Part shown: positions 1-64,000 of the stretch, one piece after another | Position numbering within the stretch: position 1 is the stretch's first letter | Layout: every line of letters begins with the position of its first letter | Origin: Patescibacteria group bacterium | GTDB lineage: Bacteria > Patescibacteriota > Minisyncoccia > Phycocordibacterales > SIBU01 | Reading direction: 5' to 3' | DNA length: 64,000 nt | Assembly: GCA_038063715.1 (NCBI GenBank) | Contig: JBBTUO010000007.1 | Location: 1,540 to 65,539 of the forward strand | Notes under the pieces: model-generated | The model's input: the letters and a program-made list of their open reading frames with translations, nothing else | Databases searched by the model: none | What the model was told of the DNA's origin: nothing | Made by a program: the position numbers and the translations under genes

Positions 1-1
1 C

Positions 2-667
2 GAGATTGTTACCGGAACTGTTCAGCGAATGGAACGTGGCAATATTTTTGTCGATATGGGTCGCACCACCGGTATTCTTCCTTTTGAGGAGCAGATTCCG
101 GGCGAACGCTACAAACAAGGCGAGCGTGTTCGTGCATATCTCTATAGAGTGGAAGAAACCCCTCGCGGGATTTTCTTGAAACTTTCCCGTTCACACCCAA
201 AATTCATGGAGGAGCTTTTCAAAATTGAGGCCCCAGAAATTGCCAACAAGACCGTTGAAATCAAAGCTGTGGCTCGCGAAGCCGGCTCTCGCACCAAAGT
301 GGCGGCGGTTTCCCACGATTCTCACATTGATCCTGTCGGTTCTCTTGTCGGTCAGCGAGGTGTTCGTGTTTCAACTGTCATGAGTGAGCTCGGTGGAGAA
401 AAAATCGATATTATTGAATGGTCAGCCGATCAGAAAAAATTTGTTGAGGATGCACTCTCCCCAGCCAAAGTAATTTCTGTTGTTTTGAGAGAAGATGAAC
501 ACAAGGCCGAGGTAACCGTAGCCGAGGACCAGCAATCGCTTGCTATTGGCAAGGGTGGCCAGAATGTCCGACTCGCAGCCAAGCTTACCGGTTGGAAAAT
601 TGATATTAAAAGCGGTGGTGGCGAAATAGTTGCGGAAGTGGCACCAGAAGAAACAGCAAAAAATTAG
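2..667 (+). CDS. nusA: Transcription termination/antitermination factor NusA, C-terminal part (5' end lies outside the window)
   Basis: Frame is open from position 2 (EIVTGTVQRMERGNIFVDMG...). S1-like segment followed by two KH-like segments (IGKGGQNVRLAAKLTGWKIDIKS), typical of NusA. A terminator follows. Confidence 0.8.
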   Translation, partial: EIVTGTVQRMERGNIFVDMGRTTGILPFEEQIPGERYKQGERVRAYLYRVEETPRGIFLKLSRSHPKFMEELFKIEAPEIANKTVEIKAVAREAGSRTKVAAVSHDSHIDPVGSLVGQRGVRVSTVMSELGGEKIDIIEWSADQKKFVEDALSPAKVISVVLREDEHKAEVTVAEDQQSLAIGKGGQNVRLAAKLTGWKIDIKSGGGEIVAEVAPEETAKN

Positions 668-674
668 GCTAAAT

Positions 675-707
675 GCCGGCGGGGCCTGGCCCCGCCGGCA
701 TTTGTTG
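675..707 (+). terminator. Rho-independent terminator after nusA
   Basis: GCCGGCGGGG-cctgg-CCCCGCCGGC hairpin followed by ATTTGTTG. Confidence 0.6.
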
Positions 708-761
708 AAAAATAAGAAGTGCTATATTATCATTTTGTCTATTAGAAATAATAATTAACAT

Positions 762-2756
762 ATGAGTACAGGAATCACTTTCTCTCTAATCTCAGCCTTC
801 GTAGCAATCGTATACGGACTTATTCTAACCAAAATAATTCTTAAAAAAGGCAAGGGTGGAATTCGAATGCAAGAAATCTCTCAAGCAATCGAGATTGGTG
901 CCAAAACATACCTCAATCGCCAGTACAAAACCATAGCACCGATAGCGATTCTATTGTTTATAGTACTTTGGTATCTATTAAATCTAACGACTGCAGTTGG
1001 TTTCCTTGTGGGGGCATTGCTTTCTGCTCTTGCAGGATATGTTGGTATGAATGTTTCTGTACGAGCAAATGTTCGCACCGCTGAGGCCGCCAAAACAAGT
1101 CTAGCCGAAGCTTTGTCTGTCGCGTTTAAGGGTGGATCTGTTACCGGCCTTTTAGTTGTTGGCCTCGCACTCCTAGGTGTTGCCGGTTTTTATGCGGTCA
1201 CTCACGATGTCAAAGCGCTCATCGGCCTTTCCTTCGGTGCCAGCCTTATTTCCGTTTTTGCCAGATTGGGTGGAGGAATATTTACAAAAGCGGCTGATGT
1301 TGGAGCCGACCTTGTCGGTAAAGTTGAAGCCGGTATTCCCGAGGACGACCCAAGAAACCCAGCCGTGATCGCAGACAATGTTGGAGACAATGTTGGTGAC
1401 TGTGCTGGTATGGCCGCCGACCTTTTTGAAACTTATGCTGTCACGACAGTCGCAGCGATGCTTCTTGGCCACTTACTTTTCCCAGATTTTGATGGTGCCC
1501 TTGTTTACCCACTAGTACTCGGTGGTGTTGCAATTGTCGCCTCAATCGTCGGCACATGGTTTGTCCGCCTTGGAAAATCAGGAAACATTATGTCTGCACT
1601 ATATAAAGGACTTGTTGCATCGGGAATTTTGGCCGCAGCAGCATTTTACCCTATCACCACACAGTTAATGGCTGGTAACGGACTCTACACTCCTTTCGCA
1701 ATATTCATTTGTAGTATTGTCGGACTTGTTGTTACCGGACTTCTAGTAATGATTACCGAATATTACACATCAACGGAATATGCTCCTGTAAAATCAATCG
1801 CTAAAGCATCAGAATCCGGACACGGCACAAACGTGATTCAAGGTTTAGCAATTTCGCTCAAATCAACAGCACTCCCTCTTCTTGTGATTGTTGCTTCAAT
1901 TATTGTTTCCTATCACTACGCCGGTCTTTACGGTATTGCAATTGCGGCAGTTTCAATGCTTTCAATGTCCGGTATTATTGTCGCCATTGATGCATACGGT
2001 CCTATTACCGACAACGCTGGAGGTATTGCCGAAATGTCCAATCTTCCTGAAGAGGTTCGCGTAATTACTGATGCTCTTGATGCCGTAGGTAACACCACTA
2101 AAGCAGTGACTAAAGGCTACGCTATCGGATCGGCCGGTTTAGCAGCATTGGTCCTTTTTGCATCGTACACTCAAGAGTTTGCAGAGCTCGGAAAAACTTT
2201 GGTGTTCACACTTGAGGATCCAAGGGTAATTGTTGGACTATTCCTCGGAGGATTACTACCTTATTACTTTGCAGCCCTTTCAATGGAATCGGTTGGCAAG
2301 GCTGCCGGCGCGGTTGTTGAAGAAGTTCGCCGACAGTTCCGAGAAATCAAAGGCATCATGGAAGGTACGGGGAAACCGGATTACGCGCGCTGTGTTGATA
2401 TCGTTACTCAAGCCGCGATCAAGGAGATGATTTTGCCAGCGTTGATTCCGGTTGTTGCACCGATTCTCGTTGGATTTATTTTAGGACCGGAAGCACTCGG
2501 AGGACTTCTTGTGGGAAGTATTGTCACCGGGCTCTTCGTCGCTATTTCAATGACCTCGGGCGGTGGAGCATGGGACAATGCAAAAAAGTATATTGAAAAG
2601 GGTAATCATGGTGGCAAGGGTGGAGCTGCACACAAAGCGGCGGTCACAGGAGATACTGTTGGCGACCCTTACAAAGATACAGCTGGTCCTGCCATAAACC
2701 CAATGATTAAAATATTAAACATTGTGGCGTTACTTATGGTGAGTCTGCTAGTTTAA
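762..2756 (+). CDS. hppA: Membrane-bound H+/Na+-translocating pyrophosphatase
   Basis: 664-aa polytopic protein with the characteristic motifs [41 protein letters not shown] and a [18 protein letters not shown] tail. Confidence 0.9.
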
Positions 2757-2772
2757 AATACCGATACGAAAA

Positions 2773-2801
2773 CCCCCACGCCGTAGGCGTGGGGGTTTTC
2801 C
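2773..2801 (+). terminator. Rho-independent terminator after hppA
   Basis: CCCCCACGC-cgtag-GCGTGGGGG followed by TTTTCC. Confidence 0.65.
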
Positions 2802-2851
2802 TTTACTAAAACTTCCTCTAGAGTATAATTAAAATTATAATAATCTCTATC

Positions 2852-3226
2852 ATGAATCCTAACGAAGAAAAATTAATCACCGGAACAGAATCGGAAACAC
2901 TGCTTCCTCCCAATAACTCCTCCACAAAAAGCGCAAAAGAATTTATGGCTACCACACCAGCCCACGAACTAGGAAATGTTTTTGGAGCGACTCCAGGCTC
3001 TCAGGTCTGGAAGCCAGAGGCAGCGACCGTAGCCCCGAAAACATGGTCAGCTCCGGAAAAAGAGACTACAAAATTTGTGCCTGTAAAACCTTTAACCGTT
3101 ATGCCGGCATCCGAACCTGCCAATAAGCCAAAAAGGTCAATTCTCAAAATAATCCGAAACATTTTCTTTACTGTACTCATCATTCTTGTCGGTCTATATA
3201 TTTGGGGAGCAATACTTGCGCGCTAG
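2852..3226 (+). CDS. Hypothetical small protein with C-terminal transmembrane anchor
   Basis: 124-aa ORF. Hydrophilic N-terminal part, then a hydrophobic tail (IFFTVLIILVGLYIWGAILA). TATAAT-like box upstream. No recognisable family. Confidence 0.35.
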   Translation: MNPNEEKLITGTESETLLPPNNSSTKSAKEFMATTPAHELGNVFGATPGSQVWKPEAATVAPKTWSAPEKETTKFVPVKPLTVMPASEPANKPKRSILKIIRNIFFTVLIILVGLYIWGAILAR

Positions 3227-3275
3227 CGTAATATCACTATACTAGTGCATGCATTAGTATAATTTTTATATTGGT

Positions 3276-4322
3276 ATGTCTAACCACAAAATAATAAGTG
3301 AGAAAAATTTGCCCGAATCGGAAGTTCAGTTTGATATTGAGATAGACCACCAGACTCTCGCAAAACACCGCACGTCTGGATTAAAAAGGCTTGCTTCAAC
3401 TGTATCGGTGCCAGGCTTTCGTGTTGGCCATGTACCAGAAAATATCGTAGTTCAAAAAGTTGGCGAGCAGGCAATTCTAAAAGAGGCAGCGTACGATGCT
3501 ATTGAAGAAGTGTTACCAGAAATAATAAAAGAGAAAAAAATTTCATCTGTAGGCGAACCCCAGATCTCGATCACTAAACTTGCAACTGGAAATCCTCTCG
3601 TCTTTACATTAGTGCTGTCACTATTTCCAGAAATTAATCTACCTGATTACAAAAAAATCGCGGGCACAGAAAACGCTAAAAAATTAGATGTAGGTGAAGT
3701 CTCTGAAAAAGAAGTAAACGATTTCATTGAAACAGTGCGTAAAAGCTTTGCACACAGCGTAGCGCCGAAGCATGAAGAAACGAAAGAACCTCATGAACAC
3801 CCTCTACCAGAACTGAACGACGAGTTTGTGAAGAAACTTGGTAACTTTAAGGATGTAGCCGATTTTAAAACAAAAATAAAAGAAAACCTCGGGCACGAAA
3901 AAACCCAAAAGGCCAAGGACAAGAAACGCCTCACCCTAGTCGAGGGCATCTTGGATAAAACCAAAATTACTGTACCAAAAGCGCTGATTGAAAATGAGCT
4001 AGTAAAAATGTTGGCACGGTTTCATGATGATGTAACGCGCATGGGAATGACCATGCCGGATTACTTGAAACAGATCAAAAAAACTGAGGATGACTTGAGG
4101 AAGGACTGGCGCAAAGATGCCGAGAAGCATGCCAAGCTTCAGCTCGTTCTAAGCTCAATCGCCGATAAAGAAAAAATTGAGGCTCCGGAAAACGAGGTAG
4201 GGCAGGAGGTGAAACACCTTACCGACGAACACAAAAATGTTGATCCTGTCCGTGCACGCGCCTACGTCACAATGATGCTCATCAACGAAAAAGTATTCGC
4301 ATTTCTGGAAGACCAGAAATAA
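3276..4322 (+). CDS. tig: Trigger factor-like chaperone (short form)
   Basis: The N-terminal ribosome-binding region (VPGFRVGHVPENIVVQKVGEQAILKEAAYDAIEEVL) resembles the tig signature GFRxGxxP. At 348 aa it is shorter than canonical trigger factor, so the PPIase domain is probably absent. Confidence 0.6.
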   Translation: MSNHKIISEKNLPESEVQFDIEIDHQTLAKHRTSGLKRLASTVSVPGFRVGHVPENIVVQKVGEQAILKEAAYDAIEEVLPEIIKEKKISSVGEPQISITKLATGNPLVFTLVLSLFPEINLPDYKKIAGTENAKKLDVGEVSEKEVNDFIETVRKSFAHSVAPKHEETKEPHEHPLPELNDEFVKKLGNFKDVADFKTKIKENLGHEKTQKAKDKKRLTLVEGILDKTKITVPKALIENELVKMLARFHDDVTRMGMTMPDYLKQIKKTEDDLRKDWRKDAEKHAKLQLVLSSIADKEKIEAPENEVGQEVKHLTDEHKNVDPVRARAYVTMMLINEKVFAFLEDQK

Positions 4323-4427
4323 ATAACTAATACCTAATTTCTAATTACCAAATGATGGGTTACCGAGAATCTAATTTGTGGCTTTAAGAATTATTTTAGA
4401 AATTGGAACTTAGAAATTAGAAATTAA

Positions 4428-4465
4428 GGGCGCCGGCAGAGACAATACTGCCGGCGCCCTTCTCG
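4428..4465 (+). terminator. Rho-independent terminator after tig
   Basis: GGGCGCCGGCAG-agacaatact-GCCGGCGCCC followed by TTCTCGCTT. Confidence 0.65.
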
Positions 4466-4980
4466 CTTGCCTAAACCAGGAAGCGGGTGTAGTGTTGTTT
4501 TCAGATCAAATCTTGGTGCGTTTGCCAAGGTTTAAACGCAACCAAACGTTGCACTGTATATGACAAGACTACTAATCTTCCTCATTGACGGACAAACTGG
4601 CGGAGTTGAAGTGGAGTTTGGGCCAGTAAAGGAGATGCGGAAAATGCTCCGAGCCCATCGAACCACAAAGGGCAACAATGCAATCGTGCACGAAGTCCGA
4701 GGCCCAGATATAAATATCAAAGCCCTAGATGTCCTTTGGACACTCCAACATGACCACCTGGAAGGGCGAGGCGAAAAGCCCGGAGGCCTGCAAAATCTGA
4801 TTCTGGACGTCTTCCTTCTTGGCGCCGAAAAAGGCGGAGAAATGCGGGCCGCCCTAAAAACTTCCACACTTCGTGTCGCAGGTGCCAGGATCCCGGGCTG
4901 GCGACGCAGGATTCCACGCTAACCAATAGTTCCTACACTCGCCCCGCTCACCCGAGCCGGGGCTTTTCTTTTGTCCTCAT
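4466..4980 (+). ncRNA. Candidate structured non-coding RNA region (identity unresolved)
   Basis: GC-elevated ~500-nt block. Overlapping ORFs on both strands (4560..4922 +, 4532..4867 -) with non-protein-like composition. Several local hairpins (GGTGCGTTT...AAACGCAACC, GCAAC-caaac-GTTGC). Ends in the hairpin GCCCCG...CGGGGC followed by TTTTCTTTT. A P4-like complementarity exists (GAAAAGCCCGG at ~4778 vs CCCGGGCTGG at ~4896), but the spacing is too short for RNase P. Confidence 0.25.
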
Positions 4981-4998
4981 AACCCTATTTTCTCTGTC

Positions 4999-5034
4999 TA
5001 CATAAATATTACGCTATAGCGTAATATTTATGTA
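4999..5034. repeat. Perfect 36-bp palindrome TACATAAATATTACGCTA|TAGCGTAATATTTATGTA (family core TACGCTATAGCGTA)
   Basis: Read directly from the sequence. Same core as the palindromes at 6964-7001 and 7589-7626. Confidence 0.85.
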
Positions 5035-5122
5035 TCTCCCTTTTTAAAAGGGCTGAATTGCAAGAAAATAAAATTAACATTCCGTCCATCAATCACATTG
5101 GTTAGTCTTTTCTTTCAAAACT

Positions 5123-5878
5123 CTAAGATTTCGGACACATGTCCCACATGTAATGAAACCATGTACGAAACGAGTCGGCCAAATTTTTATTTACAATAAC
5201 CGTAAATGTAATCTCTTCATCCGTTCCGATTTTTCCAATATATAAATGATGCAAAATATTTACGTGATCACCAAATATATCAACGCCTGAAGTGGTGGCA
5301 TATTTCTTCGGCAGAAATTTATAATGCTTTCCCACAGACCCGATAATCGGGTGTTTACTTTCTTTCACATCGTAATCAAACAAGTGGTGCATCTCAATTT
5401 TCCTACGCTTCATTTGTTCAAGAAACCCAGGGACAAATGATTTTACCCGATCATCTAGCCATGCTCCTTGTGCGGCAATAGAATAAAAAGGTTCACCGGT
5501 TTTTATAATATCTCTCATGTACTGCTTCCAACCCTCCTTCCCTTTGTATGTGCGCACTTGGTATTCCTCCGGCCGAGAAAAGTGTAATTTTTGCAATTCA
5601 GGCATCGCTGTGTCGAGCGCTTCAAATTTTTCCGCCAGCACCTCCGAGAGTTTTGTTGGCTCAACCGCCTGATACTTGTTTTCAAAAGACTCGACTATTT
5701 CAATGGCCAAGCCTTTTTCCATCAAGCGCTGTAAAGAATCGTACACATTCCTTCTGTGTACACCGGATTTTTTAGAAATGATCCCAACCCCCTGTTCCCC
5801 CATTTCAAGTAGGGTTTCGTATATTTTGGCCTCATTTTTAGCCAATCCTAGGCTCTGAAACAACTCTGTGTATTTCAT
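5123..5878 (-). CDS. TrmB-family transcriptional regulator (paralog 1)
   Basis: N-terminal wHTH LGLAKNEAKIYETLLEMGEQGVGIISKKSGVHRRNVYDSLQRLMEKGL, typical of TrmB. The C-terminal part is similar to paralogs at 13625-14362 and 24827-25642. Confidence 0.7.
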   Translation of the reverse strand: MKYTELFQSLGLAKNEAKIYETLLEMGEQGVGIISKKSGVHRRNVYDSLQRLMEKGLAIEIVESFENKYQAVEPTKLSEVLAEKFEALDTAMPELQKLHFSRPEEYQVRTYKGKEGWKQYMRDIIKTGEPFYSIAAQGAWLDDRVKSFVPGFLEQMKRRKIEMHHLFDYDVKESKHPIIGSVGKHYKFLPKKYATTSGVDIFGDHVNILHHLYIGKIGTDEEITFTVIVNKNLADSFRTWFHYMWDMCPKS

Positions 5879-6009
5879 ATATACCCACTATATACCGTCC
5901 TTTTGTTTTTGTAAAGGTGGTAACTCCCACTCGTGAGTGATATTTGCCACTCTTAAATAAAGGTATAGAGTGCCTTTCAGACAGAAACAATAAAAGAGAA
6001 AGTAGTCCT

Positions 6010-6543
6010 ATGAAACGAAATGATAATGAATTCAGCTTGTTCCTTGATAACGCGATATTCGCCAAGTATACCCGGAATAACACCTTTGCTAGAAAAATAG
6101 AGTGTGATCAGGCCAATGTGAGCCGCTGGCGGAGAGGTCTTCTTTTTCCACCAATTGTAAAACTCCCTATCATCGCAAAGGTGCTCAAAATTAGCCTCAA
6201 AGAACTCACACGCTTGTGGAAAACGCAAAAATATCCTGGATCAGCCACTGCTCATGAAAAAGTATCTGGATCATGTAAAGTGAAAGCTCGCTTGCTTCTT
6301 CACTTCTACGATGGGGAAAAGTTTCTGGGCCAAACGTTTCCAGAAGTCGAGGTGGCAAGTTGGGACGACCTGCAACAAGTGGTGATTGAAACCTACCCAG
6401 GCACAAAACGGAACCTTGATGGTATTCCGACCAAATTCTCGGGTGTTCCGATCTTGCTTCAACTACCCTCGTTGCGTGAAGGCTACGGCCCCAACACGAC
6501 CGTTCGAGTAATGCAGGTAATTCCAATGTCAAACCAAAACTGA
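6010..6543 (+). CDS. XRE-like helix-turn-helix domain protein
   Basis: HTH-like segment FAKYTRNNTFARKIECDQANVSRWRRG. The ATG at 6010 is the likely start; the ORF track begins at 5944. Confidence 0.5.
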   Translation: MKRNDNEFSLFLDNAIFAKYTRNNTFARKIECDQANVSRWRRGLLFPPIVKLPIIAKVLKISLKELTRLWKTQKYPGSATAHEKVSGSCKVKARLLLHFYDGEKFLGQTFPEVEVASWDDLQQVVIETYPGTKRNLDGIPTKFSGVPILLQLPSLREGYGPNTTVRVMQVIPMSNQN

Positions 6544-6551
6544 AAAACCGT

Positions 6552-6827
6552 ATGAAATTTATAAAAGAATACGCTTGCTTTGTTCTCATGGTGTTTCTAG
6601 CGGGTCGGTCATTGTATAAAGCGTTGTTACCTTCTGCTTTGATAAATCAGGAAGGTTTAGGTAGTCAGGCACTCTGGTTTGCAACCGCTCTCGCATGCTC
6701 CCTCACCGCGATATTCTGCGCCTTCACAAGTGCGCTATACAAAGTTATCGATGATGAAAAGAAAGAGCGCGCGCAAAATGCAGGAAACAATGCACCCTCG
6801 CGTCAGAAATCGAACATGCGCGAATAA
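6552..6827 (+). CDS. Hypothetical small membrane protein
   Basis: 91-aa ORF with two hydrophobic segments, immediately after the HTH gene. A terminator-like hairpin follows (~6843-6875). Confidence 0.3.
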   Translation: MKFIKEYACFVLMVFLAGRSLYKALLPSALINQEGLGSQALWFATALACSLTAIFCAFTSALYKVIDDEKKERAQNAGNNAPSRQKSNMRE

Positions 6828-6963
6828 GGTAAAAGTAAAACTAACAATAGGCGACCAGCAATGGCCGCCTTTTCTTTTATGCCGACAGAATGTACATCCC
6901 CCACTACACTCTATCTCCTGTTCCCTGTTCCTACCCCCTATCCACAGACCTCTATTTTCCTAC

Positions 6964-7001
6964 ATACATAAATCTTACGCTATAGCGTATAATTTATGTA
7001 T
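6964..7001. repeat. Imperfect ~38-bp palindrome ACATAAATCTTACGCTA|TAGCGTATAATTTATGT, overlapping the start codon of the downstream gene
   Basis: Core TACGCTATAGCGTATAATTT is identical to the downstream copy at 7601-7620. The ATG at 7000 lies in the right arm. Confidence 0.8.
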
Positions 7002-7566
7002 GGGAAAAATTGAAGAAGAATATCGCAAAAGACGCCGTAATGCCGAGATTCAGAAAGTTGTTCTTGGAACAATTGCGGTAGCGGGTGGTTTGAGCGTTTC
7101 CCTGCTGGCGCCGAATGCTCTGCAAGCATTAAAGATGCTTGGATTCAAAACAACTCGGCGAATTGAGTCAATAAAAGAAGCAAAAACGCGTCTGATCAGA
7201 GCTGGATTAATTTCTTACAACGGCAATGTTCTTTCACTGACGGCGAAAGGTGAAACAAAATTGTCCCTGCTGGAGCTAAATGAATATAAAATAAAAAAAC
7301 CGAAACGGTGGGACAAAAAATGGCGAGTTTTAATTTTTGATATCAGTGAGAGCAGAAAAACTTTGCGGGATAAGGTCAGAAGGACATTAATCGCCGTAGG
7401 TTTTATTCGACTTCAAGATAGCGTCTGGGTTTATCCCTATGACTGCGAAGATTTAATTGCTCTACTAAAGACTGATTTCAAAATCGGCAAGGAGTTGTTG
7501 TATATGATTGTCGACAGCATAGAAAACGACGAAATAATCAAAGAACAATTCGGCAGTATAAGTTAA
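7000..7566 (+). CDS. wHTH-like + Cas2/VapD-like domain protein (paralog 1), not in a CRISPR context
   Basis: 188 aa. The C-terminal half (KKWRVLIFDISESRKTLRDKVRRTLIAVGFIRLQDSVWVYPYDCEDLIALLK...LLYMIVD) resembles the Cas2 motif pattern (vLvvYDvs..krR.kv.k.L...G.RvQ.SVf.c.l). The N-terminal ~100 aa is basic and helix-rich (LLAPNAL...). The 295-aa ORF-track version, with its N-terminal extension through a terminator and palindrome, is rejected. Confidence 0.55.
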   Translation: MGKIEEEYRKRRRNAEIQKVVLGTIAVAGGLSVSLLAPNALQALKMLGFKTTRRIESIKEAKTRLIRAGLISYNGNVLSLTAKGETKLSLLELNEYKIKKPKRWDKKWRVLIFDISESRKTLRDKVRRTLIAVGFIRLQDSVWVYPYDCEDLIALLKTDFKIGKELLYMIVDSIENDEIIKEQFGSIS

Positions 7567-7588
7567 TATGAAAGCATCAAAAACCAAT

Positions 7589-7626
7589 ATACAGAAATTA
7601 TACGCTATAGCGTATAATTTCTGTAT
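7589..7626. repeat. Perfect 38-bp palindrome ATACAGAAATTATACGCTA|TAGCGTATAATTTCTGTAT
   Basis: Read directly. Third member of the TACGCTATAGCGTA family, 23 bp downstream of the wHTH-Cas2-like gene. Confidence 0.85.
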
Positions 7627-7687
7627 ATAATGTGTGGATGGATGCGGGCCTAAATTAAGCAGAACGCCTCCAATACAGTTTGAACTT

Positions 7688-8383
7688 TTACAATAAGAGG
7701 AGTGAGGCGACGGCGACTGCGGCGGTTTCGGCGCGGAGGATTTGAGTGCCGAGTGATAGGATTGGAATATTTTTTTCGCGAAACATTGCGAGCTCTTGGT
7801 CGGTGAAACCACCTTCTGGGCCGATGAATATGACGAGAGATTCATGATTTAGGATTTTAGATTCATGAAAGGAGGTGCCAGAGGGATCGAATGCAACTGC
7901 TGGAGCGGGTAGATCCGATAACGCTTTTTCTAGTGAAACCGGCTCAGAAAGTGTCGGTGCGATTCCCCTACCCGACTGTTCAGAAGATTCACGGACAATT
8001 TTTCCGGCACGAATAACATTAAACTTTTTCAAAATAGTTCTTTGAGTGGTCATCGGGCAAAAATGTGAAACGCCCAGCTCAGTCCCCTTTTCCAGAATCC
8101 ACTCAAATTTATCTGGCTTGATCAGCGACTGAAACAAAAAGATTTCTGACTTCGGTGCAAACATATTCTTTCTTTTTTCGAGAATCACTAGCTCCGCTTT
8201 TAAATAAGTAAGCTCGGTAAATTGCGCGGTGTATTCAAAACCGGAATTATCAAAAAGAATAACCGAACTTCCGGTGTTAAGCCGAAGGACATGTCGCCAC
8301 TGACTGAGCAAATCCGACCCCTCGATTGTGATGTGGTGCTGATCACCAATTGTCTGTTCTATAAAAAAATTGTGAAGTCGCAT
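7688..8383 (-). CDS. rsmE: 16S rRNA (uracil1498-N3)-methyltransferase RsmE
   Basis: C-terminal motif FIGPEGGFTDQELAMFREKNIPILSLGTQILRAETAAVAVASL, typical of RsmE. The start is probably MRLHNFF at 8383 rather than the ORF-track 8446. Confidence 0.75.
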   Translation of the reverse strand: MRLHNFFIEQTIGDQHHITIEGSDLLSQWRHVLRLNTGSSVILFDNSGFEYTAQFTELTYLKAELVILEKRKNMFAPKSEIFLFQSLIKPDKFEWILEKGTELGVSHFCPMTTQRTILKKFNVIRAGKIVRESSEQSGRGIAPTLSEPVSLEKALSDLPAPAVAFDPSGTSFHESKILNHESLVIFIGPEGGFTDQELAMFREKNIPILSLGTQILRAETAAVAVASLLLL

Positions 8384-8476
8384 AATCAAGAGTATATAGT
8401 ATTTTGTATATAGTATGAAGTATTGATAAAAAGAAAAGCCCGACACAGAAGTGCGGGCCTACTAGAAAACTAAACA

Positions 8477-8944
8477 TTAGGACTCCCAACGAAGAACGGC
8501 TTGAATCCGGACACCTCGCTCATCTTCAGCCGCTTGGTCAGTTATTCCCCTCAATTCCAAGGGCATCCAGTTCTCGTCAAACTTTGGTTGCCCGTCATTG
8601 ATGAGTGTGTTGATAGTGAAGAGCAAGGTGGCCACAGCAACTTTTTGCAAAAGAGTCTTACCGGAATCTGCTGAACTCAAGAAGATTGCTGACCACGCGT
8701 TGGTGCCGTGGGTAACAATTGTGGCATCCCGATATTCCCACGCATCAAAATTCTTCCCAAACACACAAATGCGACCGAGAGTCTCGGGGGACATTAAAGC
8801 AACCGCTTGCTTCACATCCAGCATAAAGATCTGCCGAACCACATCTGATGTAATACCCTTGGATTTTCTCTTCTCGAGATAATGTTGGAGACGACGCTTG
8901 CCAACAATATTCGTAGCAAGGTCAACAATATACGATTTTTTCAT
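8477..8944 (-). CDS. Hypothetical protein
   Basis: 155-aa ORF with normal composition and no recognisable motif. Confidence 0.4.
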   Translation of the reverse strand: MKKSYIVDLATNIVGKRRLQHYLEKRKSKGITSDVVRQIFMLDVKQAVALMSPETLGRICVFGKNFDAWEYRDATIVTHGTNAWSAIFLSSADSGKTLLQKVAVATLLFTINTLINDGQPKFDENWMPLELRGITDQAAEDERGVRIQAVLRWES

Positions 8945-9185
8945 TTTTATATCCTTTCAGATATTTCCCGCCACCTTTAGTGGATCGTGCAACCGAGTAA
9001 ATTCGGAAGCGTATCGATGTGAACCCGAAACAGGCTCACTGACGGCCCGGCAAGCTTTCGCAATGACGATAATGACATTGTACATAAAAAACCATGTTTG
9101 TCAAGTATAATAACTGTTACGCTCTCTGTTATACTGATTTATATCCCATTCATAATTCATTATTTCTAATTCATAATTCAACCCC

Positions 9186-9767
9186 ATGTTAATTCCCACC
9201 GTTATCGAAAAGTCACAATTTGGCGAACGCGCGTATGATATTTACTCGCGATTGTTGCGTGAAAATATTATTTTCCTCGGCGGGCCAATTGATGATCATG
9301 CCGCAAACCTTATCATTGCCCAACTTCTCTTCTTGCAATCTGAAGACCCGAAAAAAGATATTTCACTCTATGTAAACTCTCCTGGTGGATCGGTCACGGC
9401 CACGCTCGCAATTGTGGACACCATGAACTATGTTAAAAATGATGTTTCAACTGTCTGTGTTGGAATCGCCGCTTCCGGCGGGGCAATAATTCTTTCATCG
9501 GGGCAAAAAGGTAAGCGCTATGCCCTACCCAACGCCGAAGTTATGATTCACCAACCACTAGGAGGTGTTGAAGGTCAGGCCACCGACATCGCCATCACCG
9601 CCAAGCAAATTTTGAAAACCCGGGAAAACTTAAACAAAATGCTCGCTAAGAACAGCGGAAAATCAATAACGCAGATTGAAAAGGACGTAGAGCGTGATTT
9701 CTACATGGATGCGGAACAGGCAAAGAAGTACGGAATAATAGACGAAATCCTAAAAGAGCCTGCGTAA
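9186..9767 (+). CDS. clpP: ATP-dependent Clp protease proteolytic subunit
   Basis: [21 protein letters not shown]..., the active-site region NSPGGSVTA and HQPLGG. Typical length of 193 aa. Confidence 0.92.
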
Positions 9768-9781
9768 AAGGCTGATTTAAA

Positions 9782-9820
9782 GCCCCCGCTCCGCCCTTAG
9801 CGGAGCGGGGCTTTACTTTT
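9782..9820 (+). terminator. Rho-independent terminator after clpP
   Basis: GCCCCCGCTCCGC-cctta-GCGGAGCGGGGC followed by TTTACTTTT. Confidence 0.7.
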
Positions 9821-9994
9821 GATTGATTTACCCGTAACATGAGAACATTAACAATTGTTTAATATGATCTTGCTTTTCACTTTTACAGCTAGTGTTTTCT
9901 TCTTTCAAATCCTTCAGGGAAATCTTATGTTGCTCCAAAAACTAGAAATCGTTAGTCTTAGAGTAAAAGTATAAAAACAAGGTCTTTAAAGACC

Positions 9995-11524
9995 ATGTCA
10001 TTAAAAGTAGTCATACTTCTCGCGAGCGTCGCAGGCGCTCTCGGAATTGCCTTGGGCTACTATCTCCGATTGATTATTTCATTGGGCAAACGAGGCTCGA
10101 TGGAACTAGAGATCAAGGAGATGATGCTCAAGGCAAAAGAGGAAGCAAAAAAAATTGAAGGAAGTGCACAAAGTAAAGCTGATGAAGCTCTCTCTGCCGC
10201 GCGTGCAGAAGCTAAAGAAAGAGAGGAGAAGTTAAAAAAGAGCGAAGAGCGCATTATCAAAAAAGAGGACACACTGGACCAACGCCAAGCCGATATTGAT
10301 AAGGAAGTTGAAAATATCAAGGTAAAAATTGCCGAGGTCAAGAAAATAAAAGAAAAGGTCGATGCTTTGGAGATTGAAAAAACAACCGAACTTTCAAAGA
10401 TCGCTCGCCTCTCCGAAGCGGAAGCAAGGGAGGAAATAATGAAAAGCGTCGAGAAAAAGTCAGAAGAGGATATTTTGTCTCGGATGCAGAAACTGGAGAA
10501 ATTTGGTGAGGAAAAACTTGAGAAAAAAGCTCAAGATATTTTGGCTACATCGATTCAGCGTTTGGGCAATTCAGTCTCAGCAGACATGCTCACCACCCAG
10601 GTTGCAATCCCAAATGATGAGATAAAGGGTAAGATCATCGGCAAGGAGGGGCGAAATATCAAAGCCTTTGAGCGGGCAACTGGAGTTGAAGTGATTGTAG
10701 ACGATACTCCGGGAGCAATTACCATATCTTCATTTGATCCTGTACGACGCCAGGTGGCTCGAGTAGCGCTCGAAAATCTCATTCTCGATGGCCGTATTCA
10801 ACCTGCCAAAATCGAGCAAGTTGTTGAAAAAGCCCAGGAAGAAATCAACAAAATCATCAAGGAAAAGGGTAACCAAGCAGTCTACGAAACCGGGGTACTC
10901 AATCTTGATCCACGAATTATCGCTATCTTAGGAAGACTCCACTTCCGCACAAGTTACGGCCAGAATGTTTTGCAACACTCAATTGAAATGACACACATTG
11001 CCGGTATGATCGCCGAAGAATTGAGGGCAAATGTCGCAGTTACAAAGGCCGGAGCGCTTCTACATGACATTGGCAAGGCTGTAGACCACGAGGTTCAGGG
11101 TACCCATGTAGAAATCGGCCGAAGAATCTTGCAAAAATTCGGCGCGGATGAAGCGATTGTCAAAGCCATGCAGGCCCACCATGGAGAGTATCCATATGAA
11201 ACTGTCGAGTCGATCATTGTACAGACCGCTGACGCCATTTCAGGATCACGACCGGGCGCTCGCCGAGACAGTGTTGAAAATTACCTAAAACGATTGGGTG
11301 ATCTTGAGGCAATTGCAAAATCATTACCGGGAGTTGAAAAATCATTTGCCTTGCAAGCTGGGCGTGAAATTCGAGTATTCGTGAACCCTGGTGAGATTAC
11401 TGATCTAGACGCCAAGAAAATGGCCCAAGATATTGCACAGAAGATTGAAAAGGAACTGAAATATCCAGGAGAAATAAAGGTGACAGTCATCAGAGAGTTG
11501 AGGACAATAGAATACGCTAGGTAA
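9995..11524 (+). CDS. rny: Ribonuclease Y
   Basis: N-terminal TM, a long coiled-coil, a KH domain (GKIIGKEGRNIKAFE) and an HD domain (LLHDIGKAVDHE...HH). Confidence 0.9.
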   Translation: MSLKVVILLASVAGALGIALGYYLRLIISLGKRGSMELEIKEMMLKAKEEAKKIEGSAQSKADEALSAARAEAKEREEKLKKSEERIIKKEDTLDQRQADIDKEVENIKVKIAEVKKIKEKVDALEIEKTTELSKIARLSEAEAREEIMKSVEKKSEEDILSRMQKLEKFGEEKLEKKAQDILATSIQRLGNSVSADMLTTQVAIPNDEIKGKIIGKEGRNIKAFERATGVEVIVDDTPGAITISSFDPVRRQVARVALENLILDGRIQPAKIEQVVEKAQEEINKIIKEKGNQAVYETGVLNLDPRIIAILGRLHFRTSYGQNVLQHSIEMTHIAGMIAEELRANVAVTKAGALLHDIGKAVDHEVQGTHVEIGRRILQKFGADEAIVKAMQAHHGEYPYETVESIIVQTADAISGSRPGARRDSVENYLKRLGDLEAIAKSLPGVEKSFALQAGREIRVFVNPGEITDLDAKKMAQDIAQKIEKELKYPGEIKVTVIRELRTIEYAR

Positions 11525-11560
11525 AAGCTCGCTCGCCGAGGTGAAGAGAAAAAATCCGAA

Positions 11561-11604
11561 AGCCCCCGTTCCGCTGTGAAGCGGAACGGGGGCTTTCTCT
11601 TTTC
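11561..11604 (+). terminator. Rho-independent terminator after rny
   Basis: AGCCCCCGTTCCGC-tgtga-AGCGGAACGGGGGCT followed by TTCTCTTTTC. Confidence 0.7.
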
Positions 11605-11652
11605 ACAATAAAAAAATCGCGAGGGCCTGCCCCCGCGATGATAACAAAACAA

Positions 11653-12402
11653 TTAGGTGACCAACGAACCGAGACTGCGACGAAGCATGGTTTTAGCAGT
11701 TCCCAAGCGCATATACACAGCAGTCTCGCCTCTCCCAACTCTCCGAGCAATATCCTGAACAGACAGCTCAGCCCAATAACGCCAGTAAACCACTTGCGAC
11801 AATGGCGCGGGGAGTTGCTCTACCGCTTCACGCACGAGCTCTGCAAACTCCGACCGAGACAGCTCCTCTAAGGGTGTGGGTGTTTCAGAATCCGGGCACT
11901 CTTTTCTGAACTGTCCAGAGTCGGGAGTAGTTATCGCATCATAACTAAGAGGATGATACACTCCGCCCAACAACTTCCACCGGGTCAGTGGGTCACAACC
12001 ATGCCGATCCACCACTTCTTCTAGCTTCACCTCCCGACCGTGCACCTCTGAAAGAACCCACCTTTCGTCCTCAAAACTCTGAAGCCTGGCGCAAAGCTCC
12101 TTAGGCATCGAGAAATTTGATCGAAGTTCTTCGATCAGAGCTCGGTGAATCACAACCGACGCCCACCCAGAAACATTATCGTTCAAGGCTGGCTTGTAAG
12201 ACGGAAGTGTTTTGTGCAACGCAATAGCGCCCGCAACCCACAAATCCTCAGCAGAGAGACCTCCGGGCAATTTGTCTGACCAGTGGCTCCGGAGAGCACT
12301 CACCTGAACATCTACCAGTGGTAGAAGTCTATAGAACAATTCGCCGTGAGCGAATGTCGCTTTGTCAAAAGAGAAAAAATCTGAAAACAGTCCTCCACGC
12401 AT
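11653..12402 (-). CDS. RNA polymerase sigma factor, sigma-70 family (FliA/SigF-like or ECF-like)
   Basis: Region-2-like segment (VSGWASVVIHRALIEELR) and a region-4 HTH (LSVQDIARRVGRGETAVYMRLGTAKTMLRRSL). The gene is markedly more GC-rich than its neighbours. A terminator on the minus strand lies at ~11610-11640. Confidence 0.7.
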   Translation of the reverse strand: MRGGLFSDFFSFDKATFAHGELFYRLLPLVDVQVSALRSHWSDKLPGGLSAEDLWVAGAIALHKTLPSYKPALNDNVSGWASVVIHRALIEELRSNFSMPKELCARLQSFEDERWVLSEVHGREVKLEEVVDRHGCDPLTRWKLLGGVYHPLSYDAITTPDSGQFRKECPDSETPTPLEELSRSEFAELVREAVEQLPAPLSQVVYWRYWAELSVQDIARRVGRGETAVYMRLGTAKTMLRRSLGSLVT

Positions 12403-12895
12403 ATGTCATGTCCTCCGGTTGTTAGTTGTTTAAGAACGAAGGGCCTAAAAGGTCCTGATAAGCTTTAAACCGCTAGATACAGTAGCACTAGCGTGTCGGA
12501 GGGTCAAAGTTTCAATAATCTGAATGACCCAACAGTACTGTTGAGCTGTTTATATTGGCTCTACAGAGCCGTTTTAACATTTGCACAATTTTAGGCCTAA
12601 AATGCTGAATTTTAAAACTTTTTTGCTGTCCACAAGCTATGCACAAGCCAAAAAATGGCTTACTTGCGTCGAAATACCTCTGTTATATAATAAACATAGA
12701 TATTAATCAGATAAATAAGGTCGATTTAAATAAATTAAAGTTTAAAAAATAATTTAATACAATTGGAGCTTCAAAATTGGATGCAGTTCGAGGCGCGAGC
12801 GAGGCTTGTGACCAAAATGTATGTTTATTACATTGCGGGAGCAAACGAGCGAAGCAACAAAGAAATGCGCCAATTGTGAAGTTCCAAACAATACT

Positions 12896-13168
12896 ATGAA
12901 TAAACAAGCTATAGCAGAAGCAGTCCATGCCGTTCTCGGCGGGACTAAAGTTCAAGCAGAGCAGGTAGTAGATGTAGTAGTTGACTCGATCGTCAACACT
13001 TTGAAAAAAGGAGAGGAGGTTTCAATCGCAGGTCTTGGCATCTTTTCAGTAAAGGCCCGCGCCGCCCGCCAGGCTCGCAATCCTCGCACCGGTGAGTCTA
13101 TCCAGGTTGCAGCAATGAAAGTACCTAAGTTCCGCGCCGCTAAGGCGTTGAAGGATGCAGTCAAATAG
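12896..13168 (+). CDS. hup: DNA-binding protein HU
   Basis: MNKQAIAEAVHAV...GLGIFSVKARAARQARNPRTGESIQVAAMKVPKFRAAKALKDAV is the canonical HU fold signature. The real start is at 12896. Confidence 0.88.
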   Translation: MNKQAIAEAVHAVLGGTKVQAEQVVDVVVDSIVNTLKKGEEVSIAGLGIFSVKARAARQARNPRTGESIQVAAMKVPKFRAAKALKDAVK

Positions 13169-13196
13169 TAGATTCAGGATTTTAGATTAAAGATTC

Positions 13197-13229
13197 AAGA
13201 AAAAACCGCCCAAGGGCGGTTTTTTTGTT
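13197..13229. terminator. Bidirectional terminator (A-run, hairpin, T-run)
   Basis: AAAAAA-CCGCCC-aag-GGCGG-TTTTTTT. Confidence 0.7.
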
Positions 13230-13624
13230 TCTTGTACCAGCAGGAAGTAGAGAAAAGTTGACACGCAAGCATCATCGGCACATACTGAAATACGGATACA
13301 GGAACAGCTTGATATTCCACCCAGACACCCTATGAATACTGTCAAAGACGATTTGCGTCGAATGAACAGAAGTTTCGCGCGCGTTCTCATCGCACGAGGA
13401 AGAAACATGCTACCCAGGCCACTGCGTGGCAAACGCCTTTCGGTCACGGCAAAGATTTGGCACAGATGGACAGTTGAAGCTGGTGAGCGTTGGATTGCTC
13501 GCGGCAACGCGATTCTCGCAGAAAATCAATAGATCATTTCGACCAGCGCAAGTCCCCTCTCGGGACTTTTTTGTTACCACACTTTTAAATATATTGATGG
13601 CCTGGAGGCGATTCGCTACAGCAT

Positions 13625-14362
13625 TTATTTCGGCATAAATGGTTTTGCACTTCGCCATGCCATTTCAAAAATAGTTTTTAATGTTTCAGCGATAGTTACA
13701 TCTTCAATCCTAACCACAAAAAGATTCTGCTCCTGCAGTCGGAAAAATGCCACTACATTGCCGTAAATTACATTGTCATTAAAAATCGGGCCGGACGCTA
13801 AACGTGACATATACATCTCCCCCGCTGTTGTGGCCCATCGTTTAGAACTTTGGCGCGCTTCTGGCGTATCCGCAATAATTTCTCTAGTAAAAATTCGATT
13901 ATCGATCGTCGCTTGATTAATTTTACGAAAAATTTCTGGAAACCTTTTCTCTACCGAAGAAAGATCAGACCAAAAAATCAATTCTTTCGTATTTTTTATT
14001 TCCTCGTACATCTGGAGCAAACCTTCTTCTCCTTCAAAAACAGATACGCTCGGTTTACCCTGATTTTCTTGTTGCAACAATTCAAGTTCTCGAATTTGCT
14101 GCTTCCACTCAGACAAACCGTCTTCCAGTTTTTTCTGTAAAACCTTAGGATCAACGGCTCGGTAATACTCCCGCTTACCAATACATACCCGCTGGATAAA
14201 GCTTTTTTTAAGTAATTCATCCAGATACAGATAGACCGTTGGCCGCTTCAAACCAGCCTTTTGTGCGATTTTACCTACTGATGAAGTACCTAAAGCCAAG
14301 GCCGCCATATATACCTTGGCGGCTTTTTCATTTAAACCAAGGTTTTGCAGAACATAGATCAT
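13625..14362 (-). CDS. TrmB-family transcriptional regulator (paralog 2)
   Basis: N-terminal wHTH LGLNEKAAKVYMAALALGTSSVGKIAQKAGLKRPTVYLYLDELLKK. C-terminal half is similar to the other two paralogs. Confidence 0.7.
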   Translation of the reverse strand: MIYVLQNLGLNEKAAKVYMAALALGTSSVGKIAQKAGLKRPTVYLYLDELLKKSFIQRVCIGKREYYRAVDPKVLQKKLEDGLSEWKQQIRELELLQQENQGKPSVSVFEGEEGLLQMYEEIKNTKELIFWSDLSSVEKRFPEIFRKINQATIDNRIFTREIIADTPEARQSSKRWATTAGEMYMSRLASGPIFNDNVIYGNVVAFFRLQEQNLFVVRIEDVTIAETLKTIFEMAWRSAKPFMPK

Positions 14363-14533
14363 TACAATATTAGTATATAAAAATAAACATAAATGTCAAT
14401 AAAATTGACATTTATTAGTAAAATGACTCCTTATTTTAAGCCATTTTATCATAATTTTTCTATTGTTTTTATAATAAAGTGGACTAATCACAAAATTAAA
14501 ATACAATTTGTCAATTATTCGTAAAAGAAAATT

Positions 14534-15670
14534 ATGAAAAAATACTTAATAATTGCTGTTGCTATCGTAATCGTCGGCTCCCTACTTTACCGTGCGGGTC
14601 ACAATGTCGACACAAAACCTATTAAAATGGGTGGCTTGTTTGACCTGACAGGGGTTACAGCCGATATCGGTGAAAGCTTAAAAAGAGGTTCCGAAATAGC
14701 GATCGAGAAAATCAATGCTAACGGTGGTATCAATGGTCGTATGATTGAAATAGTGTACGAAGATGCAACCGACGGAGCCGCGAAACCAGCAATTAATGGT
14801 GCGCAGAAGCTCATGAATATCGACAAAGTCGATATTATTCTCGATTATCCCTACTCAGGACTTTCGTCAATCGCAAAAACAGCGGAACAACTAAAAATCC
14901 CTGTTCTTGATGTCATTGATTCTTCCGATCAGATTGCTTCATTCGGAGACTGGGTATTCGGGGTCGGTATGTATGATGATGGTGTTGGAAAGTTTGTAGC
15001 GGAATTTGCCAAAAATGAGTTAGGGGCAAAAAATGTGGCAATGTTGGTCGGAAAAGATGAGTATCTCTATGCTGTGGCAGGTGGATTTGAAGAGGGCTTT
15101 CAATCGCTCGGTGGAAATATTACTCGCCGAGAAGAATTTTTGATCGGAGAGAATGATTTCCGGACACAACTGCTCAAATTGTTCGCCAAGGAGAAGCCAG
15201 AAGCGATTTTTGTCAGTCATTTTGGCGAAGGTGGAAAAATTATTAAACAGGCCAGCGAACTGGGTTTTTCAGGGGCATTTCTTGGTAGCGATACCTTCTC
15301 TCTTGCAGATGTTCCGAGAGTGGCCGGAAAGTTACTCGACCACCGAACGTACTTTGGTTTGTGGAGAAATTTTGATTCACAAACCAAGGAGCAGCTCGAA
15401 TTTGTCGAATTGTATAAACAGAAATACGGCGAAGAGCCGGGTGACTATCTCTTCTACAATGTACTAGGTTATGATGGAGTGATGGTCGCCGCCGAGGCAT
15501 TAAAAAAGACTGGTGGTGATGGAGGAGAAAAACTCAAAAACGCTCTGTACCAAACACAAAATCATCAGGGTTTAAGCGGGCCAATCTCAATTGATCAATC
15601 CGGCATCAATCGCGACACAAAAACAATGATGGTGATGTACAAAGACGGTAAAATTGTGCGGTATAAATAA
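14534..15670 (+). CDS. ABC transporter substrate-binding protein, branched-chain amino acid (LivJ/LivK-like, type 1 PBP)
   Basis: Signal/anchor peptide, then the family pattern GGLFDLTG...IAIEKINANGGINGRMIEIVYEDATDGAAKPAINGAQKLM, typical of Leu/Ile/Val-binding proteins. Confidence 0.75.
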   Translation: MKKYLIIAVAIVIVGSLLYRAGHNVDTKPIKMGGLFDLTGVTADIGESLKRGSEIAIEKINANGGINGRMIEIVYEDATDGAAKPAINGAQKLMNIDKVDIILDYPYSGLSSIAKTAEQLKIPVLDVIDSSDQIASFGDWVFGVGMYDDGVGKFVAEFAKNELGAKNVAMLVGKDEYLYAVAGGFEEGFQSLGGNITRREEFLIGENDFRTQLLKLFAKEKPEAIFVSHFGEGGKIIKQASELGFSGAFLGSDTFSLADVPRVAGKLLDHRTYFGLWRNFDSQTKEQLEFVELYKQKYGEEPGDYLFYNVLGYDGVMVAAEALKKTGGDGGEKLKNALYQTQNHQGLSGPISIDQSGINRDTKTMMVMYKDGKIVRYK

Positions 15671-15689
15671 TTTCTATTGACGGAACAGC

Positions 15690-15722
15690 AAAAACTCCCC
15701 GATGGCCATCGGGGAGTTTTTG
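15690..15722 (+). terminator. Rho-independent terminator after the LivJ-like gene
   Basis: ACTCCCCGATGG-ccat-CGGGGAGT followed by TTTTTG. Confidence 0.7.
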
Positions 15723-15877
15723 CGTTTGTGCGAGATGGGAGACGCTACGCTATCGAACTCCTGGGAAACCCTCGGTTTTCCCAATCCTTCCTCCACGGGG
15801 AACTCCCGTTCCCCGACCCCTTCCCAGTTCAATTCTCCCGTTCGCACAAAGAACCCCTTGCGGGGCTCTTTTGTTGT

Positions 15878-15947
15878 GCGGGACGGGAGAATCGAACTCC
15901 CGCCAAGTGTTTGGAAAACACCTATTCTACCATTAAACTAGTCCCGC
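15878..15947 (-). tRNA. tRNA-Trp (anticodon CCA)
   Basis: The reverse complement gives a 7-bp acceptor stem GCGGGAC/GUCCCGC, a T-arm GGGAG-UUCGAUU-CUCCC and an anticodon loop UUCCAAA, 70 nt in all. A hairpin plus T-run terminator follows on the minus strand (~15843-15868). Confidence 0.85.
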
Positions 15948-15950
15948 TTG

Positions 15951-16616
15951 TTATTTAAGAACCTCGTCAATCCACCCATTTATCCTTCGGGCAAGAAAAA
16001 CACCAAACTCTTTCCTACCGTGACTCCTAATACTAAGATGAGCCGTCCCAAAAGGCAACTTTCTTCTATTAAAACTTTTTTTATCTTTCCGAATATCTAC
16101 ATATGTTTTTTGAAAATAAATTGGTGCAATTGAGGTAGACTTGGACCAAAAAGCAACAGATTTAGCCTCATCAGAATCTGGATACAAGTGGAGCCTAAGT
16201 CTAAAGTTAACCTGTTTTAGATCGCAAACGTCCCTAAACCATTTAACAGCAAAACGTATAACCTTTGGGTCAGAATTTATTACCCTTATAATATCGTGAG
16301 TTTTCGCACCCTCTCCAATGTATAACCCTACTCCGAGCATAAACACATCTCGTGAGGAAAGGGCTCCTATATCTTTCCTTGCTTGTGTAACGGCCTCAGC
16401 AAACGACCTGAGTTTTTGTTTATTTTTTGCTAGACCAGACGCAGTACGAGCCTTACCCATCTTTAAAAGCATTTCATTATTCGGAGTGTAAGGCACAGAA
16501 GATAGCCAAGCACTCAATGTTCCTTTAGAAATCGCTGTCTTTTCTCCAATGTAAGTATACGAATAACCCTGTTTTCTCAAAGCAAAAGCCTGTTCACGAA
16601 TAGTACTATCCTTCAT
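15951..16616 (-). CDS. HTH + LAGLIDADG-like domain protein (homing-endonuclease-like), paralog A
   Basis: N-terminal HTH (ALRKQGYSYTYIGEKTAISKGTLSAWL). Single LAGLIDADG-like motif FMLGVGLYIGEGAK. A paralog lies at 21969-22634. The stop abuts tRNA-Trp. Confidence 0.5.
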   Translation of the reverse strand: MKDSTIREQAFALRKQGYSYTYIGEKTAISKGTLSAWLSSVPYTPNNEMLLKMGKARTASGLAKNKQKLRSFAEAVTQARKDIGALSSRDVFMLGVGLYIGEGAKTHDIIRVINSDPKVIRFAVKWFRDVCDLKQVNFRLRLHLYPDSDEAKSVAFWSKSTSIAPIYFQKTYVDIRKDKKSFNRRKLPFGTAHLSIRSHGRKEFGVFLARRINGWIDEVLK

Positions 16617-16706
16617 ATCCACATCATAGCAGATATAGTAGAAATGTTCAATTAATTGAAACCACATTAATAAGGTTGAAAAAACTCTTTGTGCTAAAAT
16701 GAAACA

Positions 16707-17849
16707 ATGCTAGAAAAATTTCTTTCACTAATACTCGGACTGCTTGGGATAGTAGCCACAACTGTGTCCTCCCCTGTTCAACCTGTACCAATCACACCAA
16801 AAATTACAGTAGCAACAACTACTCCTGCGAAAATCGCTACAACCTCGCCGGCAAAAGTCGAAACAAAAGTAACTAAAACGGTCAGGCCGGCGCCGAAGGC
16901 TCCCGAGGCGCCGGCCGAAATCATACCCGCAATAAAAACCTCAACGGTTATTCCTGTAGTGCCCGTTGTCGCCACAACTACCATTGTCAATTTCGAACCT
17001 CTAAACCAAAAAGCTCGCGAAGCGACTGTCAACATACTGTGTACCTCGTCGTCGGGAGGAAGTTTCGACCCCTTGAGCGGTAGCGGTGTTATCATCGACC
17101 CTCGCGGCATTATTCTCACTAACGCGCACATAGGACAATTTATGCTCCTAGAAAATCGCGACGGTAACCCTTTTATTCGCTGTGTAGCACGCACCGGCAG
17201 TCCAGCAACACCAAAATACACCCTAAAACTGCTTTACATTTCACGACAATGGGTAAAGGATAATTATCAACAAATAACGAGCAGTAACGCTACAGGCACC
17301 GGTGAGAATGATTATGCCCTGCTTCAAATAGTTGGAAGAACTGACCAGGTTCTTAAACTCGAAACCGACTTCCCACATCTTAATCTTGAGGGAAATACCC
17401 GAACATTCAAAACCGGCGATCCCGCGCTCGCCCTCGGCTACCCTGCAGGATTTTTAGGTGGGATTTCTATACAGCGAGAACTCTATGCCGTCTCAAGTAT
17501 TATAAAAATTGGGGAACGCTTCACATTTAGAGACGGAACAGTTGACGTATTTAGTCTTGGGGGCAGTCCCGTCGCTCAAAAAGGGGCGTCCGGCGGAGGC
17601 GTTGTAAACTCTGAAGGTAAGCTTATCGGTATTATAGTCACTTCAACCACAGCACCCTCAACAGATGGGCGCGATCTTGATGCAATATCGATTGAACACG
17701 TAAACAGAAGTCTTTTTGTCGAAACACGGCTAACGCTAGATTCATTTATACAATCGGACAACACGGCATTTTCAAAAGCGTTCGATGAAGAAATTCTGCC
17801 GGGCCTCAAAAAGCTCCTGGCGGACGAGCTCAGCGCAAAAAACCGCTAG
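16707..17849 (+). CDS. Trypsin-like serine peptidase (S1 family), membrane-anchored with Pro/Thr-rich linker
   Basis: N-terminal TM and a PT-rich low-complexity region. Catalytic-triad contexts: GSGVIIDPRGIILTNAHI (His), DYALLQI (Asp), GGSPVAQKGASGGGVVNSEGKLIGI (Ser). Confidence 0.65.
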   Translation: MLEKFLSLILGLLGIVATTVSSPVQPVPITPKITVATTTPAKIATTSPAKVETKVTKTVRPAPKAPEAPAEIIPAIKTSTVIPVVPVVATTTIVNFEPLNQKAREATVNILCTSSSGGSFDPLSGSGVIIDPRGIILTNAHIGQFMLLENRDGNPFIRCVARTGSPATPKYTLKLLYISRQWVKDNYQQITSSNATGTGENDYALLQIVGRTDQVLKLETDFPHLNLEGNTRTFKTGDPALALGYPAGFLGGISIQRELYAVSSIIKIGERFTFRDGTVDVFSLGGSPVAQKGASGGGVVNSEGKLIGIIVTSTTAPSTDGRDLDAISIEHVNRSLFVETRLTLDSFIQSDNTAFSKAFDEEILPGLKKLLADELSAKNR

Positions 17850-17865
17850 CATCTGCGTAGCTCCC

Positions 17866-17906
17866 TGTATACGTTTATAATACACGACCGTGTATTATAA
17901 ACGTAT
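17866..17906. repeat. Perfect inverted repeat TATACGTTTATAATACACG-ac-CGTGTATTATAAACGTATA (19-bp arms)
   Basis: Read directly. Lies between two convergent genes. Confidence 0.8.
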
Positions 17907-17931
17907 ACCGAAAAATAAAGCGGATTATGAA

Positions 17932-18231
17932 TTATTGATTTTGAGCGAGCGCGAGCAGGGCATCGAAATTATCCGTGGGCAAAACTTTATTTTTTCGCTC
18001 AAATCCGCAACGCACGCACTGCTGAATCACTGAATACTGCTCGCCTTTTTTAATCGCTGAAACAGGCTTCATTAGTCCCCCGCAAATTTCATCTCTATCC
18101 CCTGGATTTACATCCACATGCTTGCTCCACAAGCATTTCGGACAATGATTGGTAAACCCGTCCCCTACTACTGAATTACCGCAGTGTTCGCAGGTAAAAT
18201 CTTCAACCTTTTTTTGAAATAATTTTTTCAT
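17932..18231 (-). CDS. Zinc-ribbon protein with RNHCP-like motif
   Basis: CEHCGN...FTNHCPKCLWSKH...CVRCGF, i.e. CxxC pairs and the N-H-C-P signature. Confidence 0.55.
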   Translation of the reverse strand: MKKLFQKKVEDFTCEHCGNSVVGDGFTNHCPKCLWSKHVDVNPGDRDEICGGLMKPVSAIKKGEQYSVIQQCVRCGFERKNKVLPTDNFDALLALAQNQ

Positions 18232-18354
18232 TTAATTAATATACATTACATCATATATAGCAAAACATACCTTGCTGCCTATAAACTTTAGTTCAGTAAA
18301 GTAACCAAGATTATATTTTTTCTGTTTAAATTTTGAAATGCATGTATAAAAAAC

Positions 18355-19413
18355 TTATTCCTTCTTTGATTTTTCTATGCGCTCCTTTCGCTTGTACCAG
18401 CCAGCTTGTAATTTAACCTTATTTTCGTTTGCATAGGCTTCTGCTTTTCTAAACATCTCAAGTGCTTCGCCATTGCGTCCTCCATCTGAAAGTTCCGCAA
18501 AATCCTGAAAAAGCATCTCGAGATAATTCATAAACTTTCTATCGCGGCGTGCTTCAAAACCACCCGGGTGATCTGTGCCCTTGCCTGAATAGACTGTGGC
18601 GCTTGGAAATGTCTCTCCTATCGAATATAGTGCGGTAATCACAGTACCACCTCTATCCATCATGTCATCTGCAACAATAACTGTCGTTGTCGTTCCACCG
18701 GATTCACCTGCCTCAGAAACAGCTTTCTGATTTTCCTTATCAACCGCAATAACAAACGAATCTACGGAAAAAGAATTGTCCCCGTATCTCTCAACAATTT
18801 TTTTGACCAACTCTACATAAACACTTCCTCCGCTCAAAATGCCTCCAACTTTTGTGCCTTTTTGAAAAAACTTGTTTACGGCATTTATAGTCAGATCATT
18901 CGTGCCCCGTAAAAACTCGTCGAGCACATAACGCATTTCCTCTTGTGTGAGCTTGTGATTAGGTGTCTCTACCGACTTAGCTTTTTCGGCAACCCGAGCA
19001 AGCATATCATCTGTGGCGCGCAAAAGATTTTGTATCGAAAATTGCGGAGGGAGACCGTGTCCAGAACCAGCATCCTGCTCAGAATACTGACTAGATAGAC
19101 GTTTTGTACCCTCTACAAAAGAGGGGTCGACCGGAGACGGGGTATCCTCCAAAGACTGGGCCATAATTACGTTGGCCATTTGGGTAGACAATAGATGAGC
19201 CTCCTTCAAAACATTTTGACAAACAGCATAATCCTGCTCCGTCAGCGCCTCAGTTCTCAGCTTTCTTAAAACTCTAATCCCTTCTTGTAATTTTCTTTCG
19301 TTTTCCAACTTTAATTCGCGCTCTGCCTCAGAAAGCGCTGGTCGTTCCATTTTTTTAAAGCTTGTATGGCTACCGCCAAGCAACGCTTCGAAACCTCCTG
19401 AATTAAAAGACAT
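18355..19413 (-). CDS. Protein with C-terminal type I phosphoribosyltransferase-like domain
   Basis: A PRTase-type PRPP-binding motif (TTVIVADDMMDRGGTVITAL) in the C-terminal third. The N-terminal ~230 aa is unrecognised. Confidence 0.45.
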   Translation of the reverse strand: MSFNSGGFEALLGGSHTSFKKMERPALSEAERELKLENERKLQEGIRVLRKLRTEALTEQDYAVCQNVLKEAHLLSTQMANVIMAQSLEDTPSPVDPSFVEGTKRLSSQYSEQDAGSGHGLPPQFSIQNLLRATDDMLARVAEKAKSVETPNHKLTQEEMRYVLDEFLRGTNDLTINAVNKFFQKGTKVGGILSGGSVYVELVKKIVERYGDNSFSVDSFVIAVDKENQKAVSEAGESGGTTTTVIVADDMMDRGGTVITALYSIGETFPSATVYSGKGTDHPGGFEARRDRKFMNYLEMLFQDFAELSDGGRNGEALEMFRKAEAYANENKVKLQAGWYKRKERIEKSKKE

Positions 19414-19478
19414 AAAATTATATGCTTATATTAACAATTAGCGCATTTATGAACAAGGTTTCGCAGGTTTAGCAAATT

Positions 19479-19496
19479 ACTTTAGTTAACTAAAGT
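19479..19496. repeat. Perfect palindrome ACTTTAGTTAACTAAAGT (copy 1 of 3)
   Basis: Read directly. Lies in the purD / PRT-domain gene intergenic region. Confidence 0.8.
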
Positions 19497-19506
19497 GGAA
19501 AAATTT

Positions 19507-20775
19507 CTATCGAATAGATTTTTTACCGATATCTTTTCGGTATTGCATTCCCAAAAAAGAAATTTTTTCTAAACTTTTGTAAGCTGAAGAAAGCGCCGAT
19601 TCCAGCGTAGTGCCAGTCGCAGTTACTCCTAAAACGCGTCCCCCCGCGGTAACAATTTTTTTGCCCAAAGCTTTCGTGCCTGCATGAAAAACCACAGTAT
19701 CGCTATTCTTTTCCGCATCTCGAATACCCGTGATTTCATCGCCCTTTCTAGTTTCTTCGGGGTAGTTTTCGGCGGCCGCAACAACGCAACAGGCATAGCC
19801 TGATTTCCATTGTATATTCGTTTTACTCAATTTTCCATCAATACAGGACTCAATAACATTGATAATATCGCTATCCAAAAGTCTCATAAATGATTGGGTT
19901 TCCGGATCGCCAAATCGGGCATTGAATTCAAGTACTCGTATTCCATCCCCTGTGACCATAATTCCTGGGAAAAGAACTCCTCGAAACTCTCGGCCTCCTT
20001 TTGCCAAACCGCGAATCGTCGGGATCACAACCTTGTCTTTTATTTCCACCATTAAAGATTCGGTTACCCAAGGCACTGGCACGATGGTGCCCATGCCACC
20101 CGTGTTTGGTCCTTGATCATTTTCATGAATACGTTTGTGATCCTGGGCCGGCGGAAACAAAATAATTGATTCGCCATCAGAAAAAGCGTGTATAGAAATT
20201 TCTTGACCGTCTAAAAATTCTTCGATAACAATCTCGTTTCCAGCATCACCGAAAATCTTTTCATTCATACATGAATCGAGAACCTCAAGCGCCTCTTTTT
20301 CATTCTGTACTATACTCACACCTTTGCCGAAAGCCAGACCGCTTGCCTTTATCACTAGCGGGAATTTTTGCGTCTGAATATATGACTTGGCTTTTTCATA
20401 TTTAGTAAATATCTGACACGCAGCGGTAGGAATCCCCTCTTCAGCCATAAATTGCTTAGCAAAGCTTTTTGACCATTCAATTTGAGACGCTCGTTTTGTG
20501 GGACCAAAAACTCTGATATTTTTCGATTGTAAATAATCGACTATACCGTCAGCCAGCAAATTGTCCGGACCAACAATCACTAGATCTATTTTTTGTTGTA
20601 CACAAAAATCGGCAACCGAAGCATGGTTGCCTAAGTCGAGATCAATATTTTCTACGCCTTGCGCTGTACCCGGATTACCTGGCGCGACAAAAAGTTTCTC
20701 GACCCTCGGAGATTGTTTACACTTCCACGCGAGTGCGTGTTCTCGTCCACCGCTTCCTAAGATGAGGATGTTCAT
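19507..20775 (-). CDS. purD: Phosphoribosylamine--glycine ligase
   Basis: MNILILGSGGREHALAWK... is the ATP-grasp PurD signature. The 422-aa length is canonical. Confidence 0.92.
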   Translation of the reverse strand: MNILILGSGGREHALAWKCKQSPRVEKLFVAPGNPGTAQGVENIDLDLGNHASVADFCVQQKIDLVIVGPDNLLADGIVDYLQSKNIRVFGPTKRASQIEWSKSFAKQFMAEEGIPTAACQIFTKYEKAKSYIQTQKFPLVIKASGLAFGKGVSIVQNEKEALEVLDSCMNEKIFGDAGNEIVIEEFLDGQEISIHAFSDGESIILFPPAQDHKRIHENDQGPNTGGMGTIVPVPWVTESLMVEIKDKVVIPTIRGLAKGGREFRGVLFPGIMVTGDGIRVLEFNARFGDPETQSFMRLLDSDIINVIESCIDGKLSKTNIQWKSGYACCVVAAAENYPEETRKGDEITGIRDAEKNSDTVVFHAGTKALGKKIVTAGGRVLGVTATGTTLESALSSAYKSLEKISFLGMQYRKDIGKKSIR

Positions 20776-20779
20776 GGGA

Positions 20780-21107
20780 TTTTGATCTACTGAAAGCGCC
20801 GGGAAGTTCGACCCTTACAGGGTCAGTACCCCGATTGGTTTTTCTGGCACGCTTCGCTTCCAGAAAAAGCTCAATCGGGCTTCGATTCCCGGACGACTGT
20901 GCTCCCAGCACATTCTCGCCCTCGCTTCACTTGCTTAAAGCATCGAGGAATCTGTCACAACTCTTCTGCTTCGCTAAAGCTCCGCCACGAAGGTCGCGAC
21001 CCCGCCTCGCCGTCGCAAAGCGACATGCTCCGGCCTTCGATTCCCGGACGCGAGCAAAGCAGTTTGCTCGCTCTCCCCTCACTTCACTACGCCTAGCTCC
21101 GTTTCGT
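20780..21107. repeat. Two diverged tandem repeat units (~150 nt each) containing tRNA T-arm-like TTCGATTCCCGGACG and internal hairpins, adjacent to tRNA-Pro
   Basis: GGGCTTCGATTCCCGGACG at ~20877 and GGCCTTCGATTCCCGGACG at ~21033. Each is followed by a hairpin (TGTGCTCCCAGCACA and GAGCAAAGCAGTTTGCTCG) and CTC-rich tails. Overlapping ORFs on both strands have non-protein-like composition. Confidence 0.5.
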
Positions 21108-21178
21108 TCGGGGCGCCGGGAATCGAACCCGGGCCGCATGATCCCAAATCATGAATACTACCGCTATAATACGCCCCG
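21108..21178 (-). tRNA. tRNA-Pro (anticodon TGG)
   Basis: The reverse complement gives a 7-bp acceptor stem CGGGGCG/CGCCCCG, an anticodon stem-loop CAUGA-UUUGGGA-UCAUG and a T-arm CCCGG-GUUCGAUU-CCCGG. Confidence 0.85.
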
Positions 21179-21230
21179 TAGAAACCACAGCTTATCATAA
21201 AAACTAAAAAACAGCCAAGAGGCCTTTTTT

Positions 21231-21638
21231 CTATAAAATTAGATCTTCCAAAATTTTTAATCTTGCAATTTTGTTTTTCGAATCAAGCAAAACGGTAACA
21301 ACATCAAATTGCCACTCGGTCTCCTCCCCCACCCTTTTTTCTAATAAATAAACTTGTATGGCTCGCGAGAGGCGTTTCAGCTTCCAAGGATGGACATTGT
21401 CCTCAGGCCTAGAACTGTCCGCTGTTTCAGGTGTAACATTCAAAAGATCCTCGCGGGACACGGTTTTTACTTCAACAAAGTGGATCCTCCCAGCCTTTTT
21501 AACAATTACGTCTATTTCTCCAAATTTCCTTCTATAGTTCCTGTCGATGACATCATAGCCCTTATTCACAAGGAATTTAGAGGCTATTTCCTCTCCCAAA
21601 GCCCCTATTTTCTGCTTTTCAGTAGGCTCTCGTTTCAT
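21231..21638 (-). CDS. YraN-family (UPF0102) endonuclease
   Basis: ALGEEIASKFLVNKGYDVIDRNYRRKFGEIDVIVKKAGRIHFVEVKT is the classic UPF0102 pattern. Confidence 0.7.
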   Translation of the reverse strand: MKREPTEKQKIGALGEEIASKFLVNKGYDVIDRNYRRKFGEIDVIVKKAGRIHFVEVKTVSREDLLNVTPETADSSRPEDNVHPWKLKRLSRAIQVYLLEKRVGEETEWQFDVVTVLLDSKNKIARLKILEDLIL

Positions 21639-21893
21639 AAGAAACCTTAATTAATGTTTTCACGTGAAACATTCGCTGTTTTTTATGAATAAAAGCATGT
21701 CTTTTTTAAAATACCTATATTTTAAAGCGTTTAATGGTATTTTGATGTGAAAATTCTGCTAACTCTGCAAGTGTCCTTTATACACACATCCCCACAGTTA
21801 TCCCCAGTTTTACTGTTTTTTCCTTAAAATAAGCCGTTTTGGGTAGGGGATAAGAAGTGGGTAAATCGTGTCCTTTTAGAATTATTTGAATTG

Positions 21894-21964
21894 TGCGGGT
21901 GCCGGGAATCGAACCCGGGACTAAATCTTGGCAAGATCTCGTTTTACCACTAAACCACACCCGC
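21894..21964 (-). tRNA. tRNA-Gly (anticodon GCC)
   Basis: The reverse complement is GCGGGUGUGGUUUAGUGGUAAAACGAGAUCUUGCCAAGAUUUAGUCCCGGGUUCGAUUCCCGGCACCCGCA. Anticodon loop UUGCCAA. Confidence 0.85.
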
Positions 21965-21968
21965 AATT

Positions 21969-22634
21969 TTATTTTGAAACAGAAAGATCCTCGGAGGCCA
22001 GTTGCAACCATGCTAACATCTTTTCTTTAAAATATCTATTGTGGAAAGCGACATTACAAACTCCATAGCTTAATCGACGAACTGAACTCTTGCCTTTAAT
22101 TGTAATACTATTACGAAAATTACTTTCACCTAAAGTAATTTTTTCCTTCCAAAAATTCCTACAAACATCGTCTTTTAAATCCGGGTAAAGCAACAACCAC
22201 ACAGTAATTTTTTCAACTTCAATTTTGCAAATTTCTCTTAAAAACCTAATGAAAACCTTGATCATTAGGGGTTCGGTATTCGCAATACCACAGCGATATT
22301 TTGACCTCTTATCTCCTTCGCCCCAATAAATCATTAAACCGGCTATAAATAGGGGATTTGTGCGAAATTTTTTGTACTCATCTTTGGCTTCACGCCTTGC
22401 GTCATCATACGAATCAGTCAGCTTTTTCATCCTTGCCGTGTGCATAAGTTTTAATTTGTAAGAATTTTTTGTTGACGCTTTGGAAGCCAGCCGAGATTTT
22501 ATTTCACTCGACCAAGCCTCATTCTTAAACCAATCTGACAAAATCGCCATGGACATGCCCAATATTTTCCTGATCTCCTGATAACTCCTGCCTTGCTTCC
22601 TCAATTCAAATGCTTTTTGTTTATCGAATCGCAT
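21969..22634 (-). CDS. HTH + LAGLIDADG-like domain protein, paralog B
   Basis: N-terminal HTH (ELRKQGRSYQEIRKILGMSMAILSDWF). LAGLIDADG-like motif NPLFIAGLMIYWGEGDKR. The stop abuts tRNA-Gly on the same strand. Confidence 0.5.
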   Translation of the reverse strand: MRFDKQKAFELRKQGRSYQEIRKILGMSMAILSDWFKNEAWSSEIKSRLASKASTKNSYKLKLMHTARMKKLTDSYDDARREAKDEYKKFRTNPLFIAGLMIYWGEGDKRSKYRCGIANTEPLMIKVFIRFLREICKIEVEKITVWLLLYPDLKDDVCRNFWKEKITLGESNFRNSITIKGKSSVRRLSYGVCNVAFHNRYFKEKMLAWLQLASEDLSVSK

Positions 22635-22719
22635 AAACAGTATTATATAACATCTAATAGATAGTTCAATATCAATTATTTCGGATTTTGTGTATAATAA
22701 TTAAATTAACAAATAAACT

Positions 22720-22791
22720 GCGCCTATAGTGAAATGGATATCATACCTGCCTTCGAAGCAGATGTTCCAGGTTCGAATCCTGGTGGGCGCA
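22720..22791 (+). tRNA. tRNA-Arg (anticodon TCG)
   Basis: GCGCCUAUAGUGAAAUGGAUAUCAUACCUGCCUUCGAAGCAGAUGUUCCAGGUUCGAAUCCUGGUGGGCGCA. Anticodon loop CUUCGAA and T-loop GGUUCGAAUCC. Confidence 0.85.
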
Positions 22792-22798
22792 CAAAATT

Positions 22799-24295
22799 AT
22801 GAAGAAAAGTGAGCATTTCGATCTCCCCGAAGAAGTAGTGACGATTGCAAAAACCCTTAAAACGGCTAATTTTCAGGCCTATTTGATCGGAGGCTGTGTT
22901 CGAGACATTCTACTCGATCGTAAACCGAAAGATTGGGATTTCACAACAAATGCTACACCGGAAGAAATAATAAAGCTGTTTCCAAAAACTTTTTATGAAA
23001 ACGCCTATGGAACTGTCGGGGTTGTGAATGAAACTGCTACCGATGAAACACTTAAGGTTGTGGAGATAACTCCATACCGCCTAGAAGCAACCTACAAAGA
23101 TTTTCGTCGCCCAAGCGAAGTAAAGTGGAGCGATAAATTGGAAGACGATCTACAGCGGCGAGATTTTACAATTAACGCTATCGCGCTTGAGATCGGTGAA
23201 AAAGTAGGGGATTCGTATAAGAGACAATTGACTGACCTATATAAAGGACAAGAGGATTTGGCTCGTAAAACTGTAAAGACCGTGGGCGACCCTCATGACC
23301 GTTTCAGCGAGGACGCCCTGAGAATGCTCAGGGCGATCCGAATCGCCACCGAACTTGGTTTCACCATTGATACTGAAACGGCTTCAGCTATAGCTAAATA
23401 CGCTCATTTACTTAAGGAAATAGCCCAGGAACGCATTCGGGATGAGTTTGTAAGGATAATAATGTCTGACAACCCTATGGTTGGCGTTATTTTGTGTCAA
23501 AAGCTCGGTATTTTGCAATATGTTGCACATGAAACAGAGAAGGCCATCGGAATAGAGCAAAACCAGGCCCACGCTTTTGATGTTTGGGAGCACCTCCTAC
23601 GATCGCTCCAACACGCTGCTGACAAGAAATGGCCCCTAGAAATAAGGCTTGCAGCCCTGTTTCATGATATTTCCAAGCCTGAAACACGAAGATCGTCTCC
23701 GAAAACAAAGTGGACATTCTACGGCCACGAAGTGGTTGGTTCACGTGTAACCAAGAAAATTCTTGAAAGACTCAAGTTCCCATCAAAAACCATTGAGACG
23801 GTCACGAAACTGGTTCGCTGGCACATGTTTTTCTCTGATACGGAGCAAATCACACCATCTGCCGTGAGACGCCTAATTGCCAAGGTGGGTAAGGACAATG
23901 TCTGGGATCTGATGAATCTACGCATCTGTGACCGAATAGGCACTGGCAGACCTAAAGAAAACCCTTACCGACTACGCAAATATAAGGCAATGATTGAAGA
24001 GGTAATGAGGGATCCGGTATCAGTGGGGATGCTTAAAATTGATGGAAACAAGTTAACTGATGTTACACATGTAACACCTGGACCTAAAATAGGGCAAATA
24101 TTGAACGCTTTGCTTGAGGAGGTGCTTGAAAATCCGAAACTCAATACCGAGGAATACCTAGAGAATAGGGCGGTGGAACTATCAAAGGTTTCAGATGAAA
24201 CACTAAAAACGCTCGCTGATAAGGGAAAAGAGGCCAAAAATGAGCTCGAGGAGGAGAGTATTAAGGAAATTAGAGACAAATATAAGGTGGAGTAG
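22799..24295 (+). CDS. cca: CCA-adding tRNA nucleotidyltransferase / poly(A) polymerase family with HD domain
   Basis: N-terminal Pol-beta-like motif GGCVRDILLDRKPKDWDFTT. HD motif LFHDISKP. Lies directly downstream of tRNA-Arg. Confidence 0.85.
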   Translation: MKKSEHFDLPEEVVTIAKTLKTANFQAYLIGGCVRDILLDRKPKDWDFTTNATPEEIIKLFPKTFYENAYGTVGVVNETATDETLKVVEITPYRLEATYKDFRRPSEVKWSDKLEDDLQRRDFTINAIALEIGEKVGDSYKRQLTDLYKGQEDLARKTVKTVGDPHDRFSEDALRMLRAIRIATELGFTIDTETASAIAKYAHLLKEIAQERIRDEFVRIIMSDNPMVGVILCQKLGILQYVAHETEKAIGIEQNQAHAFDVWEHLLRSLQHAADKKWPLEIRLAALFHDISKPETRRSSPKTKWTFYGHEVVGSRVTKKILERLKFPSKTIETVTKLVRWHMFFSDTEQITPSAVRRLIAKVGKDNVWDLMNLRICDRIGTGRPKENPYRLRKYKAMIEEVMRDPVSVGMLKIDGNKLTDVTHVTPGPKIGQILNALLEEVLENPKLNTEEYLENRAVELSKVSDETLKTLADKGKEAKNELEEESIKEIRDKYKVE

Positions 24296-24826
24296 TAGCA
24301 AAATGTCGGGGAGGATTTCAATTTCGAGTACAGTTCGAGGCGGGAGTTCAATTTGTGACTAAGCTGTACAGTAGTACTGCGAAGGAGCAAATTGGGCTCC
24401 CAACGATGAAATGTGCCGAAATTGGAATCCGACAAAGAGAAAACCGCCTATGGGCGGTCTTTGTCGTTAGAACATGTTTACAAAATTCATCCGGTGATAA
24501 ATCCTGGGAACATGCTCTAAATTCAAATTGGCACAAAAGCGGTTTTAAGATAGGAGATCCTGTCTTGTTTACTTGATTTAGGTTTGAAAAATATAATCCG
24601 AAAGTGAGAAAAAATGAGAAAATATTTTCAAACGAAAAGCGAAACTGTCAGGGATCTCAAAATAGAGAGTAGATTCTCAAAGAACATTTATTGGGGAAGC
24701 ACATCTTCACACCAACGACTACTTCTCTATGAAATAGTATACACCCTATCAAGGACATGTAAAAGACATACCTGTGGATAACTCTATTTCTTTTTGTCCT
24801 TTATAAAAGACAGCCGTTTTGGGCCT

Positions 24827-25642
24827 CTATATAAGGCCATTGTCCGGTCGCGTTGAAATTTCTTTTTTAGTTTCTGAGTCTAATCTTTTCGCTTCCGCCC
24901 ACGCAAGCTCATAAATTTTTTTCATTGCGTCGGCAATTTCTTCGCTTTCAATAATAATCCCGAGCTTCTCTCGCCACGACGCGATCATCACTTTGTTATC
25001 GTAGATATTTATTTCTGGAGAAAAATAATATTTCTCCGATGACACAAGTGCGGTTTCTCGTTTCTCATCTTTGTCCTGTTTTTTTCGTTCTCGCCCAATA
25101 GTTGTTTCCGGAACAATTGCACGAATTGAGATATTTTTCTCCGCTCTCTGTTTGTAATACTTCGGGAAATAGTTGGGGAGTGCTTTATGCATGTCATCTA
25201 CATTTGCATAGGCCCGAATAGGCTCGGAGCTCGTCAAAGTATCTTCATATACGTATTCAAGACCATCTGTTCCCTCGTAAAATCGGATCTTTGGGCGATT
25301 TTCAAGAGAGTAGAGAACATTCAGCTCCGGCAATATTTTTTCTGACTGTTTAATAAAGCCTTCGGTCTGTGAAATTTGCCGTTTCAAATATTCTGTAACG
25401 GCCGTTGGTGGTTCAGGTGCATATTCCTGCTTTGGCTCCTTCCCAGACACGCTGGCCAACTTTTTACTAACTAAAGAGCCGAGAATATCGTAGCCGGTAG
25501 TGCGATTTATCCCTGCCTTGAGTGAAATCTTGGAAACCGTCGCCCTTCCAAGTTCGAGTAGGGCAATATAGACATCAACTTCTTTTTCGCTAAAACCAAA
25601 TGACTGAAGGTTGATTTTTAGTTGGGTGTATTTCTGTTCCAT
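24827..25642 (-). CDS. TrmB-family transcriptional regulator (paralog 3)
   Basis: N-terminal wHTH FGFSEKEVDVYIALLELGRATVSKISLKAGINRTTGYDILGSLVSKKL. The C-terminus (EEIADAMKKIYELAWAEAKRL) is shared with the remnant at 28093-28190. Confidence 0.7.
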   Translation of the reverse strand: MEQKYTQLKINLQSFGFSEKEVDVYIALLELGRATVSKISLKAGINRTTGYDILGSLVSKKLASVSGKEPKQEYAPEPPTAVTEYLKRQISQTEGFIKQSEKILPELNVLYSLENRPKIRFYEGTDGLEYVYEDTLTSSEPIRAYANVDDMHKALPNYFPKYYKQRAEKNISIRAIVPETTIGRERKKQDKDEKRETALVSSEKYYFSPEINIYDNKVMIASWREKLGIIIESEEIADAMKKIYELAWAEAKRLDSETKKEISTRPDNGLI

Positions 25643-25978
25643 GCGGTAAGCATATCAAAAATGCCTGATTGTGTCAATTATTTTCCACAAAAATACGCCT
25701 TATTGCCTAAATAGATTGATAAATATGGCTATTTCTATATTTAAAATGACGATTATATTTGACAATAAATAGAATATTGGGTATAGTTATGCAAGATAAG
25801 TTTCGGTAGCTCATTGAAATGCGCACTCAATAATTCATAGTGAAAGCACCGTTTCGATAGATGGAAGGTGGGTGTACTCTAGAGCCCACCACCCATCTAT
25901 CGAGTGAGGCAAAAAGCCGATTCTGCCAACGCAGGATTAGAAAAATCACAATTACGATGATTTTTCTTCATAGAATAG

Positions 25979-27232
25979 GTGCTCTCCGCTATGAAAAACA
26001 TCTTCCCGAACGTCCCCGCCTCCCTTCCAAGAAAAAGTGAATTGCCTCCGAACGGCACATGTCGCATGATCTGGAAGTGGAGCTACCCCGCCACAAGAAT
26101 GAGGGAAACGGTTGTAATCAAGGGAGAGGTTGTAAAAAAACTTCTTACCCTCGACCTCAACATTCCCGAATCCGGGTTTGCAACAAAAGTGAACAATGCA
26201 TCGCTCGCTGATGCAAAGAACATTTTTGTCGCAAACTACCCGTGCCCACACAAGTGTCCGGGCTGTTTCAACAACGCTGAGCTCCACAATCCAATCCTTA
26301 CCTTGGAAGAGATTTGGGGTATTGTGGACCAGGCGCTGGAACTCGGTCTCGAATCGGTAAAGTTTCTTGGGCCAGGCGAACTTCTCGCCAACCCTGAGAT
26401 CTTCACGGTTCTTGACGGGTTCCGCAGACGGAACATCGTGGTCGGCATCTTCACCAAGGGAGCAATAATGGGAAATGATGTGCTTGCATATCATTACCAT
26501 GGGATGAGTTCGGAAGAATTCACTCGCAAGCTCGTGTCATACCCGAATATGACATTCCTTGTTGGGGGCCGGTCATTCGACCCCCACTTCGAGAACCTCT
26601 TCATTCCGAGGAATGAAAGGCAGATCGATGTGAAGTTCGACTACCACGCTGCGCGCGGACTCGCTATTGAGCGACTTTGCAAATCTGGAATGAATGCTGA
26701 CCTTGAGAAACCTAGGCTGGCAATCATCTGTAGTCCAGTGACTTCCCAAAACATTGGTTGCGTGGGTGAGATATACAAATGGGGTGCCGAAAGGAACATC
26801 CCTGTGTATCTTCCACCAACGATGGTATCTGGGAAAGGCCATAAACTGGTGAAAAGTGCTTCGGACAAAAAATTCGAGGATGACTACATCAAATTGGCCG
26901 CCGATGTTTACACTTGGGCGATTGAGCGGGGAGTTATGACCCTCGAACAATTCGAACAAGAGGGGCCACATCCCTACATCGGAGTTGCACCCTGCAACCA
27001 GCTCACTCACGGCCTCTACGTTCACTACGACGGAGCGGTGTGGCGTTGCCCCGGTAACGACACACCCGACTTCGTGGTAAATGAGAACATCCGCAACACA
27101 CCTCTCGTTGAAATCTGGCGTGGTAGCAAAAACTACCGCATCAACAAATTCAACAACGGATGTGTGAAGGATGACATCTCGCTACCTCGCCGGTTTTATC
27201 GCGAGGTGAAGGACAAGGTTCAACGGCAGTAG
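25979..27232 (+). CDS. Radical SAM protein with Cys-rich C-terminal (SPASM/twitch-like) region
   Basis: Canonical CxxxCxxC (NYPCPHKCPGC). Six further Cys in the C-terminal half (CSPVTSQNIGC, APCNQ, WRCPGN, NGCVKDD). GC content is higher than flanking DNA. The start may be at 25991 (MKNIF). Confidence 0.7.
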   Translation: MLSAMKNIFPNVPASLPRKSELPPNGTCRMIWKWSYPATRMRETVVIKGEVVKKLLTLDLNIPESGFATKVNNASLADAKNIFVANYPCPHKCPGCFNNAELHNPILTLEEIWGIVDQALELGLESVKFLGPGELLANPEIFTVLDGFRRRNIVVGIFTKGAIMGNDVLAYHYHGMSSEEFTRKLVSYPNMTFLVGGRSFDPHFENLFIPRNERQIDVKFDYHAARGLAIERLCKSGMNADLEKPRLAIICSPVTSQNIGCVGEIYKWGAERNIPVYLPPTMVSGKGHKLVKSASDKKFEDDYIKLAADVYTWAIERGVMTLEQFEQEGPHPYIGVAPCNQLTHGLYVHYDGAVWRCPGNDTPDFVVNENIRNTPLVEIWRGSKNYRINKFNNGCVKDDISLPRRFYREVKDKVQRQ

Positions 27233-27270
27233 TTCTGCCACACGCTCTGGAGAATAGCGTCCAACTCCAA

Positions 27271-27300
27271 CCTCGCAAGCAATTGCGAGGTTTTTCTTTT
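27271..27300 (+). terminator. Rho-independent terminator after the radical SAM gene
   Basis: CCTCGCAA-gcaa-TTGCGAGG followed by TTTTTCTTTT. Confidence 0.7.
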
Positions 27301-27303
27301 GCC

Positions 27304-27388
27304 CAGTTTTGCCCGCGCTACTCCGTGGTCGCAACAACTGAGGCCGTCGCACATACCTCTTTATCCATGGTTCGACGCAACTTGATCA
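27304..27388 (+). repeat. ~85-bp double-hairpin repeat, copy A (diverged)
   Basis: TTTTGCCCGCGCTACTCCGTGGTCGCAACAACTGAGGCCGTCGCAC...CGACGCAACTTGA. Aligns with copies at 29215-29300, 29366-29410, 34950-35010 and 42725-42815 (reverse orientation). Confidence 0.7.
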
Positions 27389-27396
27389 GAACCATT

Positions 27397-27416
27397 TACT
27401 TTAGTTAACTAAAGTA
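27397..27416. repeat. Perfect palindrome TACTTTAGTTAACTAAAGTA (copy 2 of 3)
   Basis: Read directly. Confidence 0.8.
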
Positions 27417-27564
27417 TCCGTAAAGAAGTTTTATTCAACATTAAAAACTAAAAGTATTCTTGTTACGAACTTGATAATTTTTTTAAAAAATTAATTTTCA
27501 AAATCAAAATAGAAAAAGAAGAGCCCGTCGCTTGTGTGCGACGGGCTTTGTGAAAGTTCACGGA

Positions 27565-28017
27565 TCAACTTGCCGGAGGGGAGACCGGAACAACGAGCGG
27601 AACCGGGAGACAAGCGCCCAGGAAATTGTCACTGGGATTAAGCAGGCGGCGAAGAACGAAACCGTGAGAGATAATTGCGCCATCGGCACAGGGCACTGTG
27701 CCCGCCTGGCCATTGGGACACAAACTTTCGATGATATCCATGGCGCCACCCTCGTTCAGCGCCTTGGCCGAGGCTAACCAAACTACACCGTTGGTGGTGA
27801 CCACGACCAAAAGGCCAGCGTCTACGTTCCAGCAGCCGAGGGCGCTGGAAGAGATTTGGCCACCATCGGTAAGGCGAGCGCCAGCCATTTTCATGACGGG
27901 CAAGCCGGTGACGTTGACAAAACCGAGAGGTGCCAAAAGGTCCTCTCCTAACAAGGTGCTGTGTGTGCTCATAAGTGCGTGGGGGGGGGTAACAGGTTTA
28001 TCTGATTGTCCGAGCAA
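27565..28017 (-). CDS. Hypothetical Gly/Ala/Val-rich protein with several Cys, in a GC-rich insert (coding strand uncertain)
   Basis: 150-aa ORF, probably starting at the internal MSTHS. Convergent with the radical SAM gene. A competing 113-aa ORF on the plus strand (27698..28039). Composition is unlike the surrounding genome. Confidence 0.3.
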   Translation of the reverse strand: MLGQSDKPVTPPHALMSTHSTLLGEDLLAPLGFVNVTGLPVMKMAGARLTDGGQISSSALGCWNVDAGLLVVVTTNGVVWLASAKALNEGGAMDIIESLCPNGQAGTVPCADGAIISHGFVLRRLLNPSDNFLGACLPVPLVVPVSPPAS

Positions 28018-28092
28018 TTCGAACTATTTTCGAGTCTAACATATTTTAAACTCACTGTCAAGTAAAACTATGGAATAGGGCTTTCCTAGATA

Positions 28093-28190
28093 GAATTTAT
28101 CTTGAGCCCTTGTCCAACCTTTTCGCCTCCGTCCACGCCAATTCGTAAATTTTTTTCATCGCGTCAGCGATCCACTAGCTCTCAATTTGG
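28093..28190 (-). pseudogene. 3' remnant of a TrmB-family regulator gene
   Basis: The minus strand encodes ...IADAMKKIYELAWTEAKRLDKGSR*, preceded by an in-frame stop. It is nearly identical at the DNA level to the 3' end of the gene at 24827-25642 (TTTTCGCCTCCGTCCACGCCAATTCGTAAATTTTTTTCATCGCGTC). Confidence 0.55.
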
Positions 28191-28257
28191 AAAAATGTCG
28201 CAATCTATTGGAAATTTTGTAGCGTGTCATTCCACACACATTTGATATACTTTTTTA

Positions 28258-29130
28258 ATGAATACAAAAAACTATTTCGTAGCTCCGACAATTGCATTGC
28301 TTATATCCCTCTCTTTCTGGTTCACCGCCAATACCGCCAACGCCACCGTCGGTGGACCAACTTTCGTCCACTCTTTTTCCTACAATCCTGCCGATGAATC
28401 TGTGTACTACATTATGAACTCGCAGAACGGACGGGGTTGCCCACCCGAATTACTCAAACTCTCTTTGGCTTCAAATACTTCTCAAGTAGTGTACTCGTGC
28501 GACGAGGGCGAGAGTTTGATCCAAAACACCAACTACGATTTTGCACCCGTGAACGCCAAAATCAGCGACATCACGGAGGGATACAAACGTCTCATCCCAA
28601 TACATTTAAAAAATAATAATATTTCTGTCAGCGTTGATTTCCATGGGCTCGAGAATATTTCTCCGGAGGTCAGCGAGATAAAGAATGCGAAGTTTACCGT
28701 AAATATCTCTCAAGACAACAAAAAGCTCGCACCCATCCCCATCGTAGGCTGTAACAACGACCAACCCTTCACCCTTGCCGGCTATGCCATACCTGGATTT
28801 GAGAAAAAAATAATTATCCTCCTATCTACAAAAGGTGATTGCTGGGAAGGTGGCTATATTCGCGAAAGTCTCCATGTTGTCGGAGGAATAAGCGACTTGG
28901 ATAAAAATTACACCACCAACTACTACAAAGAAGCGTCCGCGCTGGTACCGAACGAAGGCACCTTAGTGGTCTCAGCCTCGGATGAATCTTCACCAAATCC
29001 TATTGCAACGAACACTCATGATACAGAGACGCCTCGTGAAAACGCCTCCGGTAACAGTATTTTATTTACTCTTGCGATTATTGTCTCTTTGATAATTGGC
29101 GGTGTGATCGGAAAGCGATACCTAAAATAA
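28258..29130 (+). CDS. Hypothetical secreted protein with N-terminal signal peptide and C-terminal TM anchor
   Basis: 290 aa. Hydrophobic N-terminus (VAPTIALLISLSFWFTANTANA). C-terminal ILFTLAIIVSLIIGGVIGKRYLK. Asn/Ser-rich. Confidence 0.5.
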   Translation: MNTKNYFVAPTIALLISLSFWFTANTANATVGGPTFVHSFSYNPADESVYYIMNSQNGRGCPPELLKLSLASNTSQVVYSCDEGESLIQNTNYDFAPVNAKISDITEGYKRLIPIHLKNNNISVSVDFHGLENISPEVSEIKNAKFTVNISQDNKKLAPIPIVGCNNDQPFTLAGYAIPGFEKKIIILLSTKGDCWEGGYIRESLHVVGGISDLDKNYTTNYYKEASALVPNEGTLVVSASDESSPNPIATNTHDTETPRENASGNSILFTLAIIVSLIIGGVIGKRYLK

Positions 29131-29152
29131 ATTTCACTGGTATTTTAACCCA

Positions 29153-29182
29153 CCAGCTACTTTAGTTAACTAAAGTAGCTGG
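29153..29182. repeat. Perfect 30-bp palindrome CCAGCTACTTTAGTTAACTAAAGTAGCTGG (copy 3 of 3)
   Basis: Read directly. Begins 23 bp after the stop of the upstream gene. Confidence 0.85.
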
Positions 29183-29214
29183 GGAATGAGTTTGTATTTA
29201 TTTTTTCCCGACTT

Positions 29215-29300
29215 TCCCAATTTTGCCCACGGTACTCCGTGGTTGCAACAATTGCGGACGTCGCACCCCTCTGTTTCCGCAGCGCGACGCAAACTTGAGA
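29215..29300 (+). repeat. ~85-bp double-hairpin repeat, copy B (best-preserved)
   Basis: CCCAATTTTGCCCACGGTACTCCGTGGTTGCAACAATTGCGGACGTCGCACCCCTCTGTTTCCGCAGCGCGACGCAAACTTGAGAG. Hairpin 1 is CCACGG-tact-CCGTGG. Hairpin 2 is GACGTCGC...GCGCGACG. Confidence 0.8.
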
Positions 29301-29365
29301 GAGCCCTGAGCAACTTAGGAAACAAGAAGCACCCCTTCGAGTATCACGAAGCGTGTACCCTTGTG

Positions 29366-29410
29366 GTGCAATTTTGCCCACGGTACCCCGTGGTTGCCAC
29401 AATTGATCCC
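29366..29410 (+). repeat. Partial copy (hairpin-1 half) of the ~85-bp repeat, copy B'
   Basis: GCAATTTTGCCCACGGTACCCCGTGGTTGCCACAATTGATCCC. Confidence 0.7.
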
Positions 29411-29530
29411 AGTTTTGTTTGCGAGCTTTGCCGTCATGCGACGACAGCTCGCCGATAGGAATCGGGCGGTTGTGAGTATCTACAAAACCTGAGGAGGCGA
29501 GTAATCTCGACGTGAACTAATTCGCACTAA

Positions 29531-30325
29531 CTACTTAATGTCTATTAGGACGGGGCAATGATCCGAACCCATGACTTCGGGGAGGATTTCAGCGGATTTG
29601 AGGCGGGGAAGGAGAGCGGGAGAAATCAGGACGTAGTCGATACGCCAGCCAACGTTGCGAGCGCGGGCGTTGGCAAAATGCGACCACCAGGTGTAGTGGC
29701 CATTGCCTTTTTTGAATTGACGAAAGGTGTCGATAAATCCGGCGTCAATAAATGCCTGAAAACCGGCCCGTTCTTCTTTGGTAAACCCCTTCAAACCTTC
29801 GTTTTCCTTTGGCCGAGCCAAATCATCCGGCGTGTGAGCGACATTTAAGTCGCCGCAGAAAATGACAGGCTTTTTCTTTTCCAAAAATTTACAATAGGCC
29901 AAAAATACCGGGTCCCATTGCTTGTGGCGAAGGGGGATTCGGCTTAAATCATCTTTCGCGTTCGGAGTATAAACCGTAACAACATAAAAATCTTTATACT
30001 CGGCGGCGATCACTCGGCCTTCGGTCAGTGGATCACCGTATTTGTCCGCGCCAAGTTTACATTTTTTGATAATCGCCTCAGGAAAACCATTTATAACTGA
30101 AAGCGGTTTTTCTTTGGTAAAAATCGCCGTTCCGGAATAACCTTTTTTCTCGGCGGAGTTCCAGTATTCAGTATATTCGGCCAAATCCACCTCCGACTGG
30201 TGCTCCTGCGCCTTTGTTTCCTGCAAACACAAAATATCCGGCTGATATTTTTCGATAAACGGCACAAAAAGCCCTTTTTTGTGCACCGCGCGAATGCCGT
30301 TGACGTTCCATGAGATGAGTTTCAT
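29531..30325 (-). CDS. xth: Exodeoxyribonuclease III (AP endonuclease, Xth family)
   Basis: MKLISWNVNGIRA...LCLQETK...DLNVAHT...WWSHFANARARNVGWRIDYVL...GSDHCPV are the EEP-family catalytic motifs. Confidence 0.9.
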   Translation of the reverse strand: MKLISWNVNGIRAVHKKGLFVPFIEKYQPDILCLQETKAQEHQSEVDLAEYTEYWNSAEKKGYSGTAIFTKEKPLSVINGFPEAIIKKCKLGADKYGDPLTEGRVIAAEYKDFYVVTVYTPNAKDDLSRIPLRHKQWDPVFLAYCKFLEKKKPVIFCGDLNVAHTPDDLARPKENEGLKGFTKEERAGFQAFIDAGFIDTFRQFKKGNGHYTWWSHFANARARNVGWRIDYVLISPALLPRLKSAEILPEVMGSDHCPVLIDIK

Positions 30326-30428
30326 GGGGAAAGTATAACAGAAGACATTGGACAGTAGTAGTTAGACATTAAAAAGAAGAAATGAAAAACCCGAGGCGAA
30401 CCTCGGGTCTGGAGAGAGATAGAGTCGA

Positions 30429-30731
30429 TTAGTGATCCGCGTAAGACGGCTGCGGCCGGCGCAATCTCTTAACGGGTTTCCAAGACTGACGCGAAACACA
30501 AAAACCAGCGCTCTTAATCAACTCCTCGATCAAGGGCCCATCCGTCTGGTGCCTGTAAAGCACAGTGAACGCGCCCGTCGAAGACACTTCGAAATCGCCA
30601 CCGGAAAACCGCTTTACCGAACCCGAAACGTGACCCAGAGCTACATCGAGAAGCTTGATATCTGGCGTGGCAGGTGGATTAAGGATGTCGCGATCGGTTG
30701 CCTTTCTGGGAAGAACCTGAAACTCGTTCAT
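30429..30731 (-). CDS. Hypothetical small protein (GC-rich segment; strand choice uncertain)
   Basis: 100-aa ORF, followed on the minus strand by a hairpin plus T-run terminator (plus coordinates ~30380-30410). A competing plus-strand ORF sits at 30432..30758. Confidence 0.25.
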   Translation of the reverse strand: MNEFQVLPRKATDRDILNPPATPDIKLLDVALGHVSGSVKRFSGGDFEVSSTGAFTVLYRHQTDGPLIEELIKSAGFCVSRQSWKPVKRLRRPQPSYADH

Positions 30732-30911
30732 AGTGTTGATGGATTGATTTTTTGCTGAAGATTGTTCTGGGCAGAAAACGTCGTGTCCTCTGCTTTCCGA
30801 ACATAACTATACAGGATTTAAGAGATTTAGCAAGTCTAAAAGGTAAGAAGCCCCCGAAAAGCCTTAAAATAAGGCTTTTCGGGGGCTTAGCGTGTATATC
30901 GTATAATATGC

Positions 30912-30940
30912 TTGACAAATAGCGTGATATATGATAAGAT
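30912..30940 (+). promoter_or_regulatory. Sigma-70-like promoter (TTGACA, 17-nt spacer, TAAGAT)
   Basis: TTGACA at 30912-30917 and TAAGAT at 30935-30940, 39 bp upstream of the ATG at 30979. Confidence 0.5.
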
Positions 30941-30978
30941 AGAAGAGTAAAGATTAGAAGACCTAAACATCCAAATTT

Positions 30979-31296
30979 ATGACACAATTACTTTCAACAT
31001 TAATAGCCGCGGCCCTCGGTTCAGTCCTCGTGGTCAACGGCGTGATGATCAACACTGACGACATCATCGCTCAAGCAAAAGCTTCAGTGAACGGCGTCAA
31101 TGTCCACCAGCTCGCAACGGTTATTGAATTGTATTATTTGGACCATGATTCTTATCCGACTGTTTCCGGCGGAGAGGCGCTCGTCAACGAGCTCGCGACC
31201 GAAGGATACATTCAGAGTCGTCCGCTTGATGCAAACTCATTCAACTACGAATCAAAACTTAGTGGCCAAGATTATTCTTTGACACTAGCGCAGTAA
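30979..31296 (+). CDS. Pilin/pseudopilin-like small protein (GspG-like motif), atypical N-terminus
   Basis: Hydrophobic N-terminal helix, then ELYYLDHDSYPTVSGGEALVNEL, which resembles the GspG/PulG-type motif (YxLDNGRYPTTEQGLxAL). The canonical G|FTLIE prepilin cleavage motif is missing. Confidence 0.4.
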   Translation: MTQLLSTLIAAALGSVLVVNGVMINTDDIIAQAKASVNGVNVHQLATVIELYYLDHDSYPTVSGGEALVNELATEGYIQSRPLDANSFNYESKLSGQDYSLTLAQ

Positions 31297-31302
31297 ACAA
31301 AA

Positions 31303-31346
31303 CAAAAAAGCCCCGGCCGACTTTCGTCGGCCGGGGCTTTTTTTTG
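31303..31346. terminator. Bidirectional terminator
   Basis: AAAAAAG-CCCCGGCCGAC-tttc-GTCGGCCGGGGC-TTTTTTTT. Confidence 0.75.
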
Positions 31347-31461
31347 AATTCGTGAAAAGAAAATGCCCCGTTCCGATGTTTGCCCGTGCCGGCCCCAGGT
31401 CATCGGGGCGGTACGGGGCATCAGAACGGGGCAGAGTGCTTTTCAAAACGAAGAGACGAGG

Positions 31462-32217
31462 TCAGACCGTCGCGAGCGGCACAGTCTCGGCTGGAACCGA
31501 CGCTTGTGGCACTTCTTGTGGGTGATCTTTGACATACTTCATGTTCGCTCGGTCGAAATACGGATTCCAGACCCCCTCATGCACCTGAAGTTTCTCGCAG
31601 AGATTGATGATCGAGCGAAAGCGATCATCCAACTCGTCGATTCCCGACTTGTCATCGGGACAATCGCGCTGTTTGCAAACCAGCAGGAAGGTATTGAAGT
31701 CCAGAAACTTCCTGCAGGCGTCGCAAAACTGCTCATCGGTGACCCTGGCGATCATGAAGATGCCGTCGGGCAAGGTCGAGATGTCCACCCCTGGAAACAG
31801 GAGTCTCTTGAAGAATACGCTGTTCTTAATCAGCAAGGCGTCGAGCTCTTGCAGAGTTTTGACGAACGGCTGGGTGCTGGTCTCGTAACCGTAGATAGCG
31901 GCAAGAGCCACGGCGCTCAAACCCAAACCCACGACGATGCCCGTCCAGACAGAGGAGAAACCAATGCTCGCCAGCAGGAAAAAAAGAGCGAGCAGGGACA
32001 ACACGAGCATCAACAGCGCCTGCTGTGATCTATAGTAGTCTGACCGCAGATATTCGGCTGGGTCCCACACGGCACCGTTATACTGCGATCGCCAACCCCT
32101 CATCAAGATAGAGTTTGGGAGGAGGCAGTTGATGATGATTGCTCTCAAATGAACCTCCGAGAGGAAGTTCCTGGTTTGAACGAGTTGCATATACTGTCGA
32201 TGTGCTTTCTCCGTCAA
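31462..32217 (-). CDS. Hypothetical membrane protein (GC-rich gene)
   Basis: 251 aa with several hydrophobic segments (LLMLVLSLLALFFLLASIGF, WTGIVVGLGLSAVALAAIYGY). About 50% or more GC against an AT-rich background. Confidence 0.45.
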   Translation of the reverse strand: MTEKAHRQYMQLVQTRNFLSEVHLRAIIINCLLPNSILMRGWRSQYNGAVWDPAEYLRSDYYRSQQALLMLVLSLLALFFLLASIGFSSVWTGIVVGLGLSAVALAAIYGYETSTQPFVKTLQELDALLIKNSVFFKRLLFPGVDISTLPDGIFMIARVTDEQFCDACRKFLDFNTFLLVCKQRDCPDDKSGIDELDDRFRSIINLCEKLQVHEGVWNPYFDRANMKYVKDHPQEVPQASVPAETVPLATV

Positions 32218-32393
32218 TGTGTTTCTTGGACTGAATGGGGGTTTGGGCCCATCGAACCGTTTTTGGGACGGCCGACGTTTTCATGGTTCCAAGTCAGAAA
32301 TAATGACGGATTATTTCTGATGTAGACACTATAACAAATTCCGGCTTATGTCAATTAAGCGTACGTGTTTTTGCAATAAACTCTCCAAGCTAT

Positions 32394-32439
32394 CCATATA
32401 CAGATATTACATGCGGTCGTGTATAATAGCTGTATATGG
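32394..32439. repeat. Palindromic element CCATATACAG...CATGCGGTCG...CTGTATATGG overlapping the start codon of the downstream gene
   Basis: Perfect 10-bp outer arms (CCATATACAG / CTGTATATGG). The inner core shares CATGCGGTCG with the downstream element at 33089-33126. The ATG at 32436 lies inside the right arm. Confidence 0.75.
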
Positions 32440-33002
32440 GAAATCTTGAAAAAGATTCGCGAAGACGAACGCGCAAAGGAAATATTGAGCGGGCCGTTCT
32501 CAACACCGTTGCGGCGGCGGGAGTGTTGAGTGTTGCACTGCTTGCCCCCAACGCACTCAAAATGCTTGGGGTAAAAAACTGGGCCGGATGGAGCCGACAA
32601 AAAGAGGGGGTGGCGGAAGCGAGAAAGCGACTGATAAAAAATGGTTTGCTGGAATATAAAAATAATTCCCTGATGGTAACCGTAAAAGGGGAAGCGAAGT
32701 TGCGACATCTTGAACTGCTGAATTTCAGATATCCAAAACCGAAGCGATGGGACAAAAAGTGGCGCCTGCTAATTTTTGATATTGCTGAGAGTAAACGAAT
32801 ATTGAGAGATAAAGTCAGATTAACTTTGCAAGCAATTGGTTTTGTAAAACTGCAACACAGTGTTTGGGCATATCCCTATAATTGCGAAGACCTGATTGCG
32901 CTTTTGAAAACCGATTTTCGTGTCGGCACTGATCTCTTGTACATCATTGCCGACAACGTTGAAAACGACGCGGTGTTGAAAAAATATTTTGGGTTGCAGT
33001 AA
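32436..33002 (+). CDS. wHTH-like + Cas2/VapD-like domain protein (paralog 2)
   Basis: Clear paralog of 7000-7566 (LLAPNAL, KRWDKKWRLLIFDIAESKRILRDKVRLTLQAIGFVKLQHSVWAYPYNCEDLIALLKTDF). Confidence 0.55.
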   Translation: MGNLEKDSRRRTRKGNIERAVLNTVAAAGVLSVALLAPNALKMLGVKNWAGWSRQKEGVAEARKRLIKNGLLEYKNNSLMVTVKGEAKLRHLELLNFRYPKPKRWDKKWRLLIFDIAESKRILRDKVRLTLQAIGFVKLQHSVWAYPYNCEDLIALLKTDFRVGTDLLYIIADNVENDAVLKKYFGLQ

Positions 33003-33088
33003 AAGGCACGTTCCAAGGTGTCGCGCGAACGGACAGGTAGAAACCGAGTAGAAGCTTGGATCTCTCTAAAAAACACAGAACTCCCCGT

Positions 33089-33126
33089 CTACAGACATTG
33101 CATGCGGTCGCATGTAATGTCTGTAG
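33089..33126. repeat. 38-bp palindrome CTACAGACATTGCATGCG-gt-CGCATGTAATGTCTGTAG (1 mismatch)
   Basis: Read directly. Followed by ATGGG as in the upstream copy. Lies 87 bp downstream of paralog 2. Confidence 0.8.
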
Positions 33127-33256
33127 ATGGGTGGGGGGGGTTGTAGCAGGGATAAGAGGTGTAGTAGGGACACTAGGCGTAACAAGGTAGAACGATTGTA
33201 GACAACTAGCGGGTAACAAAGACGGGGCGTTTTATTTTTTATTGTGGAAATCTCTT

Positions 33257-34174
33257 TTACCGTTTGCGATTATGGAAATTCTTATGAATCTCCCGCAGGC
33301 GGCTATCGGTAATATGCGTGTAAATCTGAGTGGTATTGATACTGGCGTGGCCGAGTAGCATTTGGACCGAGCGGATATCGGCGCCGTTAGAAAGAAGATC
33401 GGTGGCAAAGCAGTGGCGAATTACGTGTGGCGTCACTTTTTTGGAAATACCGGCCACAATCGCATAGTGCTTCACAAGCCTTTCTACTGATCGGCGAGTC
33501 AATCGCAAATCTTTTTTCGATGCCGGATCAACGCTTACCTGCACAAAAAGAGCGTCATCGACATCAGTGCGCTTGGCAACATACTGCTTGAGCGCCTGAC
33601 GAGCCGAGTCCGAAAGAAAGACCACCCGCACTTTTTCGCCCTTGCCTCGCACCGAAAATTCATCAGAACGCAGATCGAGGTCACGCGATAGGGAACAGAG
33701 CTCGGATACGCGGAGACCGGTTGAAAACAAAAGCTCCATGATAGCCCGATCACGAAGTGATTTTATGTCATCACCTTTCGGTGCATCCATCAATCTTCGC
33801 AGTTCATTTCCCGAAATGAGATCGAGTGCACGCTCAGAAGTTTTTGCCAGCTCAATATGTTCTGGCGAAATGGTTTTCACATCACGCTTAGCCAAATATT
33901 TCAAAAAAGCTCGCAAGGCGATTAGATAATAATTTTGGGTTTTCTTCTTGAGCGTGTCGCCGGTCGGCTTGTTGTTGCCGGTCGATTGGCGGTTGAGCCA
34001 GAGGCGATATTCGCGCAAAAGTTCATCCGTAATCTTGGCCGGATCGGTAATTTTGGCAAAAACTAGAAACCGCTTCAAGTAGTGGTCGTAATTTTCCACC
34101 GTTTTTACGCTTCGACCACGTTCGATTTCAATATATTCCAAAAATTCTTGTTTGAGAATCTTGAGGTCTTTCAT
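33257..34174 (-). CDS. Tyrosine recombinase, XerC/XerD / phage-integrase family
   Basis: N-terminal SAM-like domain (EFLEYIEIERGRSVKTVENYDHYLKRF). C-terminal catalytic residues in context (HVIRHCFATDLL, LLGHASINTTQIYTH). Confidence 0.85.
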   Translation of the reverse strand: MKDLKILKQEFLEYIEIERGRSVKTVENYDHYLKRFLVFAKITDPAKITDELLREYRLWLNRQSTGNNKPTGDTLKKKTQNYYLIALRAFLKYLAKRDVKTISPEHIELAKTSERALDLISGNELRRLMDAPKGDDIKSLRDRAIMELLFSTGLRVSELCSLSRDLDLRSDEFSVRGKGEKVRVVFLSDSARQALKQYVAKRTDVDDALFVQVSVDPASKKDLRLTRRSVERLVKHYAIVAGISKKVTPHVIRHCFATDLLSNGADIRSVQMLLGHASINTTQIYTHITDSRLREIHKNFHNRKR

Positions 34175-34341
34175 TCATTCTATTATATCAAATGTCGCAC
34201 AATATTTTATCCAAAATGAGCATGGCGAGGCAGGAAGAGAAGGAGTATTGACATAAAACTACTTATATGCTAAGCTTCTTTTCGGCAATAAACAGAATGG
34301 CTCTTCGAAATAAGTAGGTTGCGTCGCCTCATAAGCGAGCA

Positions 34342-34890
34342 ATGATCCTGCCTTTTCAGGAACCCGCCACTACAGACAACACCGCCATGAGCACACAAAC
34401 CGCCGCAAAAACAGCCTCCCAGACCAAAAACCAGACGAAAGCCGCGCTCCTCGAGCAGATCGCGAGGCTGACCGCCGACCTCGGGACCGCGCAGAAAACC
34501 GTCACGGACACCAACACGCGGGTCCGCGAACTCGAGGCCTCGAATCGGGAACAGTATGCCGAGAATCGCCGGCTGACGGATGATCTCAAGCTCCAGACCA
34601 AAAAGTTCGAGGATCAGGCGAAACGCCACGCTGCCTGTCACGAACGGACGGCCATTCAACTCGCCGCGGGCCGCGCCGAGCAAGAGGGCGCCGCGAACGC
34701 GTTCAGTCGCTCGCTCGAAGTCGTCATCGCGAACCTGGGCAAGAAGGCGTCGTCGCCCAAGAGTAGCCTGTTCGGCGAGATGCCGGCGGGACTCGCACTC
34801 CTGATGAGCATGGCGGAAAGCGGCCCTTCGGCTGAAGACGCCTTCGCCGACCTGCGCCGGCATCTCGAGACCGCCGGTGGCGGCCACTAA
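34342..34890 (+). CDS. Hypothetical coiled-coil protein (GC-rich gene)
   Basis: 182-aa ORF with K/E/Q/A-rich heptad-like composition. Followed by a strong terminator. The antisense ORF 34270..34887 has R-rich nonsense composition and is rejected. The start may be the internal Met at ~34387. Confidence 0.4.
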   Translation: MILPFQEPATTDNTAMSTQTAAKTASQTKNQTKAALLEQIARLTADLGTAQKTVTDTNTRVRELEASNREQYAENRRLTDDLKLQTKKFEDQAKRHAACHERTAIQLAAGRAEQEGAANAFSRSLEVVIANLGKKASSPKSSLFGEMPAGLALLMSMAESGPSAEDAFADLRRHLETAGGGH

Positions 34891-34916
34891 GCCGACGACA
34901 ACCTACAAACCTCACA

Positions 34917-34950
34917 GCCGCTCGACGCACGTCGAGCGGCTTTTTCTTCT
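34917..34950 (+). terminator. Rho-independent terminator
   Basis: GCCGCTCGACG-cac-GTCGAGCGGC followed by TTTTTCTTCT. Confidence 0.7.
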
Positions 34951-35010
34951 CAATTTTTCTCACGGTACCCCGTGACTGAAAAATTGAGGACATCGCGCTT
35001 ACCGACTTCA
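34950..35010 (+). repeat. ~85-bp double-hairpin repeat, copy C (diverged)
   Basis: CAATTTTTCTCACGGTACCCCGTGACTGAAAAATTGAGGACATCGCGC...GCGATGCAAACT. Confidence 0.6.
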
Positions 35011-35115
35011 TACCTGGTGCGATGCAAACTAATTAGCTTTTAATCCTTTTAATTTTGTCGAAAGAAAAATGCCAGTTCCGGATTGCTCCGCGCTGGCATT
35101 TGAGAAGGAAATAGG

Positions 35116-35481
35116 TTACAGATCAAACAAAAGCTCGATCTCGGCTACCACACCTCTCTTTGGACATTTATAGCTACATCCTGCCTCCACAAGCTTTAGC
35201 GAAATTTCAGCACTGGTAGAAGAAGCGAGCATAGGACCAGTAAAACCAGCTGCCCGAAACTCATGGACCAGAGGAATCGTTGATACATCACCTGGCATAA
35301 ATCCGTCCATCACGATCAGCGCAAGGCCCGAGTTAGCGTGGAACATTATTCTTGCCTGTTCAATGGAAAACGCGTGAAGAAGGGCCACACGATCATCCAA
35401 AGCCCGACAATAGCCACTCTGAACAACCCGGTCATCCTCCACAATCAAAACTTTTTTCTTGTTCATAAGCTTGTGTTTCAA
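35116..35481 (-). CDS. Response regulator receiver-domain protein (stand-alone CheY-like)
   Basis: KKVLIVEDDRVVQ...LIVMDGFMPG is the REC-domain pattern. No output domain. A terminator on the minus strand lies at ~35060-35099. Confidence 0.65.
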   Translation of the reverse strand: MKHKLMNKKKVLIVEDDRVVQSGYCRALDDRVALLHAFSIEQARIMFHANSGLALIVMDGFMPGDVSTIPLVHEFRAAGFTGPMLASSTSAEISLKLVEAGCSYKCPKRGVVAEIELLFDL

Positions 35482-35608
35482 TGATTTGCTGGCCCTATTA
35501 AGCCAAAAAACCCTAATTTATGCAAGTTTCAGGCCAAGATAGGCGAAAACCCAATTTATATAGAAAAGGCTTGCAAAATAGAGTGAGGTGTGATATCATT
35601 AACCCACA

Positions 35609-35878
35609 ATGCTTACAAAAACCAAGAAACAGCGAGCTATCAAGGTAGTTGCCATTCATGACAAAGATACAGGCTCATCAGAGGTTCAAATTGCTTTATT
35701 GACCAAGAAAATCGAAGCTCTAGCATCCCATCTCAAGAAAAACGCCAAGGACAAGCACTCACGCCGAGGTCTTCTCTCAATGGTTGCTGATCGCCAAACG
35801 CACATGAAGTATTTGGAGAACAAAAGCTCAAAGCGATACAATTCGGTTGTGAAAAAGCTTGAACTCAAGAAAGTTTAG
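35609..35878 (+). CDS. rpsO: 30S ribosomal protein S15
   Basis: 89 aa, GSSEVQIALLTKKIEALASHLKKNAKDKHSRRGLLSMVADRQTHMKYL, the canonical S15. Confidence 0.9.
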   Translation: MLTKTKKQRAIKVVAIHDKDTGSSEVQIALLTKKIEALASHLKKNAKDKHSRRGLLSMVADRQTHMKYLENKSSKRYNSVVKKLELKKV

Positions 35879-36069
35879 AGTGGATTCAAGATTTTAAAAC
35901 TTTTCCCAGCACCTATTTTGCGGGAAATGACTTGTGATACAATAAAACCAGTGTAAGGTTTAATTTTTTATAATAAATACTATTTCATTTAGGTGAAATA
36001 GGTGCTGGATGATGATTTTGTAAAATTTCATCCTCGCAAAGCTCGATTTCAATTAACAAAATCAATCAT

Positions 36070-36639
36070 ATGGGAGTAATTAAACACAAAGAACAGAGAG
36101 TCGGGATTTTTATAGACACGCAAAATCTTTATCACACAGCACGCAATCTATACAATGCGCGAGTTAATTTCGGCCAAGTAGTCAAAGATGCTCTAGCGGG
36201 GCGCGCACTCATTCGAGCCGTCGCGTATGTAATCACGACAGAATCAGGAGATGAAAAAGGCTTTTTCGACGCACTTGAGAAAGTAGGGATCGAAGCAAAA
36301 ACCAAAGATTTACAGATTTTTGCCGGCGGTGCTAAAAAAGCCGACTGGGATGTAGGGCTTGCGGTGGATGCTATCAAACTCGCGCCAAAACTCGACGCGG
36401 TTATTTTAATATCAGGAGACGGCGACTTCGTACCGCTCGTTGAATACTTACAAGTACATGAAGGATGTCAGGTGGAGGTGGTCACATTCGGTAAATCAGC
36501 GTCGGGCCGCCTGAAAGAAGCGGCCGATGAATTTATTGACTTGGACGAAAATCCTCGCAAATATTTGATGGGCGGAGTAAACCAGAGAAGGGAACGCTCG
36601 ACACCTCGTCCAGCATCACGCCCAATCGCAAACGAATAA
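36070..36639 (+). CDS. NYN-domain (LabA/YacP-like) protein
   Basis: VGIFIDTQNL...ILISGDGDFVPLVEYLQ is the NYN/LabA signature. Confidence 0.75.
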   Translation: MGVIKHKEQRVGIFIDTQNLYHTARNLYNARVNFGQVVKDALAGRALIRAVAYVITTESGDEKGFFDALEKVGIEAKTKDLQIFAGGAKKADWDVGLAVDAIKLAPKLDAVILISGDGDFVPLVEYLQVHEGCQVEVVTFGKSASGRLKEAADEFIDLDENPRKYLMGGVNQRRERSTPRPASRPIANE

Positions 36640-36673
36640 AACTCGCTCGCAACACTTCCCAAGAACACGGATA

Positions 36674-36697
36674 ACCCCCGCCAGCGCGGGGTTTTCC
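36674..36697 (+). terminator. Rho-independent terminator after the NYN gene
   Basis: CCCCGC-cagc-GCGGGG followed by TTTT. Confidence 0.6.
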
Positions 36698-36917
36698 TAT
36701 GCTCGTTTCGCCACAGTCAAGAGCCTTTCGCGAATACACTCAAGGTCATTGACTGACCAGCTGGCTCAACTCCGCAATGTTCATGGGAAGTGTTGCTCGC
36801 TCGACGATGAAAGAGGGAAAACGAGCGCAAGCCTTTTCCAAAACAACGCTCGCTCGTTAAGGAAAGAAAAAAGCCCCGACAAACTCGGGGCTTTAGACAT
36901 TGTGCGATCTATTTTTG

Positions 36918-37271
36918 TCAATACAGAGAATCTCTTTGATAGGCCGTCACAACATCCGGGTGCAGAGCGATCGAAAAAAGGTTCAAGCAAGGGGGGTTTT
37001 GACAATTAATCACACCGACACCCGCCACATTAGGATCGCCTCGGCGGATTGTGCTGTCAAAACCAACCAGCGCGCCTCGCCAGATGGTAGCCGCAGGTCG
37101 CTTAGTGTCACCGAAACAGAAAAAAGAAAAGTTTTTGCAATGTGGACACAAAAACCCGTGTTCATCGGCGCAGGGCATTTCTGGAGTCGGATGTATGCCC
37201 CAACTAGACCAATGGATCGGCTCTGATCTGACAGGGCTGAGGATTAACGATGAAGATGCTGCGTTTCGCAT
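36918..37271 (-). CDS. Possible Cys-rich small protein (very uncertain)
   Basis: 117-aa ORF with 7 Cys, in a GC-rich unassigned region. A hairpin plus T-run on the minus strand lies immediately downstream (plus coordinates 36862-36892). A competing plus-strand ORF sits at 36900..37226. Confidence 0.2.
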   Translation of the reverse strand: MRNAASSSLILSPVRSEPIHWSSWGIHPTPEMPCADEHGFLCPHCKNFSFFCFGDTKRPAATIWRGALVGFDSTIRRGDPNVAGVGVINCQNPPCLNLFSIALHPDVVTAYQRDSLY

Positions 37272-37516
37272 AATTGAAAAGTTTTGAAGTGAACAAATTT
37301 AAAACCAAAACCACAATCAGTATGTTCATAAAGCCGATTTTTGTCAAAGTGGCCGATGTTTGGAATTTTTGCTACACTGGGCAACATTACAAGCCTGTAG
37401 CTTTGGATAGGTAGGCCTGAACAATCGTTCAAGTCTAAAATCTGAAGCTACTTTAAAATTGGATGGACGAGTATTCGTAGCAATTCGTATATTCGTACAC
37501 ATTCGTATATTTGTAT

Positions 37517-39634
37517 ATGCGCAAGCAAGAATACTCGATTGAACTTGGCGGGAAAACTTTAACAGCAACCTTTAGCGACCTAGCCGAGCAAGCCAACGGC
37601 TCAGTGCTTATTCGCTATGGCAACACTGTTTTCCTTGCCACGGCAGTGATGTCGAAAGGGCAAAAGGACGGAGACTGGTTTCCACTCACTGTGGACTACG
37701 AAGAGCGTTTTTACGCAAGCGGAAAAATTCTTGGTAGCAGATTTGTGCGACGCGAAGGACGACCGAGCGAAGAGGCGATTTTGTCCGGTAGAATTGTGGA
37801 CCGAACCATTCGTCCACTTTTCGATCAACACATCAGATACGAAGTACAGGTGGTAATCACGGTGCTTGCCGTAGACGAGGACGACCCAGATGTTTTGGGC
37901 GTCATCGGCGCCTCTCTTGCACTTGGAACCTCAAATATTCCTTGGAATGGCCCTGTTTCAGCGGTACGAATTGGAATGGAAAAAGGTAAAGATGGTTTCA
38001 TAATTAATCCGACCTACAAGGTGCGTGATGGCGCCGATTACTGCGCGGATATTCTTGCTTGTGGAAAAGATGGGCACATCAATATGATTGAGGTTGGTGG
38101 AAAAGAAGTTCCAGAAAAAACCCTCATGGCTGGACTTAAAAAAGCCTCGGAGGAAATAGAAAAATTGCAGGAATTCCAGAAAAAAATTATTGCTGAAATT
38201 GGTGTCACCAAAAAAGAGGTGCCTGTGCCTGAAATGCCTAAAGAACTTGTATCCCTTTTCAACGAGCACATTGAGAAAAAATTACCTGAATCAGTGATGT
38301 CGGGCAAACCGGGACATGACGCGATTTACGAAATAAAAGGGGAGTGGATGGAGTTGTTCAAGGCTACTTTTCCTGAAATAAAAGCAGCTTTTGCCGACTC
38401 ATATTTTGAAGAAAAGGTGAATGAAATAATTCACAGAGAAGCTGTGGAAAATGGAAAAAGACCAGACAGTAGAGGGATGGATCAGTTACGACCGCTATTT
38501 GCACAGGCAGGTGGCATTTCACCTATACTTCACGGCTCTGGAATTTTCTATCGTGGAGGAACACATATTTTTTCCGCGCTGACTTTGGGAGGCCCTGGAG
38601 AATCACAGGTGGTGGAAGGGATGGAATTTCAAACAAAAAAGCGATTCATGCATCACTACAATTTTCCTCCGTTCTCGTCTGGAGAAACAGGGAGAATTGG
38701 TTCGACCAACAGACGAATGATCGGCCACGGCGCACTTGCGGAAAAAGCATTATCGGCTGTTTTGCCACCAAAAGAAACTTTCCCATACACTATTCGTCTA
38801 GTGTCAGAAGCGTTCGCGTCCAACGGCTCGACCTCGATGGGTTCGGTCTGCGGTTCTACTATCGCAATGATGGATGGAGGAATTCCAATTACCGCGCCAG
38901 TTGCCGGTATCGCGTCCGGACTCATGATGAAGAATGAAAAAGAATACAAGGTGCTCACTGACATTCAGGGGCCAGAGGACCATCATGGTGACATGGATTT
39001 TAAAGTTGCTGGTACGACAGCGGGGGTTACTGCAGTGCAAATGGATGTGAAAGTTGGAGGTATTCCACTGCATATTCTTGAGGAAGCATTTGAAAAGGCG
39101 AAACAAGCCCGGCTTCAAATTCTCGAGGTGATTACAAAAGAAATTGCACAACCTCGCGCTGACATTTCACCAAACGCACCGAAAATTTTGGTTATAAAAA
39201 TCAACCCAGACCAAATTGGTCTTGTTATCGGAAGCGGCGGCAAAACCATAAATGAAATCCGAGATACAACGGGGGTTACCGGAATTGATATCGAGGAGGA
39301 TGGTACCGTCTTCATCACTGGTAAAGACGGAAGCGCGGAAGCGGCGAAGAAAATTATTGAGGACATGACTCGAGAATACAAACCTGGTGAAAAATTTATT
39401 GGTACTGTTGTAAAAATTGCCGAGTTCGGAGCATTTGTTTCAATCAGTCCAAACGCTGACGGACTCGTTCATGTTTCAGAAATGGCAAACTTTAGAATTG
39501 ATCGAGTAGAAATGTACCTTAAGGTGGGCGACAAAGTGCCAGTGGTAGTAAAAGAAATAGATAAAGAGAAGGGGCGGATTAAATTGTCAATAAAGGACGC
39601 TGATCCTGATTTCATTAAGCGCAAAGCCGCTTAA
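37517..39634 (+). CDS. pnp: Polyribonucleotide nucleotidyltransferase (PNPase)
   Basis: Two RNase PH domains, KH (GSGGKTINEIRD) and S1 (GTVVKIAEFGAFVSI). The ORF track starts at a TTG (37511); the ATG at 37517 is more likely. Confidence 0.92.
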   Translation: MRKQEYSIELGGKTLTATFSDLAEQANGSVLIRYGNTVFLATAVMSKGQKDGDWFPLTVDYEERFYASGKILGSRFVRREGRPSEEAILSGRIVDRTIRPLFDQHIRYEVQVVITVLAVDEDDPDVLGVIGASLALGTSNIPWNGPVSAVRIGMEKGKDGFIINPTYKVRDGADYCADILACGKDGHINMIEVGGKEVPEKTLMAGLKKASEEIEKLQEFQKKIIAEIGVTKKEVPVPEMPKELVSLFNEHIEKKLPESVMSGKPGHDAIYEIKGEWMELFKATFPEIKAAFADSYFEEKVNEIIHREAVENGKRPDSRGMDQLRPLFAQAGGISPILHGSGIFYRGGTHIFSALTLGGPGESQVVEGMEFQTKKRFMHHYNFPPFSSGETGRIGSTNRRMIGHGALAEKALSAVLPPKETFPYTIRLVSEAFASNGSTSMGSVCGSTIAMMDGGIPITAPVAGIASGLMMKNEKEYKVLTDIQGPEDHHGDMDFKVAGTTAGVTAVQMDVKVGGIPLHILEEAFEKAKQARLQILEVITKEIAQPRADISPNAPKILVIKINPDQIGLVIGSGGKTINEIRDTTGVTGIDIEEDGTVFITGKDGSAEAAKKIIEDMTREYKPGEKFIGTVVKIAEFGAFVSISPNADGLVHVSEMANFRIDRVEMYLKVGDKVPVVVKEIDKEKGRIKLSIKDADPDFIKRKAA

Positions 39635-39639
39635 TGAAA

Positions 39640-39725
39640 TAATTTCTAAATTATAATTTCTAATTTCTAAAAACCCTAGGATCATTTGGAAATTTCATTA
39701 GATATTAGGACTTAGAAAGTAGAAA
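39640..39725. repeat. AT-rich intergenic element with inverted termini (AATTTCTAAATTATAATTTCTAATTTCTAAA ... TTAGAAAGTAGAAATTTAT)
   Basis: The left 30 nt is identical to the copy at 41072-41105. Right halves are similar. Related copies at ~4335-4420, ~46370-46410, ~57215-57300 and ~9140-9180. Confidence 0.7.
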
Positions 39726-39773
39726 TTTATTTTGAAACTTGGCTCAAGCGAATTTATTTGCGACAATGTAACT

Positions 39774-40670
39774 ATGCCAGACAGCCAAGAAACACAAGAC
39801 TCGGCGCCCAAGCCTCTTCGCACATATCAAAGCGACGTTGAAGCGATCCTAAAAGAAGGTGACGGATCATTTGCAAAAATCGCAATCGCTGAAAGCGAAC
39901 GCCAAGCTCGTGGTGGTTTTGCCCCGGAGGAAGTGGCGACGCCAAACCATAATCGCCTCATCGTTGGGATAAGTGTTACGCTTATTGTTATAAGTATTGG
40001 AGTACTGTCGGGGCTATATTTTTTTAGGGACGCTTCAAAAAATCCTGTAGAAATCTCTGGACCAAAACCATTGATCGTAACTGATGCACAAAAAAATTTA
40101 AATATCGCTTTCCTTACTCGTGACCAAATTATTAATACACTTATACGAGAGCGGGATAGCAACAGTGCAACTCTATCATCAATAGTTGGTATTCAATTAA
40201 ATGAGGGGGCGGGGGAAACTGCCAAGGCTGTGACCACTAAACAATTTTTAGAAGCGCTAAACATTGAGGCACCAGAGGAACTCGCTAGAACACTGAATGA
40301 TAATTTTATGCTCGGAATCTACGCGCTAAACAGGAATCAACCTTTTCTAATATTGAAAACCAGTTATTACCAAAACGCCTTCGCGGGAATGCTCGAATGG
40401 GAAAAAACCTTGCGGGCTGACATCGGCTCTATTTTTATAGTCCCTGAACCGGCAGCCTTCGCGTCCACCAGTGATCAAATCACCAGCAGAAGTAATTTAT
40501 TTGAGGATGTCGTAGTAAAAAACAGGGATTCCAGAGCTATTCGCGGGGAAAGCGGAAAAATAATTTTCCTATATTCTTTTGCTGACAAAGAGACGATAAT
40601 TTTTACCACAAACGCAGACGCCCTAGAAAAAGTGGCGGCACAGCTCTTAGCGGGTAAACTAGTACAATAA
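39774..40670 (+). CDS. Hypothetical single-pass membrane protein
   Basis: One TM (LIVGISVTLIVISIGVLSGLYFF) after a hydrophilic N-terminus. The ATG at 39774 is the likely start; the ORF track begins at a TTG at 39732. Confidence 0.4.
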   Translation: MPDSQETQDSAPKPLRTYQSDVEAILKEGDGSFAKIAIAESERQARGGFAPEEVATPNHNRLIVGISVTLIVISIGVLSGLYFFRDASKNPVEISGPKPLIVTDAQKNLNIAFLTRDQIINTLIRERDSNSATLSSIVGIQLNEGAGETAKAVTTKQFLEALNIEAPEELARTLNDNFMLGIYALNRNQPFLILKTSYYQNAFAGMLEWEKTLRADIGSIFIVPEPAAFASTSDQITSRSNLFEDVVVKNRDSRAIRGESGKIIFLYSFADKETIIFTTNADALEKVAAQLLAGKLVQ

Positions 40671-40694
40671 AAAGAAAGTTGATATGATGTAATT

Positions 40695-41057
40695 ATGGAA
40701 AATACACATATAAAACATTTCGAAGGGCTCCTAAAAAATGAACTGTCGATCTTGGAGCAAGAACTAAAGAGCATTGGCCAAAGGAACCCCAGGAACCCAG
40801 CTGATTGGGAGGCGAAACCAGATCTAATGGACACCATGCCTGCCGATTCAAATGAAGTAGCAGACAGCATTGAATCATACGAAGAAAATACTGGCATACT
40901 AAAGCAACTTGAAATTCGTTTTAACGAAGTAAAAAAAGCACTCGAAAGAACAAAAAATGGAACGTACGGTCTCTGCGAAGTGGACCGGGAGCCAATTGAA
41001 ACAAAAAGACTCGAGGCTAATCCTGCGGCTACTACATGTACTAAGCATATGAAATAA
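40695..41057 (+). CDS. DksA/TraR-family C4 zinc-finger protein
   Basis: A coiled-coil N-terminal part, then C-terminal Cys pairs (GLCEVDREPI...TTCTKH). 120 aa. Confidence 0.55.
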   Translation: MENTHIKHFEGLLKNELSILEQELKSIGQRNPRNPADWEAKPDLMDTMPADSNEVADSIESYEENTGILKQLEIRFNEVKKALERTKNGTYGLCEVDREPIETKRLEANPAATTCTKHMK

Positions 41058-41069
41058 AGTTTTCAAAAA

Positions 41070-41155
41070 CTTTATTAATTTCTAAATTATAATTTCTAAT
41101 TTCTAAACCGGAGTCAAATTCGAATTTTATTAGACATTAGTAATTAGAAATTTAT
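41070..41155. repeat. AT-rich intergenic element, copy near-identical to 39640-39725
   Basis: ATTAATTTCTAAATTATAATTTCTAATTTCTAAA...TATTAGACATTAGTAATTAGAAATTTAT. Confidence 0.7.
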
Positions 41156-41158
41156 CCC

Positions 41159-42709
41159 ATGTCTTTTTCAAAAGTCTACAGCGCCCAAACCACACTCTTA
41201 TCGGCGCAAATTATTACCGTTGAAGTAGATCTATCAAAAGGTCTACATTCTTTTTCGATAGTTGGGCTTCCAGACAAGGGGGTGGAAGAATCGCGTGATC
41301 GGGTGTCGGCCGCTATCAAAAACTCCGGGCTACAGTCTCCGAAACAAAAGAATCAGAAAATAACTGTTTCACTAGCTCCCGCTGACGTCAAAAAGGAGGG
41401 GCCGATTTTTGATTTAGCAATTGCGCTCGCCTACATACATGCCACTGAAGAGAATCGTTTTGAGGCTGAGGGGAAAATTTTTCTCGGAGAGCTCTCACTT
41501 GATGGAAAATTACGAAGAATAAATGGTGTGCTTCCTCTAGCCCGTCGTGCACGAGATGCCGGTTTCACAGAAATATACGTTCCGGAGGAAAATGCTCGTG
41601 AGGCCGCCCTGATAGAGGGAATAAAAGTTTTTGGTGTTAAAAGTCTTGAACAAGTATTGAACCATCTCGAAACACAAGCGCAACCTGACCATGTCGGTAA
41701 AATGATAGCGCATCAAGAAAAAACAGCTCCAAGCAAAAAATCAGAATCATACGAAGTAGATTTTTCAGATATAAAAGGTCAGGAGACGGCAAAAAGAGGG
41801 TTGGAAATTGCTGCGGCTGGTGGGCACAATATCGCAATGTTCGGACCACCGGGCACCGGCAAGACAATGCTTGCCAAAGCCTTCCGTCACATTATGCCGC
41901 CACTTTCTTTTGAAAAAATTCTTGATGTGACGGCAATACATTCCGTTGCCGGGATTCTAAAAGGGGATATGCTCGCTGAACCACCACTTCGATCACCTCA
42001 CCACACAGCGTCCTATGTTTCACTTGTTGGAGGAGGAACTATACCGAAACCAGGAGAGGTTACTTTGGCTCACCATGGCATATTATTTTTAGATGAATTC
42101 GCAGAATTCGAGCGACGAGCGATTGATGCTTTGCGCGAACCACTTGAGGAGCGAGTGATGAGTGTGTCTCGAGCACGCGGGACAGTACAATTTCCAGCAC
42201 GATTTACTTTGATTGCCGCCATGAATCCGTGTCCTTGTGGTAACCACGGCTCAACTGAAAAACACTGCGTGTGCAGTCCGATAATACTGAAACGATACAA
42301 AGATAAAATTTCTGGACCAATTATCGATCGAATCGACATCTGGCTTGAAGTGCCAAGAATTTCGCATCAAACTTTGTCGGCCAAATCTGGAATTGAAACC
42401 ACAGATGAGGTACGAAAACGAGTCATCAAAGCCAGAGAGATTCAAGAAAAAAGATTTAAAAATCATAAGCGCGCAATTGATACCAACAGCGACATGAATG
42501 CGCGTGACATCAGCAACTTGATCGGGCTCGATGAAAAAGTTACAAAAACTTTAAATACATCGGCCGAACGCCTCGGACTGTCCGGCCGAGCCTATCACCG
42601 TGTCATCAAGCTCGCCCGCACCATCGCCGACCTCGACGGCGCGGAAAATATAAATGAGTCTCATGTACTAGAAGCGATTCAATATCGTCCAAGGCAGTTG
42701 ACACAGTAG
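41159..42709 (+). CDS. comM: YifB/ComM-family Mg-chelatase-like AAA+ ATPase
   Basis: N-terminal Lon-protease-like/ChlI architecture. Walker A GPPGTGKTM. Downstream C4 zinc motif (CPCGNHGSTEKHCVC). 516 aa. Confidence 0.85.
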   Translation: MSFSKVYSAQTTLLSAQIITVEVDLSKGLHSFSIVGLPDKGVEESRDRVSAAIKNSGLQSPKQKNQKITVSLAPADVKKEGPIFDLAIALAYIHATEENRFEAEGKIFLGELSLDGKLRRINGVLPLARRARDAGFTEIYVPEENAREAALIEGIKVFGVKSLEQVLNHLETQAQPDHVGKMIAHQEKTAPSKKSESYEVDFSDIKGQETAKRGLEIAAAGGHNIAMFGPPGTGKTMLAKAFRHIMPPLSFEKILDVTAIHSVAGILKGDMLAEPPLRSPHHTASYVSLVGGGTIPKPGEVTLAHHGILFLDEFAEFERRAIDALREPLEERVMSVSRARGTVQFPARFTLIAAMNPCPCGNHGSTEKHCVCSPIILKRYKDKISGPIIDRIDIWLEVPRISHQTLSAKSGIETTDEVRKRVIKAREIQEKRFKNHKRAIDTNSDMNARDISNLIGLDEKVTKTLNTSAERLGLSGRAYHRVIKLARTIADLDGAENINESHVLEAIQYRPRQLTQ

Positions 42710-42724
42710 TGCAGGTTGCTGAAT

Positions 42725-42815
42725 CAAAATGGGTTTACGTCGCGCTGCGGCAACAGAGGAGGCGCGACGTCCTCAATTGTTGCAACCGCGGAGTACCGTG
42801 GGCAAAATTGGGAAC
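42725..42815 (-). repeat. ~85-bp double-hairpin repeat, copy D (reverse orientation)
   Basis: The reverse complement is GTTCCCAATTTTGCCCACGGTACTCCGCGGTTGCAACAATTGAGGACGTCGCGCCTCCTCTGTTGCCGCAGCGCGACGTAAACCC, about 90% identical to copy B. Confidence 0.8.
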
Positions 42816-42903
42816 AAAAACCGCCCGGCTTTCGGGGGTTTTATTCTTAAATCCTAAATCTAAAATCTTGAATCCGAATCCGTTTTAGTACACCCTTGGC
42901 GTA

Positions 42904-43896
42904 CTAAAACGGATTCTTGGCTCCTCGAACCTCAAAGTGTAAGTGCGCCCCCGTCGACTTACCCGTAGAACCAACGTAACCGATTACCTGACCTTGGAAA
43001 ACATCCTGACCCTGATTCGCAATATTTGCGCTCATATGAGAATAAAGAGTTTGAGTTCCATTTGGATGCGCAATAACGACATACTCTCCGTAACCACCGT
43101 TCCAGCCATAATTTTTACTTACAATGACAGTACCCGCGGCAGCGGCCATAATCGGAGTACCATTTGGCGCGCCGAGGTCAATTCCGTTGTAACCATGTAG
43201 ACCCTGTGTTCTAACATAAGCCGCGAGAGGCGCTCGATAATAACCTGAATAATTTGGACCTCCCGCTCCTCGAAGCTTGCTCGTCGGCTGAGAAACTTTC
43301 GGAGTAGCAATTTCTCCATCGGGAATAATGAGGGTGCTACCGACAGCCAAAGGTGAATCGGCTTTCAAAGCATTGAACTGAATGATTTCATTTGCATCAG
43401 CCTTGTACTTGATGGCAATAGTCTTAATAGTATCCCCAGTCTTAACTGTGTACTGTAAACCCGAAATAGGGAGGATAACGAGCTGATCACCTGGTCGCAA
43501 AGTGCTTGCGCTCACGTCATTGGCCCACATCACCGTACTAACCGAAACACCGAACATCTTGGCAATCTGAGAAAGAGTGTCGCCTTTGCGTACTACATAG
43601 ATACTAATCTGATCTGAGTGGCTTTCTTCAATATCAACCATAGTACCGGAAGGTCCTGATTCAGGAAGAAGGGCACTGTCAGCAACAACAGTAATATCAC
43701 CCCCACCTTTGGCCAAAATTTTGTTAGGGTTTAGAGTTGCCTGGGGTAGAACAATATTTTGAGATGTAACTACAGAAGCCACCTGTGCAGCCTCAACCTT
43801 GCCCAAAAACAAGCCAGACATCACCGATAAAATGCTAGCCTGAGCAAGGGAAGGCATGGTAAGTGTAACCACAGCAATTAGGAGCCTTGTATACAA
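42904..43896 (-). CDS. M23-family metallopeptidase with two LysM domains
   Basis: LysM repeats (YVVRKGDTLSQIAKMFGVSVSTVMWAN, YTVKTGDTIKTIAIKYKADANEII). M23 motifs (HGYNGIDLGAP..., GSTGKSTGAHLHFEV). Confidence 0.8.
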   Translation of the reverse strand: MYTRLLIAVVTLTMPSLAQASILSVMSGLFLGKVEAAQVASVVTSQNIVLPQATLNPNKILAKGGGDITVVADSALLPESGPSGTMVDIEESHSDQISIYVVRKGDTLSQIAKMFGVSVSTVMWANDVSASTLRPGDQLVILPISGLQYTVKTGDTIKTIAIKYKADANEIIQFNALKADSPLAVGSTLIIPDGEIATPKVSQPTSKLRGAGGPNYSGYYRAPLAAYVRTQGLHGYNGIDLGAPNGTPIMAAAAGTVIVSKNYGWNGGYGEYVVIAHPNGTQTLYSHMSANIANQGQDVFQGQVIGYVGSTGKSTGAHLHFEVRGAKNPF

Positions 43897-44397
43897 AAGG
43901 CTCCTAATTGAGGATTTTATGGCCTTGTTGAGCCTTTTTTTGGATTTAGGCCAACAAGATATGAGAATGTCTTTTAAAATAAGCCTATATTCTTAGCTAT
44001 TCTGCCGGTCATTCGGTAAAGTGGCTCTGTGAAGCCATATAAGGAAAATCACTCTTGCCTCTCTATACCTTTTATTATAGTCTTTCCTACCCTGAAGTCA
44101 ACCTTTTAAATTACTCCTGTGGATAAGAATTGCTCGGTTAATTTCCTTCGCTGAAGCGCTTCGCAAGCTTGAAAATTGTGTCGGTTCGCTTGCGGTAAAT
44201 TAAAAACTCCTCAAAGATTCGTCAAACAGTTTAATTTACTGGCTCACCTCGTAATTTTCTAAACTTGCTACGCTAACCTGCTCAGTAAATCAACCTCGCT
44301 TACGACAACTCCCTAAAATTCAGAAATTTTATGGAGTTGTAGGTCATGAGACCTTTAATAGTTTCGTTTAATTCGTATTTTCGTATATTATTCCTGC

Positions 44398-46365
44398 ATG
44401 GAACATCTCACCGGGCTCAACGATCGACAAAAGGAAGCTGTCTTACAGACAACCGGACCACTTCTCATCATCGCGGGGGCGGGGGCGGGCAAAACGAAGA
44501 CCATAACTCACCGGATTCTAAACTTAATCAAAACCGGCGTTGCCCCTAAAAGTATCCTTGCCGTAACATTTACCAACAAAGCTGCGAAAGAAATGCGAGA
44601 CCGAGTGATGAAGCTCCTCGCCGAAGATAAAAGTCTCAATTTTCCCGTACCAAACTTTGAAACCTACAATTTCAACTCCAACATTCCTATAGTGAGTACT
44701 TTTCACTCGCTTGGCGTTCGCATCTTGCGAGAAAATTGTAAAACTCTAGGCATTCCGCTCCATTTTTCAATTTTAGACAAAGGAGACTCGATAAAATTCA
44801 TCAAAGATGCGATGGACGAGGCTGGAGTGGACAGAAAAAGTTTTGATCCAGGCCTTATTCAAAATTTAATCAGCAGAGAGAAGGGAAATGGCATATCGTG
44901 TGCCCAATTTGAAGCAAAAGCTGGTTCTGAATACATTCCAAGTACCGTGGCATCGGTCTGGAAACGTTACGAGGCCATGCTCTCAAAAGAAAAAGCCTTG
45001 GACTTTGATGATCTTCTCCTAAAAACGGCAACCTTGCTTCGGGACAATTCCGTCGTGCGAGAACACTACCAAAACACTTGGCAATATATTCACATTGATG
45101 AATATCAAGATACCAACCGGGTGCAATATCTGATTGCGAAATATTTGGCCGAGAAAAACAAAAATATCTGTGTAGTGGGGGATATCGATCAGACAATATA
45201 TTCTTGGCGAGGAGCAGACATAAAAAATATTTTGGGTTTCGAAAAAGATTATCCTGAGGCAAAAATGGTCATGCTCGAAGAAAATTATCGTTCCACCCAA
45301 ACAATTTTGACCGCGGCCAACCGAGTAATAGCCAAAAATAAAGTCAGACGGGACAAAAATTTGTTTACAAAAAACGGAGAAGGGGAGCTAGTGGGCCTTC
45401 TCGAAGCTTATGACGAAAATGACGAAGCTCGTTTTGTCGCCTTGAAATCTAAACAACTAATTGAGGAGAAGGGCGTGAAAGCTTCTGAAATCGCAGTGCT
45501 TTACCGTGCCAACTTCCAGGGTCGGGCACTAGAAGAAGCGATGCTGGGAAATGATGTGCCATACCAAGTCCTCGGAATCCGTTTTTTTGAGCGCAAGGAA
45601 GTAAAAGATGTGATTTCTTATCTAAAAGCATCATTAAACGAGGAGGGTCTGTCAGATTTGAAACGAATTATAAATGTTCCCGCTCGAGGTCTAGGTAAAG
45701 TGACCATTTTGAAAATTTTCTCGGGGCAAGAAGAAAGTTTGCCCGAAACAACTCGAAAAAAAGTGGCGAGCTTTAGGGCCATACTCGCGGGCATTAAGGA
45801 AAAAGCCCTTACAGAAAAGCCGTCACAAACTATCCGGCATATCATAAAAGAAAGTGGAATCGAGGCCGAACTACGCGCAGGAGGTAACGACGAAGCTGAA
45901 CGATTGGAAAATATTAGAGAGTTAGTAACATACGCCAGCAAATATGATGTATTTGAAAAACCAGAAGAGGGGATACTGCGCTTTATTGAAGAAGCGGCGC
46001 TCGCTTCCGATCAGGACGAACTGATGAAAGGGCACGAAGCGGTGAAACTAATGACGGTGCACGCGGCAAAAGGGCTCGAGTTTGAATATGTTTTCATCAC
46101 GGGTCTTGAGGCAGACTTGTTCCCTCACAAAAGGCATGACGGCGGCAAAATTGACGAGAGACAGGCGGAGGAAGAACGGAGACTTTTCTATGTGGCCTTG
46201 ACGCGGGCCAAGAAAAAATTGTACCTTTCATATGCAAGTATTCGGACCATTTATGGTTCAAAGCAGATCAATGTACCGTCAGAATTTGTGTTTGATATAG
46301 ATGATGAGCTCATTCAGAAAGAAGAAGCGTTTGAGGGAGGAGGTAAGATAATTTATTTAGATTAA
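44398..46365 (+). CDS. pcrA: ATP-dependent DNA helicase, UvrD/PcrA/Rep family
   Basis: LNDRQKEAVLQTTGPLLIIAGAGAGKTKTITHRI (motif I), HIDEYQDTNRVQY (motif II), and motifs III-VI including VALTRAKKKLYLSY. Confidence 0.9.
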   Translation: MEHLTGLNDRQKEAVLQTTGPLLIIAGAGAGKTKTITHRILNLIKTGVAPKSILAVTFTNKAAKEMRDRVMKLLAEDKSLNFPVPNFETYNFNSNIPIVSTFHSLGVRILRENCKTLGIPLHFSILDKGDSIKFIKDAMDEAGVDRKSFDPGLIQNLISREKGNGISCAQFEAKAGSEYIPSTVASVWKRYEAMLSKEKALDFDDLLLKTATLLRDNSVVREHYQNTWQYIHIDEYQDTNRVQYLIAKYLAEKNKNICVVGDIDQTIYSWRGADIKNILGFEKDYPEAKMVMLEENYRSTQTILTAANRVIAKNKVRRDKNLFTKNGEGELVGLLEAYDENDEARFVALKSKQLIEEKGVKASEIAVLYRANFQGRALEEAMLGNDVPYQVLGIRFFERKEVKDVISYLKASLNEEGLSDLKRIINVPARGLGKVTILKIFSGQEESLPETTRKKVASFRAILAGIKEKALTEKPSQTIRHIIKESGIEAELRAGGNDEAERLENIRELVTYASKYDVFEKPEEGILRFIEEAALASDQDELMKGHEAVKLMTVHAAKGLEFEYVFITGLEADLFPHKRHDGGKIDERQAEEERRLFYVALTRAKKKLYLSYASIRTIYGSKQINVPSEFVFDIDDELIQKEEAFEGGGKIIYLD

Positions 46366-46415
46366 GAAATCCAAATAAATAATTCCTAATGTCTAAGTAC
46401 TAATTTCCAAAATCA

Positions 46416-47189
46416 ATGTTTCAAAAGAAATCATTAGGACAAAATTTTCTTAAATCAAAAAAGGTTCTCTCGGATATTGTTCAGGCTGGAAAAATACAGC
46501 CAGGGGAAACTGTTTTGGAAATTGGTCCAGGGGAGGGGTCACTTACGGAAGTATTACTATCGGCCGGTGCAAAAGTTGTAGCTGTGGAAAAAGATCGTCG
46601 ACTCATTCCAGTACTTAAACAAAAATTTGCGAAGGAAATTGCTAATGGCTCACTCACATTAAACGAGGCCGACATTCTTGACTTTAACCCCTCTTCTTCC
46701 CTAAAAGCTAGCAGCTACAAGCTAATAGCTAATATACCCTACTACATTACCGGCATGATTTTAGAAAAATTCTTATCTGGGGAAAATCCGCCAACACTCA
46801 TGGTGCTTATGGTACAGAAAGAAGTTGCGGAAAGAATTATGGCTCGAGATGGGAAAGAAAGTATTCTTTCAATGAGCGTTAAAGTTTATGGGACGCCGCG
46901 ATATGTCGGGACAGTAAAAGCAGGCAATTTTGTCCCGGCGCCAAATGTCGATTCCGCAATTCTTGCCATCGAAAATATTTCTAAGAAATTCTTCGCTGAT
47001 GTCTCGGAAGAAAAATTCTTTGCCGTCATGAAGGCGGGCTTTGCGCACAAACGCAAACAACTCCTCGGAAATTTAAAAACAAATTGGCCAAACATTACAA
47101 CGGAAACCCTGATCAAAATCGGCCTCAACCCAAAAATCCGCGCCGAAGATTTAACGCTCGAAAATTGGCTCGTACTGGCTAGAAACTAA
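46416..47189 (+). CDS. rsmA: 16S rRNA (adenine1518/1519-N6)-dimethyltransferase
   Basis: SLGQNFLKSKKVL...VLEIGPGEGSLTEVL...NIPYYIT, the canonical KsgA/RsmA. Confidence 0.9.
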   Translation: MFQKKSLGQNFLKSKKVLSDIVQAGKIQPGETVLEIGPGEGSLTEVLLSAGAKVVAVEKDRRLIPVLKQKFAKEIANGSLTLNEADILDFNPSSSLKASSYKLIANIPYYITGMILEKFLSGENPPTLMVLMVQKEVAERIMARDGKESILSMSVKVYGTPRYVGTVKAGNFVPAPNVDSAILAIENISKKFFADVSEEKFFAVMKAGFAHKRKQLLGNLKTNWPNITTETLIKIGLNPKIRAEDLTLENWLVLARN

Positions 47190-47216
47190 TGCTTTGGGTT
47201 ACATTGTGAGCAGGCT

Positions 47217-48179
47217 CTAGATTGCCGAACTTCCGGTACCTGATCCAATCTGACCCTCAGACGGAAGACTGATACAGCTGTAACCAATGTACATCTGACA
47301 CTGAGAACCTGAGGTGTACTCGCCCACAGCATTTAATGTAAAAGGAAGATTGTATCCCATATACATTTGCGTACCGGTGTAATAAGTAAGAAGCACTACG
47401 TATGTAGGAGGAAGTGGGGTGAGCGTAACCAACCAGTTACCACTACAAGTGCAATAAAAGGGAAACAAGATTCTGCCGCCAAAAGGAGTGCCTCCCAAAG
47501 CGTAAACCTTTTTACCCGCAAAAAACTCAGATAGTGTGTTGAGAAATTTTAAAAAACTTTGACCATCGTTAAACGAACTTTGGAGTCCGTACACAGGAAC
47601 ACCAGCTTTCTGCACAGCATCTACAAACTTTTCTTCAGGTTTTTGCACAAGGATATCTTTTTCAGCACCGTCTTTTATGGTCAACAACTGATCCCTGCTA
47701 TATCCCTGTTTTACACCCACCTTATCGAGTGCCTGCAAAAAACTTGCCTGATCAAACTGTACCTTGTTAGTCACAGAAGCGGGTGCAACCAGTGGTGCCT
47801 TAGGGGTCTGAACAGTCGTCACAGGCAACACTGCAGTCGAAGCCGATGACTGTAGAGAGTTCATTTTTACCCTGGTCAACATCCCGACAAAACCAGTTCC
47901 CTGATAAAGGCCGGCAGGAATAAGCACCTCTGTTCTATATTTTTCCTGAAATCTTATAACCGCAAGCTTTGTTAATACTCCAAATCGCTCAGTCTCTTGT
48001 CCGGTTGAACCTGGGCCACTCATTGCAACAGCAGTATAAGAATCTTGATTCAAAAAGCGCTGCAACTCTAGTACCGCCTGACCGGTACTGCCAATCGACA
48101 AATTTTCGGTAAATGTATAGGCAAAAACAACAGAAGGGAAGAGTGTTGAAAGCAGAAAAAATCCTGAGAATAGTTTCAT
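47217..48179 (-). CDS. Secreted protein with peptidoglycan-binding-like domain
   Basis: Signal peptide, then GSTGQAVLELQRFLN...GPGSTGQETERFGVLTKLAVIRFQEKY (PG_binding_1-like). Cys-containing C-terminal region. Confidence 0.45.
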   Translation of the reverse strand: MKLFSGFFLLSTLFPSVVFAYTFTENLSIGSTGQAVLELQRFLNQDSYTAVAMSGPGSTGQETERFGVLTKLAVIRFQEKYRTEVLIPAGLYQGTGFVGMLTRVKMNSLQSSASTAVLPVTTVQTPKAPLVAPASVTNKVQFDQASFLQALDKVGVKQGYSRDQLLTIKDGAEKDILVQKPEEKFVDAVQKAGVPVYGLQSSFNDGQSFLKFLNTLSEFFAGKKVYALGGTPFGGRILFPFYCTCSGNWLVTLTPLPPTYVVLLTYYTGTQMYMGYNLPFTLNAVGEYTSGSQCQMYIGYSCISLPSEGQIGSGTGSSAI

Positions 48180-48315
48180 AGTAAAATAAGTATACTACAA
48201 ATGCCTACTGTTATGCATTTTGAGGTAACTGTGGAGATGTTTTGGTATTTTATCTGATATAATTAAAGGCAAAGAGCGAGCGCTTCTTGTTGCTTCTCTG
48301 TATTTGTGTAATCAA

Positions 48316-49284
48316 ATGACAACTCCCAGTAAAAAAATACTTCTCACTGCATCAGTCGCGATTGTTGTGATTGCAGGCCTGGTATTTTTTACCCAATTTC
48401 AATCAGAAATCACCTACACAGCTCCCGTAGCGAGCACCGCCACATCAACAGGCACTCTTGAAATAGACACCGATCAAGACGGCCTTAGAGATTGGGAAGA
48501 AGGATTGTGGAAAACAGACCCGATCAACCCTGACACTGACAGTGACGGTACAGAAGACAGCGCAGAAATTAAGCTAAACCGCGATCCGCTTTTGGCAGGC
48601 CCAAACGACAAACTCGACACTGACACGGTAGACAACAAAATCAACCCGGAAACAGAGGCCGACCTCACCGATACGGACAAGTTCTCACGCGAGCTCTTTG
48701 TGAAAATTATCGCCGCCGGTCAAGCCGAAAACCCGCCCACCGAAACGGACTTCCAAAACTTCTTAAATTCCACTATTCAAAACCAGGTCGTCACGCAAAA
48801 GGCGAGATCCTACACCTCAGCAGATTTTTCTGTGGACAACGAAGAAACGCCAGCAAAAATAAAGGCCTATGGCAATGCACTGGCTACAATTCTAAAAACT
48901 CCCCCTACTAAAAAATTTGAATACGAAATCAACATCGTAGAGAGAGCGCAAGAAAAAAAAGACCCAGAAATCTTGAAGCAACTAGAGCCGAACATAAGCG
49001 CTTACGCTAATCTTGAGAATACTCTGCTTAAAATGACAGTGCCTAAAAGCGCTCTGCCAGTTCATATAGCACTTACCAACGGCGCAGCTGGTATGGCATG
49101 GAGCATTACCGGGCTTTCCTATATTTTAACCGATCCAATAAAAGCATTACCCGGTGTTGCAGGGTATGGAGAAAATTTTCAGGCTTTTATCAAGAGTCTA
49201 GGTGGCTTCAATAAATATTTTATAAGCTCAAAAGTAATTTTTCAACAAAACGATGCTGGCTACCACTTCTTTGATGCGATATAA
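48316..49284 (+). CDS. Hypothetical membrane-anchored protein with Asp-rich calcium-binding-like repeats
   Basis: N-terminal TM (ILLTASVAIVVIAGLVFF). DTDQDGLRDWEE...NPDTDSDGTEDSAE...DTDTVDNKINPETEADLTDTD, thrombospondin-type-3-like. The ORF track starts at a TTG at 48304. Confidence 0.4.
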   Translation: MTTPSKKILLTASVAIVVIAGLVFFTQFQSEITYTAPVASTATSTGTLEIDTDQDGLRDWEEGLWKTDPINPDTDSDGTEDSAEIKLNRDPLLAGPNDKLDTDTVDNKINPETEADLTDTDKFSRELFVKIIAAGQAENPPTETDFQNFLNSTIQNQVVTQKARSYTSADFSVDNEETPAKIKAYGNALATILKTPPTKKFEYEINIVERAQEKKDPEILKQLEPNISAYANLENTLLKMTVPKSALPVHIALTNGAAGMAWSITGLSYILTDPIKALPGVAGYGENFQAFIKSLGGFNKYFISSKVIFQQNDAGYHFFDAI

Positions 49285-49304
49285 TTAAGCAAAGGCAATC
49301 GACA

Positions 49305-51764
49305 ATGGTCGAGGTGCCACAATTTCTCATGAACAAAAGTTGGAAACATCATATTCTAGTAACAATAATATCCTTACTCGTTGCTCTGCCGACTTTAGTT
49401 GGTTTTAGTGAAAAAGCAAACGCTGAAGCCACAGCGTGTTTGGCAGGAATCATCAGTGGTATTACCTCAGCAATGAGTGGTGGAATTGGCAATGTCGCTA
49501 CTGTCCCCGTAGGCGACTCCGCGACTCTAAACTCGACCGCGCAGACCTCTGGACAAACAACAGGATCTACAATCCAACGCTGTGTAGTCGAACCGCTCGT
49601 TACCGTGATGGCTCGCTCACTTCTTGAAAACTTTACCGCCCAGACAGTGCGTTGGATAAACTCAGGATTTCAGGGGAGCCCTATGTATGTCACCAACATT
49701 CAAGGGTTCTTTGGCGATGTCGCCGACCAGGCAGCTGGACAATTCATTGCTGGTCTTGGACCAATTGGCCAAATGCTCTGTAGTCCATTCGATCTTCAAC
49801 TTCGCCTATCACTCGGCCTACAATATTCCTCAAATTACCGGCAGCTTATTGGCTGTCGACTCTCTGACATCCAAAACAACGTCCAAAGAGCCTTCACCGG
49901 AGGTCAATTCGGAAGAAACGGCTGGGACAACTGGATTAATCTTACCGCTACACCACAAAACAACATTTACGGTTCTTACTTGAAAGCCACAGAGGCAATC
50001 GACCTGAAAATCGGTAATACTCAGATTAGCCTTGGCAAACAACTTGATTTCGGCAAAGGCTTTCTATCATCAAAAGACGCAAACGGAAACATCACAACAC
50101 CAGGATCAATCATCGAGGGCCAGCTCGACAAGACCTTGTACCAACCTCTACAAAACATCGGCCTGGCAAAGGATATTGATGCAATCTTGAATGCGTTGGT
50201 AGGACAAATGATAAACCAAGTTATGGGTGGTATTGGTGGTCTCATGGGGGCAAGCAACTCGTCCGCTGGTGGGGGACAGTCTGCTGTAGACCGGGGTATC
50301 AATCAGACAGTGACCGCTCTAATGCAACAAAACAGCCAATCACAAATTTTACCGTCTGGTTTTATTATGAATACAGGTACGGGAACACTAAATCCTACAG
50401 GAAGCGCTACTGGACCGACCCCAATATCATTCTGCTATCAGTTCAGTCAAAACATTTACGGCACCAACGCCGACCCACAAAGACCTGGTGATGTCTACGT
50501 AAAAGTAAACGGAGTGACAAATCCAAGCGCCCTTCAAACAATTACCTCTAAAATTGTCAACGCAACAACTGTTCCTTGGACCGTTTCTGACTACAACAGT
50601 ATTTATACATACTGCCAAAACGTGAACCGAACATCTGTATTAAGTGCCGGAACTAACGCCTTTACGGGCCAGGTAGAAGATATCATTGGTAACCAAGCGT
50701 CTTCCACCCCAGCAAATCCAACACTGACAAATCAAAACTTAACCAGACTCCCCGGAGTGACAGCTAAACAATCCAGTACATACCTAGGCTGGAATTATTA
50801 CCCAGAAGCCAGAATCGCAATTGATGGTCAGACCTACGGTAGCTCAAACTATGGCTTAGCTATGACGCAAGCTCGAGCGGATCAATGGTGGCAGGTGGAT
50901 TTGGGTAACACTAAACAAATCGGTACGATTAAAATATATCGCGAGCCAAACGGTAATTACTTGAGCTATCCGTTCCATGTATTTGTGTTAAACAGCGACC
51001 CAGATGATGTGCCGCTCGACGCGTTTTTGGTTGGCAGCGCCCAAAATACAGTTGTATCTCACACTTTTGTTCCCGACCCGACTGCCATGACTGCTTTCGG
51101 CACAAACGGTAGCAACTTCATGACCCTAAACTTGGGTAATGTTTCTGGGAGATTTGTTCGCGTTACACAATCTGTTGGAAGCTATGTCGGTCTGGCGGAA
51201 GTAGAGATATTTTCGCCGACAACTGGAACTAGTGCGGGAGGCCCAGCTCAACCACCTATATACTTTTCGTCTCCAGAAATTGACCGGACAGCAACACCTT
51301 TGAGCCGAATGGGTACATTTGAAAACTCGGTATTCCTAGTAGCAAACGAGGATCTGTCCGACCTAAGGGCTAAAATGACAATTGCCAAAATTGGTTATAG
51401 CTATAACCAAGGGGTGCCGGGATTCCCTACAATCTTTAGAACCTTAAATGTCACCTCAACTCGAGTGCAGACCTCAGAACAAATTGAAAACACAGACATA
51501 GTAGTACTAAATACCATCGGGTGCGGTGGGTGGCAGCAAACCTGTAACGGGAAAATAAACCCAATATTTGGACTCAACAACCTGCTCAACCCTGTCACTT
51601 ATGACCAAGCCTTATCAGTAGTTGCGGGACAACAAATTCAAATGGTGCAAAGCGGTATTATTTCTAGCCTTGCCACTTCAGGCACTTACAGAATTACACT
51701 AGACATTACGACTGCTGGCGGGAGTCTTCTGGCCAGTCAAAAAATAACGTTCAGTATTCAATAA
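49305..51764 (+). CDS. Large secreted protein with F5/8 type C (discoidin) domain
   Basis: 819 aa. Signal/anchor. C-terminal-half segment WWQVDLGNTKQIGTIKIYREPNGNYLSYPFHVFVLN...RFVRVTQSVGSYVGLAEVEIF matches the discoidin-domain pattern. Confidence 0.5.
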   Translation: MVEVPQFLMNKSWKHHILVTIISLLVALPTLVGFSEKANAEATACLAGIISGITSAMSGGIGNVATVPVGDSATLNSTAQTSGQTTGSTIQRCVVEPLVTVMARSLLENFTAQTVRWINSGFQGSPMYVTNIQGFFGDVADQAAGQFIAGLGPIGQMLCSPFDLQLRLSLGLQYSSNYRQLIGCRLSDIQNNVQRAFTGGQFGRNGWDNWINLTATPQNNIYGSYLKATEAIDLKIGNTQISLGKQLDFGKGFLSSKDANGNITTPGSIIEGQLDKTLYQPLQNIGLAKDIDAILNALVGQMINQVMGGIGGLMGASNSSAGGGQSAVDRGINQTVTALMQQNSQSQILPSGFIMNTGTGTLNPTGSATGPTPISFCYQFSQNIYGTNADPQRPGDVYVKVNGVTNPSALQTITSKIVNATTVPWTVSDYNSIYTYCQNVNRTSVLSAGTNAFTGQVEDIIGNQASSTPANPTLTNQNLTRLPGVTAKQSSTYLGWNYYPEARIAIDGQTYGSSNYGLAMTQARADQWWQVDLGNTKQIGTIKIYREPNGNYLSYPFHVFVLNSDPDDVPLDAFLVGSAQNTVVSHTFVPDPTAMTAFGTNGSNFMTLNLGNVSGRFVRVTQSVGSYVGLAEVEIFSPTTGTSAGGPAQPPIYFSSPEIDRTATPLSRMGTFENSVFLVANEDLSDLRAKMTIAKIGYSYNQGVPGFPTIFRTLNVTSTRVQTSEQIENTDIVVLNTIGCGGWQQTCNGKINPIFGLNNLLNPVTYDQALSVVAGQQIQMVQSGIISSLATSGTYRITLDITTAGGSLLASQKITFSIQ

Positions 51765-51767
51765 CAA

Positions 51768-54700
51768 ATGAGCAATAAGCAGTTTATTAAGAAAATATTC
51801 CTAGGAATTCTGTTTAGTATTATTTTACTCGCGCCCCTAGGTAATGGGGCGGCGGTTTTTGCCCAAACAACTGGTTTTAACCCTCTCGAAGGAGGGGTAG
51901 CCGACCCTGTAGATCCTGATTTTCAAGATGGGGGGCAGTACGACCCTAACACCGTCCCATCAACACCTAACCAGGGTGGTCAAGCTGGTGCAAGCGATAA
52001 CAAGACCAACCCAAAACCTGGCCCACAAACGCAGGGTTGTATAAGAACCACTCTGGGAGTGATGAGCGGAATCAATATTAATGCCTGTGTCGGACAGCTT
52101 CTAAACCTCTGGATGTGGCTCGTCGCGTGGTCACTATTTCTCGCGGGCCTAATTCTAGACACGTCGCTCTATTTCACCATCCACCTAAAAGAACTCATGG
52201 CTAGTGTGCCGACTGTCAGAATAGGCTGGACAATTTTTCGAGATCTCTCAAACATCTTCTTCATCTTTATTCTCCTGTGGGTGTCAATTGGTACAATCTT
52301 GGGTATCGTTGGTGGCAAAACCAAAGAAATTATCGTCAATTTAATTGTGGTTGCGCTTTTAATAAACTTTAGCCTTTTCATAACCCAGGCTGTAGTAGAC
52401 GCTTCAAACATTGTGGCTATTCACTTTTACAATCTAATCGTACCGGCACCCAATGGATCAAATTTAAATCCATTCGGTAGTGGTAGCTTCTCTGGAGCAT
52501 TCATGCAGGGTCTAAAAATCCAGACAATATATGACCCATCAGGGACCGGAGCTGGGGCAGTGGGCACAGGTGTTGGTGGGGCCTTTGATGTATTGCTTAA
52601 AGGTGCGAGTGGTACGGCACTAGACATACTGAAAATTATCTTTATGGGTGTTTTCGGCAGTATTCTCATGCTTACCGCGGCTTATGTTTTCGTTGTGGCT
52701 GCAGTTCTGTTTATCATCCGTATTGTCGTGCTTATGTTCTTAATGATGCTCTCACCTTTAGCGTTTTTATGCTTCGTTTTACCAGCAACCGAAAAATATG
52801 CTGAGGAGTGGAAAGAAAAACTTATTAGCCAATCGTTATTTGCGCCAATCTATCTCGCACTATCCTTTGTTGTGGTGAAAACAATACAAACCCCTGAATT
52901 TCAGGCGATTCTAGCATTAAACACGGGTGTTGGACCTGGTGGGATCTTCACATCAGCCGGAGGAATACTTATAAACTTCCTTCTTTTAATTGGTTTAATG
53001 GTTGGTTGTATTTTTGTCGCCAAGAAAATGGAGGCTGTCGGAGAGGAACTTGCGCTGGGTGCGGGGTCAAAGTTTATTACAAGCGCCTTGCAAGGCAAGC
53101 ATCTTTCGGCACCCTTCAGTGGAGCAGCTTACGGCGGTAAATGGCTCGGTGAGAAACTTCAAAAGAATAGTTTTACAAAAAGTTTTGGTGAAAAACTATA
53201 TACCGGATCAATGGCTCTAGATAAAACGACAGAGTCAATGAGAAAAAAGATTGACATGAATGAGCTTGATAAGAAATTTGGGGAAAGTGGCTTTGGAAAT
53301 ACATCTCTCGGTAGTTTACTTCGCGAACAAACAACAGGCAGAATAACCCATGCCAAATTCGGCGGAGAGGAATCTCTGCATGAAAAACATGAAGAAGATA
53401 TAAAACGACAAGAAAGGCAGGATGAGATTGGAAAAAAGAACTATGCGCTGCAGCTTTCCGAAGAAGCAAAAAAGGCCCTGAAAGACTTTGAGGAATCGAA
53501 AATAGTAAAAAAGCCTTCGATTGCTGATTTTACTGATGCCAATAACATGTTTGACCCGGTAGGTTATGATAGGGCAGCACAAAAGATGGAGGACGAGCGA
53601 AAAATAAAAGAGGCGGAGTTGAAAAAGATATCCGATGAAGCCGAGGCGAGTTATGCTACAGCAACTGGCTTTATATCACCACAGGGTTTTGCAGAAATGG
53701 GTGAACATGACATACATTCCTTGGCAAAACATGCCAGCCTTGGCCAAATTGACGCGGTAATGAAATCAACAGAGTGGACACTTGATGAGAAGAGAGAGAT
53801 GCTTGGGCCTAAGTTCGATTCGTATGTTTCTGAATTTAAGGAACTCGATAAAAAAACCGATGCGTACGAAGCAGATCAAAAAGAATTGGAACGACTTATC
53901 GTTGCAGGAGAGATCAGAATTGATGGTGAAGACGGAAGTGTCATTGAGGACGCAACTCAAAAAATTGTTGGCGGCAATATAGAGGTAAACGGCGTTATTA
54001 AATGCAAAAAACCGGTTGCGCCAGGTCTGCCTTCCCACCTAAAGGGTTGGGCCAGAAACGACATGACAGTTCATGGATATGAACTTTTGTACCAATTAGT
54101 GCCCGGGGCTTTAAAAAGTCGCTCACTGATTGGAGCGACTCGACACGGCTTTACACACAAGGAATTAAGATTCAATAACAACTTAAGTTACGCCGACAGA
54201 AACGAACTTTCACTTATAAAAGATGTGAAAATTAGAAGGTTTACTGACAAAAAAGATCCTAATTTCTTCGCGTCAAATACTGATGACGAACGACAGATAG
54301 CTTTCAATGAAGCGAAGGCTGAGGCTCAAACGCTTTTGGCAGCTATACCAGGAGCTACAGATGAGCAAAAATCTGCAATTTGGGATAAAGAGTGGGCAAA
54401 GGCAAGATCAAAACACCTTCAAAGAGATGTTATTATTGAAAAGGGTATGAAGGAGTGGGCGTCGGGACGCAGTGCAGATGAGATTGCGGCGGCAAGAGGT
54501 ATATTCAGAAACTCGGCGGCACTACACACCCTTGTTGACAAAGGAATCGCAGGAAAGTGGGAGGGTAAAGACTCAGAAGATATCGTCTTTTTGCTACGAG
54601 ATCTTGTTAGGTCATACAAAGCAGAAAAGGAGGGTAAGGGTGTAATGACATTGGAAAATCGTAAGGCCCTTGAATCAATCCTATATGATCCTCGCAACAA

Positions 54701-54869
54701 AATGCAGATACCCACACTCACCGAATCAGAGATCAGAAAAGGGGTGGACGATGTTGGGGGGGCTTCGGGTAATGGTGACGTAGCCGAACTTGAAACTTTA
54801 CTCAAGCAGCTGCGAAAGAACCCGCCAAGACCAAATTTAAAGCTAGACTCAGCAATAGACCAACTATAA
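51768..54869 (+). CDS. VirB6/TrbL-like polytopic membrane protein with long hydrophilic C-terminal extension (T4SS-like component)
   Basis: 1033 aa. Signal peptide. At least five hydrophobic helices between residues ~110 and 440 (e.g. IFFIFILLWVSIGTILGIVGG, VFVVAAVLFIIRIVVLMFLMMLSPLAFLCFVLPA). Then ~600 aa of charged coiled-coil-like sequence. Confidence 0.5.
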   Translation: MSNKQFIKKIFLGILFSIILLAPLGNGAAVFAQTTGFNPLEGGVADPVDPDFQDGGQYDPNTVPSTPNQGGQAGASDNKTNPKPGPQTQGCIRTTLGVMSGININACVGQLLNLWMWLVAWSLFLAGLILDTSLYFTIHLKELMASVPTVRIGWTIFRDLSNIFFIFILLWVSIGTILGIVGGKTKEIIVNLIVVALLINFSLFITQAVVDASNIVAIHFYNLIVPAPNGSNLNPFGSGSFSGAFMQGLKIQTIYDPSGTGAGAVGTGVGGAFDVLLKGASGTALDILKIIFMGVFGSILMLTAAYVFVVAAVLFIIRIVVLMFLMMLSPLAFLCFVLPATEKYAEEWKEKLISQSLFAPIYLALSFVVVKTIQTPEFQAILALNTGVGPGGIFTSAGGILINFLLLIGLMVGCIFVAKKMEAVGEELALGAGSKFITSALQGKHLSAPFSGAAYGGKWLGEKLQKNSFTKSFGEKLYTGSMALDKTTESMRKKIDMNELDKKFGESGFGNTSLGSLLREQTTGRITHAKFGGEESLHEKHEEDIKRQERQDEIGKKNYALQLSEEAKKALKDFEESKIVKKPSIADFTDANNMFDPVGYDRAAQKMEDERKIKEAELKKISDEAEASYATATGFISPQGFAEMGEHDIHSLAKHASLGQIDAVMKSTEWTLDEKREMLGPKFDSYVSEFKELDKKTDAYEADQKELERLIVAGEIRIDGEDGSVIEDATQKIVGGNIEVNGVIKCKKPVAPGLPSHLKGWARNDMTVHGYELLYQLVPGALKSRSLIGATRHGFTHKELRFNNNLSYADRNELSLIKDVKIRRFTDKKDPNFFASNTDDERQIAFNEAKAEAQTLLAAIPGATDEQKSAIWDKEWAKARSKHLQRDVIIEKGMKEWASGRSADEIAAARGIFRNSAALHTLVDKGIAGKWEGKDSEDIVFLLRDLVRSYKAEKEGKGVMTLENRKALESILYDPRNKMQIPTLTESEIRKGVDDVGGASGNGDVAELETLLKQLRKNPPRPNLKLDSAIDQL

Positions 54870-54911
54870 TTGCTTTGGGAATGTAGAAACGAAAATAGTA
54901 AAGCATAGAAA

Positions 54912-56654
54912 ATGCCCATGTCATACACAGATCAAAAAGAAAATCTTAATAAAACCGTCTGGCGATTAGTACCGAACGCACCGTCGGTTTTATCTGATGA
55001 CCCCGATTTCCTGATAGAAGAGGTCAGTGAGGTTTTCAACCTAACTATGGGAGAAATCGGTGAACTTTGCGAACTTGTCAGACAAGTTATCACAAAGGAA
55101 TTGCCGGTTGAAAAATTTGGTGAGGGCTTGAAAGAAAAACTGGACGAAGAGAACCGATCAAGAGTAGGGGAGATCGTGTGGGAAGTGAATGACAAAGTAT
55201 TCGTAAAGCTTTTGCCAGTACTCGGGATGAAGGCGTTACCAATCGTAGCAAGACCAGCCGCACCAGTAGCACCTGTTACCGAGCCAGCAACAACCCCAGA
55301 AGTAACAAAAACCCGTCCATCTGATGGGCCGACCTCTTCATCTCAAACCGCACCAGTTTTCCAAACAACTAAAAGCTCACAACTAAAAACCGCTCTGCCT
55401 GTCCCTCCCCGCACCGTCCCGCTATCAACTAACAACTATCAACTAAAGACTGTCTCTAACCCTTACCGCCTACCGACAGCTCCTCCCACCTTTGCCGCCC
55501 CAGTTTCTCAGCTCTCCTCCCCGCTCCCGACCCCTAAACCATCAACTGTCGACTATCAACCACCAACTAATACTGTCACCCCGACCCCAATCATCCCGAA
55601 GCCTCGCCCTCAATTTATCGCTCCAAAACTATCCTCCCCAGTCTCTACCCGGGCCAATTTTTCTCCCTCCAAGCCTGCTTCTCCAGTTCCCATCAGAATT
55701 CAAACCCCTTCAAACTCAACTCCAAACCCTCGACCATCTCTCGTTGAGCCTTCCCACAAAAGTCTTTCAGAAAATCCTACTGACTCGTTCCTAAAAATGC
55801 TCTCAGGAAAACTGAGCGAGAAAGAATTACAAACTCGTTTTGATAAATTACCCTATGCACTGAAAACTGCCCTCCGCAGTGTGGATTCGGCGCGAGTAGT
55901 AGTAGACATTGGAAGAAAGTATGCTTTGCACGTAGACAAACTCGGCGAGCTTGGAGAAGAGACCGGTCTTGTGATACTTGGAATCACTCATCCAGGAGAA
56001 TTTCTTGGTCGTCTAAGCAGAAAACTAGGTGTTAGTGAAGACAAAACCCGACTTATCGCACAGGAAATCAATACTGAAATCCTCCTAAAAATCCGTGACG
56101 CTCTAAAACAGGTCAACGGTGAACCGATACTCGCAAGACAGCCATCAACTGAATCATCAACAAAAAGAGAAATGCAACAACAAAATCCAAGCACAAACAA
56201 AGGTTCGACCTTTGTAAAAAAGGAAAGGGAGGAGATTCCAAGTCGCGAATCTCTCCTGAAAGACATTGAGGACCCCGCCTTACCGCAGGAATATGAGAGT
56301 ATGCCAAATCGTGACTCACTATTAAGGGATATTGAAAACCCAACACCGACAAACTACACGCCGATGCGCTCTCAAAGCATGTCCTACGCCCCTGAGCCCC
56401 CTCGTGATATTCCACCGCCCGTTCCACAAATAGCCGAGGAAGCTCCTGAACCAGTGGCCCAAGCCCAAACAGTGGTAACTCCCGTACAGGTTACGCCAAT
56501 TAAGACCCGCCCAACCGAGGTGGCGCCTGAGCCAACTAGCACTACTCCTGACACCCCTAAAAACATTGTGGATCAGAAACTTTCCAATACGGTTGTGTCG
56601 CCGAAATCGCAAAGTAGTTATTCGAGTGATCCGTATCGTGAACCGCTTAGTTAA
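54912..56654 (+). CDS. Proline-rich hypothetical protein
   Basis: 580 aa. Structured N-terminal ~110 aa, then a long P/T/S/A-rich low-complexity region, then a C-terminal ~150 aa with periodic acidic motifs. Confidence 0.4.
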   Translation: MPMSYTDQKENLNKTVWRLVPNAPSVLSDDPDFLIEEVSEVFNLTMGEIGELCELVRQVITKELPVEKFGEGLKEKLDEENRSRVGEIVWEVNDKVFVKLLPVLGMKALPIVARPAAPVAPVTEPATTPEVTKTRPSDGPTSSSQTAPVFQTTKSSQLKTALPVPPRTVPLSTNNYQLKTVSNPYRLPTAPPTFAAPVSQLSSPLPTPKPSTVDYQPPTNTVTPTPIIPKPRPQFIAPKLSSPVSTRANFSPSKPASPVPIRIQTPSNSTPNPRPSLVEPSHKSLSENPTDSFLKMLSGKLSEKELQTRFDKLPYALKTALRSVDSARVVVDIGRKYALHVDKLGELGEETGLVILGITHPGEFLGRLSRKLGVSEDKTRLIAQEINTEILLKIRDALKQVNGEPILARQPSTESSTKREMQQQNPSTNKGSTFVKKEREEIPSRESLLKDIEDPALPQEYESMPNRDSLLRDIENPTPTNYTPMRSQSMSYAPEPPRDIPPPVPQIAEEAPEPVAQAQTVVTPVQVTPIKTRPTEVAPEPTSTTPDTPKNIVDQKLSNTVVSPKSQSSYSSDPYREPLS

Positions 56655-56775
56655 ATTATACGAAAATACGAATGAAGACGAATATACGAACATATACGAA
56701 AGGGGAAGGGGTGCGAGATTCATTTTTCGTGACCATTTCGTATATTCGTACAATTCGTATTTTCGTATATTAATT
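56655..56775. promoter_or_regulatory. Large inverted repeat of TACGAA / TTCGTA repeats around a G-rich centre (AGGGGAAGGGGTGCG)
   Basis: Left arm ATTATACGAAAATACGAATGAAGACGAATATACGAACATATACGAA. Right arm TTTTTCGTGACCATTTCGTATATTCGTACAATTCGTATTTTCGTATATTAAT. Related elements lie upstream of 58094 and 61119. Confidence 0.6.
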
Positions 56776-56776
56776 T

Positions 56777-57208
56777 ATGAGATTTCAAGTCCCCCAATTC
56801 ATCGAGGTTGAAGATAAAATCTTCGGCCCGCTCACATTAAAACAGTTCATCTACCTAGCCGGTGGGGGAGGGTTGTCATTTGTGATATATACCTATCTAA
56901 ACTTTTTTATTGCCATATTTTTAATTGTTCCTATAGTAATTCTTGCTGTTGCCCTCGCGTTTTACAAAGTAAATAACCGCGGATTTATAAACGTACTGGA
57001 GTCTGGTTTTCAATATATTCTTTCCAACAAACTCTACATCTGGAAAAAAATGCCCAAAAAACCTGACGCCAAAACTCAAGAGCAAGCCTCTGCAACACCC
57101 GTGTATGTTCCAAAACTTTCTGATAGTAAACTCAAGGATTTAACGTGGAGTTTGGATATCAATGACAGTACTAACCCAGGAGCGTCGGAAACCATGCATA
57201 GCCGCTAG
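56777..57208 (+). CDS. Small two-TM membrane protein (possible VirB3/TcpE-like T4SS component)
   Basis: 143 aa. Two adjacent hydrophobic helices (LAGGGGLSFVIYTYLNFFIAIFLIVPIVILAVALAFY) and a hydrophilic tail. The assignment rests on architecture only. Confidence 0.35.
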   Translation: MRFQVPQFIEVEDKIFGPLTLKQFIYLAGGGGLSFVIYTYLNFFIAIFLIVPIVILAVALAFYKVNNRGFINVLESGFQYILSNKLYIWKKMPKKPDAKTQEQASATPVYVPKLSDSKLKDLTWSLDINDSTNPGASETMHSR

Positions 57209-57341
57209 ACACAAAGGTGCATGCGTCAATTTCTAAGTCCTAATATCTAATTTCTAATCAAAGATCTGGGTTAGATATTAGAAATTATAATTTAGAAATT
57301 TTGCACAATTCACCAGTAGATATATCTGATATAATAAATCA

Positions 57342-57995
57342 ATGGCAACCAGTGCAAACAGCAAGGCCACGCAGGAATTCGTCCCCATCAAAGAAGTCCG
57401 GGATGGGATTGTCGTTCTGAAGGACGGCTCTTTTCGTGCCGTGCTCATGACCTCATCCTTAAACTTCGCGCTGAAATCGGAAGAGAACCAAAATGCAATT
57501 ATTTCACAATTTCAAAATTTTCTAAACTCTCTTGATTTCTCTATACAACTTTTCATTCAATCGAGAAGGCTCGATATCAGACCCTACATCGGACTACTAG
57601 AAGGGCGTTACAAAGAGCAAGCTACCGACCTAATGAAAATTCAAACTCGGGAATACATAGAATTCATAAAGAATTTTACTGAAAACTCGAGCATAATGAC
57701 GAAAACCTTTTTTGTCGTCGTGCCGTATGCATCTGCACCAATCCAAGCGCAGGGGGGCGTGGTGGAAATGGCAGGTAAGTTTATGACGCGGAAAACCGCA
57801 GAAGAGAAGGTTCAGAAAAAACAAGATACATTTGAAGAAAACCGTAGCCAGCTCTTACAGAGAATGTCTGTTGTTGAACAAGGTTTAATGCGGTGCGGTA
57901 TACGAGGGGTTCAGCTCGGCACCGAGGAAGTGGTAGAATTGTTTTATAAGATTTTCAACCCGGGCGATACCGAGAAGCCGATACAGATAAACTAG
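57342..57995 (+). CDS. Hypothetical protein, resembles N-terminal region of VirB4/TraC-type proteins
   Basis: EFVPIKEVRDGIVVLKDGSFRAVLMTSSLNFALKSEENQNAIISQFQNFLNSLDFSIQLFIQSRRLD parallels the N-terminus of the adjacent VirB4-like protein. Confidence 0.4.
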   Translation: MATSANSKATQEFVPIKEVRDGIVVLKDGSFRAVLMTSSLNFALKSEENQNAIISQFQNFLNSLDFSIQLFIQSRRLDIRPYIGLLEGRYKEQATDLMKIQTREYIEFIKNFTENSSIMTKTFFVVVPYASAPIQAQGGVVEMAGKFMTRKTAEEKVQKKQDTFEENRSQLLQRMSVVEQGLMRCGIRGVQLGTEEVVELFYKIFNPGDTEKPIQIN

Positions 57996-58093
57996 TATCA
58001 ATGCTAATATACTAATGATACGAATGGGGAAGTTGCATTTGATTGGTATAATTAGTATGAATTCGTATATTGGTATCGCTACATAAAATAATC

Positions 58094-59914
58094 ATGAGCT
58101 TTTTAAGCAATTTATTCGGTAAAAAGGAAAAGACTCCTGATATAGCATCAATTCTTCCGCAGGAAATCTACGAGGCTGGTGTTTTGGAATTGAAAGATGT
58201 TATTGCTCCTTCGGCACTACAAATTAGTCCGAGATCCATCAACTTGGGGGATAAAATTGTCCGTACTTTTTTTGTCATTTCCTATCCTCGTTTTCTTTCG
58301 GCAGGTTGGTTTTCGCCGATTATCAATCTGGACAAGGTGTTCGACATCTCGATTTTCGTGCACCCGATTGATACAGTCACAGTGCTTCGTCAATTCCAGA
58401 AAAAAGTGGCCGAGGTGCAAAGCCAAATCGGCCAACGCCAGAAAAAGGGTCTGGTCCGAGATCCTATGCTCGACACCGCATACCAAGACCTTGAGCGTCT
58501 TCGTGACAACCTGATGCAGGCTCAAGAAAAGCTTTTTGATGTTGGTTTATATATTTCAATTTATGCAGACAACCAGGAAGAGCTCGACAAAATCGAGTCT
58601 GAAATAAAATCGCTTTTGGAATCAAAATTAATTTATCTAAAACCGGCCTTATTCCAGCAAGAACAAGGGTTCAAAAGTGTCATGCCGACCGCAACTGATC
58701 AGCTTTTGATCCACTCAAAACTCAACTCCGCGCCGCTTTCGTCCCTTTTCCCATTTACTTCTTTCGACCTCACATCAGATAAAGGTATTTTGTATGGGAT
58801 CAACAGACACAACTCGTCCTTGGTACTTTTCGACAGATTTAGTCTAGAAAACTACAACTCCATCACATTTGCTAAGTCTGGTTCAGGAAAAAGTTACAAT
58901 ACCAAACTCGAAATATTACGAACACTGATGTTCGATACTGAGGTTATCGTTATTGATCCTGAGAGGGAATATGAATACATGGCCGAGGCGACTGGCGGAA
59001 AATATTTTACCATTTCTCTCAACTCAAGCCACCACATCAACCCTTTTGATTTGCCGATGCCAACCGAAACTGAATCTTCGGCAGATGTCTTGCGATCAAA
59101 CATCATCAACCTGGTCGGACTGTTTAGAATTATGCTCGGAGGCCTTAACCCCGAAGAAGACGCCTTGATTGACCGTGCAATTAGTGAAACCTACGCACTA
59201 AAAGACATCACTCCTGATTCGGACTTTAGAAATGTGGAACCACCACTTCTTTCAGATTTTGAATTGGTGCTCGCCGGCATGGAAGGGGCAGATTCCCTTG
59301 TTCAGCGTTTGAGTAAATACACTCGAGGCACATGGGCTGGATTTATCAACAAACCTTCAAATATCGACATCGACAGTAAATTCATCGTATTTTCACTCCG
59401 TGACATGGAGGACGAGCTTAAGCCTGTCGCCATGTATATCGTAACTCACTATATCTGGAACGCGATCAGGAAAAATTTGAAAAAACGCCTTTTGGTCATT
59501 GATGAGGCGTGGTGGATGATGAAATCAGAAGACACAGCATCCTTCTTGCTCGGACTTGCAAAAAGAGGGCGAAAATATTTCTTGGGACTTTCTACAATTA
59601 CTCAGGACGTCGACGACTTCCTAAAATCTCCCTACGGTCTACCGATAATCACCAACTCATCTATCCAAATGCTCCTAAAGCAGTCGCCATCCTCGATTGA
59701 TCGGGTGCAAAAAGTGTTTAATCTTACCGACGAAGAAAAATATCTACTGCTTGAATGTGACGTGGGCGAAGGAATATTCTTTGTCGGACTAAAACACGTA
59801 GCCCTAAAGGTTATCGCTTCGTACACAGAGGACCAAATTATTACATCTGATCCATCTCAACTCTTAGCCATTAAACAGGCCAAGAAAGAACTGGAAGCGG
59901 CTCAGGGCGCATAA
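58094..59914 (+). CDS. VirB4/TrbE/TraC-type conjugal-transfer (type IV secretion) ATPase
   Basis: Walker A KSGSGKSYN...EVIVIDPEREY. Walker B-like LLVIDEAWWMM. Overall VirB4 layout. The ORF track starts at a TTG at 58070; the ATG at 58094 is more likely. Confidence 0.8.
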   Translation: MSFLSNLFGKKEKTPDIASILPQEIYEAGVLELKDVIAPSALQISPRSINLGDKIVRTFFVISYPRFLSAGWFSPIINLDKVFDISIFVHPIDTVTVLRQFQKKVAEVQSQIGQRQKKGLVRDPMLDTAYQDLERLRDNLMQAQEKLFDVGLYISIYADNQEELDKIESEIKSLLESKLIYLKPALFQQEQGFKSVMPTATDQLLIHSKLNSAPLSSLFPFTSFDLTSDKGILYGINRHNSSLVLFDRFSLENYNSITFAKSGSGKSYNTKLEILRTLMFDTEVIVIDPEREYEYMAEATGGKYFTISLNSSHHINPFDLPMPTETESSADVLRSNIINLVGLFRIMLGGLNPEEDALIDRAISETYALKDITPDSDFRNVEPPLLSDFELVLAGMEGADSLVQRLSKYTRGTWAGFINKPSNIDIDSKFIVFSLRDMEDELKPVAMYIVTHYIWNAIRKNLKKRLLVIDEAWWMMKSEDTASFLLGLAKRGRKYFLGLSTITQDVDDFLKSPYGLPIITNSSIQMLLKQSPSSIDRVQKVFNLTDEEKYLLLECDVGEGIFFVGLKHVALKVIASYTEDQIITSDPSQLLAIKQAKKELEAAQGA

Positions 59915-60003
59915 CACACAACATGGAGCATGTAACACAGGAAACCGAATTTTTGCTTTCTTTAGTGGTACGTGTTGTGTGCTCCATGTTCCATGTCTAA
60001 CCT

Positions 60004-60996
60004 ATGGCGGAAGAAAAAGAAAAAAAAGTTGGCGGAGAAAATATCAGCAACACCGAGTGGGGGATGGTAATTTTTGTTCTCCTCATCATCGATGGGATAC
60101 AAATCGGTCTTAATTTTGCTTTTTTGTCGGGGGTGATTATAAACCGCTTCCTTGATATGGGTATAGGTCTCGCGTGGAGCACCTATTTAAAATTACGTGG
60201 AGTAAAACTAGATGCAAAAAAAATCGTGAGTATAGGAGCGACCTTCGGACTTGAGATGTTACCCGGAATAGATATGCTCCCGCTGTGGACCCTAGACGGA
60301 ATCTTAATATTTGCTTTAGTAAAAGCGGAAAAGGAGCTCAAAAAGGTGGCAAAGGTGGCTATAGCTGTGGCGGCAGTGGCACTTGCACCTGAGACCGGTG
60401 GAGCTTCGGTTGCAGCTGCTGGAGCCGCCGAAGGCGCTGTTGCAGCCGGAGCTGAAGGAGCTGCTGCTGGAGCAGAGGGCGTTGCGGCAGAAGGGGCTGG
60501 TGGTGAGGTGGGTGGAGAAGGCGGCCCGTCTGACGAGTATGCCGACTCTATGGGTCAAGAAAGTGCTGACCCAGAAGCCGGTGACGGTTCTGAAAACCTA
60601 GGAGAAGAAGGGGGGCAGGGTGATGAGAATAATGACATATCGGATGAAGAGGCGGACGATCTTGGAGAAGATTCTGATAATACATTAGAGGAAAGGGAAA
60701 ACGAAACTCCCGCGGACAAAGCAAAAAGGGAAGAAGGGGAAGGAAAAAATAAAAGGCGTAATAGGCAGAAAAAATCACAGCAAGGGCAAGGAGGATCATT
60801 GTTCGGTGGTGGACAAAGAGAAGGAGAGGGTGGGGGTACAGGGGCTGACCCTCTAAATTTGCGCGACAATTCCGGTAGAAATGCAAACAATAGGGATAAC
60901 CTAAAAACCAGAAGTAACCTATTAGACCTCTCTCTGTCCTACGGCGCCAGAAAGAAACAAAAGGACGACGCGGACGAACAAAGCTTTTCAGCGTAG
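60004..60996 (+). CDS. Hypothetical membrane protein with acidic Gly/Ala/Glu-rich low-complexity tail
   Basis: Two hydrophobic helices in the first 100 aa, then AAGAAEGAVAAGAEG repeats and a D/E-rich tail. Confidence 0.4.
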   Translation: MAEEKEKKVGGENISNTEWGMVIFVLLIIDGIQIGLNFAFLSGVIINRFLDMGIGLAWSTYLKLRGVKLDAKKIVSIGATFGLEMLPGIDMLPLWTLDGILIFALVKAEKELKKVAKVAIAVAAVALAPETGGASVAAAGAAEGAVAAGAEGAAAGAEGVAAEGAGGEVGGEGGPSDEYADSMGQESADPEAGDGSENLGEEGGQGDENNDISDEEADDLGEDSDNTLEERENETPADKAKREEGEGKNKRRNRQKKSQQGQGGSLFGGGQREGEGGGTGADPLNLRDNSGRNANNRDNLKTRSNLLDLSLSYGARKKQKDDADEQSFSA

Positions 60997-61118
60997 TTAC
61001 ACTAGTAGCGATGCCGATATACGAATGAATGCTAATTATACAAATGGAGAAGGGCGGGATTCGTATCATTAGAACAATTAGTATATTAGTATCGATACTT
61101 TGTGGTAAAATAATAACC

Positions 61119-62153
61119 ATGAATAGCCTCGTTACAACACTCCTAATGTCGCTGGTTTTTACACCACTAATCACAAGTGCTCAAAACTTCCAAAACCTTG
61201 GCGGGGGACAGACCAGCAGCAACATCACTGCCCAAGTCACACCAGAAAAACCGCTACCAAACCAATTTGTAACCGTCACTGTCGAAAATTACTCGACTGA
61301 CATAAATCGAGCAAACATATCTTGGTTCCTCAACGGCAAAATGGAAAAAGAAGGTGTTGGCGAAAAAAGCTTTCTTTTTAAGACTGGTGCGCCAGGTAGC
61401 GTATCGAACATTTTGATTGTAATCAAAACAACGGAAGGTGAGACCTTGCAACACGTGCTCAACATCAGACCAGGAGCGCTCGACCTTGTGTGGGAAGCGC
61501 AATCCTATACACCACCGTTCTACAAAGGGAAGGCTCTATATCCATATCAAGGCACAGTGAAAGTAGTAGCGCTACCAAACATAGTGAACGAAAACGGGGA
61601 GATTATAAATAGTAAAAATCTTGTATATACATGGAGTGTGAACGGTGGTACGGTAGCAAGCGTATCAGGATATGGAAAAAATTTTATATACTACAACGGT
61701 ACAATACCTATCAACTCCACCGCAATATCCGTAGAGGCGTCGTCTTTAGACAAAAAGTACAGCGCGGGTGGATCTATATCACTCGAACCACAAGCCCCCC
61801 TTGCCCTTTTCTACGAGGACAGTCCAATTTATGGTTTGTTGTATAATAAAGTCTTGGGAACAAGCGAGACCCTAAAAAATGAGGAGATTAAAATCGTGGC
61901 TATCCCATATTTTGTCGGGGTAAAAGAAAGAGAGGGGAGCGGATTACTCTACGAGTGGCGATTGAATAGTAATTTGGTAAATTCCGTTAAAGGTCTCAGC
62001 AGTTTAACCTTTAAACAAGAAAATGATGCCAAGGGCACCGCTTCGGTTTCACTCCAAGTTTCCAACCCCGCAAGAATGTTCCAGTTTGCAAACAATGATC
62101 TCTCGATTACATTTGGACAAATTTCAGGTATAAACCTCTTTCCAACACAATAA
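61119..62153 (+). CDS. Hypothetical secreted protein
   Basis: Signal peptide MNSLVTTLLMSLVFTPLITSAQ. Beta-rich composition. The ORF track begins at 61029, upstream, but the signal peptide favours 61119. The stop overlaps the next start (TAATG). Confidence 0.4.
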   Translation: MNSLVTTLLMSLVFTPLITSAQNFQNLGGGQTSSNITAQVTPEKPLPNQFVTVTVENYSTDINRANISWFLNGKMEKEGVGEKSFLFKTGAPGSVSNILIVIKTTEGETLQHVLNIRPGALDLVWEAQSYTPPFYKGKALYPYQGTVKVVALPNIVNENGEIINSKNLVYTWSVNGGTVASVSGYGKNFIYYNGTIPINSTAISVEASSLDKKYSAGGSISLEPQAPLALFYEDSPIYGLLYNKVLGTSETLKNEEIKIVAIPYFVGVKEREGSGLLYEWRLNSNLVNSVKGLSSLTFKQENDAKGTASVSLQVSNPARMFQFANNDLSITFGQISGINLFPTQ

Positions 62154-63061
62154 TGTTAAAAAAAAATAAAATCTATCTTAGTATTTTCACCCTAACTTCT
62201 TTTTTCGTATTGCTTTTAGTAACCTTGTCATTCCCAGTTCTTTCGGTCAATGCCCAGGGATATATACCCCTAGCGCCGATTCCGGGAACAACAAACGCTG
62301 GAGACACAGGTACACAGGTTTTAGCCACCTACCTCACCGGAATATTTAAAATAGGAATCGCGGTTGCCGGCGCTCTAGCCTTTCTTATGATTGTCCTAGG
62401 TGGATTCCAATACCTCTCTACCGATGCCCTGACAGGCAAAGAGGAGGGGAAAGAGAGAGTAACTCATGCTGTGGGTGGATTAATCTTAGCTCTAGTCTCT
62501 TTTATTATTTTAAACACAATTAATCCAAAGTTGGTGGCGCTAAATCTTGATTTTGGACCTGGTGCCAACCCAGCAACAGGTCTTTCCACACCAGCAAATC
62601 TTGTTTCCCCCAATACAGACCCCACGGAACTTGAAGCTTTGAGGGCCCAAGCTAGAGGAGTCATTTCAGCAAATGTAAACGGTCGTATTCAGGCCTTAGC
62701 GGACAAGGAAAGAACCGGCACCTTAACCCCCGAAGAGGAACAAGAAAAGGTGGAGCTTGAGATAATAAGAGAGGGCACCGTGACAATGAATAGAATTAAT
62801 ATAGAACAAACCAACATACTCACGGCATTAAATAGAAATGGTCTGCCTTCAACTAGAGCTAGAGAGGCTAGAGAGGCTGTAGAAATATTGAGAGGCGAGG
62901 TTAACAATCGTATAGCAGCAATGGCGGCAGATGGTGCGACCGTAGCACAAATGGCCACTGTCCGGCGGTACTTTGATCGAGCTGTACAGTTAATAGAAAG
63001 ATGTATCGGATTTAGACAGAATGGCCCAGATAGTCCAAATTTCAACTCAAGCTGCAGATAA
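62153..63061 (+). CDS. Pilin-like (VirB2/TrbC-like architecture) membrane protein with C-terminal coiled-coil extension
   Basis: Signal peptide, then two hydrophobic helices separated by a short loop (IFKIGIAVAGALAFLMIVLGGFQYL ... AVGGLILALVSFIILNTINP). Architecture-based only. Confidence 0.35.
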   Translation: MLKKNKIYLSIFTLTSFFVLLLVTLSFPVLSVNAQGYIPLAPIPGTTNAGDTGTQVLATYLTGIFKIGIAVAGALAFLMIVLGGFQYLSTDALTGKEEGKERVTHAVGGLILALVSFIILNTINPKLVALNLDFGPGANPATGLSTPANLVSPNTDPTELEALRAQARGVISANVNGRIQALADKERTGTLTPEEEQEKVELEIIREGTVTMNRINIEQTNILTALNRNGLPSTRAREAREAVEILRGEVNNRIAAMAADGATVAQMATVRRYFDRAVQLIERCIGFRQNGPDSPNFNSSCR

Positions 63062-63064
63062 TAT

Positions 63065-64000
63065 ATGTCCCAAAAAACCGCCACAATCATCATAATCATT
63101 TTTGTCCTAATGCTTGCCCTAGGGTTTTTGGCATTTTATTTTTATACAAATCAAGGACAAGGGGTCGGTATTGGAACCACGGATCCTCGTGGAAACATTT
63201 TTCCTGGAGGAGGAACGGGTGGTGGGGGCACAGAAGTTCCAGGTGGCAACACAACACCGGAAGGAGGAACGGGTGGTGGACAGGGGGGTACACCGCAAAT
63301 AGTTCCTGTACTAAAAGAGCTTTCGACTCGCCCGAGTGCTGGAGCAGTATCTATTGCCACATCAACATCCGTACTAGTACGCTTTATAGAAAGGGGGAGT
63401 GGTAATGTATACGAGGTAAGTCCGCAGGACAATTCAGAAAAGCGCCTCTCAAACACCACTATTCCAAAAATTGAGGAGGCTTTATGGGACAAAACCGGTA
63501 CACAGGTGATCGCTCGTTACACAGGAGATACTGGCGATTTAATAAAAACATATAGCGCCACACTCACAGAAAACTCAGCGACAGAAATCGAAGGTAAACT
63601 CCAAGGCTCTTTTATGACCGACAACATTGATGTTGTTGCAAAAAGTCCAGATCAAACAAAAATATTTTACTTACTACAAAATTCTGCCGGTACCACGGGA
63701 ATTGTTTCTGATTTCAATGGAGGCAAAAAAACTCAGGTATTTGACTCTCCCTTGCAGGAATGGCTTGTAGAATGGCCTACCGCAACACAGGTAGCCCTTA
63801 ACACAAAACCTTCGGCGGGGGCACCCGGATTTCTATTTCTACTAAATACCGCGACTGGGGCGCTCACCAGAGCAATTTCCTCAATCAACGGTCTTACAAC
63901 TCTCGTTAATCCTAGGGGAACCATGGCTTTGTACTCAGAAAGTATTTTTCCCAACCTGTCCTTCAAAATATATTCTTTCACCGACGGATCCACAAAAGAA
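63065..64000 (+). CDS. Hypothetical membrane-anchored protein (3' end lies outside the window)
   Basis: ATG at 63065. Frame open to the window end. N-terminal TM (TATIIIIIFVLMLALGFLAFYFY), then a Gly-rich linker. Absent from the ORF track because no stop lies inside the window. Confidence 0.4.
   Translation, partial: MSQKTATIIIIIFVLMLALGFLAFYFYTNQGQGVGIGTTDPRGNIFPGGGTGGGGTEVPGGNTTPEGGTGGGQGGTPQIVPVLKELSTRPSAGAVSIATSTSVLVRFIERGSGNVYEVSPQDNSEKRLSNTTIPKIEEALWDKTGTQVIARYTGDTGDLIKTYSATLTENSATEIEGKLQGSFMTDNIDVVAKSPDQTKIFYLLQNSAGTTGIVSDFNGGKKTQVFDSPLQEWLVEWPTATQVALNTKPSAGAPGFLFLLNTATGALTRAISSINGLTTLVNPRGTMALYSESIFPNLSFKIYSFTDGSTKE

Follow-up and report, generated by a model that had tools for sequence, protein, structure and literature searches.

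Repeats and palindromes in a variable cca-xth slot of a groundwater Patescibacteria genome: probable members of two dispersed short-repeat families

The REP elements of proteobacteria are single hairpins of ~35-40 nt that are present in hundreds of copies, often as inverted pairs (REPINs). Integron cassettes carry attC sites of 57-141 bp with R''/L''/L'/R' boxes and a GTTRRRY core, and Xer recombinases bind the Xer/dif site of 28 bp, in which two 11-bp arms enclose a 6-bp centre. A TrmB-family operator (for TGM, TATCAC-N5-GTGATA) lies at the regulated promoter, often also at that of the regulator itself. In archaea, operators of this family are palindromes on TACT/AGTA half-sites, either TACT-N3-AGTA or TACT-N7-8-GAGTA (PMC4158304). 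Patescibacteria (CPR) have small genomes, and their gene gain and loss as well as their non-coding repertoire are little known.

The window, which is the whole stretch of 64,000 nucleotides analysed here, comes from a Patescibacteria MAG (Paceibacteria/Taylorbacteria-like), the genome of an ultra-small groundwater bacterium. An earlier note had described a segment at 27.4-29.2 kb that is bracketed by an 85-bp repeat plus a palindrome on one side and a palindrome plus the repeat on the other, and had taken it for an insertion or rearrangement scar. All elements that it listed are present at their positions and are not attributable to chance, and beyond these there are further copies of the repeat (C, E, D, F and G), a fourth palindrome at 18285 and a larger inserted region. 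The segment is indeed absent from the orthologous place in relatives and contains a truncated TrmB gene, but the insertion extends from ~24812 to ~29530. On balance, and with modest confidence, the locus as a whole is best read as follows: the 27.4-29.2 kb region is the right-hand part of a larger strain-specific mosaic insertion (~4.7 kb, ~24812-29530) in a hypervariable slot, and the boundary motifs are members of two independent dispersed short-repeat families.

The slot is bounded on the left by cca and a conserved 375-nt non-coding block and on the right by the exonuclease III gene xth (29531..30325, minus strand; Pfam Exo_endo_phos, synteny), the first backbone gene right of the island, and both flanks are kept in relatives. 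Nucleotide homology of the backbone to relatives ends at ~24811 and is back at ~29518-29550. At the loci of relatives, which are given here by L numbers, cca and xth are either adjacent, the slot being empty (L022, L006 and L021, the CCA of which is 84% identical to that of the window), or enclose other cargo (L016-L020): L016/17 carry a PEP-utilising enzyme there, L018/19 an R-M system of the MmeI type, and L020 a TrmB paralogue. As the cca-xth interval is empty or carries unrelated cargo in relatives, the true insertion is at ~24.81-29.53 kb. It thus occupies a flank-conserved position that is empty or different in relatives, and it is atypical in GC3 and mosaic in its assembly, with a truncated TrmB gene and a TrmB/radical-SAM pair that is placed elsewhere in relatives. 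An 88% match of xth in L002, considered as a sign of a second strain, is a divergent 119-nt contig end, and the arrangement is identical across all Hainich contigs.

The island contains the TrmB/radical-SAM pair, a GC-rich lineage-specific ORF, a TrmB 3' remnant and the gene of a secreted protein. Its first gene encodes the TrmB-family regulator TrmB1 (24827..25642, minus strand; Pfam TrmB, E = 1.3e-15) and is divergent from the gene of a radical SAM/SPASM protein (rSAM; 25991..27232, plus strand; Pfam Radical_SAM and SPASM), for which NCBIfam gives only weak PqqE-like maturase matches and which has a GC3 of 0.59. The pair is kept in L003-L008 and L020, in other neighbourhoods (HU/RNase Y or NusA). 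A terminator scan places the intrinsic terminator of the rSAM gene, a hairpin with T-tract, at 27269..27302 (plus strand), and the 3' flank at 27234-27300 is 87% identical to that of the rSAM gene in L020. The GC-rich ORF of 135 aa (27565..27972 or 28017, minus strand) has the unusual composition that had been noted earlier, with 58% GC and a GC3 of 0.63 compared to 0.37-0.45 in the backbone, and it has a promoter-like site at 28061-28033 and, according to the same scan, an intrinsic terminator at 27522..27547 (minus strand). It represents a real, uncharacterised protein family that is found in Patescibacteria and comprises 110 cluster representatives; a word-indexed search with the ORF gave only the self-match. 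The gene of the signal-peptide protein is an ORF of 290 aa (28258..29130, plus strand), also called as a gene in public assemblies; its product has a signal/TM segment at the N-terminus and a TM segment at the C-terminus. It matches no known family, and there is no homologue at the loci of relatives.

The TrmB 3' fragment is equally real. It covers ~25 codons at 28112..28186 (minus strand), which encode IADAMKKIYELAWTEAKRLD, and in tblastn it is 88% identical to TrmB1 over 25 residues (aa 231-255), with 19/20 residues of IADAMKKIYELAWTEAKRLD matching (95%). The nucleotide identity to TrmB1 is 82%, with mostly synonymous differences, and the C-terminus of the TrmB1-type protein of L020 is 95% identical to the remnant. 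The truncated gene, one remnant beside three TrmB paralogues in the window, is a true rearrangement scar. The island may have been assembled in several steps, in which the TrmB/radical-SAM pair would have been relocated into the slot from elsewhere, a second TrmB1-type gene would have been truncated to the 75-nt remnant, and the GC-rich ORF and the secreted-protein gene would have been gained, each with its own promoter and terminator. As the TrmB/radical-SAM pair, which lies left of repeat A, is also inserted and the left edge of the island has neither repeat nor palindrome, the repeat-palindrome pairs do not delimit the insertion, contrary to what had been proposed.

The non-coding block that forms the left (backbone) edge of the slot, downstream of cca (24431..24811, minus strand), has 69-74% nucleotide identity in L016-L022 and shows compensatory changes in three hairpins. 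It is probably a minus-strand RNA with a terminator hairpin at its end (24441-24456), the strand being assigned because the T-tract is on the minus strand and because a copy of the repeat follows the block in L016. An Rfam search of the region 24280-24840 at E <= 10 gave nothing credible. An identity of the block as oriC was rejected: a single perfect DnaA box is present, but the skew does not switch and dnaA is located elsewhere.

What had been described as an 85-bp repeat in two boundary copies is a 90-105-nt element with two hairpins, of which the first is long and interrupted, and a short tail. The copies A and B are both real, with 78% identity over 88 nt (27299-27385 vs 29213-29297), but they do not form a two-copy boundary, as there are seven copies in all: the window has five, a further contig of the same aquifer (L011) has one, and a different species (L016) has one. 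With the covariance model R1, these copies (including L016/L017) score 73-98 bits, and no other match scores between these and 21 bits. Copy A (27299..27396, plus strand; 93.9 bits and fold) has its core at 27299-27385, and its tail is put to 27396 because of a copy-by-copy comparison. Copy B (29213..29320, plus strand; 97.9 bits) has its core at 29213-29297 and a tail that probably reaches ~29320; it is 93% identical to copy D (42730..42815, minus strand), which sits between the convergent ComM-like and M23 peptidase genes, after a GC-rich hairpin (42824-42836) with T-tract. Copy C (29364..29472, plus strand; repeat match 29364-29451, 72.8 bits) is chimeric and combines hairpin 1 of the family (29364-29408) with a 45-nt element of another kind (29428-29472), which is 93% identical to the rpmH-rnpA spacer at L025:14082-14126. 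Copy E (34946..35045, core 34946-35032, plus strand) is the most divergent copy of the window and follows the terminator (34916-34941) of a GC-rich extra gene. A metagenome search with the repeat core gave only contigs of Hainich well H41, three of which are identical to the window and one of which, L011, carries the truncated copy F at a new place. Copy G (L016:11522-11608, 84 bits), from another species, follows the conserved non-coding block. The same core as a query gave no match in a viral DNA collection, and spurious ORFs that span the repeat, used as protein queries for further copies, matched only themselves.

The two hairpins appear to be maintained across the copies. In the alignment, 92% of the cells are paired, compared to 30-49% with the partner slid, and five pairs have changes on both sides, values that were reached by 0-1/500 shuffles; compensatory changes keep both hairpins even in the divergent copy E. 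With seven related sequences this is supportive and not a proof. For A, B, D, E, F and G, six of the seven copies, a GC-rich hairpin with T-tract lies directly 5' on the same strand, and at the five separate places that these six copies represent, the element is co-oriented with the upstream gene in every case. On the left side the flank is a T-tract throughout, and the trinucleotide CTT recurs at this flank and at the element end in E, F and G. At the rSAM terminator of L020, the homology ends with the T-tract, no repeat follows, and the downstream context differs. On the evidence of these placements, the repeat is a dispersed family that is tied to terminators and not to island ends. It might be a non-autonomous REP/MITE-like element, copied by an enzyme that is encoded elsewhere and that would recognise the hairpins of the repeat as well as T-tracts or terminators as targets. 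Neither a transposase nor RAYT/HUH, TnpA or a recombinase other than the conserved backbone xerC is encoded in the window and 9 kb beyond, and no clean pair of filled and empty sites and no target duplication was obtained among the relatives compared. At the cca flank, which is filled in L016 and retains only CCCAATTTT in L021, relatives have short pieces that resemble the 5' end of the repeat, and some copies may for this reason be old and not mobile.

The repeat may also work as an RNA structure at 3' ends. In a stronger form of this idea, the two-hairpin element would be a functional RNA module and not a selfish repeat, either a structured 3' extension that arises when the terminator is read through or a small RNA, and it would stabilise or regulate the transcript upstream of it. 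The strict co-orientation with the upstream gene and the position right at the terminator T-tract in five independent places would fit well to such a module, as would the compensatory changes in copy E and the conservation of hairpin 1 in another species (L016), but the opposite strand folds no worse, the truncated or chimeric copies (F, C) and the tandem B-C resemble decaying repeats, and the upstream genes or elements are unrelated (rSAM, secreted protein, M23 peptidase, a hypothetical gene and a non-coding element). In addition, the repeat is absent after the orthologous genes of relatives and has no Rfam match, which makes an RNA module rather unlikely. Neither of the two repeat families, i.e. 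the two-hairpin element and the palindrome, has a match in Rfam: at the gathering score, the whole window contains only four tRNAs, and in the region 27200-29560 nothing credible was found at E <= 10. A tRNA or tmRNA fragment was rejected as an identity of the repeat, as were domain V/VI of a group II intron (by inspection, neither the catalytic triad nor the 5' consensus is present) and attC (wrong size and wrong core).

The palindrome is the second family. Its 18-mer ACTTTAGTTAACTAAAGT occurs exactly at 19479, 27398 and 29159, and with a copy that has two mismatches at 18285 there are four sites in the window, compared to 0.02 expected from shuffles. Copy 1 (19479..19496) lies 10 nt past the stop codon of purD and ~66 nt before the start of the PRT-domain gene, copy 2 (27397..27416, TACTTTAGTTAACTAAAGTA) abuts the probable end of repeat A, copy 3 (29153..29182, CCAGCTACTTTAGTTAACTAAAGTAGCTGG) is a perfect 30-nt palindrome, and copy 4 (18285..18302) lies between the PRT-domain gene and the backbone gene RNHCP, just downstream of a promoter-like TTCAAA-16-TATAAT site. 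The positions of copies 1 to 3 that had been given earlier are confirmed, and within the window the palindrome is not ubiquitous at ordinary intergenic sites, as all four copies are in or at the edge of non-backbone DNA. Copy 3, together with the T-rich stretch that follows, probably terminates the 290-aa gene; folded as RNA, 29146-29212 forms the palindrome hairpin and a smaller one in the T-rich stretch, with -26.1 kcal/mol and z = -5.8. The palindrome cores otherwise form only weak RNA hairpins (-4 to -7 kcal/mol), which is why a protein-binding site fits better than a structural element. The palindrome contains stop codons in all six frames, and a copy of it lies past the 3' end of each of four island genes (rSAM, the 290-aa gene, purD and the PRT gene). 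It is conserved across species, in intergenic and coding DNA alike: L005 and L020 have it with at most one mismatch, the orthologous rsmE site of L008 has a variant with two mirror-symmetric changes, the near-identical 18-mers of relatives lie within coding DNA, and a fifth, mirror-symmetric variant near dnaA (L025:13978) overlaps the start of rnpA. A scan of viral DNA gave a single match, in a phage contig of 134 kb where another site, with two mismatches, lies at a distance of 78 bp; this was judged to be probably unrelated. The palindrome would be a short element that is spread by duplication or carried along with acquired gene blocks, and not a classical promoter operator.

With two independent families, the mirror-image bracket probably results for the most part from the positions at which their members lie. 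Repeat A would have inserted between the rSAM terminator and the palindrome of the rSAM gene, repeat B after the palindrome and T-tract that end the 290-aa gene, and these two positions give the mirror pattern of repeat plus palindrome and palindrome plus repeat. A repeat and a palindrome share an intergenic region in two of four cases, which by a hypergeometric estimate has p ~0.02-0.07 under random placement, and as this is unlikely by chance, some functional link between the two is possible.

If the palindrome is a protein-binding site, it could be an operator to which a dimeric transcription factor binds, the best candidate being a TrmB-family regulator. This factor would occupy promoters (those of the PRT gene, RNHCP and rnpA), and at the two convergent sites it would be a roadblock to transcription. 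The 20-mer of copies 2 and 3 reads TACT-N12-AGTA and thus has TrmB-like outer half-sites, but the N12 spacing is unlike that of every characterised TrmB operator. The window encodes three TrmB paralogues and the remnant, and the motif is seen only in loci with a TrmB1-type gene (window, L005, L008, L020), but the divergent TrmB1/rSAM promoter region has no site even at five mismatches. Only copies 1 and 4 and the L025 variant lie upstream of genes, and the distance of copy 1 to the PRT start codon, the promoter-like site before copy 4 and the overlap with the rnpA start all agree with an operator, as do the weak hairpin energies, which favour recognition as double-stranded DNA. Against this, two of the four window sites sit in convergent intergenic regions, in which a promoter is not expected, and have no downstream gene, the orthologous RNHCP promoters of four relatives lack the site, the sites of relatives are inside coding regions, and three exactly identical 18-mers are unusual for a regulon. 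A TrmB operator is, with this evidence, doubtful.

The palindrome could instead serve as a site-specific recombination site for the insertion of gene blocks, which is quite unlikely. A circular block of the GC-rich ORF, the TrmB remnant, the 290-aa gene and one palindrome would have entered a palindrome between the repeats A and B, and the PRT gene would likewise have been integrated between purD and RNHCP, with one palindrome on each side of a block. Both blocks are in fact flanked by two palindromes, and the two variable slots share the layout of RNA gene, block X, palindrome, block Y, palindrome and backbone gene, but the proximal edges of both islands have no palindrome, the flanks of the copies show no hybrid-site pattern apart from a shared ACCA, and the truncated TrmB gene is inside the block and not at the joint. 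Three copies are exactly identical, and the palindromes after each of the four island genes resemble cassettes of ORF plus site, but in relatives the 18-mer lies within coding sequences. Copy 3 is a perfect palindrome with the 11-6-11 architecture of Xer/dif sites; the other copies retain only the inner 7-8 bp per arm. An xerC-like tyrosine recombinase is encoded 4 kb away, but this gene belongs to the conserved backbone in every relative, including those with an empty slot.

Very doubtful is the still more specific idea that the palindrome is the recombination site of an undescribed gene-cassette exchange system of Patescibacteria, in which units of ORF plus palindrome would be inserted serially at RNA-gene hotspots (tRNA-Pro and the conserved 375-nt non-coding element) by a housekeeping-type tyrosine recombinase, and open-frame variants of the site (CAA for TAA) would persist within coding regions of relatives. 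A role as parS (a separate canonical parS-like cluster is at 21.4-24.2 kb), as DNA-uptake sequence (the half-site is hardly present outside the palindromes) or as dif (the locus is ~40 kb from dnaA) was rejected.

Gene exchange in the window has at least two small hotspots; their flanks are conserved, and each hotspot adjoins an RNA-type gene. Were the palindrome a recombination site, a major uncultured lineage would have a new way of acquiring cassettes; otherwise the outcome is a catalogue of small repeats in a mosaic island that is useful but ordinary. The strict link of the repeat to terminator T-tracts could reveal a targeting mechanism.

Like the REP/BIME sequences of proteobacteria with their RAYT transposases, the repeats described here are short imperfect palindromic elements that are exclusively intergenic, typically at gene 3' ends or between convergent genes, sometimes clustered, and kept in structure and sequence within a lineage. 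They differ in that the unit is a 90-105-nt two-hairpin element, next to a separate perfect palindrome of 18-30 bp, in that the copy numbers are low (5 and 4 per 64 kb), in that no RAYT is seen in the window and 9 kb beyond, and in the Patescibacteria host. With MITEs and the IS200/IS605-derived PATEs, the repeat shares that it is small, non-coding and dispersed, has a hairpin close to either end and lacks terminal inverted repeats, and that its position is orientation-specific next to a short sequence that resembles a target, in the present case a T-tract with CTT at its end, but here no autonomous partner or TnpA was found (window plus 9 kb) and no cleavage or target tetranucleotide is defined. 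Class C group II introns are likewise found directly after a terminator stem-loop and T-stretch, sense to the upstream gene, but the repeat has no 5' GUGYG, no domain V-like catalytic triad and no reverse transcriptase ORF, and is far too short. The TrmB operators share with the palindrome its symmetry, the TACT/AGTA outer half-sites and TrmB-family genes close by, and differ in that here the spacing is N12, there is no site at the TrmB1 promoter, and half of the sites are off promoters. Compared to integrons, the window has no intI, attI or array, the site is 18-30 bp instead of the length of attC, and its centre GTTAACT fails the R' core at position 6; compared to integrons and pdif modules, the setting is chromosomal and not on a plasmid. 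In common with integron cassettes (ORF plus attC) and the pdif modules of Acinetobacter, the same short palindromic site follows each acquired gene, the blocks are flanked by two copies of it, and copy 3 is built 11-6-11 like a Xer site.

The window sequence also occurs in contig CAYHIP010000002.1 of MAG GCA_964356825.1 and, as identical pieces, in several assemblies of the Hainich groundwater well H41, and loci related to it (with L numbers here) are labelled Taylorbacteria, Nomurabacteria, Paceibacterota or Patescibacteria. Such loci, fetched via the radical SAM protein and via the CCA-adding enzyme, have a common backbone that consists on the left of a trypsin-like protease (+), RNHCP (-), tRNA-Pro (-), UPF0102 (-), tRNA-Gly, tRNA-Arg and cca (+), followed by a conserved non-coding block of ~375 nt, and on the right of xth (-), a 105-aa pilin-like gene (+), a xerC-like gene (-), S15, NYN and PNPase. 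The slot between these two parts is empty in L021 (the closest relative, CCA 84%), L022 and L006, and it contains a PEP-utilising enzyme in L016/L017, an MmeI-type restriction-modification gene with two others in L018/L019, and a TrmB paralogue (30% identical to TrmB1, see below) with a 96-aa ORF in L020. In the window it is filled by a TrmB gene (TrmB1, 24827-25642, -), a radical SAM gene (rSAM, 25991-27232, +), repeat A, a palindrome, a GC-rich ORF (27565-27972, -), a TrmB remnant, the gene of a 290-aa protein (28258-29130, +), a second palindrome, and repeats B and C. All elements listed in the earlier note (repeats, palindromes, GC-rich ORF and TrmB fragment) are present, and its claim that the 27.4-29.2 kb segment is inserted agrees with the empty or otherwise filled slots of the relatives; its size has to be revised, as nucleotide homology to the relatives stops at ~24811 and restarts at ~29518-29550, which gives an inserted block of ~4.7 kb and not of 1.8 kb. 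As the left edge of this block has neither repeat nor palindrome, the proposed role of a repeat with palindrome as island boundary is not supported.

The edge of the slot is formed by the non-coding block directly 3' of cca (24431-24811), which is conserved with 69-74% identity among six related species, shows compensatory changes in three hairpins, contains one perfect DnaA box (24773), and has no match in Rfam. It probably encodes a minus-strand RNA that ends at the terminator hairpin 24441-24456. The locus is origin-proximal, as dnaA/dnaN lie ~2.6 kb past the window end. In the UPF0102-cca region there is also a cluster of six parS-like sites (21423-24202), all within 3 mismatches of TGTTTCACGTGAAACA, where 0.46 would be expected by chance; the matching region of L022 contains a perfect parS (L022:3958-3989), and further sites are at L018:9373 and L020:11403.

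The divergent arrangement of TrmB1 and rSAM is kept in relatives at other genomic places, where the pair adjoins HU/RNase Y (L006, L020) or NusA (L004, L005, L008), or has PNPase on one side and another gene on the other (L003), and these different neighbours indicate that the pair has moved. Identity to the L003 homologue is 91% for the window rSAM protein and 71% for its TrmB partner, compared with just 28-78% for the remaining proteins common to both loci, which hints at a recent transfer of the rSAM gene between lineages. A hairpin motif TCTGCCAAACGCTTTGGAGAATAGCGT immediately 3' of the rSAM stop codon (27237-27262) is found also in L020, L004 and L003, and its conservation across genomes exceeds that of the rSAM protein. 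The TrmB1-rSAM leader contains a long near-perfect hairpin (25855-25903, CGATAGATGG...CCCATCTATCG) that could be an attenuator or a binding site.

The TrmB remnant (28112-28186, -) is real and encodes IADAMKKIYELAWTEAKRLD, with 19 of 20 residues matching the C-terminal helix of TrmB1 (tblastn identity 88% over 25 residues). The nucleotide identity to the TrmB1 gene is 82% and most differences are synonymous; selection therefore still acted on the TrmB1-type ancestor of the remnant during its divergence, and the remnant is no fresh duplicate. Also the GC-rich ORF is real (GC 0.58, GC3 0.63, in a window of 44% GC). A homologue elsewhere, surrounded by small genes unrelated to it, has a GC content of only 46%, the locus as a whole 43.5%, and it fits that the ORF in the window arrived recently and that its donor was richer in GC. 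For the 290-aa protein, no relative was detectable among the fetched loci, and searches for a family gave no match. Both genes have a promoter-like site of their own; the GC-rich ORF also has a terminator, and 3' of the 290-aa gene there are a palindrome and a T-rich stretch.

A second variable slot extends from RNHCP to the 3' side of tRNA-Pro (18232-21107). L016 and L022 have no genes in it and L018 and L020 have other ones, while in the window it contains purD followed by one palindrome and a PRT-domain gene followed by another. Three further genes of very high GC3, h100 (30429-30731, GC3 0.58), h251 (31462-32217, 0.69) and h182 (34342-34890, 0.78, with repeat E after it), are not part of the relatives' xth-xerC-S15 backbone. 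A type IV secretion-like gene set (PrgI, VirB4/TraC-like, TraG P-loop) is encoded at 56777-63061.

The 85-bp repeat, noted as a boundary pair, is indeed present as A and B (27299-27385 and 29213-29297, 78% identity over 88 nt), but it belongs to a dispersed family with five copies in the window and two outside. BLAST and pattern searches found C (start at 29364), D (42730-42815, minus strand) and E (34946-35032), a metagenome scan found F on another Hainich contig (L011:1921), and a covariance model built from the copies known before G (R1) found G in L016/L017 (84 bits), which represent another species with a CCA enzyme 81% identical. The source copies score 73-98 bits with this model, which gave no other match above 21 bits in ~320 kb of related DNA. 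The fold of the repeat consists of a long hairpin with interruptions, CCCAATTTTGCCCACGG-TACT-CCGTGGTTGCAACAATTG, and of another hairpin, CGTCGC...GCGACG. Pairing is found in 92% of cells across the seven copies (30-49% with slid partners), five pairs of the stems have changes on both sides, most of the compensatory change being contributed by the divergent copy E, and 0-1 of 500 shuffles reached the observed pairing values. Rfam has no match to this family, and there is no transposase-like gene in the window or in the 9 kb past its end.

Copies A, B, D, E, F and G start directly 3' of a GC-rich hairpin with T-tract on the same strand, and in case of B this hairpin is the palindrome copy at 29153-29182. 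In L020, the counterpart of the rSAM terminator flank (87% identity) loses its homology precisely at the T-tract and has no repeat behind it. A tail, AGC(TTTT)AAYCCTT, follows E, F and G and, in weaker form, A, B and D; with this short tail added to the core, the full repeat length is 90-105 nt, and A would end at 27396, directly before the palindrome start at 27397. B and C are in tandem, B first, and C is chimeric, its 3' part (29428-29472) being a different 45-nt element, GCCGTCATGCGACGACAGCTCGCCGATAGGAATCGGGCGG, that recurs with 93% identity in the rpmH-rnpA spacer (L025:14082-14126).

The palindromes described at 27397-27416 and 29153-29182 are likewise confirmed, the second being a perfect 30-mer. 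Their common 18-mer ACTTTAGTTAACTAAAGT occurs exactly at 19479, 27398 and 29159 and with two mismatches at 18285, and shuffles predict 0.02 such matches. All four copies are in non-backbone DNA or at its edge, 10-70 nt past the stop codon or terminator of purD, the PRT-domain gene, rSAM and the 290-aa gene (discounting the later insertion of A), and two are flanked by convergent genes. A fifth variant, ATTTTAGTAAACTAAAAT, with a mirror-symmetric double change, overlaps the start codon of rnpA, 3' of rpmH and ~4 kb past the window end (L025:13978-13995). In relatives, the 18-mer ACTTTAGTCAACTAAAGT is part of the coding sequence in two genes that are unrelated to each other, rsmE (L005:5686-5703, L008:4945-4962) and the linker of a trypsin-like protease (L020:5787-5804), where it reads FSQLK every time; at the L008 site, two mirror-symmetric substitutions leave the palindrome intact. 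The window palindrome has stop codons in six of six frames, and the coding version has CAA for TAA. The palindrome core forms weak RNA hairpins of -4 to -7 kcal/mol, with the exception of the 30-mer region (-26 kcal/mol). Taken jointly, a short hairpin element that duplicates and a recombination site are somewhat more likely than an operator, as which the palindrome might be read because its outer TACT...AGTA resembles the TACT/AGTA half-sites of archaeal TrmB operators (PMC4158304); the TrmB1 promoter region and the relatives' orthologous RNHCP promoters, however, have no such site. A function as a putative cassette-recombination site is a minority possibility.

There are also other repeats in the window. 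Long perfect palindromes that are AT-rich and have the core ACGCTATAGCGT in common form a second palindrome family (4999-5034, 6964-7001, 7589-7628), which adjoins a TrmB paralogue and flanks a PaaX-like gene on both sides, one copy overlapping the likely start codon of the latter, and a further perfect palindrome of 42 nt is found at 17867-17908. A third repeat family of ~78 nt (39640-39718, 41076-41150, 57230-57300 (-)) is very AT-rich, with internal inverted repeats and copies ~80% identical, all in short intergenic spacers.

The mirror-image arrangement of repeats and palindromes is most simply explained without any special boundary function. The palindromes would originally have been directly 3' of the rSAM terminator and of the 290-aa gene, and the two-hairpin element may land after T-tracts; one insertion between the rSAM T-tract and the palindrome would result in the order A, palindrome, and a second one after the palindrome and T-tract of the 290-aa gene in the order palindrome, B, then C. 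However, a repeat and a palindrome are in a common intergenic region at two of the four palindrome sites, which exceeds the expectation for random placement among ~60 intergenic regions (p = 0.02-0.07, our own rough hypergeometric estimate). The two families have a clear preference for junctions within DNA that was acquired recently. They have no Rfam match and are undescribed, and the lineage is poorly studied; the phenomena themselves (hypervariable slots, gene remnants, REP/MITE-like repeats) are of known kinds. The outcome is a corrected and larger description of this region and no system of a new type.

Follow-up and report, generated by a model that had tools for sequence, protein, structure and literature searches.

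The 64-kb stretch of DNA analysed here (hereafter the window) carries, beyond the 3' ends of several genes, copies of a small double-hairpin unit, which raises the question of what this unit is and how it came to lie there. Patescibacteria (CPR) genomes are tiny and are not known to carry much repetitive or mobile DNA, so a structured repeat family found across Taylorbacteria species is useful to characterize, and we know of no earlier description of this one. A sequence-only reading of the window had counted five copies and proposed either a REP/BIME-like element or a small RNA family. All five are present at essentially the positions that it gave, and we added a sixth (C'), so that the family, to which we refer by the working name R1, has six copies in the window, all of them within 16 kb and each unit measuring ~85-110 nt (Table 1). 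We built a covariance model from four of the copies; with it, A, B, D and E score 88-99 bits and C scores 37.5 bits. Beyond copies A to E, it finds no further significant match in the 64-kb window and no copy in the ~9 kb past the window's end (L011). A 27-nt core, allowing three mismatches or fewer, matches the window three times, against 0.00 expected from 100 shuffles.

Several details of the earlier description required revision. The pair of copies said to be about 90% identical proved to be B and E (29214-29296 and 42731-42814; 90.5%) rather than B and D, which share only 67% identity, and the other pairs in the window range from 66 to 75%. Copy D ends at 35031 and not at 35010. The reported half copy, C, does consist of hairpin 1 only, but a full variant that follows it directly, C', had been missed. 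This variant keeps the basal stem of the other copies (CCCAGTTTTG...CAAAACCTGAGGA), has the tip of hairpin 1 swapped for an insert of ~55 nt, and carries the second hairpin GGCGAG-TAAT-CTCGAC followed by GTGAAC. The copies, which had been described as higher in GC than their host background, have a GC content of 0.46-0.60, against 0.443 for the window.

Table 1. Positions of R1 copies, the terminators beside them and related features. Unless a locus is named, positions are those of the window; R1 scores are from the covariance model.
Feature	Position	Strand	Basis
Possible decayed R1 relic	24296-24436	-	alignment; weak evidence; ortholog of the L009/L006 site
Intrinsic terminator of rSAM/SPASM gene (25979-27232)	27269-27292	+	terminator scan, sequence; T tract ends at copy A start
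Copy A, both hairpins	27300-27384	+	R1, 98.4 bits; alignments
T-rich leader before copy B, 31 nt	29183-29213	+	sequence, alignment
Copy B	29214-29296	+	R1, 98.7 bits; folds
Copy B, hairpin 1	29215-29258	+	folding
Copy B, hairpin 2	29259-29289	+	folding
Spacer and 5' extension before copy C	29316-29364	+	alignment with L018 4965-5046 copy
Copy C, hairpin 1 alone	29365-29405	+	R1, 37.5 bits
Copy C', variant subfamily	29408-29515	+	directly after C; alignments, folds
Intrinsic terminator of 182-aa gene (34342-34890)	34916-34941	+	terminator scan; immediately before copy D
Copy D, most diverged	34947-35031	+	R1, 88.3 bits; pair table; RNA fold z = -6.47
Copy E	42731-42814	-	R1, 98.9 bits
Two-way terminator of M23/LysM peptidase gene (42904-43896, -)	42815-42845, stem 42821-42838	-	terminator scan, sequence
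L009 (GCA_005804565.1) copy	989-1073
L006 (Taylorbacteria GCA_016188455.1) copy, diverged	1576-1660
L017 copy	6151-6219
L018 copies	4965-5046 and 4522-4594
L019 (Taylorbacteria RIFCSPLOWO2_01_FULL_45_34b) copy	5053-5128

Reading frames stay open across copies of the repeat, hairpin 1 being open in most of the six frames. A 42-aa 'gene' has been called over copy E in a metagenome assembly (L002 3246-3374), and a 90-aa frame over B and C (window 29186-29458, +) gives misleading matches to TPR proteins at E = 1e-38. We rejected these matches as a chance likeness, at 16/33 positions, to one TPR_12 unit, multiplied by the 9-14 repeats of such proteins; against 1.84 billion representatives the 90-aa frame retrieves only itself and large TPR proteins, and a concatenated six-frame peptide query of the repeat found no match in a protein search. 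Repeats like R1 break assemblies and create spurious small ORFs in the annotation of metagenome-assembled genomes.

All copies fold alike, as RNA or as DNA, with z scores mostly between -3 and -8 (for copy B, -3.05 as RNA and -4.04 as DNA). Hairpin 1 is more than the CCACGG/CCGTGG pairing described: it is an 18-bp stem that begins at TTCCCAATTTTGCCCACGG and closes with CCGTGG-TT-GCAA(C)AATTG-A-GGA, its 3' side carrying a conserved bulge of 2 nt, in full 5'-TTCCCAATTTTGC-CCACGG-tact-CCGTGG-tt-GCAA(c)AATTG-a-GGA-3'. The base of this stem (TTCCCARTTTTG ... CAAAA(Y)YTGAGGA) is nearly invariant across genomes, and in its tip and in the whole of hairpin 2 the sequence is free while pairing is kept. 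Hairpin 2 has a stem of 8-10 bp and a loop of 4-19 nt, and is followed by a short tail, GYRAAC. A role for GAGGA in Shine-Dalgarno/anti-Shine-Dalgarno pairing was considered and dropped, as this motif pairs with the 5' TTCCC at the base of hairpin 1.

The sequence-only reading had made compensatory changes in the hairpins a test of the family, and these are plentiful. RNAalifold places 26 pairs on four window copies, five of them with compensatory changes, and copy D has such changes in both hairpins. When 11 copies drawn from six genomes are aligned, pairing holds in 95.2% of cells, and both sides have changed in 15 of the 26 pairs, counts to be read with the caveat that the alignment was fitted to the model; none of 500 shuffles reaches the observed level, and slid partners give four such pairs at most. 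The L006 copy has its inner stem wholly replaced (CTCCGA/TCGGAG, with an 8-nt loop) on a basal stem that is kept. As judged from these alignments, the structure of R1 is under selection. Elsewhere in L006, a perfect 48-nt palindrome (12190-12237; CCCCACGGTACCCAACTGGGGCG/CGCCCCAGTTGGGTACCGTGGGG) lies in an enlarged comM/M23 spacer of 866 nt and shares CCACGGTACC with hairpin 1.

Stable, conserved folds that covary might be expected of small RNAs transcribed from genes of their own, for which the pyrimidine-rich CCUCU in the hairpin 2 loop of several copies could also speak. However, G-U and A-C mismatches are nearly equal in number (5 and 4), so neither strand is favoured as RNA, and hairpin 2 varies, its loop included (L017, L019 and L006). 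No promoter-like site was seen upstream of any copy on either strand, in the scan list or in the flanks read by eye, and the copies start at the end of a terminator and have no terminator after the unit. At gathering thresholds, Rfam finds only four tRNAs in the window and nothing at R1, and at E values up to 10 nothing above noise overlaps the copies in 27000-29700. The small RNA family that had been proposed thus has no positive support, given that no Rfam relative and no promoter-like site were found and that copies begin past a terminator, and we consider this explanation very improbable.

The position of R1 is its most distinctive property. At seven of ten loci (A, D, E, L009, L006, L017 and the L018 4522 copy), the start of the unit lies 6-11 nt beyond an intrinsic terminator stem, at the end of the T tract and on the same strand. 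With terminator-like sites numbering 30 over 16.2 kb, such placement has a binomial tail of 1.4e-13, or of 7.5e-8 if the calculation is restricted to an assumed 15% of intergenic DNA. The three exceptions are copy B, which follows the T-rich leader, the L018 4965 copy, which has a 5' extension, and the L019 copy, which has no terminator upstream. The left flank is always T-rich and contains no fixed 4-5-mer. The claim that copies lie directly downstream of intrinsic terminators thus holds for A (the radical SAM gene) and D (the 182-aa gene) but not as worded for B and E. Because the hairpin before B (29153-29182) has no direct T tract and is followed only by the 31-nt leader, it is not a textbook terminator, and it corresponds to a separate palindromic repeat. 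Copy E, which had been tied to a terminator of comM, lies between the comM stop codon and the two-way terminator of the M23/LysM gene and is co-oriented with the latter, whose minus-strand T tract (TTTTTGTT) abuts it. Most copies lie between converging genes. Copy A is situated between the rSAM terminator and the facing terminator of a 135-aa gene (27547-27522), and from this position between two facing terminators it is probably untranscribed, or outside any mRNA. Neither R1 hairpin is followed by a consistent T tract or appears in the terminator scan, so R1 is not itself a terminator.

The palindrome before copy B belongs to a second repeat family in the window, a 26-30-nt palindrome TACTTTAGTTAACTAAAGTA found at 18278-18303, 19472-19497, 27391-27416 and 29152-29177. 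Its copies bracket the gene at 18355-19413 and the two-gene block at 27565-29130; one of them lies 7 nt after copy A.

Strict placement and orientation at terminators, together with a preference for the space between converging genes, are also what would be expected of a host cis-acting module coupled to termination and working as structured DNA or as read-through RNA, for example by insulating converging genes from each other or serving as a back-up block between them, by protecting 3' ends as a structure, or by binding a conserved host protein. This is the main rival to the reading that we prefer, and we regard it as unlikely, if plausible. Strong covariation fits it, and so does a hairpin 1 base that is almost invariant between genomes whose coding DNA is only 64-81% identical; near-identity of hairpin 1 and structure-preserving evolution are equally expected under it. 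However, only a few terminators carry R1, and strong terminators nearby are without it (31343-31304, 30888-30848, 36894-36870, 30410-30387 and 27547-27522). In addition, neither hairpin has the consistent U tract, and copy A and the L018 4965-5046 copy lie between two terminators, where little transcription is expected.

Comparison with other genomes bears on the same issue. Additional copies, the other test that had been set for the family, were found beyond the window: five further related genomes carry R1, at non-orthologous sites (L009, L006, L017, L018 and L019). A strict exact-pattern scan of genomes in public collections had no match, and a looser one added three R1 genomes. A pattern scan of metagenomes matched only the window's own organism, and two R1 patterns run on viral contigs and BLAST searches of phages and plasmids returned nothing; one match to a structure-style pattern in viral sequence was rejected as chance, since it apparently falls within coding sequence. 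Within the collections searched, R1 appears confined to a clade of Candidatus Taylorbacteria (Patescibacteria/CPR). The window's ComM-like protein (41159-42709) is identical on CAYHIP010000002.1 (86 kb, from the metagenome-assembled genome GCA_964356825.1) and on Hainich H41 groundwater contigs, and the homologues nearest to it carry the annotation Patescibacteria group or Candidatus Taylorbacteria, which places the window in a CPR genome, Taylorbacteria-like in kind.

The L009 copy is 83-92% identical to the window copies, against 64-81% for the coding DNA of the two genomes. Copies within the window differ among themselves (66-90% identity) as much as copies of different genomes do, so nothing points to a recent burst. 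One orthologous site is occupied in both L009 and L006, after the terminator of a conserved non-coding stretch beside the gene for the CCA-adding enzyme, a pattern compatible with long vertical retention. The host-module explanation can draw on this orthologous copy, which both genomes keep and in which the L006 stem is fully re-paired. At the corresponding site in the window there is a possible decayed relic with the same upstream terminator, a similar spacer length and scraps of similarity (TTCCAATTTCGGCAC), at which the R1 model has no match.

The non-coding stretch itself is a candidate ncRNA. It is conserved over ~300 nt (window 24437-24808, -; L009 1072-1447; L006 1710-1963), lies between the genes for the CCA-adding enzyme and a TrmB-like protein, and is 69-79% identical in the two relatives. 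It has a DnaA-box-like TTATCCACA, the promoter-like TTGATA/TATACT and its own terminator, with no conserved ORF and no Rfam match; RNAalifold gives 45 pairs, 4 of them compensatory.

Presence and absence differ between relatives at sites that are otherwise syntenic. Gene order around comM is conserved, and in six relatives (L029, L006, L008, L020, L009 and L022), whose ComM proteins are 88-79% identical to that of the window, the comM/M23 spacer has no R1. In L029 the 3' UTR and terminator of the M23 gene can be aligned to the window as far as the T tract, after which there is no R1. Neither a clean empty site at nucleotide resolution nor a transposition event was found; the nearest relative available (ComM 88%) aligns on the terminator side only. 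Three of the four window loci adjoin lineage-specific genes, namely the rSAM gene, the pair encoding 135-aa and 290-aa proteins, and the pair encoding 182-aa and 116-aa proteins, none of which relatives have at their syntenic loci; core genes are the only neighbours of copy E and of the L009 copy. R1 marks places of gene gain and loss in otherwise syntenic genomes. The orthologous terminators without R1 in six relatives count against a host module.

The window holds several other repeats and variable features. A family of 43-nt palindromes (ATACATAAAT.TTACGCTATAGCGTAA..TTTATGTAT) occurs at 4993-5035, 6959-7001, 7584-7626, 17864-17906 and 32393-32435, and since most of them adjoin genes for TrmB-like or PaaX_M-like regulators, they may be operators. 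The PaaX_M-like proteins include two paralogues of 188 aa (7000-7566 and 32436-33002) with homologues in relatives, one of which has a borderline Cas2 match (24.7 bits; cutoff 24.5). A 75-nt stretch of a TrmB-like gene (24878-24952) recurs with 77% identity at 28112-28186, where it separates the 135-aa gene from the 290-aa gene and may represent part of a paralogue that has decayed. An AT-rich repeat, TAATTTCTAAATTATAATTTCTAATTTCTAAA, is 100% identical at 39640-39671 and 41076-41107, and intergenic runs of the TTCGTATATTCGTA type (37473, 44354, 56736 and 58051) are common to L018 at 91% identity. Type IV secretion-like genes (PrgI, TraC/VirB4 and a TraG-type P-loop protein; window ~56700-59900, L011 4625-7762) are situated a few kb away from the origin region (rnpA-yidC-jag / dnaA-dnaN), with dnaA and dnaN ~2.6 kb past the right end of the window.

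R1 also shows features typical of a selfish repeat: one copy is halved, another has a hairpin tip carrying the 55-nt insert, and there are tandem copies, a chimera and the possible relic. The spacer before C (TTAGGAAACAAGAAGCACCC...TGTGGTG, also given as TTAGGAAACAAGAAG...TGTGGTG) recurs before the L018 4965-5046 copy, as does the last part of the leader of B (TTTTCCCGACTTT; TTTTCYCGACTTT). The gene upstream of that L018 copy encodes DAHP synthase and the one upstream of B a 290-aa protein, and the two proteins are unrelated. This recurrence after an unrelated gene indicates that the arrangement of B, spacer and C is itself a repeated composite unit. The C' variant recurs at L018 4522-4594 with a short tip (88.6% identity to L018 4544-4587). 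The L019 copy joins hairpin 1 to a 49-nt module and two REP-like palindromes; these modules are also found on the flanks of a RAYT-like gene that lies 1.1 kb from this R1 copy. Half, tandem and chimeric copies count against a host module as well, and overall a host cis-element is an equally good account of cross-species conservation and covariation but leaves the patchy distribution and the broken copies unexplained. As an observation in its own right, the two R1 units at L018 4522-5046 are inverted, lie ~370 nt apart and flank a 78-aa glutaredoxin gene with its own promoter-like site and terminator, a layout that resembles a composite element.

A tyrosine recombinase (33257-34174) is encoded within the cluster, and on one reading R1 would be a folded recombination site like attC, carried on small cassettes of gene, terminator and R1 and acted on by this Xer-type enzyme. 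R1 does resemble attC in lying at the 3' end of genes in their own orientation, in its link with variable genes at three of the four window loci, and in having an imperfect hairpin whose base is fixed, whose tip varies and in which one strand has unpaired bases. Yet the recombinase, the only tyrosine recombinase present, is of the ordinary XerC/XerD/XerA type (1.4e-73 to TIGR02225; 134 bits to the integron integrase model, whose cutoff is 265), and it is syntenic in L009. No integron integrase, attI site or contiguous array was found, the copies are interleaved on both strands with core genes (S15, PNPase and comM), and copy E and the L009 copy have core genes only as neighbours. The base of the stem, by eye, reads TCCCAAT/ATTGAGGA, that is AAT/ATT in place of the RYYYAAC/GTTRRRY R boxes of attC. 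With a recombinase that is Xer-like and copies that form no array, the integron interpretation was rejected, and we regard an attC-like site as improbable.

A RAYT-like (HUH/Y1) transposase is the only candidate enzyme seen in the clade, and it has no direct link to R1. The L019 gene matches Pfam Y1_Tnp at 3.9e-6 and, below the model cutoff, the NCBIfam REP-associated tyrosine transposase; its protein has more than 500 homologues, and those with source names are from Patescibacteria. However, the RAYT genes of L019, L023 and L026 are flanked by other hairpins (GAAGGTCTAACCTTC, GGAAGTCTGACTTCC and CCGAGCATCTGATTCTCGG) that are unlike either R1 hairpin, the R1 model finds no copy at the other two Taylorbacteria RAYT loci, and tblastn finds no RAYT gene in the 86-kb contig or at other R1 loci. 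No transposase was found in the 86-kb contig. As RAYTs have REPs of their own, have no R1 at those loci and are absent from the window, their link to R1 is circumstantial, and with an ordinary, syntenic Xer enzyme no enzyme is tied to R1. The RAYT loci are classic REP-RAYT arrangements: a Y1 transposase-like gene of ~230 aa lies with its REPs at L019 3171-3942, L023 9935-10710 and L026 9925-10745, and the RAYT-like gene stands at a conserved place upstream of gapdh in two Taylorbacteria lineages, with flanking REPs that are genome-specific.

The explanation that fits these observations best, and to which we assign about an even chance, is that R1 is a non-autonomous, REP/BIME-like mosaic repeat inserted beside terminators by an enzyme acting in trans. 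A mobile or recombining unit accounts for multiple copies, non-orthologous sites, absence at an orthologous terminator and broken or chimeric copies, and also for the ties to variable genes and the position outside predicted transcripts. Copying or insertion would place R1 units in a single orientation against the 3' edge of terminator T tracts, a position at which they would harm no gene. From the strict T-tract position and orientation we infer that the terminator hairpin is read during insertion, probably as single-stranded DNA, and the likeliest route would be recognition of folded single-stranded DNA, comprising the hairpins of element and terminator, by the enzyme in trans. Copies may then diverge with their pairing kept and recombine into tandem, truncated and mosaic arrays, as BIMEs do, and they would come to mark the plastic spots of an otherwise syntenic and very compact genome. 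In more general terms, the strict siting at terminator ends points to a terminator-reading targeting mechanism or to an accessory element of termination or insulation. As a tentative and rather doubtful specification of these two options, R1 could be a new kind of terminator-homing element, a tiny non-autonomous unit driven by a CPR enzyme that would recognize its folded hairpin jointly with the terminator hairpin and T tract of the host and so bring it to transcript ends in one orientation, or a conserved, structured module bound by a core CPR protein that reinforces or insulates terminators in ultra-compact genomes.

Among known systems, the REP/BIME elements of Proteobacteria are closest. 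Like R1, they are extragenic, lie after gene 3' ends or between converging genes, conserve pairing, form mosaic and tandem arrangements with short modules, lack terminal inverted repeats and target duplications, and have RAYT-like genes in the same clade. The proposal of a REP/BIME-like element accordingly stands as far as it describes an extragenic, structured and interspersed repeat with mosaic, tandem and truncated forms and presence/absence differences, but membership of the REP/RAYT system proper does not follow. A REP unit is a palindrome of ~20-40 nt, often in inverted pairs, whereas R1 comprises 85-110 nt with two unlike hairpins and no inverted pair of the same hairpin within any unit. 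REPs number tens to hundreds of extragenic copies per genome; R1 has six in the 64 kb of the one contig covered here. No cognate RAYT gene flanked by R1 hairpins was found in the 86-kb contig or at the other loci read, and R1 further differs in having a sequence common across species and a precise siting at terminator T tracts.

Class C group II introns share the target. They reportedly (Robart et al. 2007) insert just after intrinsic terminators in the terminator's orientation, as R1 does, and R1 could in principle be the remnant of a larger terminator-homing retroelement of this kind. The geometry of hairpin 1 is that of intron domain V, with a lower stem of 9 bp, a bulge of 2 nt on the 3' side, and an upper stem of 6 bp capped by a tetraloop. 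However, this likeness is one of geometry only, as the AGC catalytic triad is absent from hairpin 1; R1, at ~85 nt, has no ribozyme domains and no Rfam group II intron match even at E values up to 10, its single 5' boundary in all copies is unlike random 5' truncation, and no reverse transcriptase is encoded in any locus fetched. We hold this origin to be extremely improbable. The attC-like site, the independent small RNA and the intron remnant are each contradicted by specific tests.

ERIC, Correia, RUP and BOX elements and MITEs are likewise small, non-coding, multi-copy, structured and intergenic, with differences between strains, and we know of none among them that begins exactly at terminator T tracts in one orientation. 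The MITEs (DDE-derived) have terminal inverted repeats and target duplications, whereas the ends of R1 (TTCCCAATTTTG... and ...GCGACGCAAAC) are not inverted copies of each other and its flanks contain no direct duplication. IS200/IS605-derived PATEs have two similar subterminal hairpins, depend on one TnpA and insert 3' of a fixed tetra- or pentanucleotide; the R1 hairpins are unlike each other in both length and sequence, the second one is not conserved between genomes, and no fixed 4-5-mer flanks the unit. As a small structured extragenic repeat, then, R1 is of a known kind, and its siting at the terminator edge and its two-hairpin architecture make it a new form of that kind.

Follow-up and report, generated by a model that had tools for sequence, protein, structure and literature searches.

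A variable region around the xer gene of a Paceibacteria genome

A tyrosine recombinase gene lying among GC-rich orphan genes raises the question of whether the whole segment entered the chromosome as one mobile element or was assembled piecemeal. The question was addressed here for a 64-kb stretch of DNA (the window) from the genome of a groundwater Paceibacteria (CPR) organism with 44% GC. An earlier note on this DNA had taken the segment from ~31.36 to ~35.0 kb for the remnant of one integrase-associated island. The features that it listed are all present in the sequence.

Base composition, genes and terminators of the segment

The segment has a mean GC content of 0.500, compared to 0.443 for the window, and ranks in the top 0.4% among windows of equal length. 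The rise in GC described for it is true of this average, but the excess is confined to two separate peaks at positions 31344-32290 (0.536) and 34301-34950 (0.620). The middle (32291-34300), occupied by a PaaX_M/Cas2-like gene and the recombinase gene, is at background (0.448). Gene by gene, GC3 z-scores mark the two GC-rich genes as outliers (+4.3 and +5.7) while xer (+1.2) and the PaaX-like gene (~0) are at background.

Both GC-rich ORFs were confirmed, and codon-position GC (GC3 > GC1 > GC2) fixes their coding strands. The first (31462-32217, minus strand; GC3 0.69) codes for a protein in which a short N-terminal region is followed by two transmembrane (TM) helices and, at the C-terminus, a helical domain of ~130 aa. 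Its family is very rare and so far placed on CPR-type contigs only; a homologue with host-like GC is found in a CPR genome (L087). The gene is followed by a long GC-rich terminator hairpin with a U-tract (31364-31433, minus strand; RNA fold -58.7 kcal/mol, z = -6.9). The second (34342-34890, plus strand; GC 0.63, GC3 0.78) codes for a 182-aa coiled-coil protein, and no other gene of the window deviates as strongly in composition. Its product, which gives only sub-threshold coiled-coil matches in Pfam, matched itself alone among 5.8 billion proteins, and the gene had no match in phage, plasmid or IMG/VR collections. The 2-TM gene was probably acquired horizontally, and the outlier status of both genes agrees with such an origin.

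The PaaX-like gene (32436-33002, plus strand) encodes a wHTH and a PaaX_M (Cas2-like) domain (PF20803, 65.8 bits) and is, as recognized before, the second such paralogue in the window, 58% identical to the one at 7000-7566. A 47-bp palindrome (32394-32440) covers its -10 box and start codon, where it presumably forms an operator/promoter; this position suggests autoregulation. The second cognate copy (33085-33131) is found downstream of the gene, between two convergent gene ends. The two palindromes (~46 bp) are 79% identical as direct repeats, the second giving an inverted-repeat match of 91% complementarity, and the first belongs to the same family as those at 4993, 6959, 7584 and 17864. We infer that they act as operators. 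The palindrome-gene-palindrome layout is shared by both window paralogues and L071, and L087 has a palindrome with the same ACGCTATAGCGT core in the downstream position. Homologues occur in only 2 of the 160 related loci described below, elsewhere in the locus and never at the xer junctions. The gene belongs to a CPR family with multiple copies, all of which have a palindrome pair of their own wherever they are found, and is not the cargo of an integrase-borne element as had been suggested. This arrangement of PaaX_M genes between their cognate palindromes deserves separate attention.

Bidirectional terminators had been reported on both sides of the segment. The one on the left has a perfect 18-bp stem (31304-31343), but the right side is made of two convergent terminators, the intrinsic terminator of the coiled-coil gene (34916-34941, plus strand) and the hairpin and U-tract of a response-regulator-like gene (about 35064-35100, minus strand). 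Between them lies copy C (about 34947-35035, plus strand) of an ~85-nt two-hairpin repeat. This copy, the most diverged one, is present as noted at the right but is no edge marker: the repeat has five copies in 64 kb, all located after a terminator, and the fifth (42722-42810, minus strand) follows a conserved core gene of the LysM/M23 type. Six of the 26 consensus pairs of the repeat show compensatory changes. The repeat was not found in the loci of relatives, and no Rfam family is related to it in sequence.

Position of the recombinase gene in related genomes

The tyrosine recombinase gene (33257-34174, minus strand) was confirmed by a Phage_integrase match (E 1e-44) and an N-terminal SAM-like domain. 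The catalytic-region motifs of its product align with those of E. coli XerD (1a0p). The protein scores above the NCBIfam cutoff for the XerA type (235.9 bits; cutoff 220) and below the one for XerD (247.7 against 329.6 bits), that of the XerC equivalog being likewise not reached; it also matches phage integrase families. Its neighbourhood was compared with 160 related loci, 80 from genomes anchored on PNPase and 80 from metagenomes anchored on Xer. The gene order ExoIII(-), xer(-), rpsO(+), NYN, PNPase is kept across this set, mostly contiguously. The same order and orientation was found in the PNPase-anchored loci for xer (51/80), ExoIII (44/80) and rpsO (69/80), and the Xer-anchored loci contain rpsO (64/80) and ExoIII (54/80), ExoIII being adjacent to xer in these 44 and 54 loci. 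In relatives ExoIII is immediately downstream of xer and rpsO is its divergent neighbour, with modal gaps of 7-50 bp (ExoIII/xer) and 60-130 bp (xer/rpsO) in the genome loci and a median of 126 bp at both junctions in the metagenome loci. Because this order is conserved in relatives that lack the other genes of the segment, the recombinase is identified as the ancestral housekeeping Xer, a core gene and no island integrase, whose role is presumably chromosome-dimer resolution. The earlier note had held that conserved synteny in related genomes would make the segment ancestral. Such synteny exists for the recombinase in most relatives, normally with gaps of ~10-130 bp, but the remaining genes are absent at the corresponding junctions.

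In the window the backbone anchors ExoIII (exonuclease III; 29531-30325, minus strand; Pfam Exo_endo_phos, E 3e-33) and rpsO (35609-35878, plus strand) are separated from xer by gaps of 2931 bp (median in relatives 126-167 bp) and 1434 bp (median ~110-126 bp), respectively. Since the recombinase gene belongs to the backbone, the accessory DNA falls into two or more independent insertions that lie to either side of xer. Block 1 (30326-33256; 2.9 kb), from ExoIII to xer, includes two genes in addition to the 2-TM and PaaX-like ones. The first is a 100-aa ORF (30429-30731, minus strand; GC3 0.58) with a promoter-like site and a terminator (30387-30410) of its own and no Pfam match; an overlapping 108-aa ORF on the plus strand leaves its coding strand in doubt. 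The other is a small pseudopilin-like gene (T2SSG/type IV pilin fold; 30979-31296, plus strand; PF08334, E 2.5e-5) with a promoter-like site (30912-30940) and without a canonical prepilin leader. Block 2 (34175-35608; 1.4 kb), from xer and its adjacent 14-mer to the rpsO promoter, carries the coiled-coil gene and the response-regulator-like gene (35116-35481, minus strand). The latter codes for a stand-alone receiver domain (CheY-like; PF00072, E 0.0055, below cutoff) with the DD...D...S/T...K pattern in its translation; it is lineage-specific and has background GC. None of the 160 related loci was found to have a homologue of the coiled-coil gene, the response-regulator-like gene or the 2-TM, pilin-like and 100-aa genes, or any homologue of block 1 genes at the ExoIII/xer junction. 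These comparisons support an accessory status for all genes of the segment other than the recombinase.

A third insertion of 4.8 kb is found further left. The closest relative (L006) packs the region 10-50 kb of the window into 22 kb, which indicates that the window genome has insertions at many junctions. Gaps longer than 500 bp occur in 34% and 12% of loci at the xer-adjacent junctions and in 32% at NYN/PNPase; the backbone is thus not more prone to insertion beside xer than at its other junctions. Insertions in relatives hold ordinary genes with host-like GC, and one relative (L020) has a response regulator and a kinase at the xer/rpsO junction. The neighbourhood is best described as an ordinary variable region.

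We consider the segment, with a probability of about 0.8, to be a mosaic of a resident xer backbone and separately inserted small accessory cassettes, with no single mobile element. The Xer-type enzyme is fixed in the old backbone ExoIII(-), xer(-) / rpsO(+), NYN, PNPase. Small cassettes, each a self-contained promoter-ORF-terminator unit, would have been inserted separately at both intergenic junctions flanking xer, and more of them at the adjoining junction on the left side (24.3-29.5 kb). The 2-TM and coiled-coil cassettes retain a foreign high-GC codon signature, probably from a fairly recent horizontal transfer, the donor of the 2-TM gene being plausibly another CPR bacterium of higher GC. 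The PaaX_M/Cas2-like gene, one of a multi-copy CPR regulator family, comes with its own cognate palindrome pair. The events are likely gains rather than losses, and the DNA was probably inserted piece by piece, through illegitimate or homology-assisted recombination and not through integration catalysed by Xer.

The integration of a single 3.7-kb element (about 31.35-35.1 kb), with its own tyrosine integrase, the 2-TM, PaaX-like and coiled-coil genes as cargo and att-like repeats or terminators as bounds, is very improbable. The GC of the whole segment, which no stretch of equal length in the window exceeds, and the matches of the recombinase to phage integrase families would agree with it, as would a gapped direct similarity of ~52 nt between the minus-strand terminator regions 31342-31393 and 35047-35097, close to the boundaries that had been proposed. 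This similarity beats 500/500 shuffles and ranks in the top 1% when zones are paired at random. However, its identity is only about 75%, with four gaps, and it falls on the mutually similar 3' halves of the terminators of the 2-TM and response-regulator-like genes. No att-like direct repeats above chance were detected at the proposed edges, no exact flanking repeats, tRNA or excisionase were found in the region, and the segment has no second recombinase, transposase or other mobility gene. Furthermore, xer and the PaaX-like gene have background GC, and over 100 relatives without the cargo have their xer in exactly the place of the recombinase gene, with its orientation and between its neighbours. 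By this synteny the proposal of one integrase-associated island appears largely refuted.

Differential loss, in which the clade would have had the accessory genes from the start and every sampled relative would have lost them, none being acquired, is quite unlikely. In its favour are the tendency of the streamlined CPR genomes to lose genes, the background GC of the PaaX-like, pilin-like and response-regulator-like genes, and the response regulator and kinase that L020 has at the same junction. This explanation needs parallel loss in more than 100 lineages with contiguous ExoIII-xer-rpsO. The GC3 of the two orphans, 4-6 SD above the genome mean, also argues against it, and the operon-like spacing of xer and ExoIII in most relatives (7-50 bp) is more simply ancestral. 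As to the preferred reading, note that the nearest relative available is distant (PNPase 78%, Xer 66-75% identity), so that the insertions cannot be dated and, for genes of background GC, loss in other lineages is formally conceivable. The identities of Xer and ExoIII do not follow those of PNPase (r = 0.41), and alleles were exchanged at this locus; the resident xer allele could thus have come by homologous replacement together with neighbouring DNA.

An assembly or binning artefact, joining GC-rich stretches of another organism by mis-assembly, is exceedingly improbable even though the source is a metagenome-assembled genome (MAG) whose GC shifts abruptly at gene boundaries. The junctions are spanned by independent contigs from different samples and assemblers with 99.6-100% identity (L002, 32770-34517; L003, 32999-34437; L005, 33984-36345), and a second MAG has identical proteins on a 92-kb contig.

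The 14-mer linked to xer

A 14-mer, ATGTCGCACAATAT (34192-34205, plus strand), conserved next to xer across Paceibacteria, is found once in the 64-kb window. It is tightly linked to xer in about 39 of 51 genome loci, its 10-mer core is exact in 48 of 80 metagenome loci, and it remains on the xer side where insertions are present. It is a candidate Xer recognition half-site or xer operator and deserves separate attention.

Integrative mobile elements exploiting Xer (IMEX), such as CTXphi, and the dif modules of Acinetobacter are known systems with which the locus can be compared. In an explanation of the IMEX type, the 14-mer would be the dif-type site of a single-recombinase module comparable to xerS-difSL, at which Xer integrated DNA beside its own gene. 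The linkage to xer and the position on its side of insertions are in keeping with this idea, as are the perfect 11-6-11 inverted repeat formed in one relative (L008) and the start of block 2 within ~40 bp of the 14-mer. A precedent also exists for a dif site that directly precedes its xer gene (PMC1914069). Nevertheless, a second arm is not consistently present in relatives (best matches average 5.90/11, null 5.83), and neither insertion was found to have a second or degenerate copy at its opposite end. Block 1 adjoins xer at its 3' end, a long way from the 14-mer. The lack of any excess of insertions at xer junctions over other backbone junctions and the ordinary genes of host-like GC inserted in relatives also argue against it, and the divergent gene orientation and GC skew around xer/rpsO resemble an origin more than a terminus. 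Integration by Xer is therefore quite unlikely, and piecemeal insertion beside a resident xer is preferred.

Comparison with known systems

The segment resembles integrase islands by its tyrosine recombinase beside compositionally foreign orphans and by its terminator-rich boundaries. It differs in that the recombinase belongs to the backbone, the accessory DNA forms separate blocks, and att repeats, a tRNA target and excision or transfer genes are lacking. With IMEX it shares foreign DNA beside an Xer-linked conserved motif, with no integrase of its own, but not flanking dif/pseudo-dif pairs, a second 14-mer copy or an enrichment of insertions at xer junctions.

The ~85-nt repeat is like REP/BIME elements in being intergenic, species-specific and dispersed, placed after terminators and folded into two hairpins with compensatory changes. 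Unlike for these elements, no RAYT/TnpA-REP gene was seen in the window, and there are only five copies in its 64 kb. The PaaX-like protein has the PF20803 Cas2-like centre and winged-helix-like N-terminal part of the PaaX family, with a palindrome at its own promoter. However, it has 188 aa compared to ~300 aa and scores far below the PaaX equivalog cutoff (29 against 265 bits); its gene has no paa genes nearby and sits between two ~46-bp paralogue-specific palindromes. Neither cas1 nor a CRISPR array was seen among the repeat families of the window, which argues that the protein is no CRISPR Cas2.

The window Xer differs from XerC/XerD by scoring below both equivalog cutoffs, and its linked motif differs from dif sites in being one asymmetric 14-mer that occurs in either orientation, with no conserved 11-6-11 site. 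Unlike in chromosomal Xer systems, the strand and skew pattern around the gene is not terminus-like, and the pattern of relationship among Xer sequences disagrees with that of the core genes next to them. As in XerC/XerD, archaeal-type XerA and XerS/XerH, the protein combines a SAM-like N-terminal domain with a tyrosine-recombinase catalytic domain. The short, highly conserved motif just upstream of xer recalls difSL-xerS (PMC1914069). The alignment of its catalytic-region motifs with XerD, the XerA-type score above the NCBIfam cutoff and a fixed chromosomal position throughout a clade are all likenesses to chromosomal Xer recombinases.

Gene content and base composition around the recombinase gene

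The window is Paceibacteria/Parcubacteria (CPR) DNA with a GC content of 44.3%, and its sequence is matched by contig CAYHIP010000002.1 of MAG GCA_964356825.1 (Hainich groundwater). The region surrounding the recombinase gene codes, from left to right, for ExoIII (29531-30325, minus strand), a 100-aa ORF (30429-30731, minus), a pseudopilin-like protein (30979-31296, plus), an orphan named here 2-TM (31462-32217, minus), a PaaX_M/Cas2-like wHTH protein (PaaX-like; 32436-33002, plus), the tyrosine recombinase (xer; 33257-34174, minus), a coiled-coil orphan (34342-34890, plus), a receiver-domain protein (35116-35481, minus) and the product of rpsO (35609-35878, plus), which is followed by NYN and PNPase. 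Gene orientation around xer is mixed.

The segment 31360-35110 had been interpreted in an earlier note as a single integrase-associated GC-rich island. Its average GC content (0.500) is the highest among the 3.75-kb stretches of the window (top 0.4%), but windowed analysis resolved the rise into two peaks. The excess is confined to 31344-32290 (0.536) and 34301-34950 (0.620), while the middle 2 kb, carrying the PaaX-like gene and the recombinase, are at the background level (0.448). The "GC-rich island" is thus two GC-rich genes parted by DNA of native composition. These two ORFs, recognized in the earlier note, are true compositional outliers: GC3 is 0.69 in the 2-TM gene (z = +4.3) and 0.78 in the coiled-coil gene (z = +5.7) versus 0.436 ± 0.060 in the other 54 genes of the window, and the GC3 > GC1 > GC2 pattern assigns their coding strands as minus and plus, respectively. 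The five genes of highest GC3 in the window all lie within 25.9-34.9 kb. Among the bidirectional terminators thought to bound the segment on both sides, the left one is present, while on the right there are two convergent terminators with a repeat between them. The public MAG annotation has a 221-aa ORF at 31363-32028 (plus) in place of the true 251-aa ORF at 31462-32217 (minus), whose strand is backed by codon-position GC and by distant homologues.

Position of xer in related genomes

The XerC/D-like recombinase of the earlier note was confirmed. The protein matches Pfam PF00589 and PF02899 (tyrosine-recombinase catalytic domain and N-terminal SAM-like domain), and the catalytic-region motifs GLRVSEL, GKG-K, PHV-RH, LLGH and QIYTH are conserved in its alignment with XerD 1a0p. 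From these matches the protein is predicted to adopt the tyrosine-recombinase fold, to carry the catalytic residues R-K-H-R-H-Y and to possess the SAM-like domain at its N terminus. Its score exceeds the cutoff of NF040815 (XerA-type/integron integrase; 235.9 bits, cutoff 220) and is below those of TIGR02225 XerD (247.7 versus 329.6 bits) and TIGR02224 XerC (235.6 versus 335.15 bits).

Every gene of the region was searched by tblastn in 80 species-representative loci anchored on PNPase (48-78% PNPase identity). The counts of positive loci are 51 for xer, 44 for ExoIII, 69 for rpsO and 72 for NYN. Gene order is invariably ExoIII(-), xer(-), rpsO(+), NYN(+), PNPase(+), with typical gaps of 7-50 bp between ExoIII and xer and of 60-130 bp between xer and rpsO. 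A second set, made of 80 metagenome contig loci anchored on Xer (62-75% Xer identity), has xer adjoined by rpsO in 64 loci and by ExoIII in 54, the median gap being 126 bp in each case. The same junctions measure 2931 bp (ExoIII-xer) and 1434 bp (xer-rpsO) in the window. Homologues of the 2-TM, coiled-coil, response-regulator-like, pilin-like and 100-aa genes were found in none of these 160 related loci, and PaaX-like genes in two, at positions other than these junctions. Since xer is kept between ExoIII and rpsO in most relatives, the recombinase is the ancestral, positionally fixed core xer of the clade. The accessory DNA is not one unit, since it is interrupted midway by a backbone gene that has kept its native orientation. 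The proposal of one integrated element or island is contradicted by this conserved synteny, the related loci lacking the cargo at this position; for the recombinase, the presence/absence comparison points to ancestry rather than acquisition. Mis-assembly is improbable: the junctions are covered, with 99.6-100% identity, by three contigs assembled independently from other samples, and a second MAG has identical proteins.

Compared with its closest relative (L006), the window genome carries additional sequence at numerous junctions in the 11-36 kb range. More than 500 bp are found at the two xer-adjoining junctions in 34% and 12% of loci, versus 32% at NYN-PNPase; occupancy being no higher than at other backbone junctions, the idea that xer junctions are insertion hot spots was not supported. 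The insertions in relatives hold ordinary genes with host-like GC. One of the additions relative to L006 is a lineage-specific block of 4.8 kb (24296-29530) that separates the CCA-adding enzyme gene from ExoIII in the window. The block codes for a TrmB-like protein, a protein with a weak radical-SAM/SPASM assignment (25991-27232, GC3 0.59), the product of a 135-aa ORF (GC3 0.62) and a 290-aa protein that is membrane-bound or secreted; a 29-aa fragment from the 3' end of the TrmB-like gene is duplicated at 28100-28186.

The alleles at the ExoIII-xer locus may have a history of their own. Xer identity is weakly correlated with PNPase identity over all pairs (r = 0.41), and the relationships of Xer and ExoIII agree poorly with the ones seen for PNPase, NYN and rpsO. 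The window ExoIII and Xer are nearest to those of another related locus (L076) while rpsO, NYN, PNPase and the ComM-like gene product are nearest to L006. These comparisons suggest repeated allelic replacement at a positionally conserved locus. Across the related loci L006-L085, ExoIII identity to the window protein is either ~40% or 60-88%, and close relatives carry very different alleles.

Taken together, the integrase-associated island is not supported and the pattern is one of ordinary genome flux. The core xer sits in a plastic stretch of the CPR chromosome, flanked by monocistronic accessory cassettes that were probably inserted independently; for two of them a recent horizontal origin is probable, and one is a member of a family of palindrome-bracketed PaaX_M regulators. 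In CPR/Patescibacteria a Xer-type recombinase beside GC-atypical orphans is easily misread as an island integrase. Comparative synteny reveals here a core xer, with accessory genes gathering piecemeal at many backbone junctions, which bears on the annotation of mobile elements and islands in MAGs.

Accessory genes, palindromes and dispersed repeats

The sole near match of the 2-TM protein is itself. Exhaustive HMMER searching of 1.84 billion representatives identified five distant relatives, 225-318 aa long and 25-32% identical. They share its layout, in which a conserved motif at the N terminus is followed by two TM helices and by a C-terminal domain that is helical. Two of these homologues are on informative contigs, with CPR-type gene contexts, the remaining contigs being too short to place. 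One homologue in a CPR context has a GC content like that of its host genome, which makes a higher-GC CPR bacterium a plausible donor of the window gene. The AlphaFold model of the 2-TM protein (six-sequence alignment, pLDDT 76.6) had no significant PDB match, and searches for a SLATT assignment gave scores below cutoff (PF18181, 13.5 versus 26.3 bits; NF033634, 14 versus 41) and no PADLOC match. No homologue of the coiled-coil protein was found in a set of 5.8 billion proteins, in phages or in plasmids; its only match in IMG/VR is a 34-aa coiled-coil stretch.

In another CPR genome (loci L087-L089, about 6600-8800) a three-gene insertion coding a PaaX_M-like protein, a destabilase/SLT-like protein and a 2-TM homologue splits the operon between rpsL-rpsG and fusA-tuf. 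The idea that the 2-TM family and PaaX_M are functionally linked was considered and is unsupported: their genes are neighbours in the window and in L087-L089, but not in three other loci (L086, L170, L171).

The PaaX-like protein matches PF20803 with 65.8 bits (cutoff 24). Its gene is the second wHTH-Cas2-like paralogue of the earlier note, 58% identical to the copy at 7000-7566. The PaaX equivalog model was rejected (TIGR02277, 29.4 bits versus a cutoff of 264.55), the Cas2 match is borderline and spans only ~42 residues (TIGR01573, 24.7 versus 24.5 bits), and none of the repeat families of the window resembles a CRISPR array. Judged by these profiles, the gene is neither PaaX nor a CRISPR Cas2. 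The two paralogues are laid out alike: the start codon is overlapped by a ~46-bp palindrome with a TATAAT box, and another copy of this palindrome follows shortly after the gene. Each paralogue has a palindrome of different sequence. Near-perfect palindromes of ~40-47 bp were mapped at 4993-5035, 6959-7001, 7584-7626, 17864-17906, 32394-32440 and 33085-33131 and, outside the window, at 915-956 and 1528-1573 of locus L071 and 7016-7059 of L087. L071 has the same gene-between-palindromes layout with a different palindrome, while L087, from a distant CPR genome, has a downstream palindrome with the same ACGCTATAGCGT core. Palindrome bracketing is thus a property of the family, and the palindromes are most simply read as cognate operators. 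The suggestion that the Cas2-like gene is island cargo loses its ground, the layout being a family trait that recurs in both paralogues and in L071. Palindrome copies that are not at PaaX_M promoters are found between convergent gene ends. G-rich tracts (33132-33256 and 7627-7690; start ATGG/ATGT) immediately follow the downstream palindrome of each paralogue and may represent small ORFs or RNAs expressed from the second -10 box of that palindrome. These regulators, each with its own long palindromes, merit a separate study.

The repeat copy noted at the right edge of the segment is present (34947-35040), but it is not an island boundary. It is one of five copies of a ~85-nt sequence (the others are at 27300-27392, 29214-29306, 29365-29457 and, on the minus strand, 42722-42814), all directly after an intrinsic terminator and in the orientation of the gene that precedes them; one is behind a conserved LysM/M23 gene. 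The repeat forms two hairpins with six compensatory pairs, is absent from the loci of relatives and has no Rfam match. It is a species-specific, dispersed REP-like element. A role as island edge or attC site was discarded, the fifth copy lying behind a core gene and the copies being scattered over two strands.

Signs of integration and comparison with known recombination systems

Direct repeats or att sites expected at ~31.35 and ~35.0 kb did not materialize: when five pairs of candidate boundaries were compared for exact direct repeats, the longest had 8 nt, which is chance level. A 14-nt pair at 31228 and 35021 is also at chance expectation, and its right-hand copy is inside the ~85-nt repeat. 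A gapped similarity of ~75% over ~52 nt joins 31342-31393 and 35047-35097, close to the edges first proposed; it is above all 500 shuffles and ranks within the top 1% of random zone pairs. Each of the two stretches is the 3' stem and U-tract of a minus-strand terminator, one belonging to the 2-TM gene and the other to the receiver-domain gene. We read the pair as related terminator modules and not as att sites, since an element with these ends would contain the backbone xer. No tRNA target was found within 8 kb (the nearest tRNA is 8.5 kb off), only tRNAs matched in the Rfam search, and the search for mobility genes revealed neither another recombinase nor a transposase, a relaxase or any phage gene.

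An integron (IntI + attI + attC) was likewise rejected. The recombinase scores under the integron integrase thresholds, with 134.3 bits for TIGR02249 (cutoff 265), matched as two stretches, and 77.9 bits for NF011946 (cutoff 435). Unlike the co-oriented cassette array of an integron, the genes here are in mixed orientation and the hairpin repeats are scattered over 27-43 kb, on both strands and both sides of xer, one of them behind a core gene.

The 14-mer ATGTCGCACAATAT (34192-34205), 20 bp upstream of the xer start, is conserved in its nucleotide sequence in most of the Paceibacteria relatives. It is present once in the window, allowing up to 2 mismatches. In about 39 of 51 genome loci its core (≤1 mismatch) is beside the xer start or overlaps it, and the exact 10-mer core is found in 48 of 80 metagenome loci. 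Both orientations occur, and off-target matches number about two in 1.4 Mb. Where insertions exist the 14-mer remains on the xer side. It forms a perfect 11-6-11 inverted repeat in one locus (L008). A dif site would consist of two ~11-bp arms around a 6-8-bp spacer and be single at the replication terminus. Elsewhere than in L008 the best match to a second dif arm averages 5.90/11 versus 5.83 for shuffled flanks, so that a second arm above chance level was not found around the 14-mer. The 14-mer may be a Xer half-site or an xer operator.

Alternatively, the 14-mer could belong to an xer-dif module with a single recombinase and act there as recognition arm, the surroundings of xer serving as an IMEX-like landing pad. 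The linkage of the 14-mer to xer throughout Paceibacteria favours this reading, which, if true, would account both for foreign orphans on the two sides of xer and for allele exchange at the locus. Instead of a flanking pair of dif and dif-like sites, the window has one motif copy, and no second copy flanks either insertion; xer-adjoining junctions are not enriched in insertions, and those of relatives are ordinary genes with host-like GC. An IMEX-type origin is therefore very unlikely, and ordinary genome flux around a core xer is retained. We found no published account of Xer/dif in Patescibacteria, and the 14-mer can be tested as a candidate for their so far undescribed Xer site or for an xer operator. 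Its placement is reminiscent of xerS-difSL, where the recombinase gene is directly preceded by a conserved site (PMC1914069), as the conserved 14-mer is just upstream of xer here.
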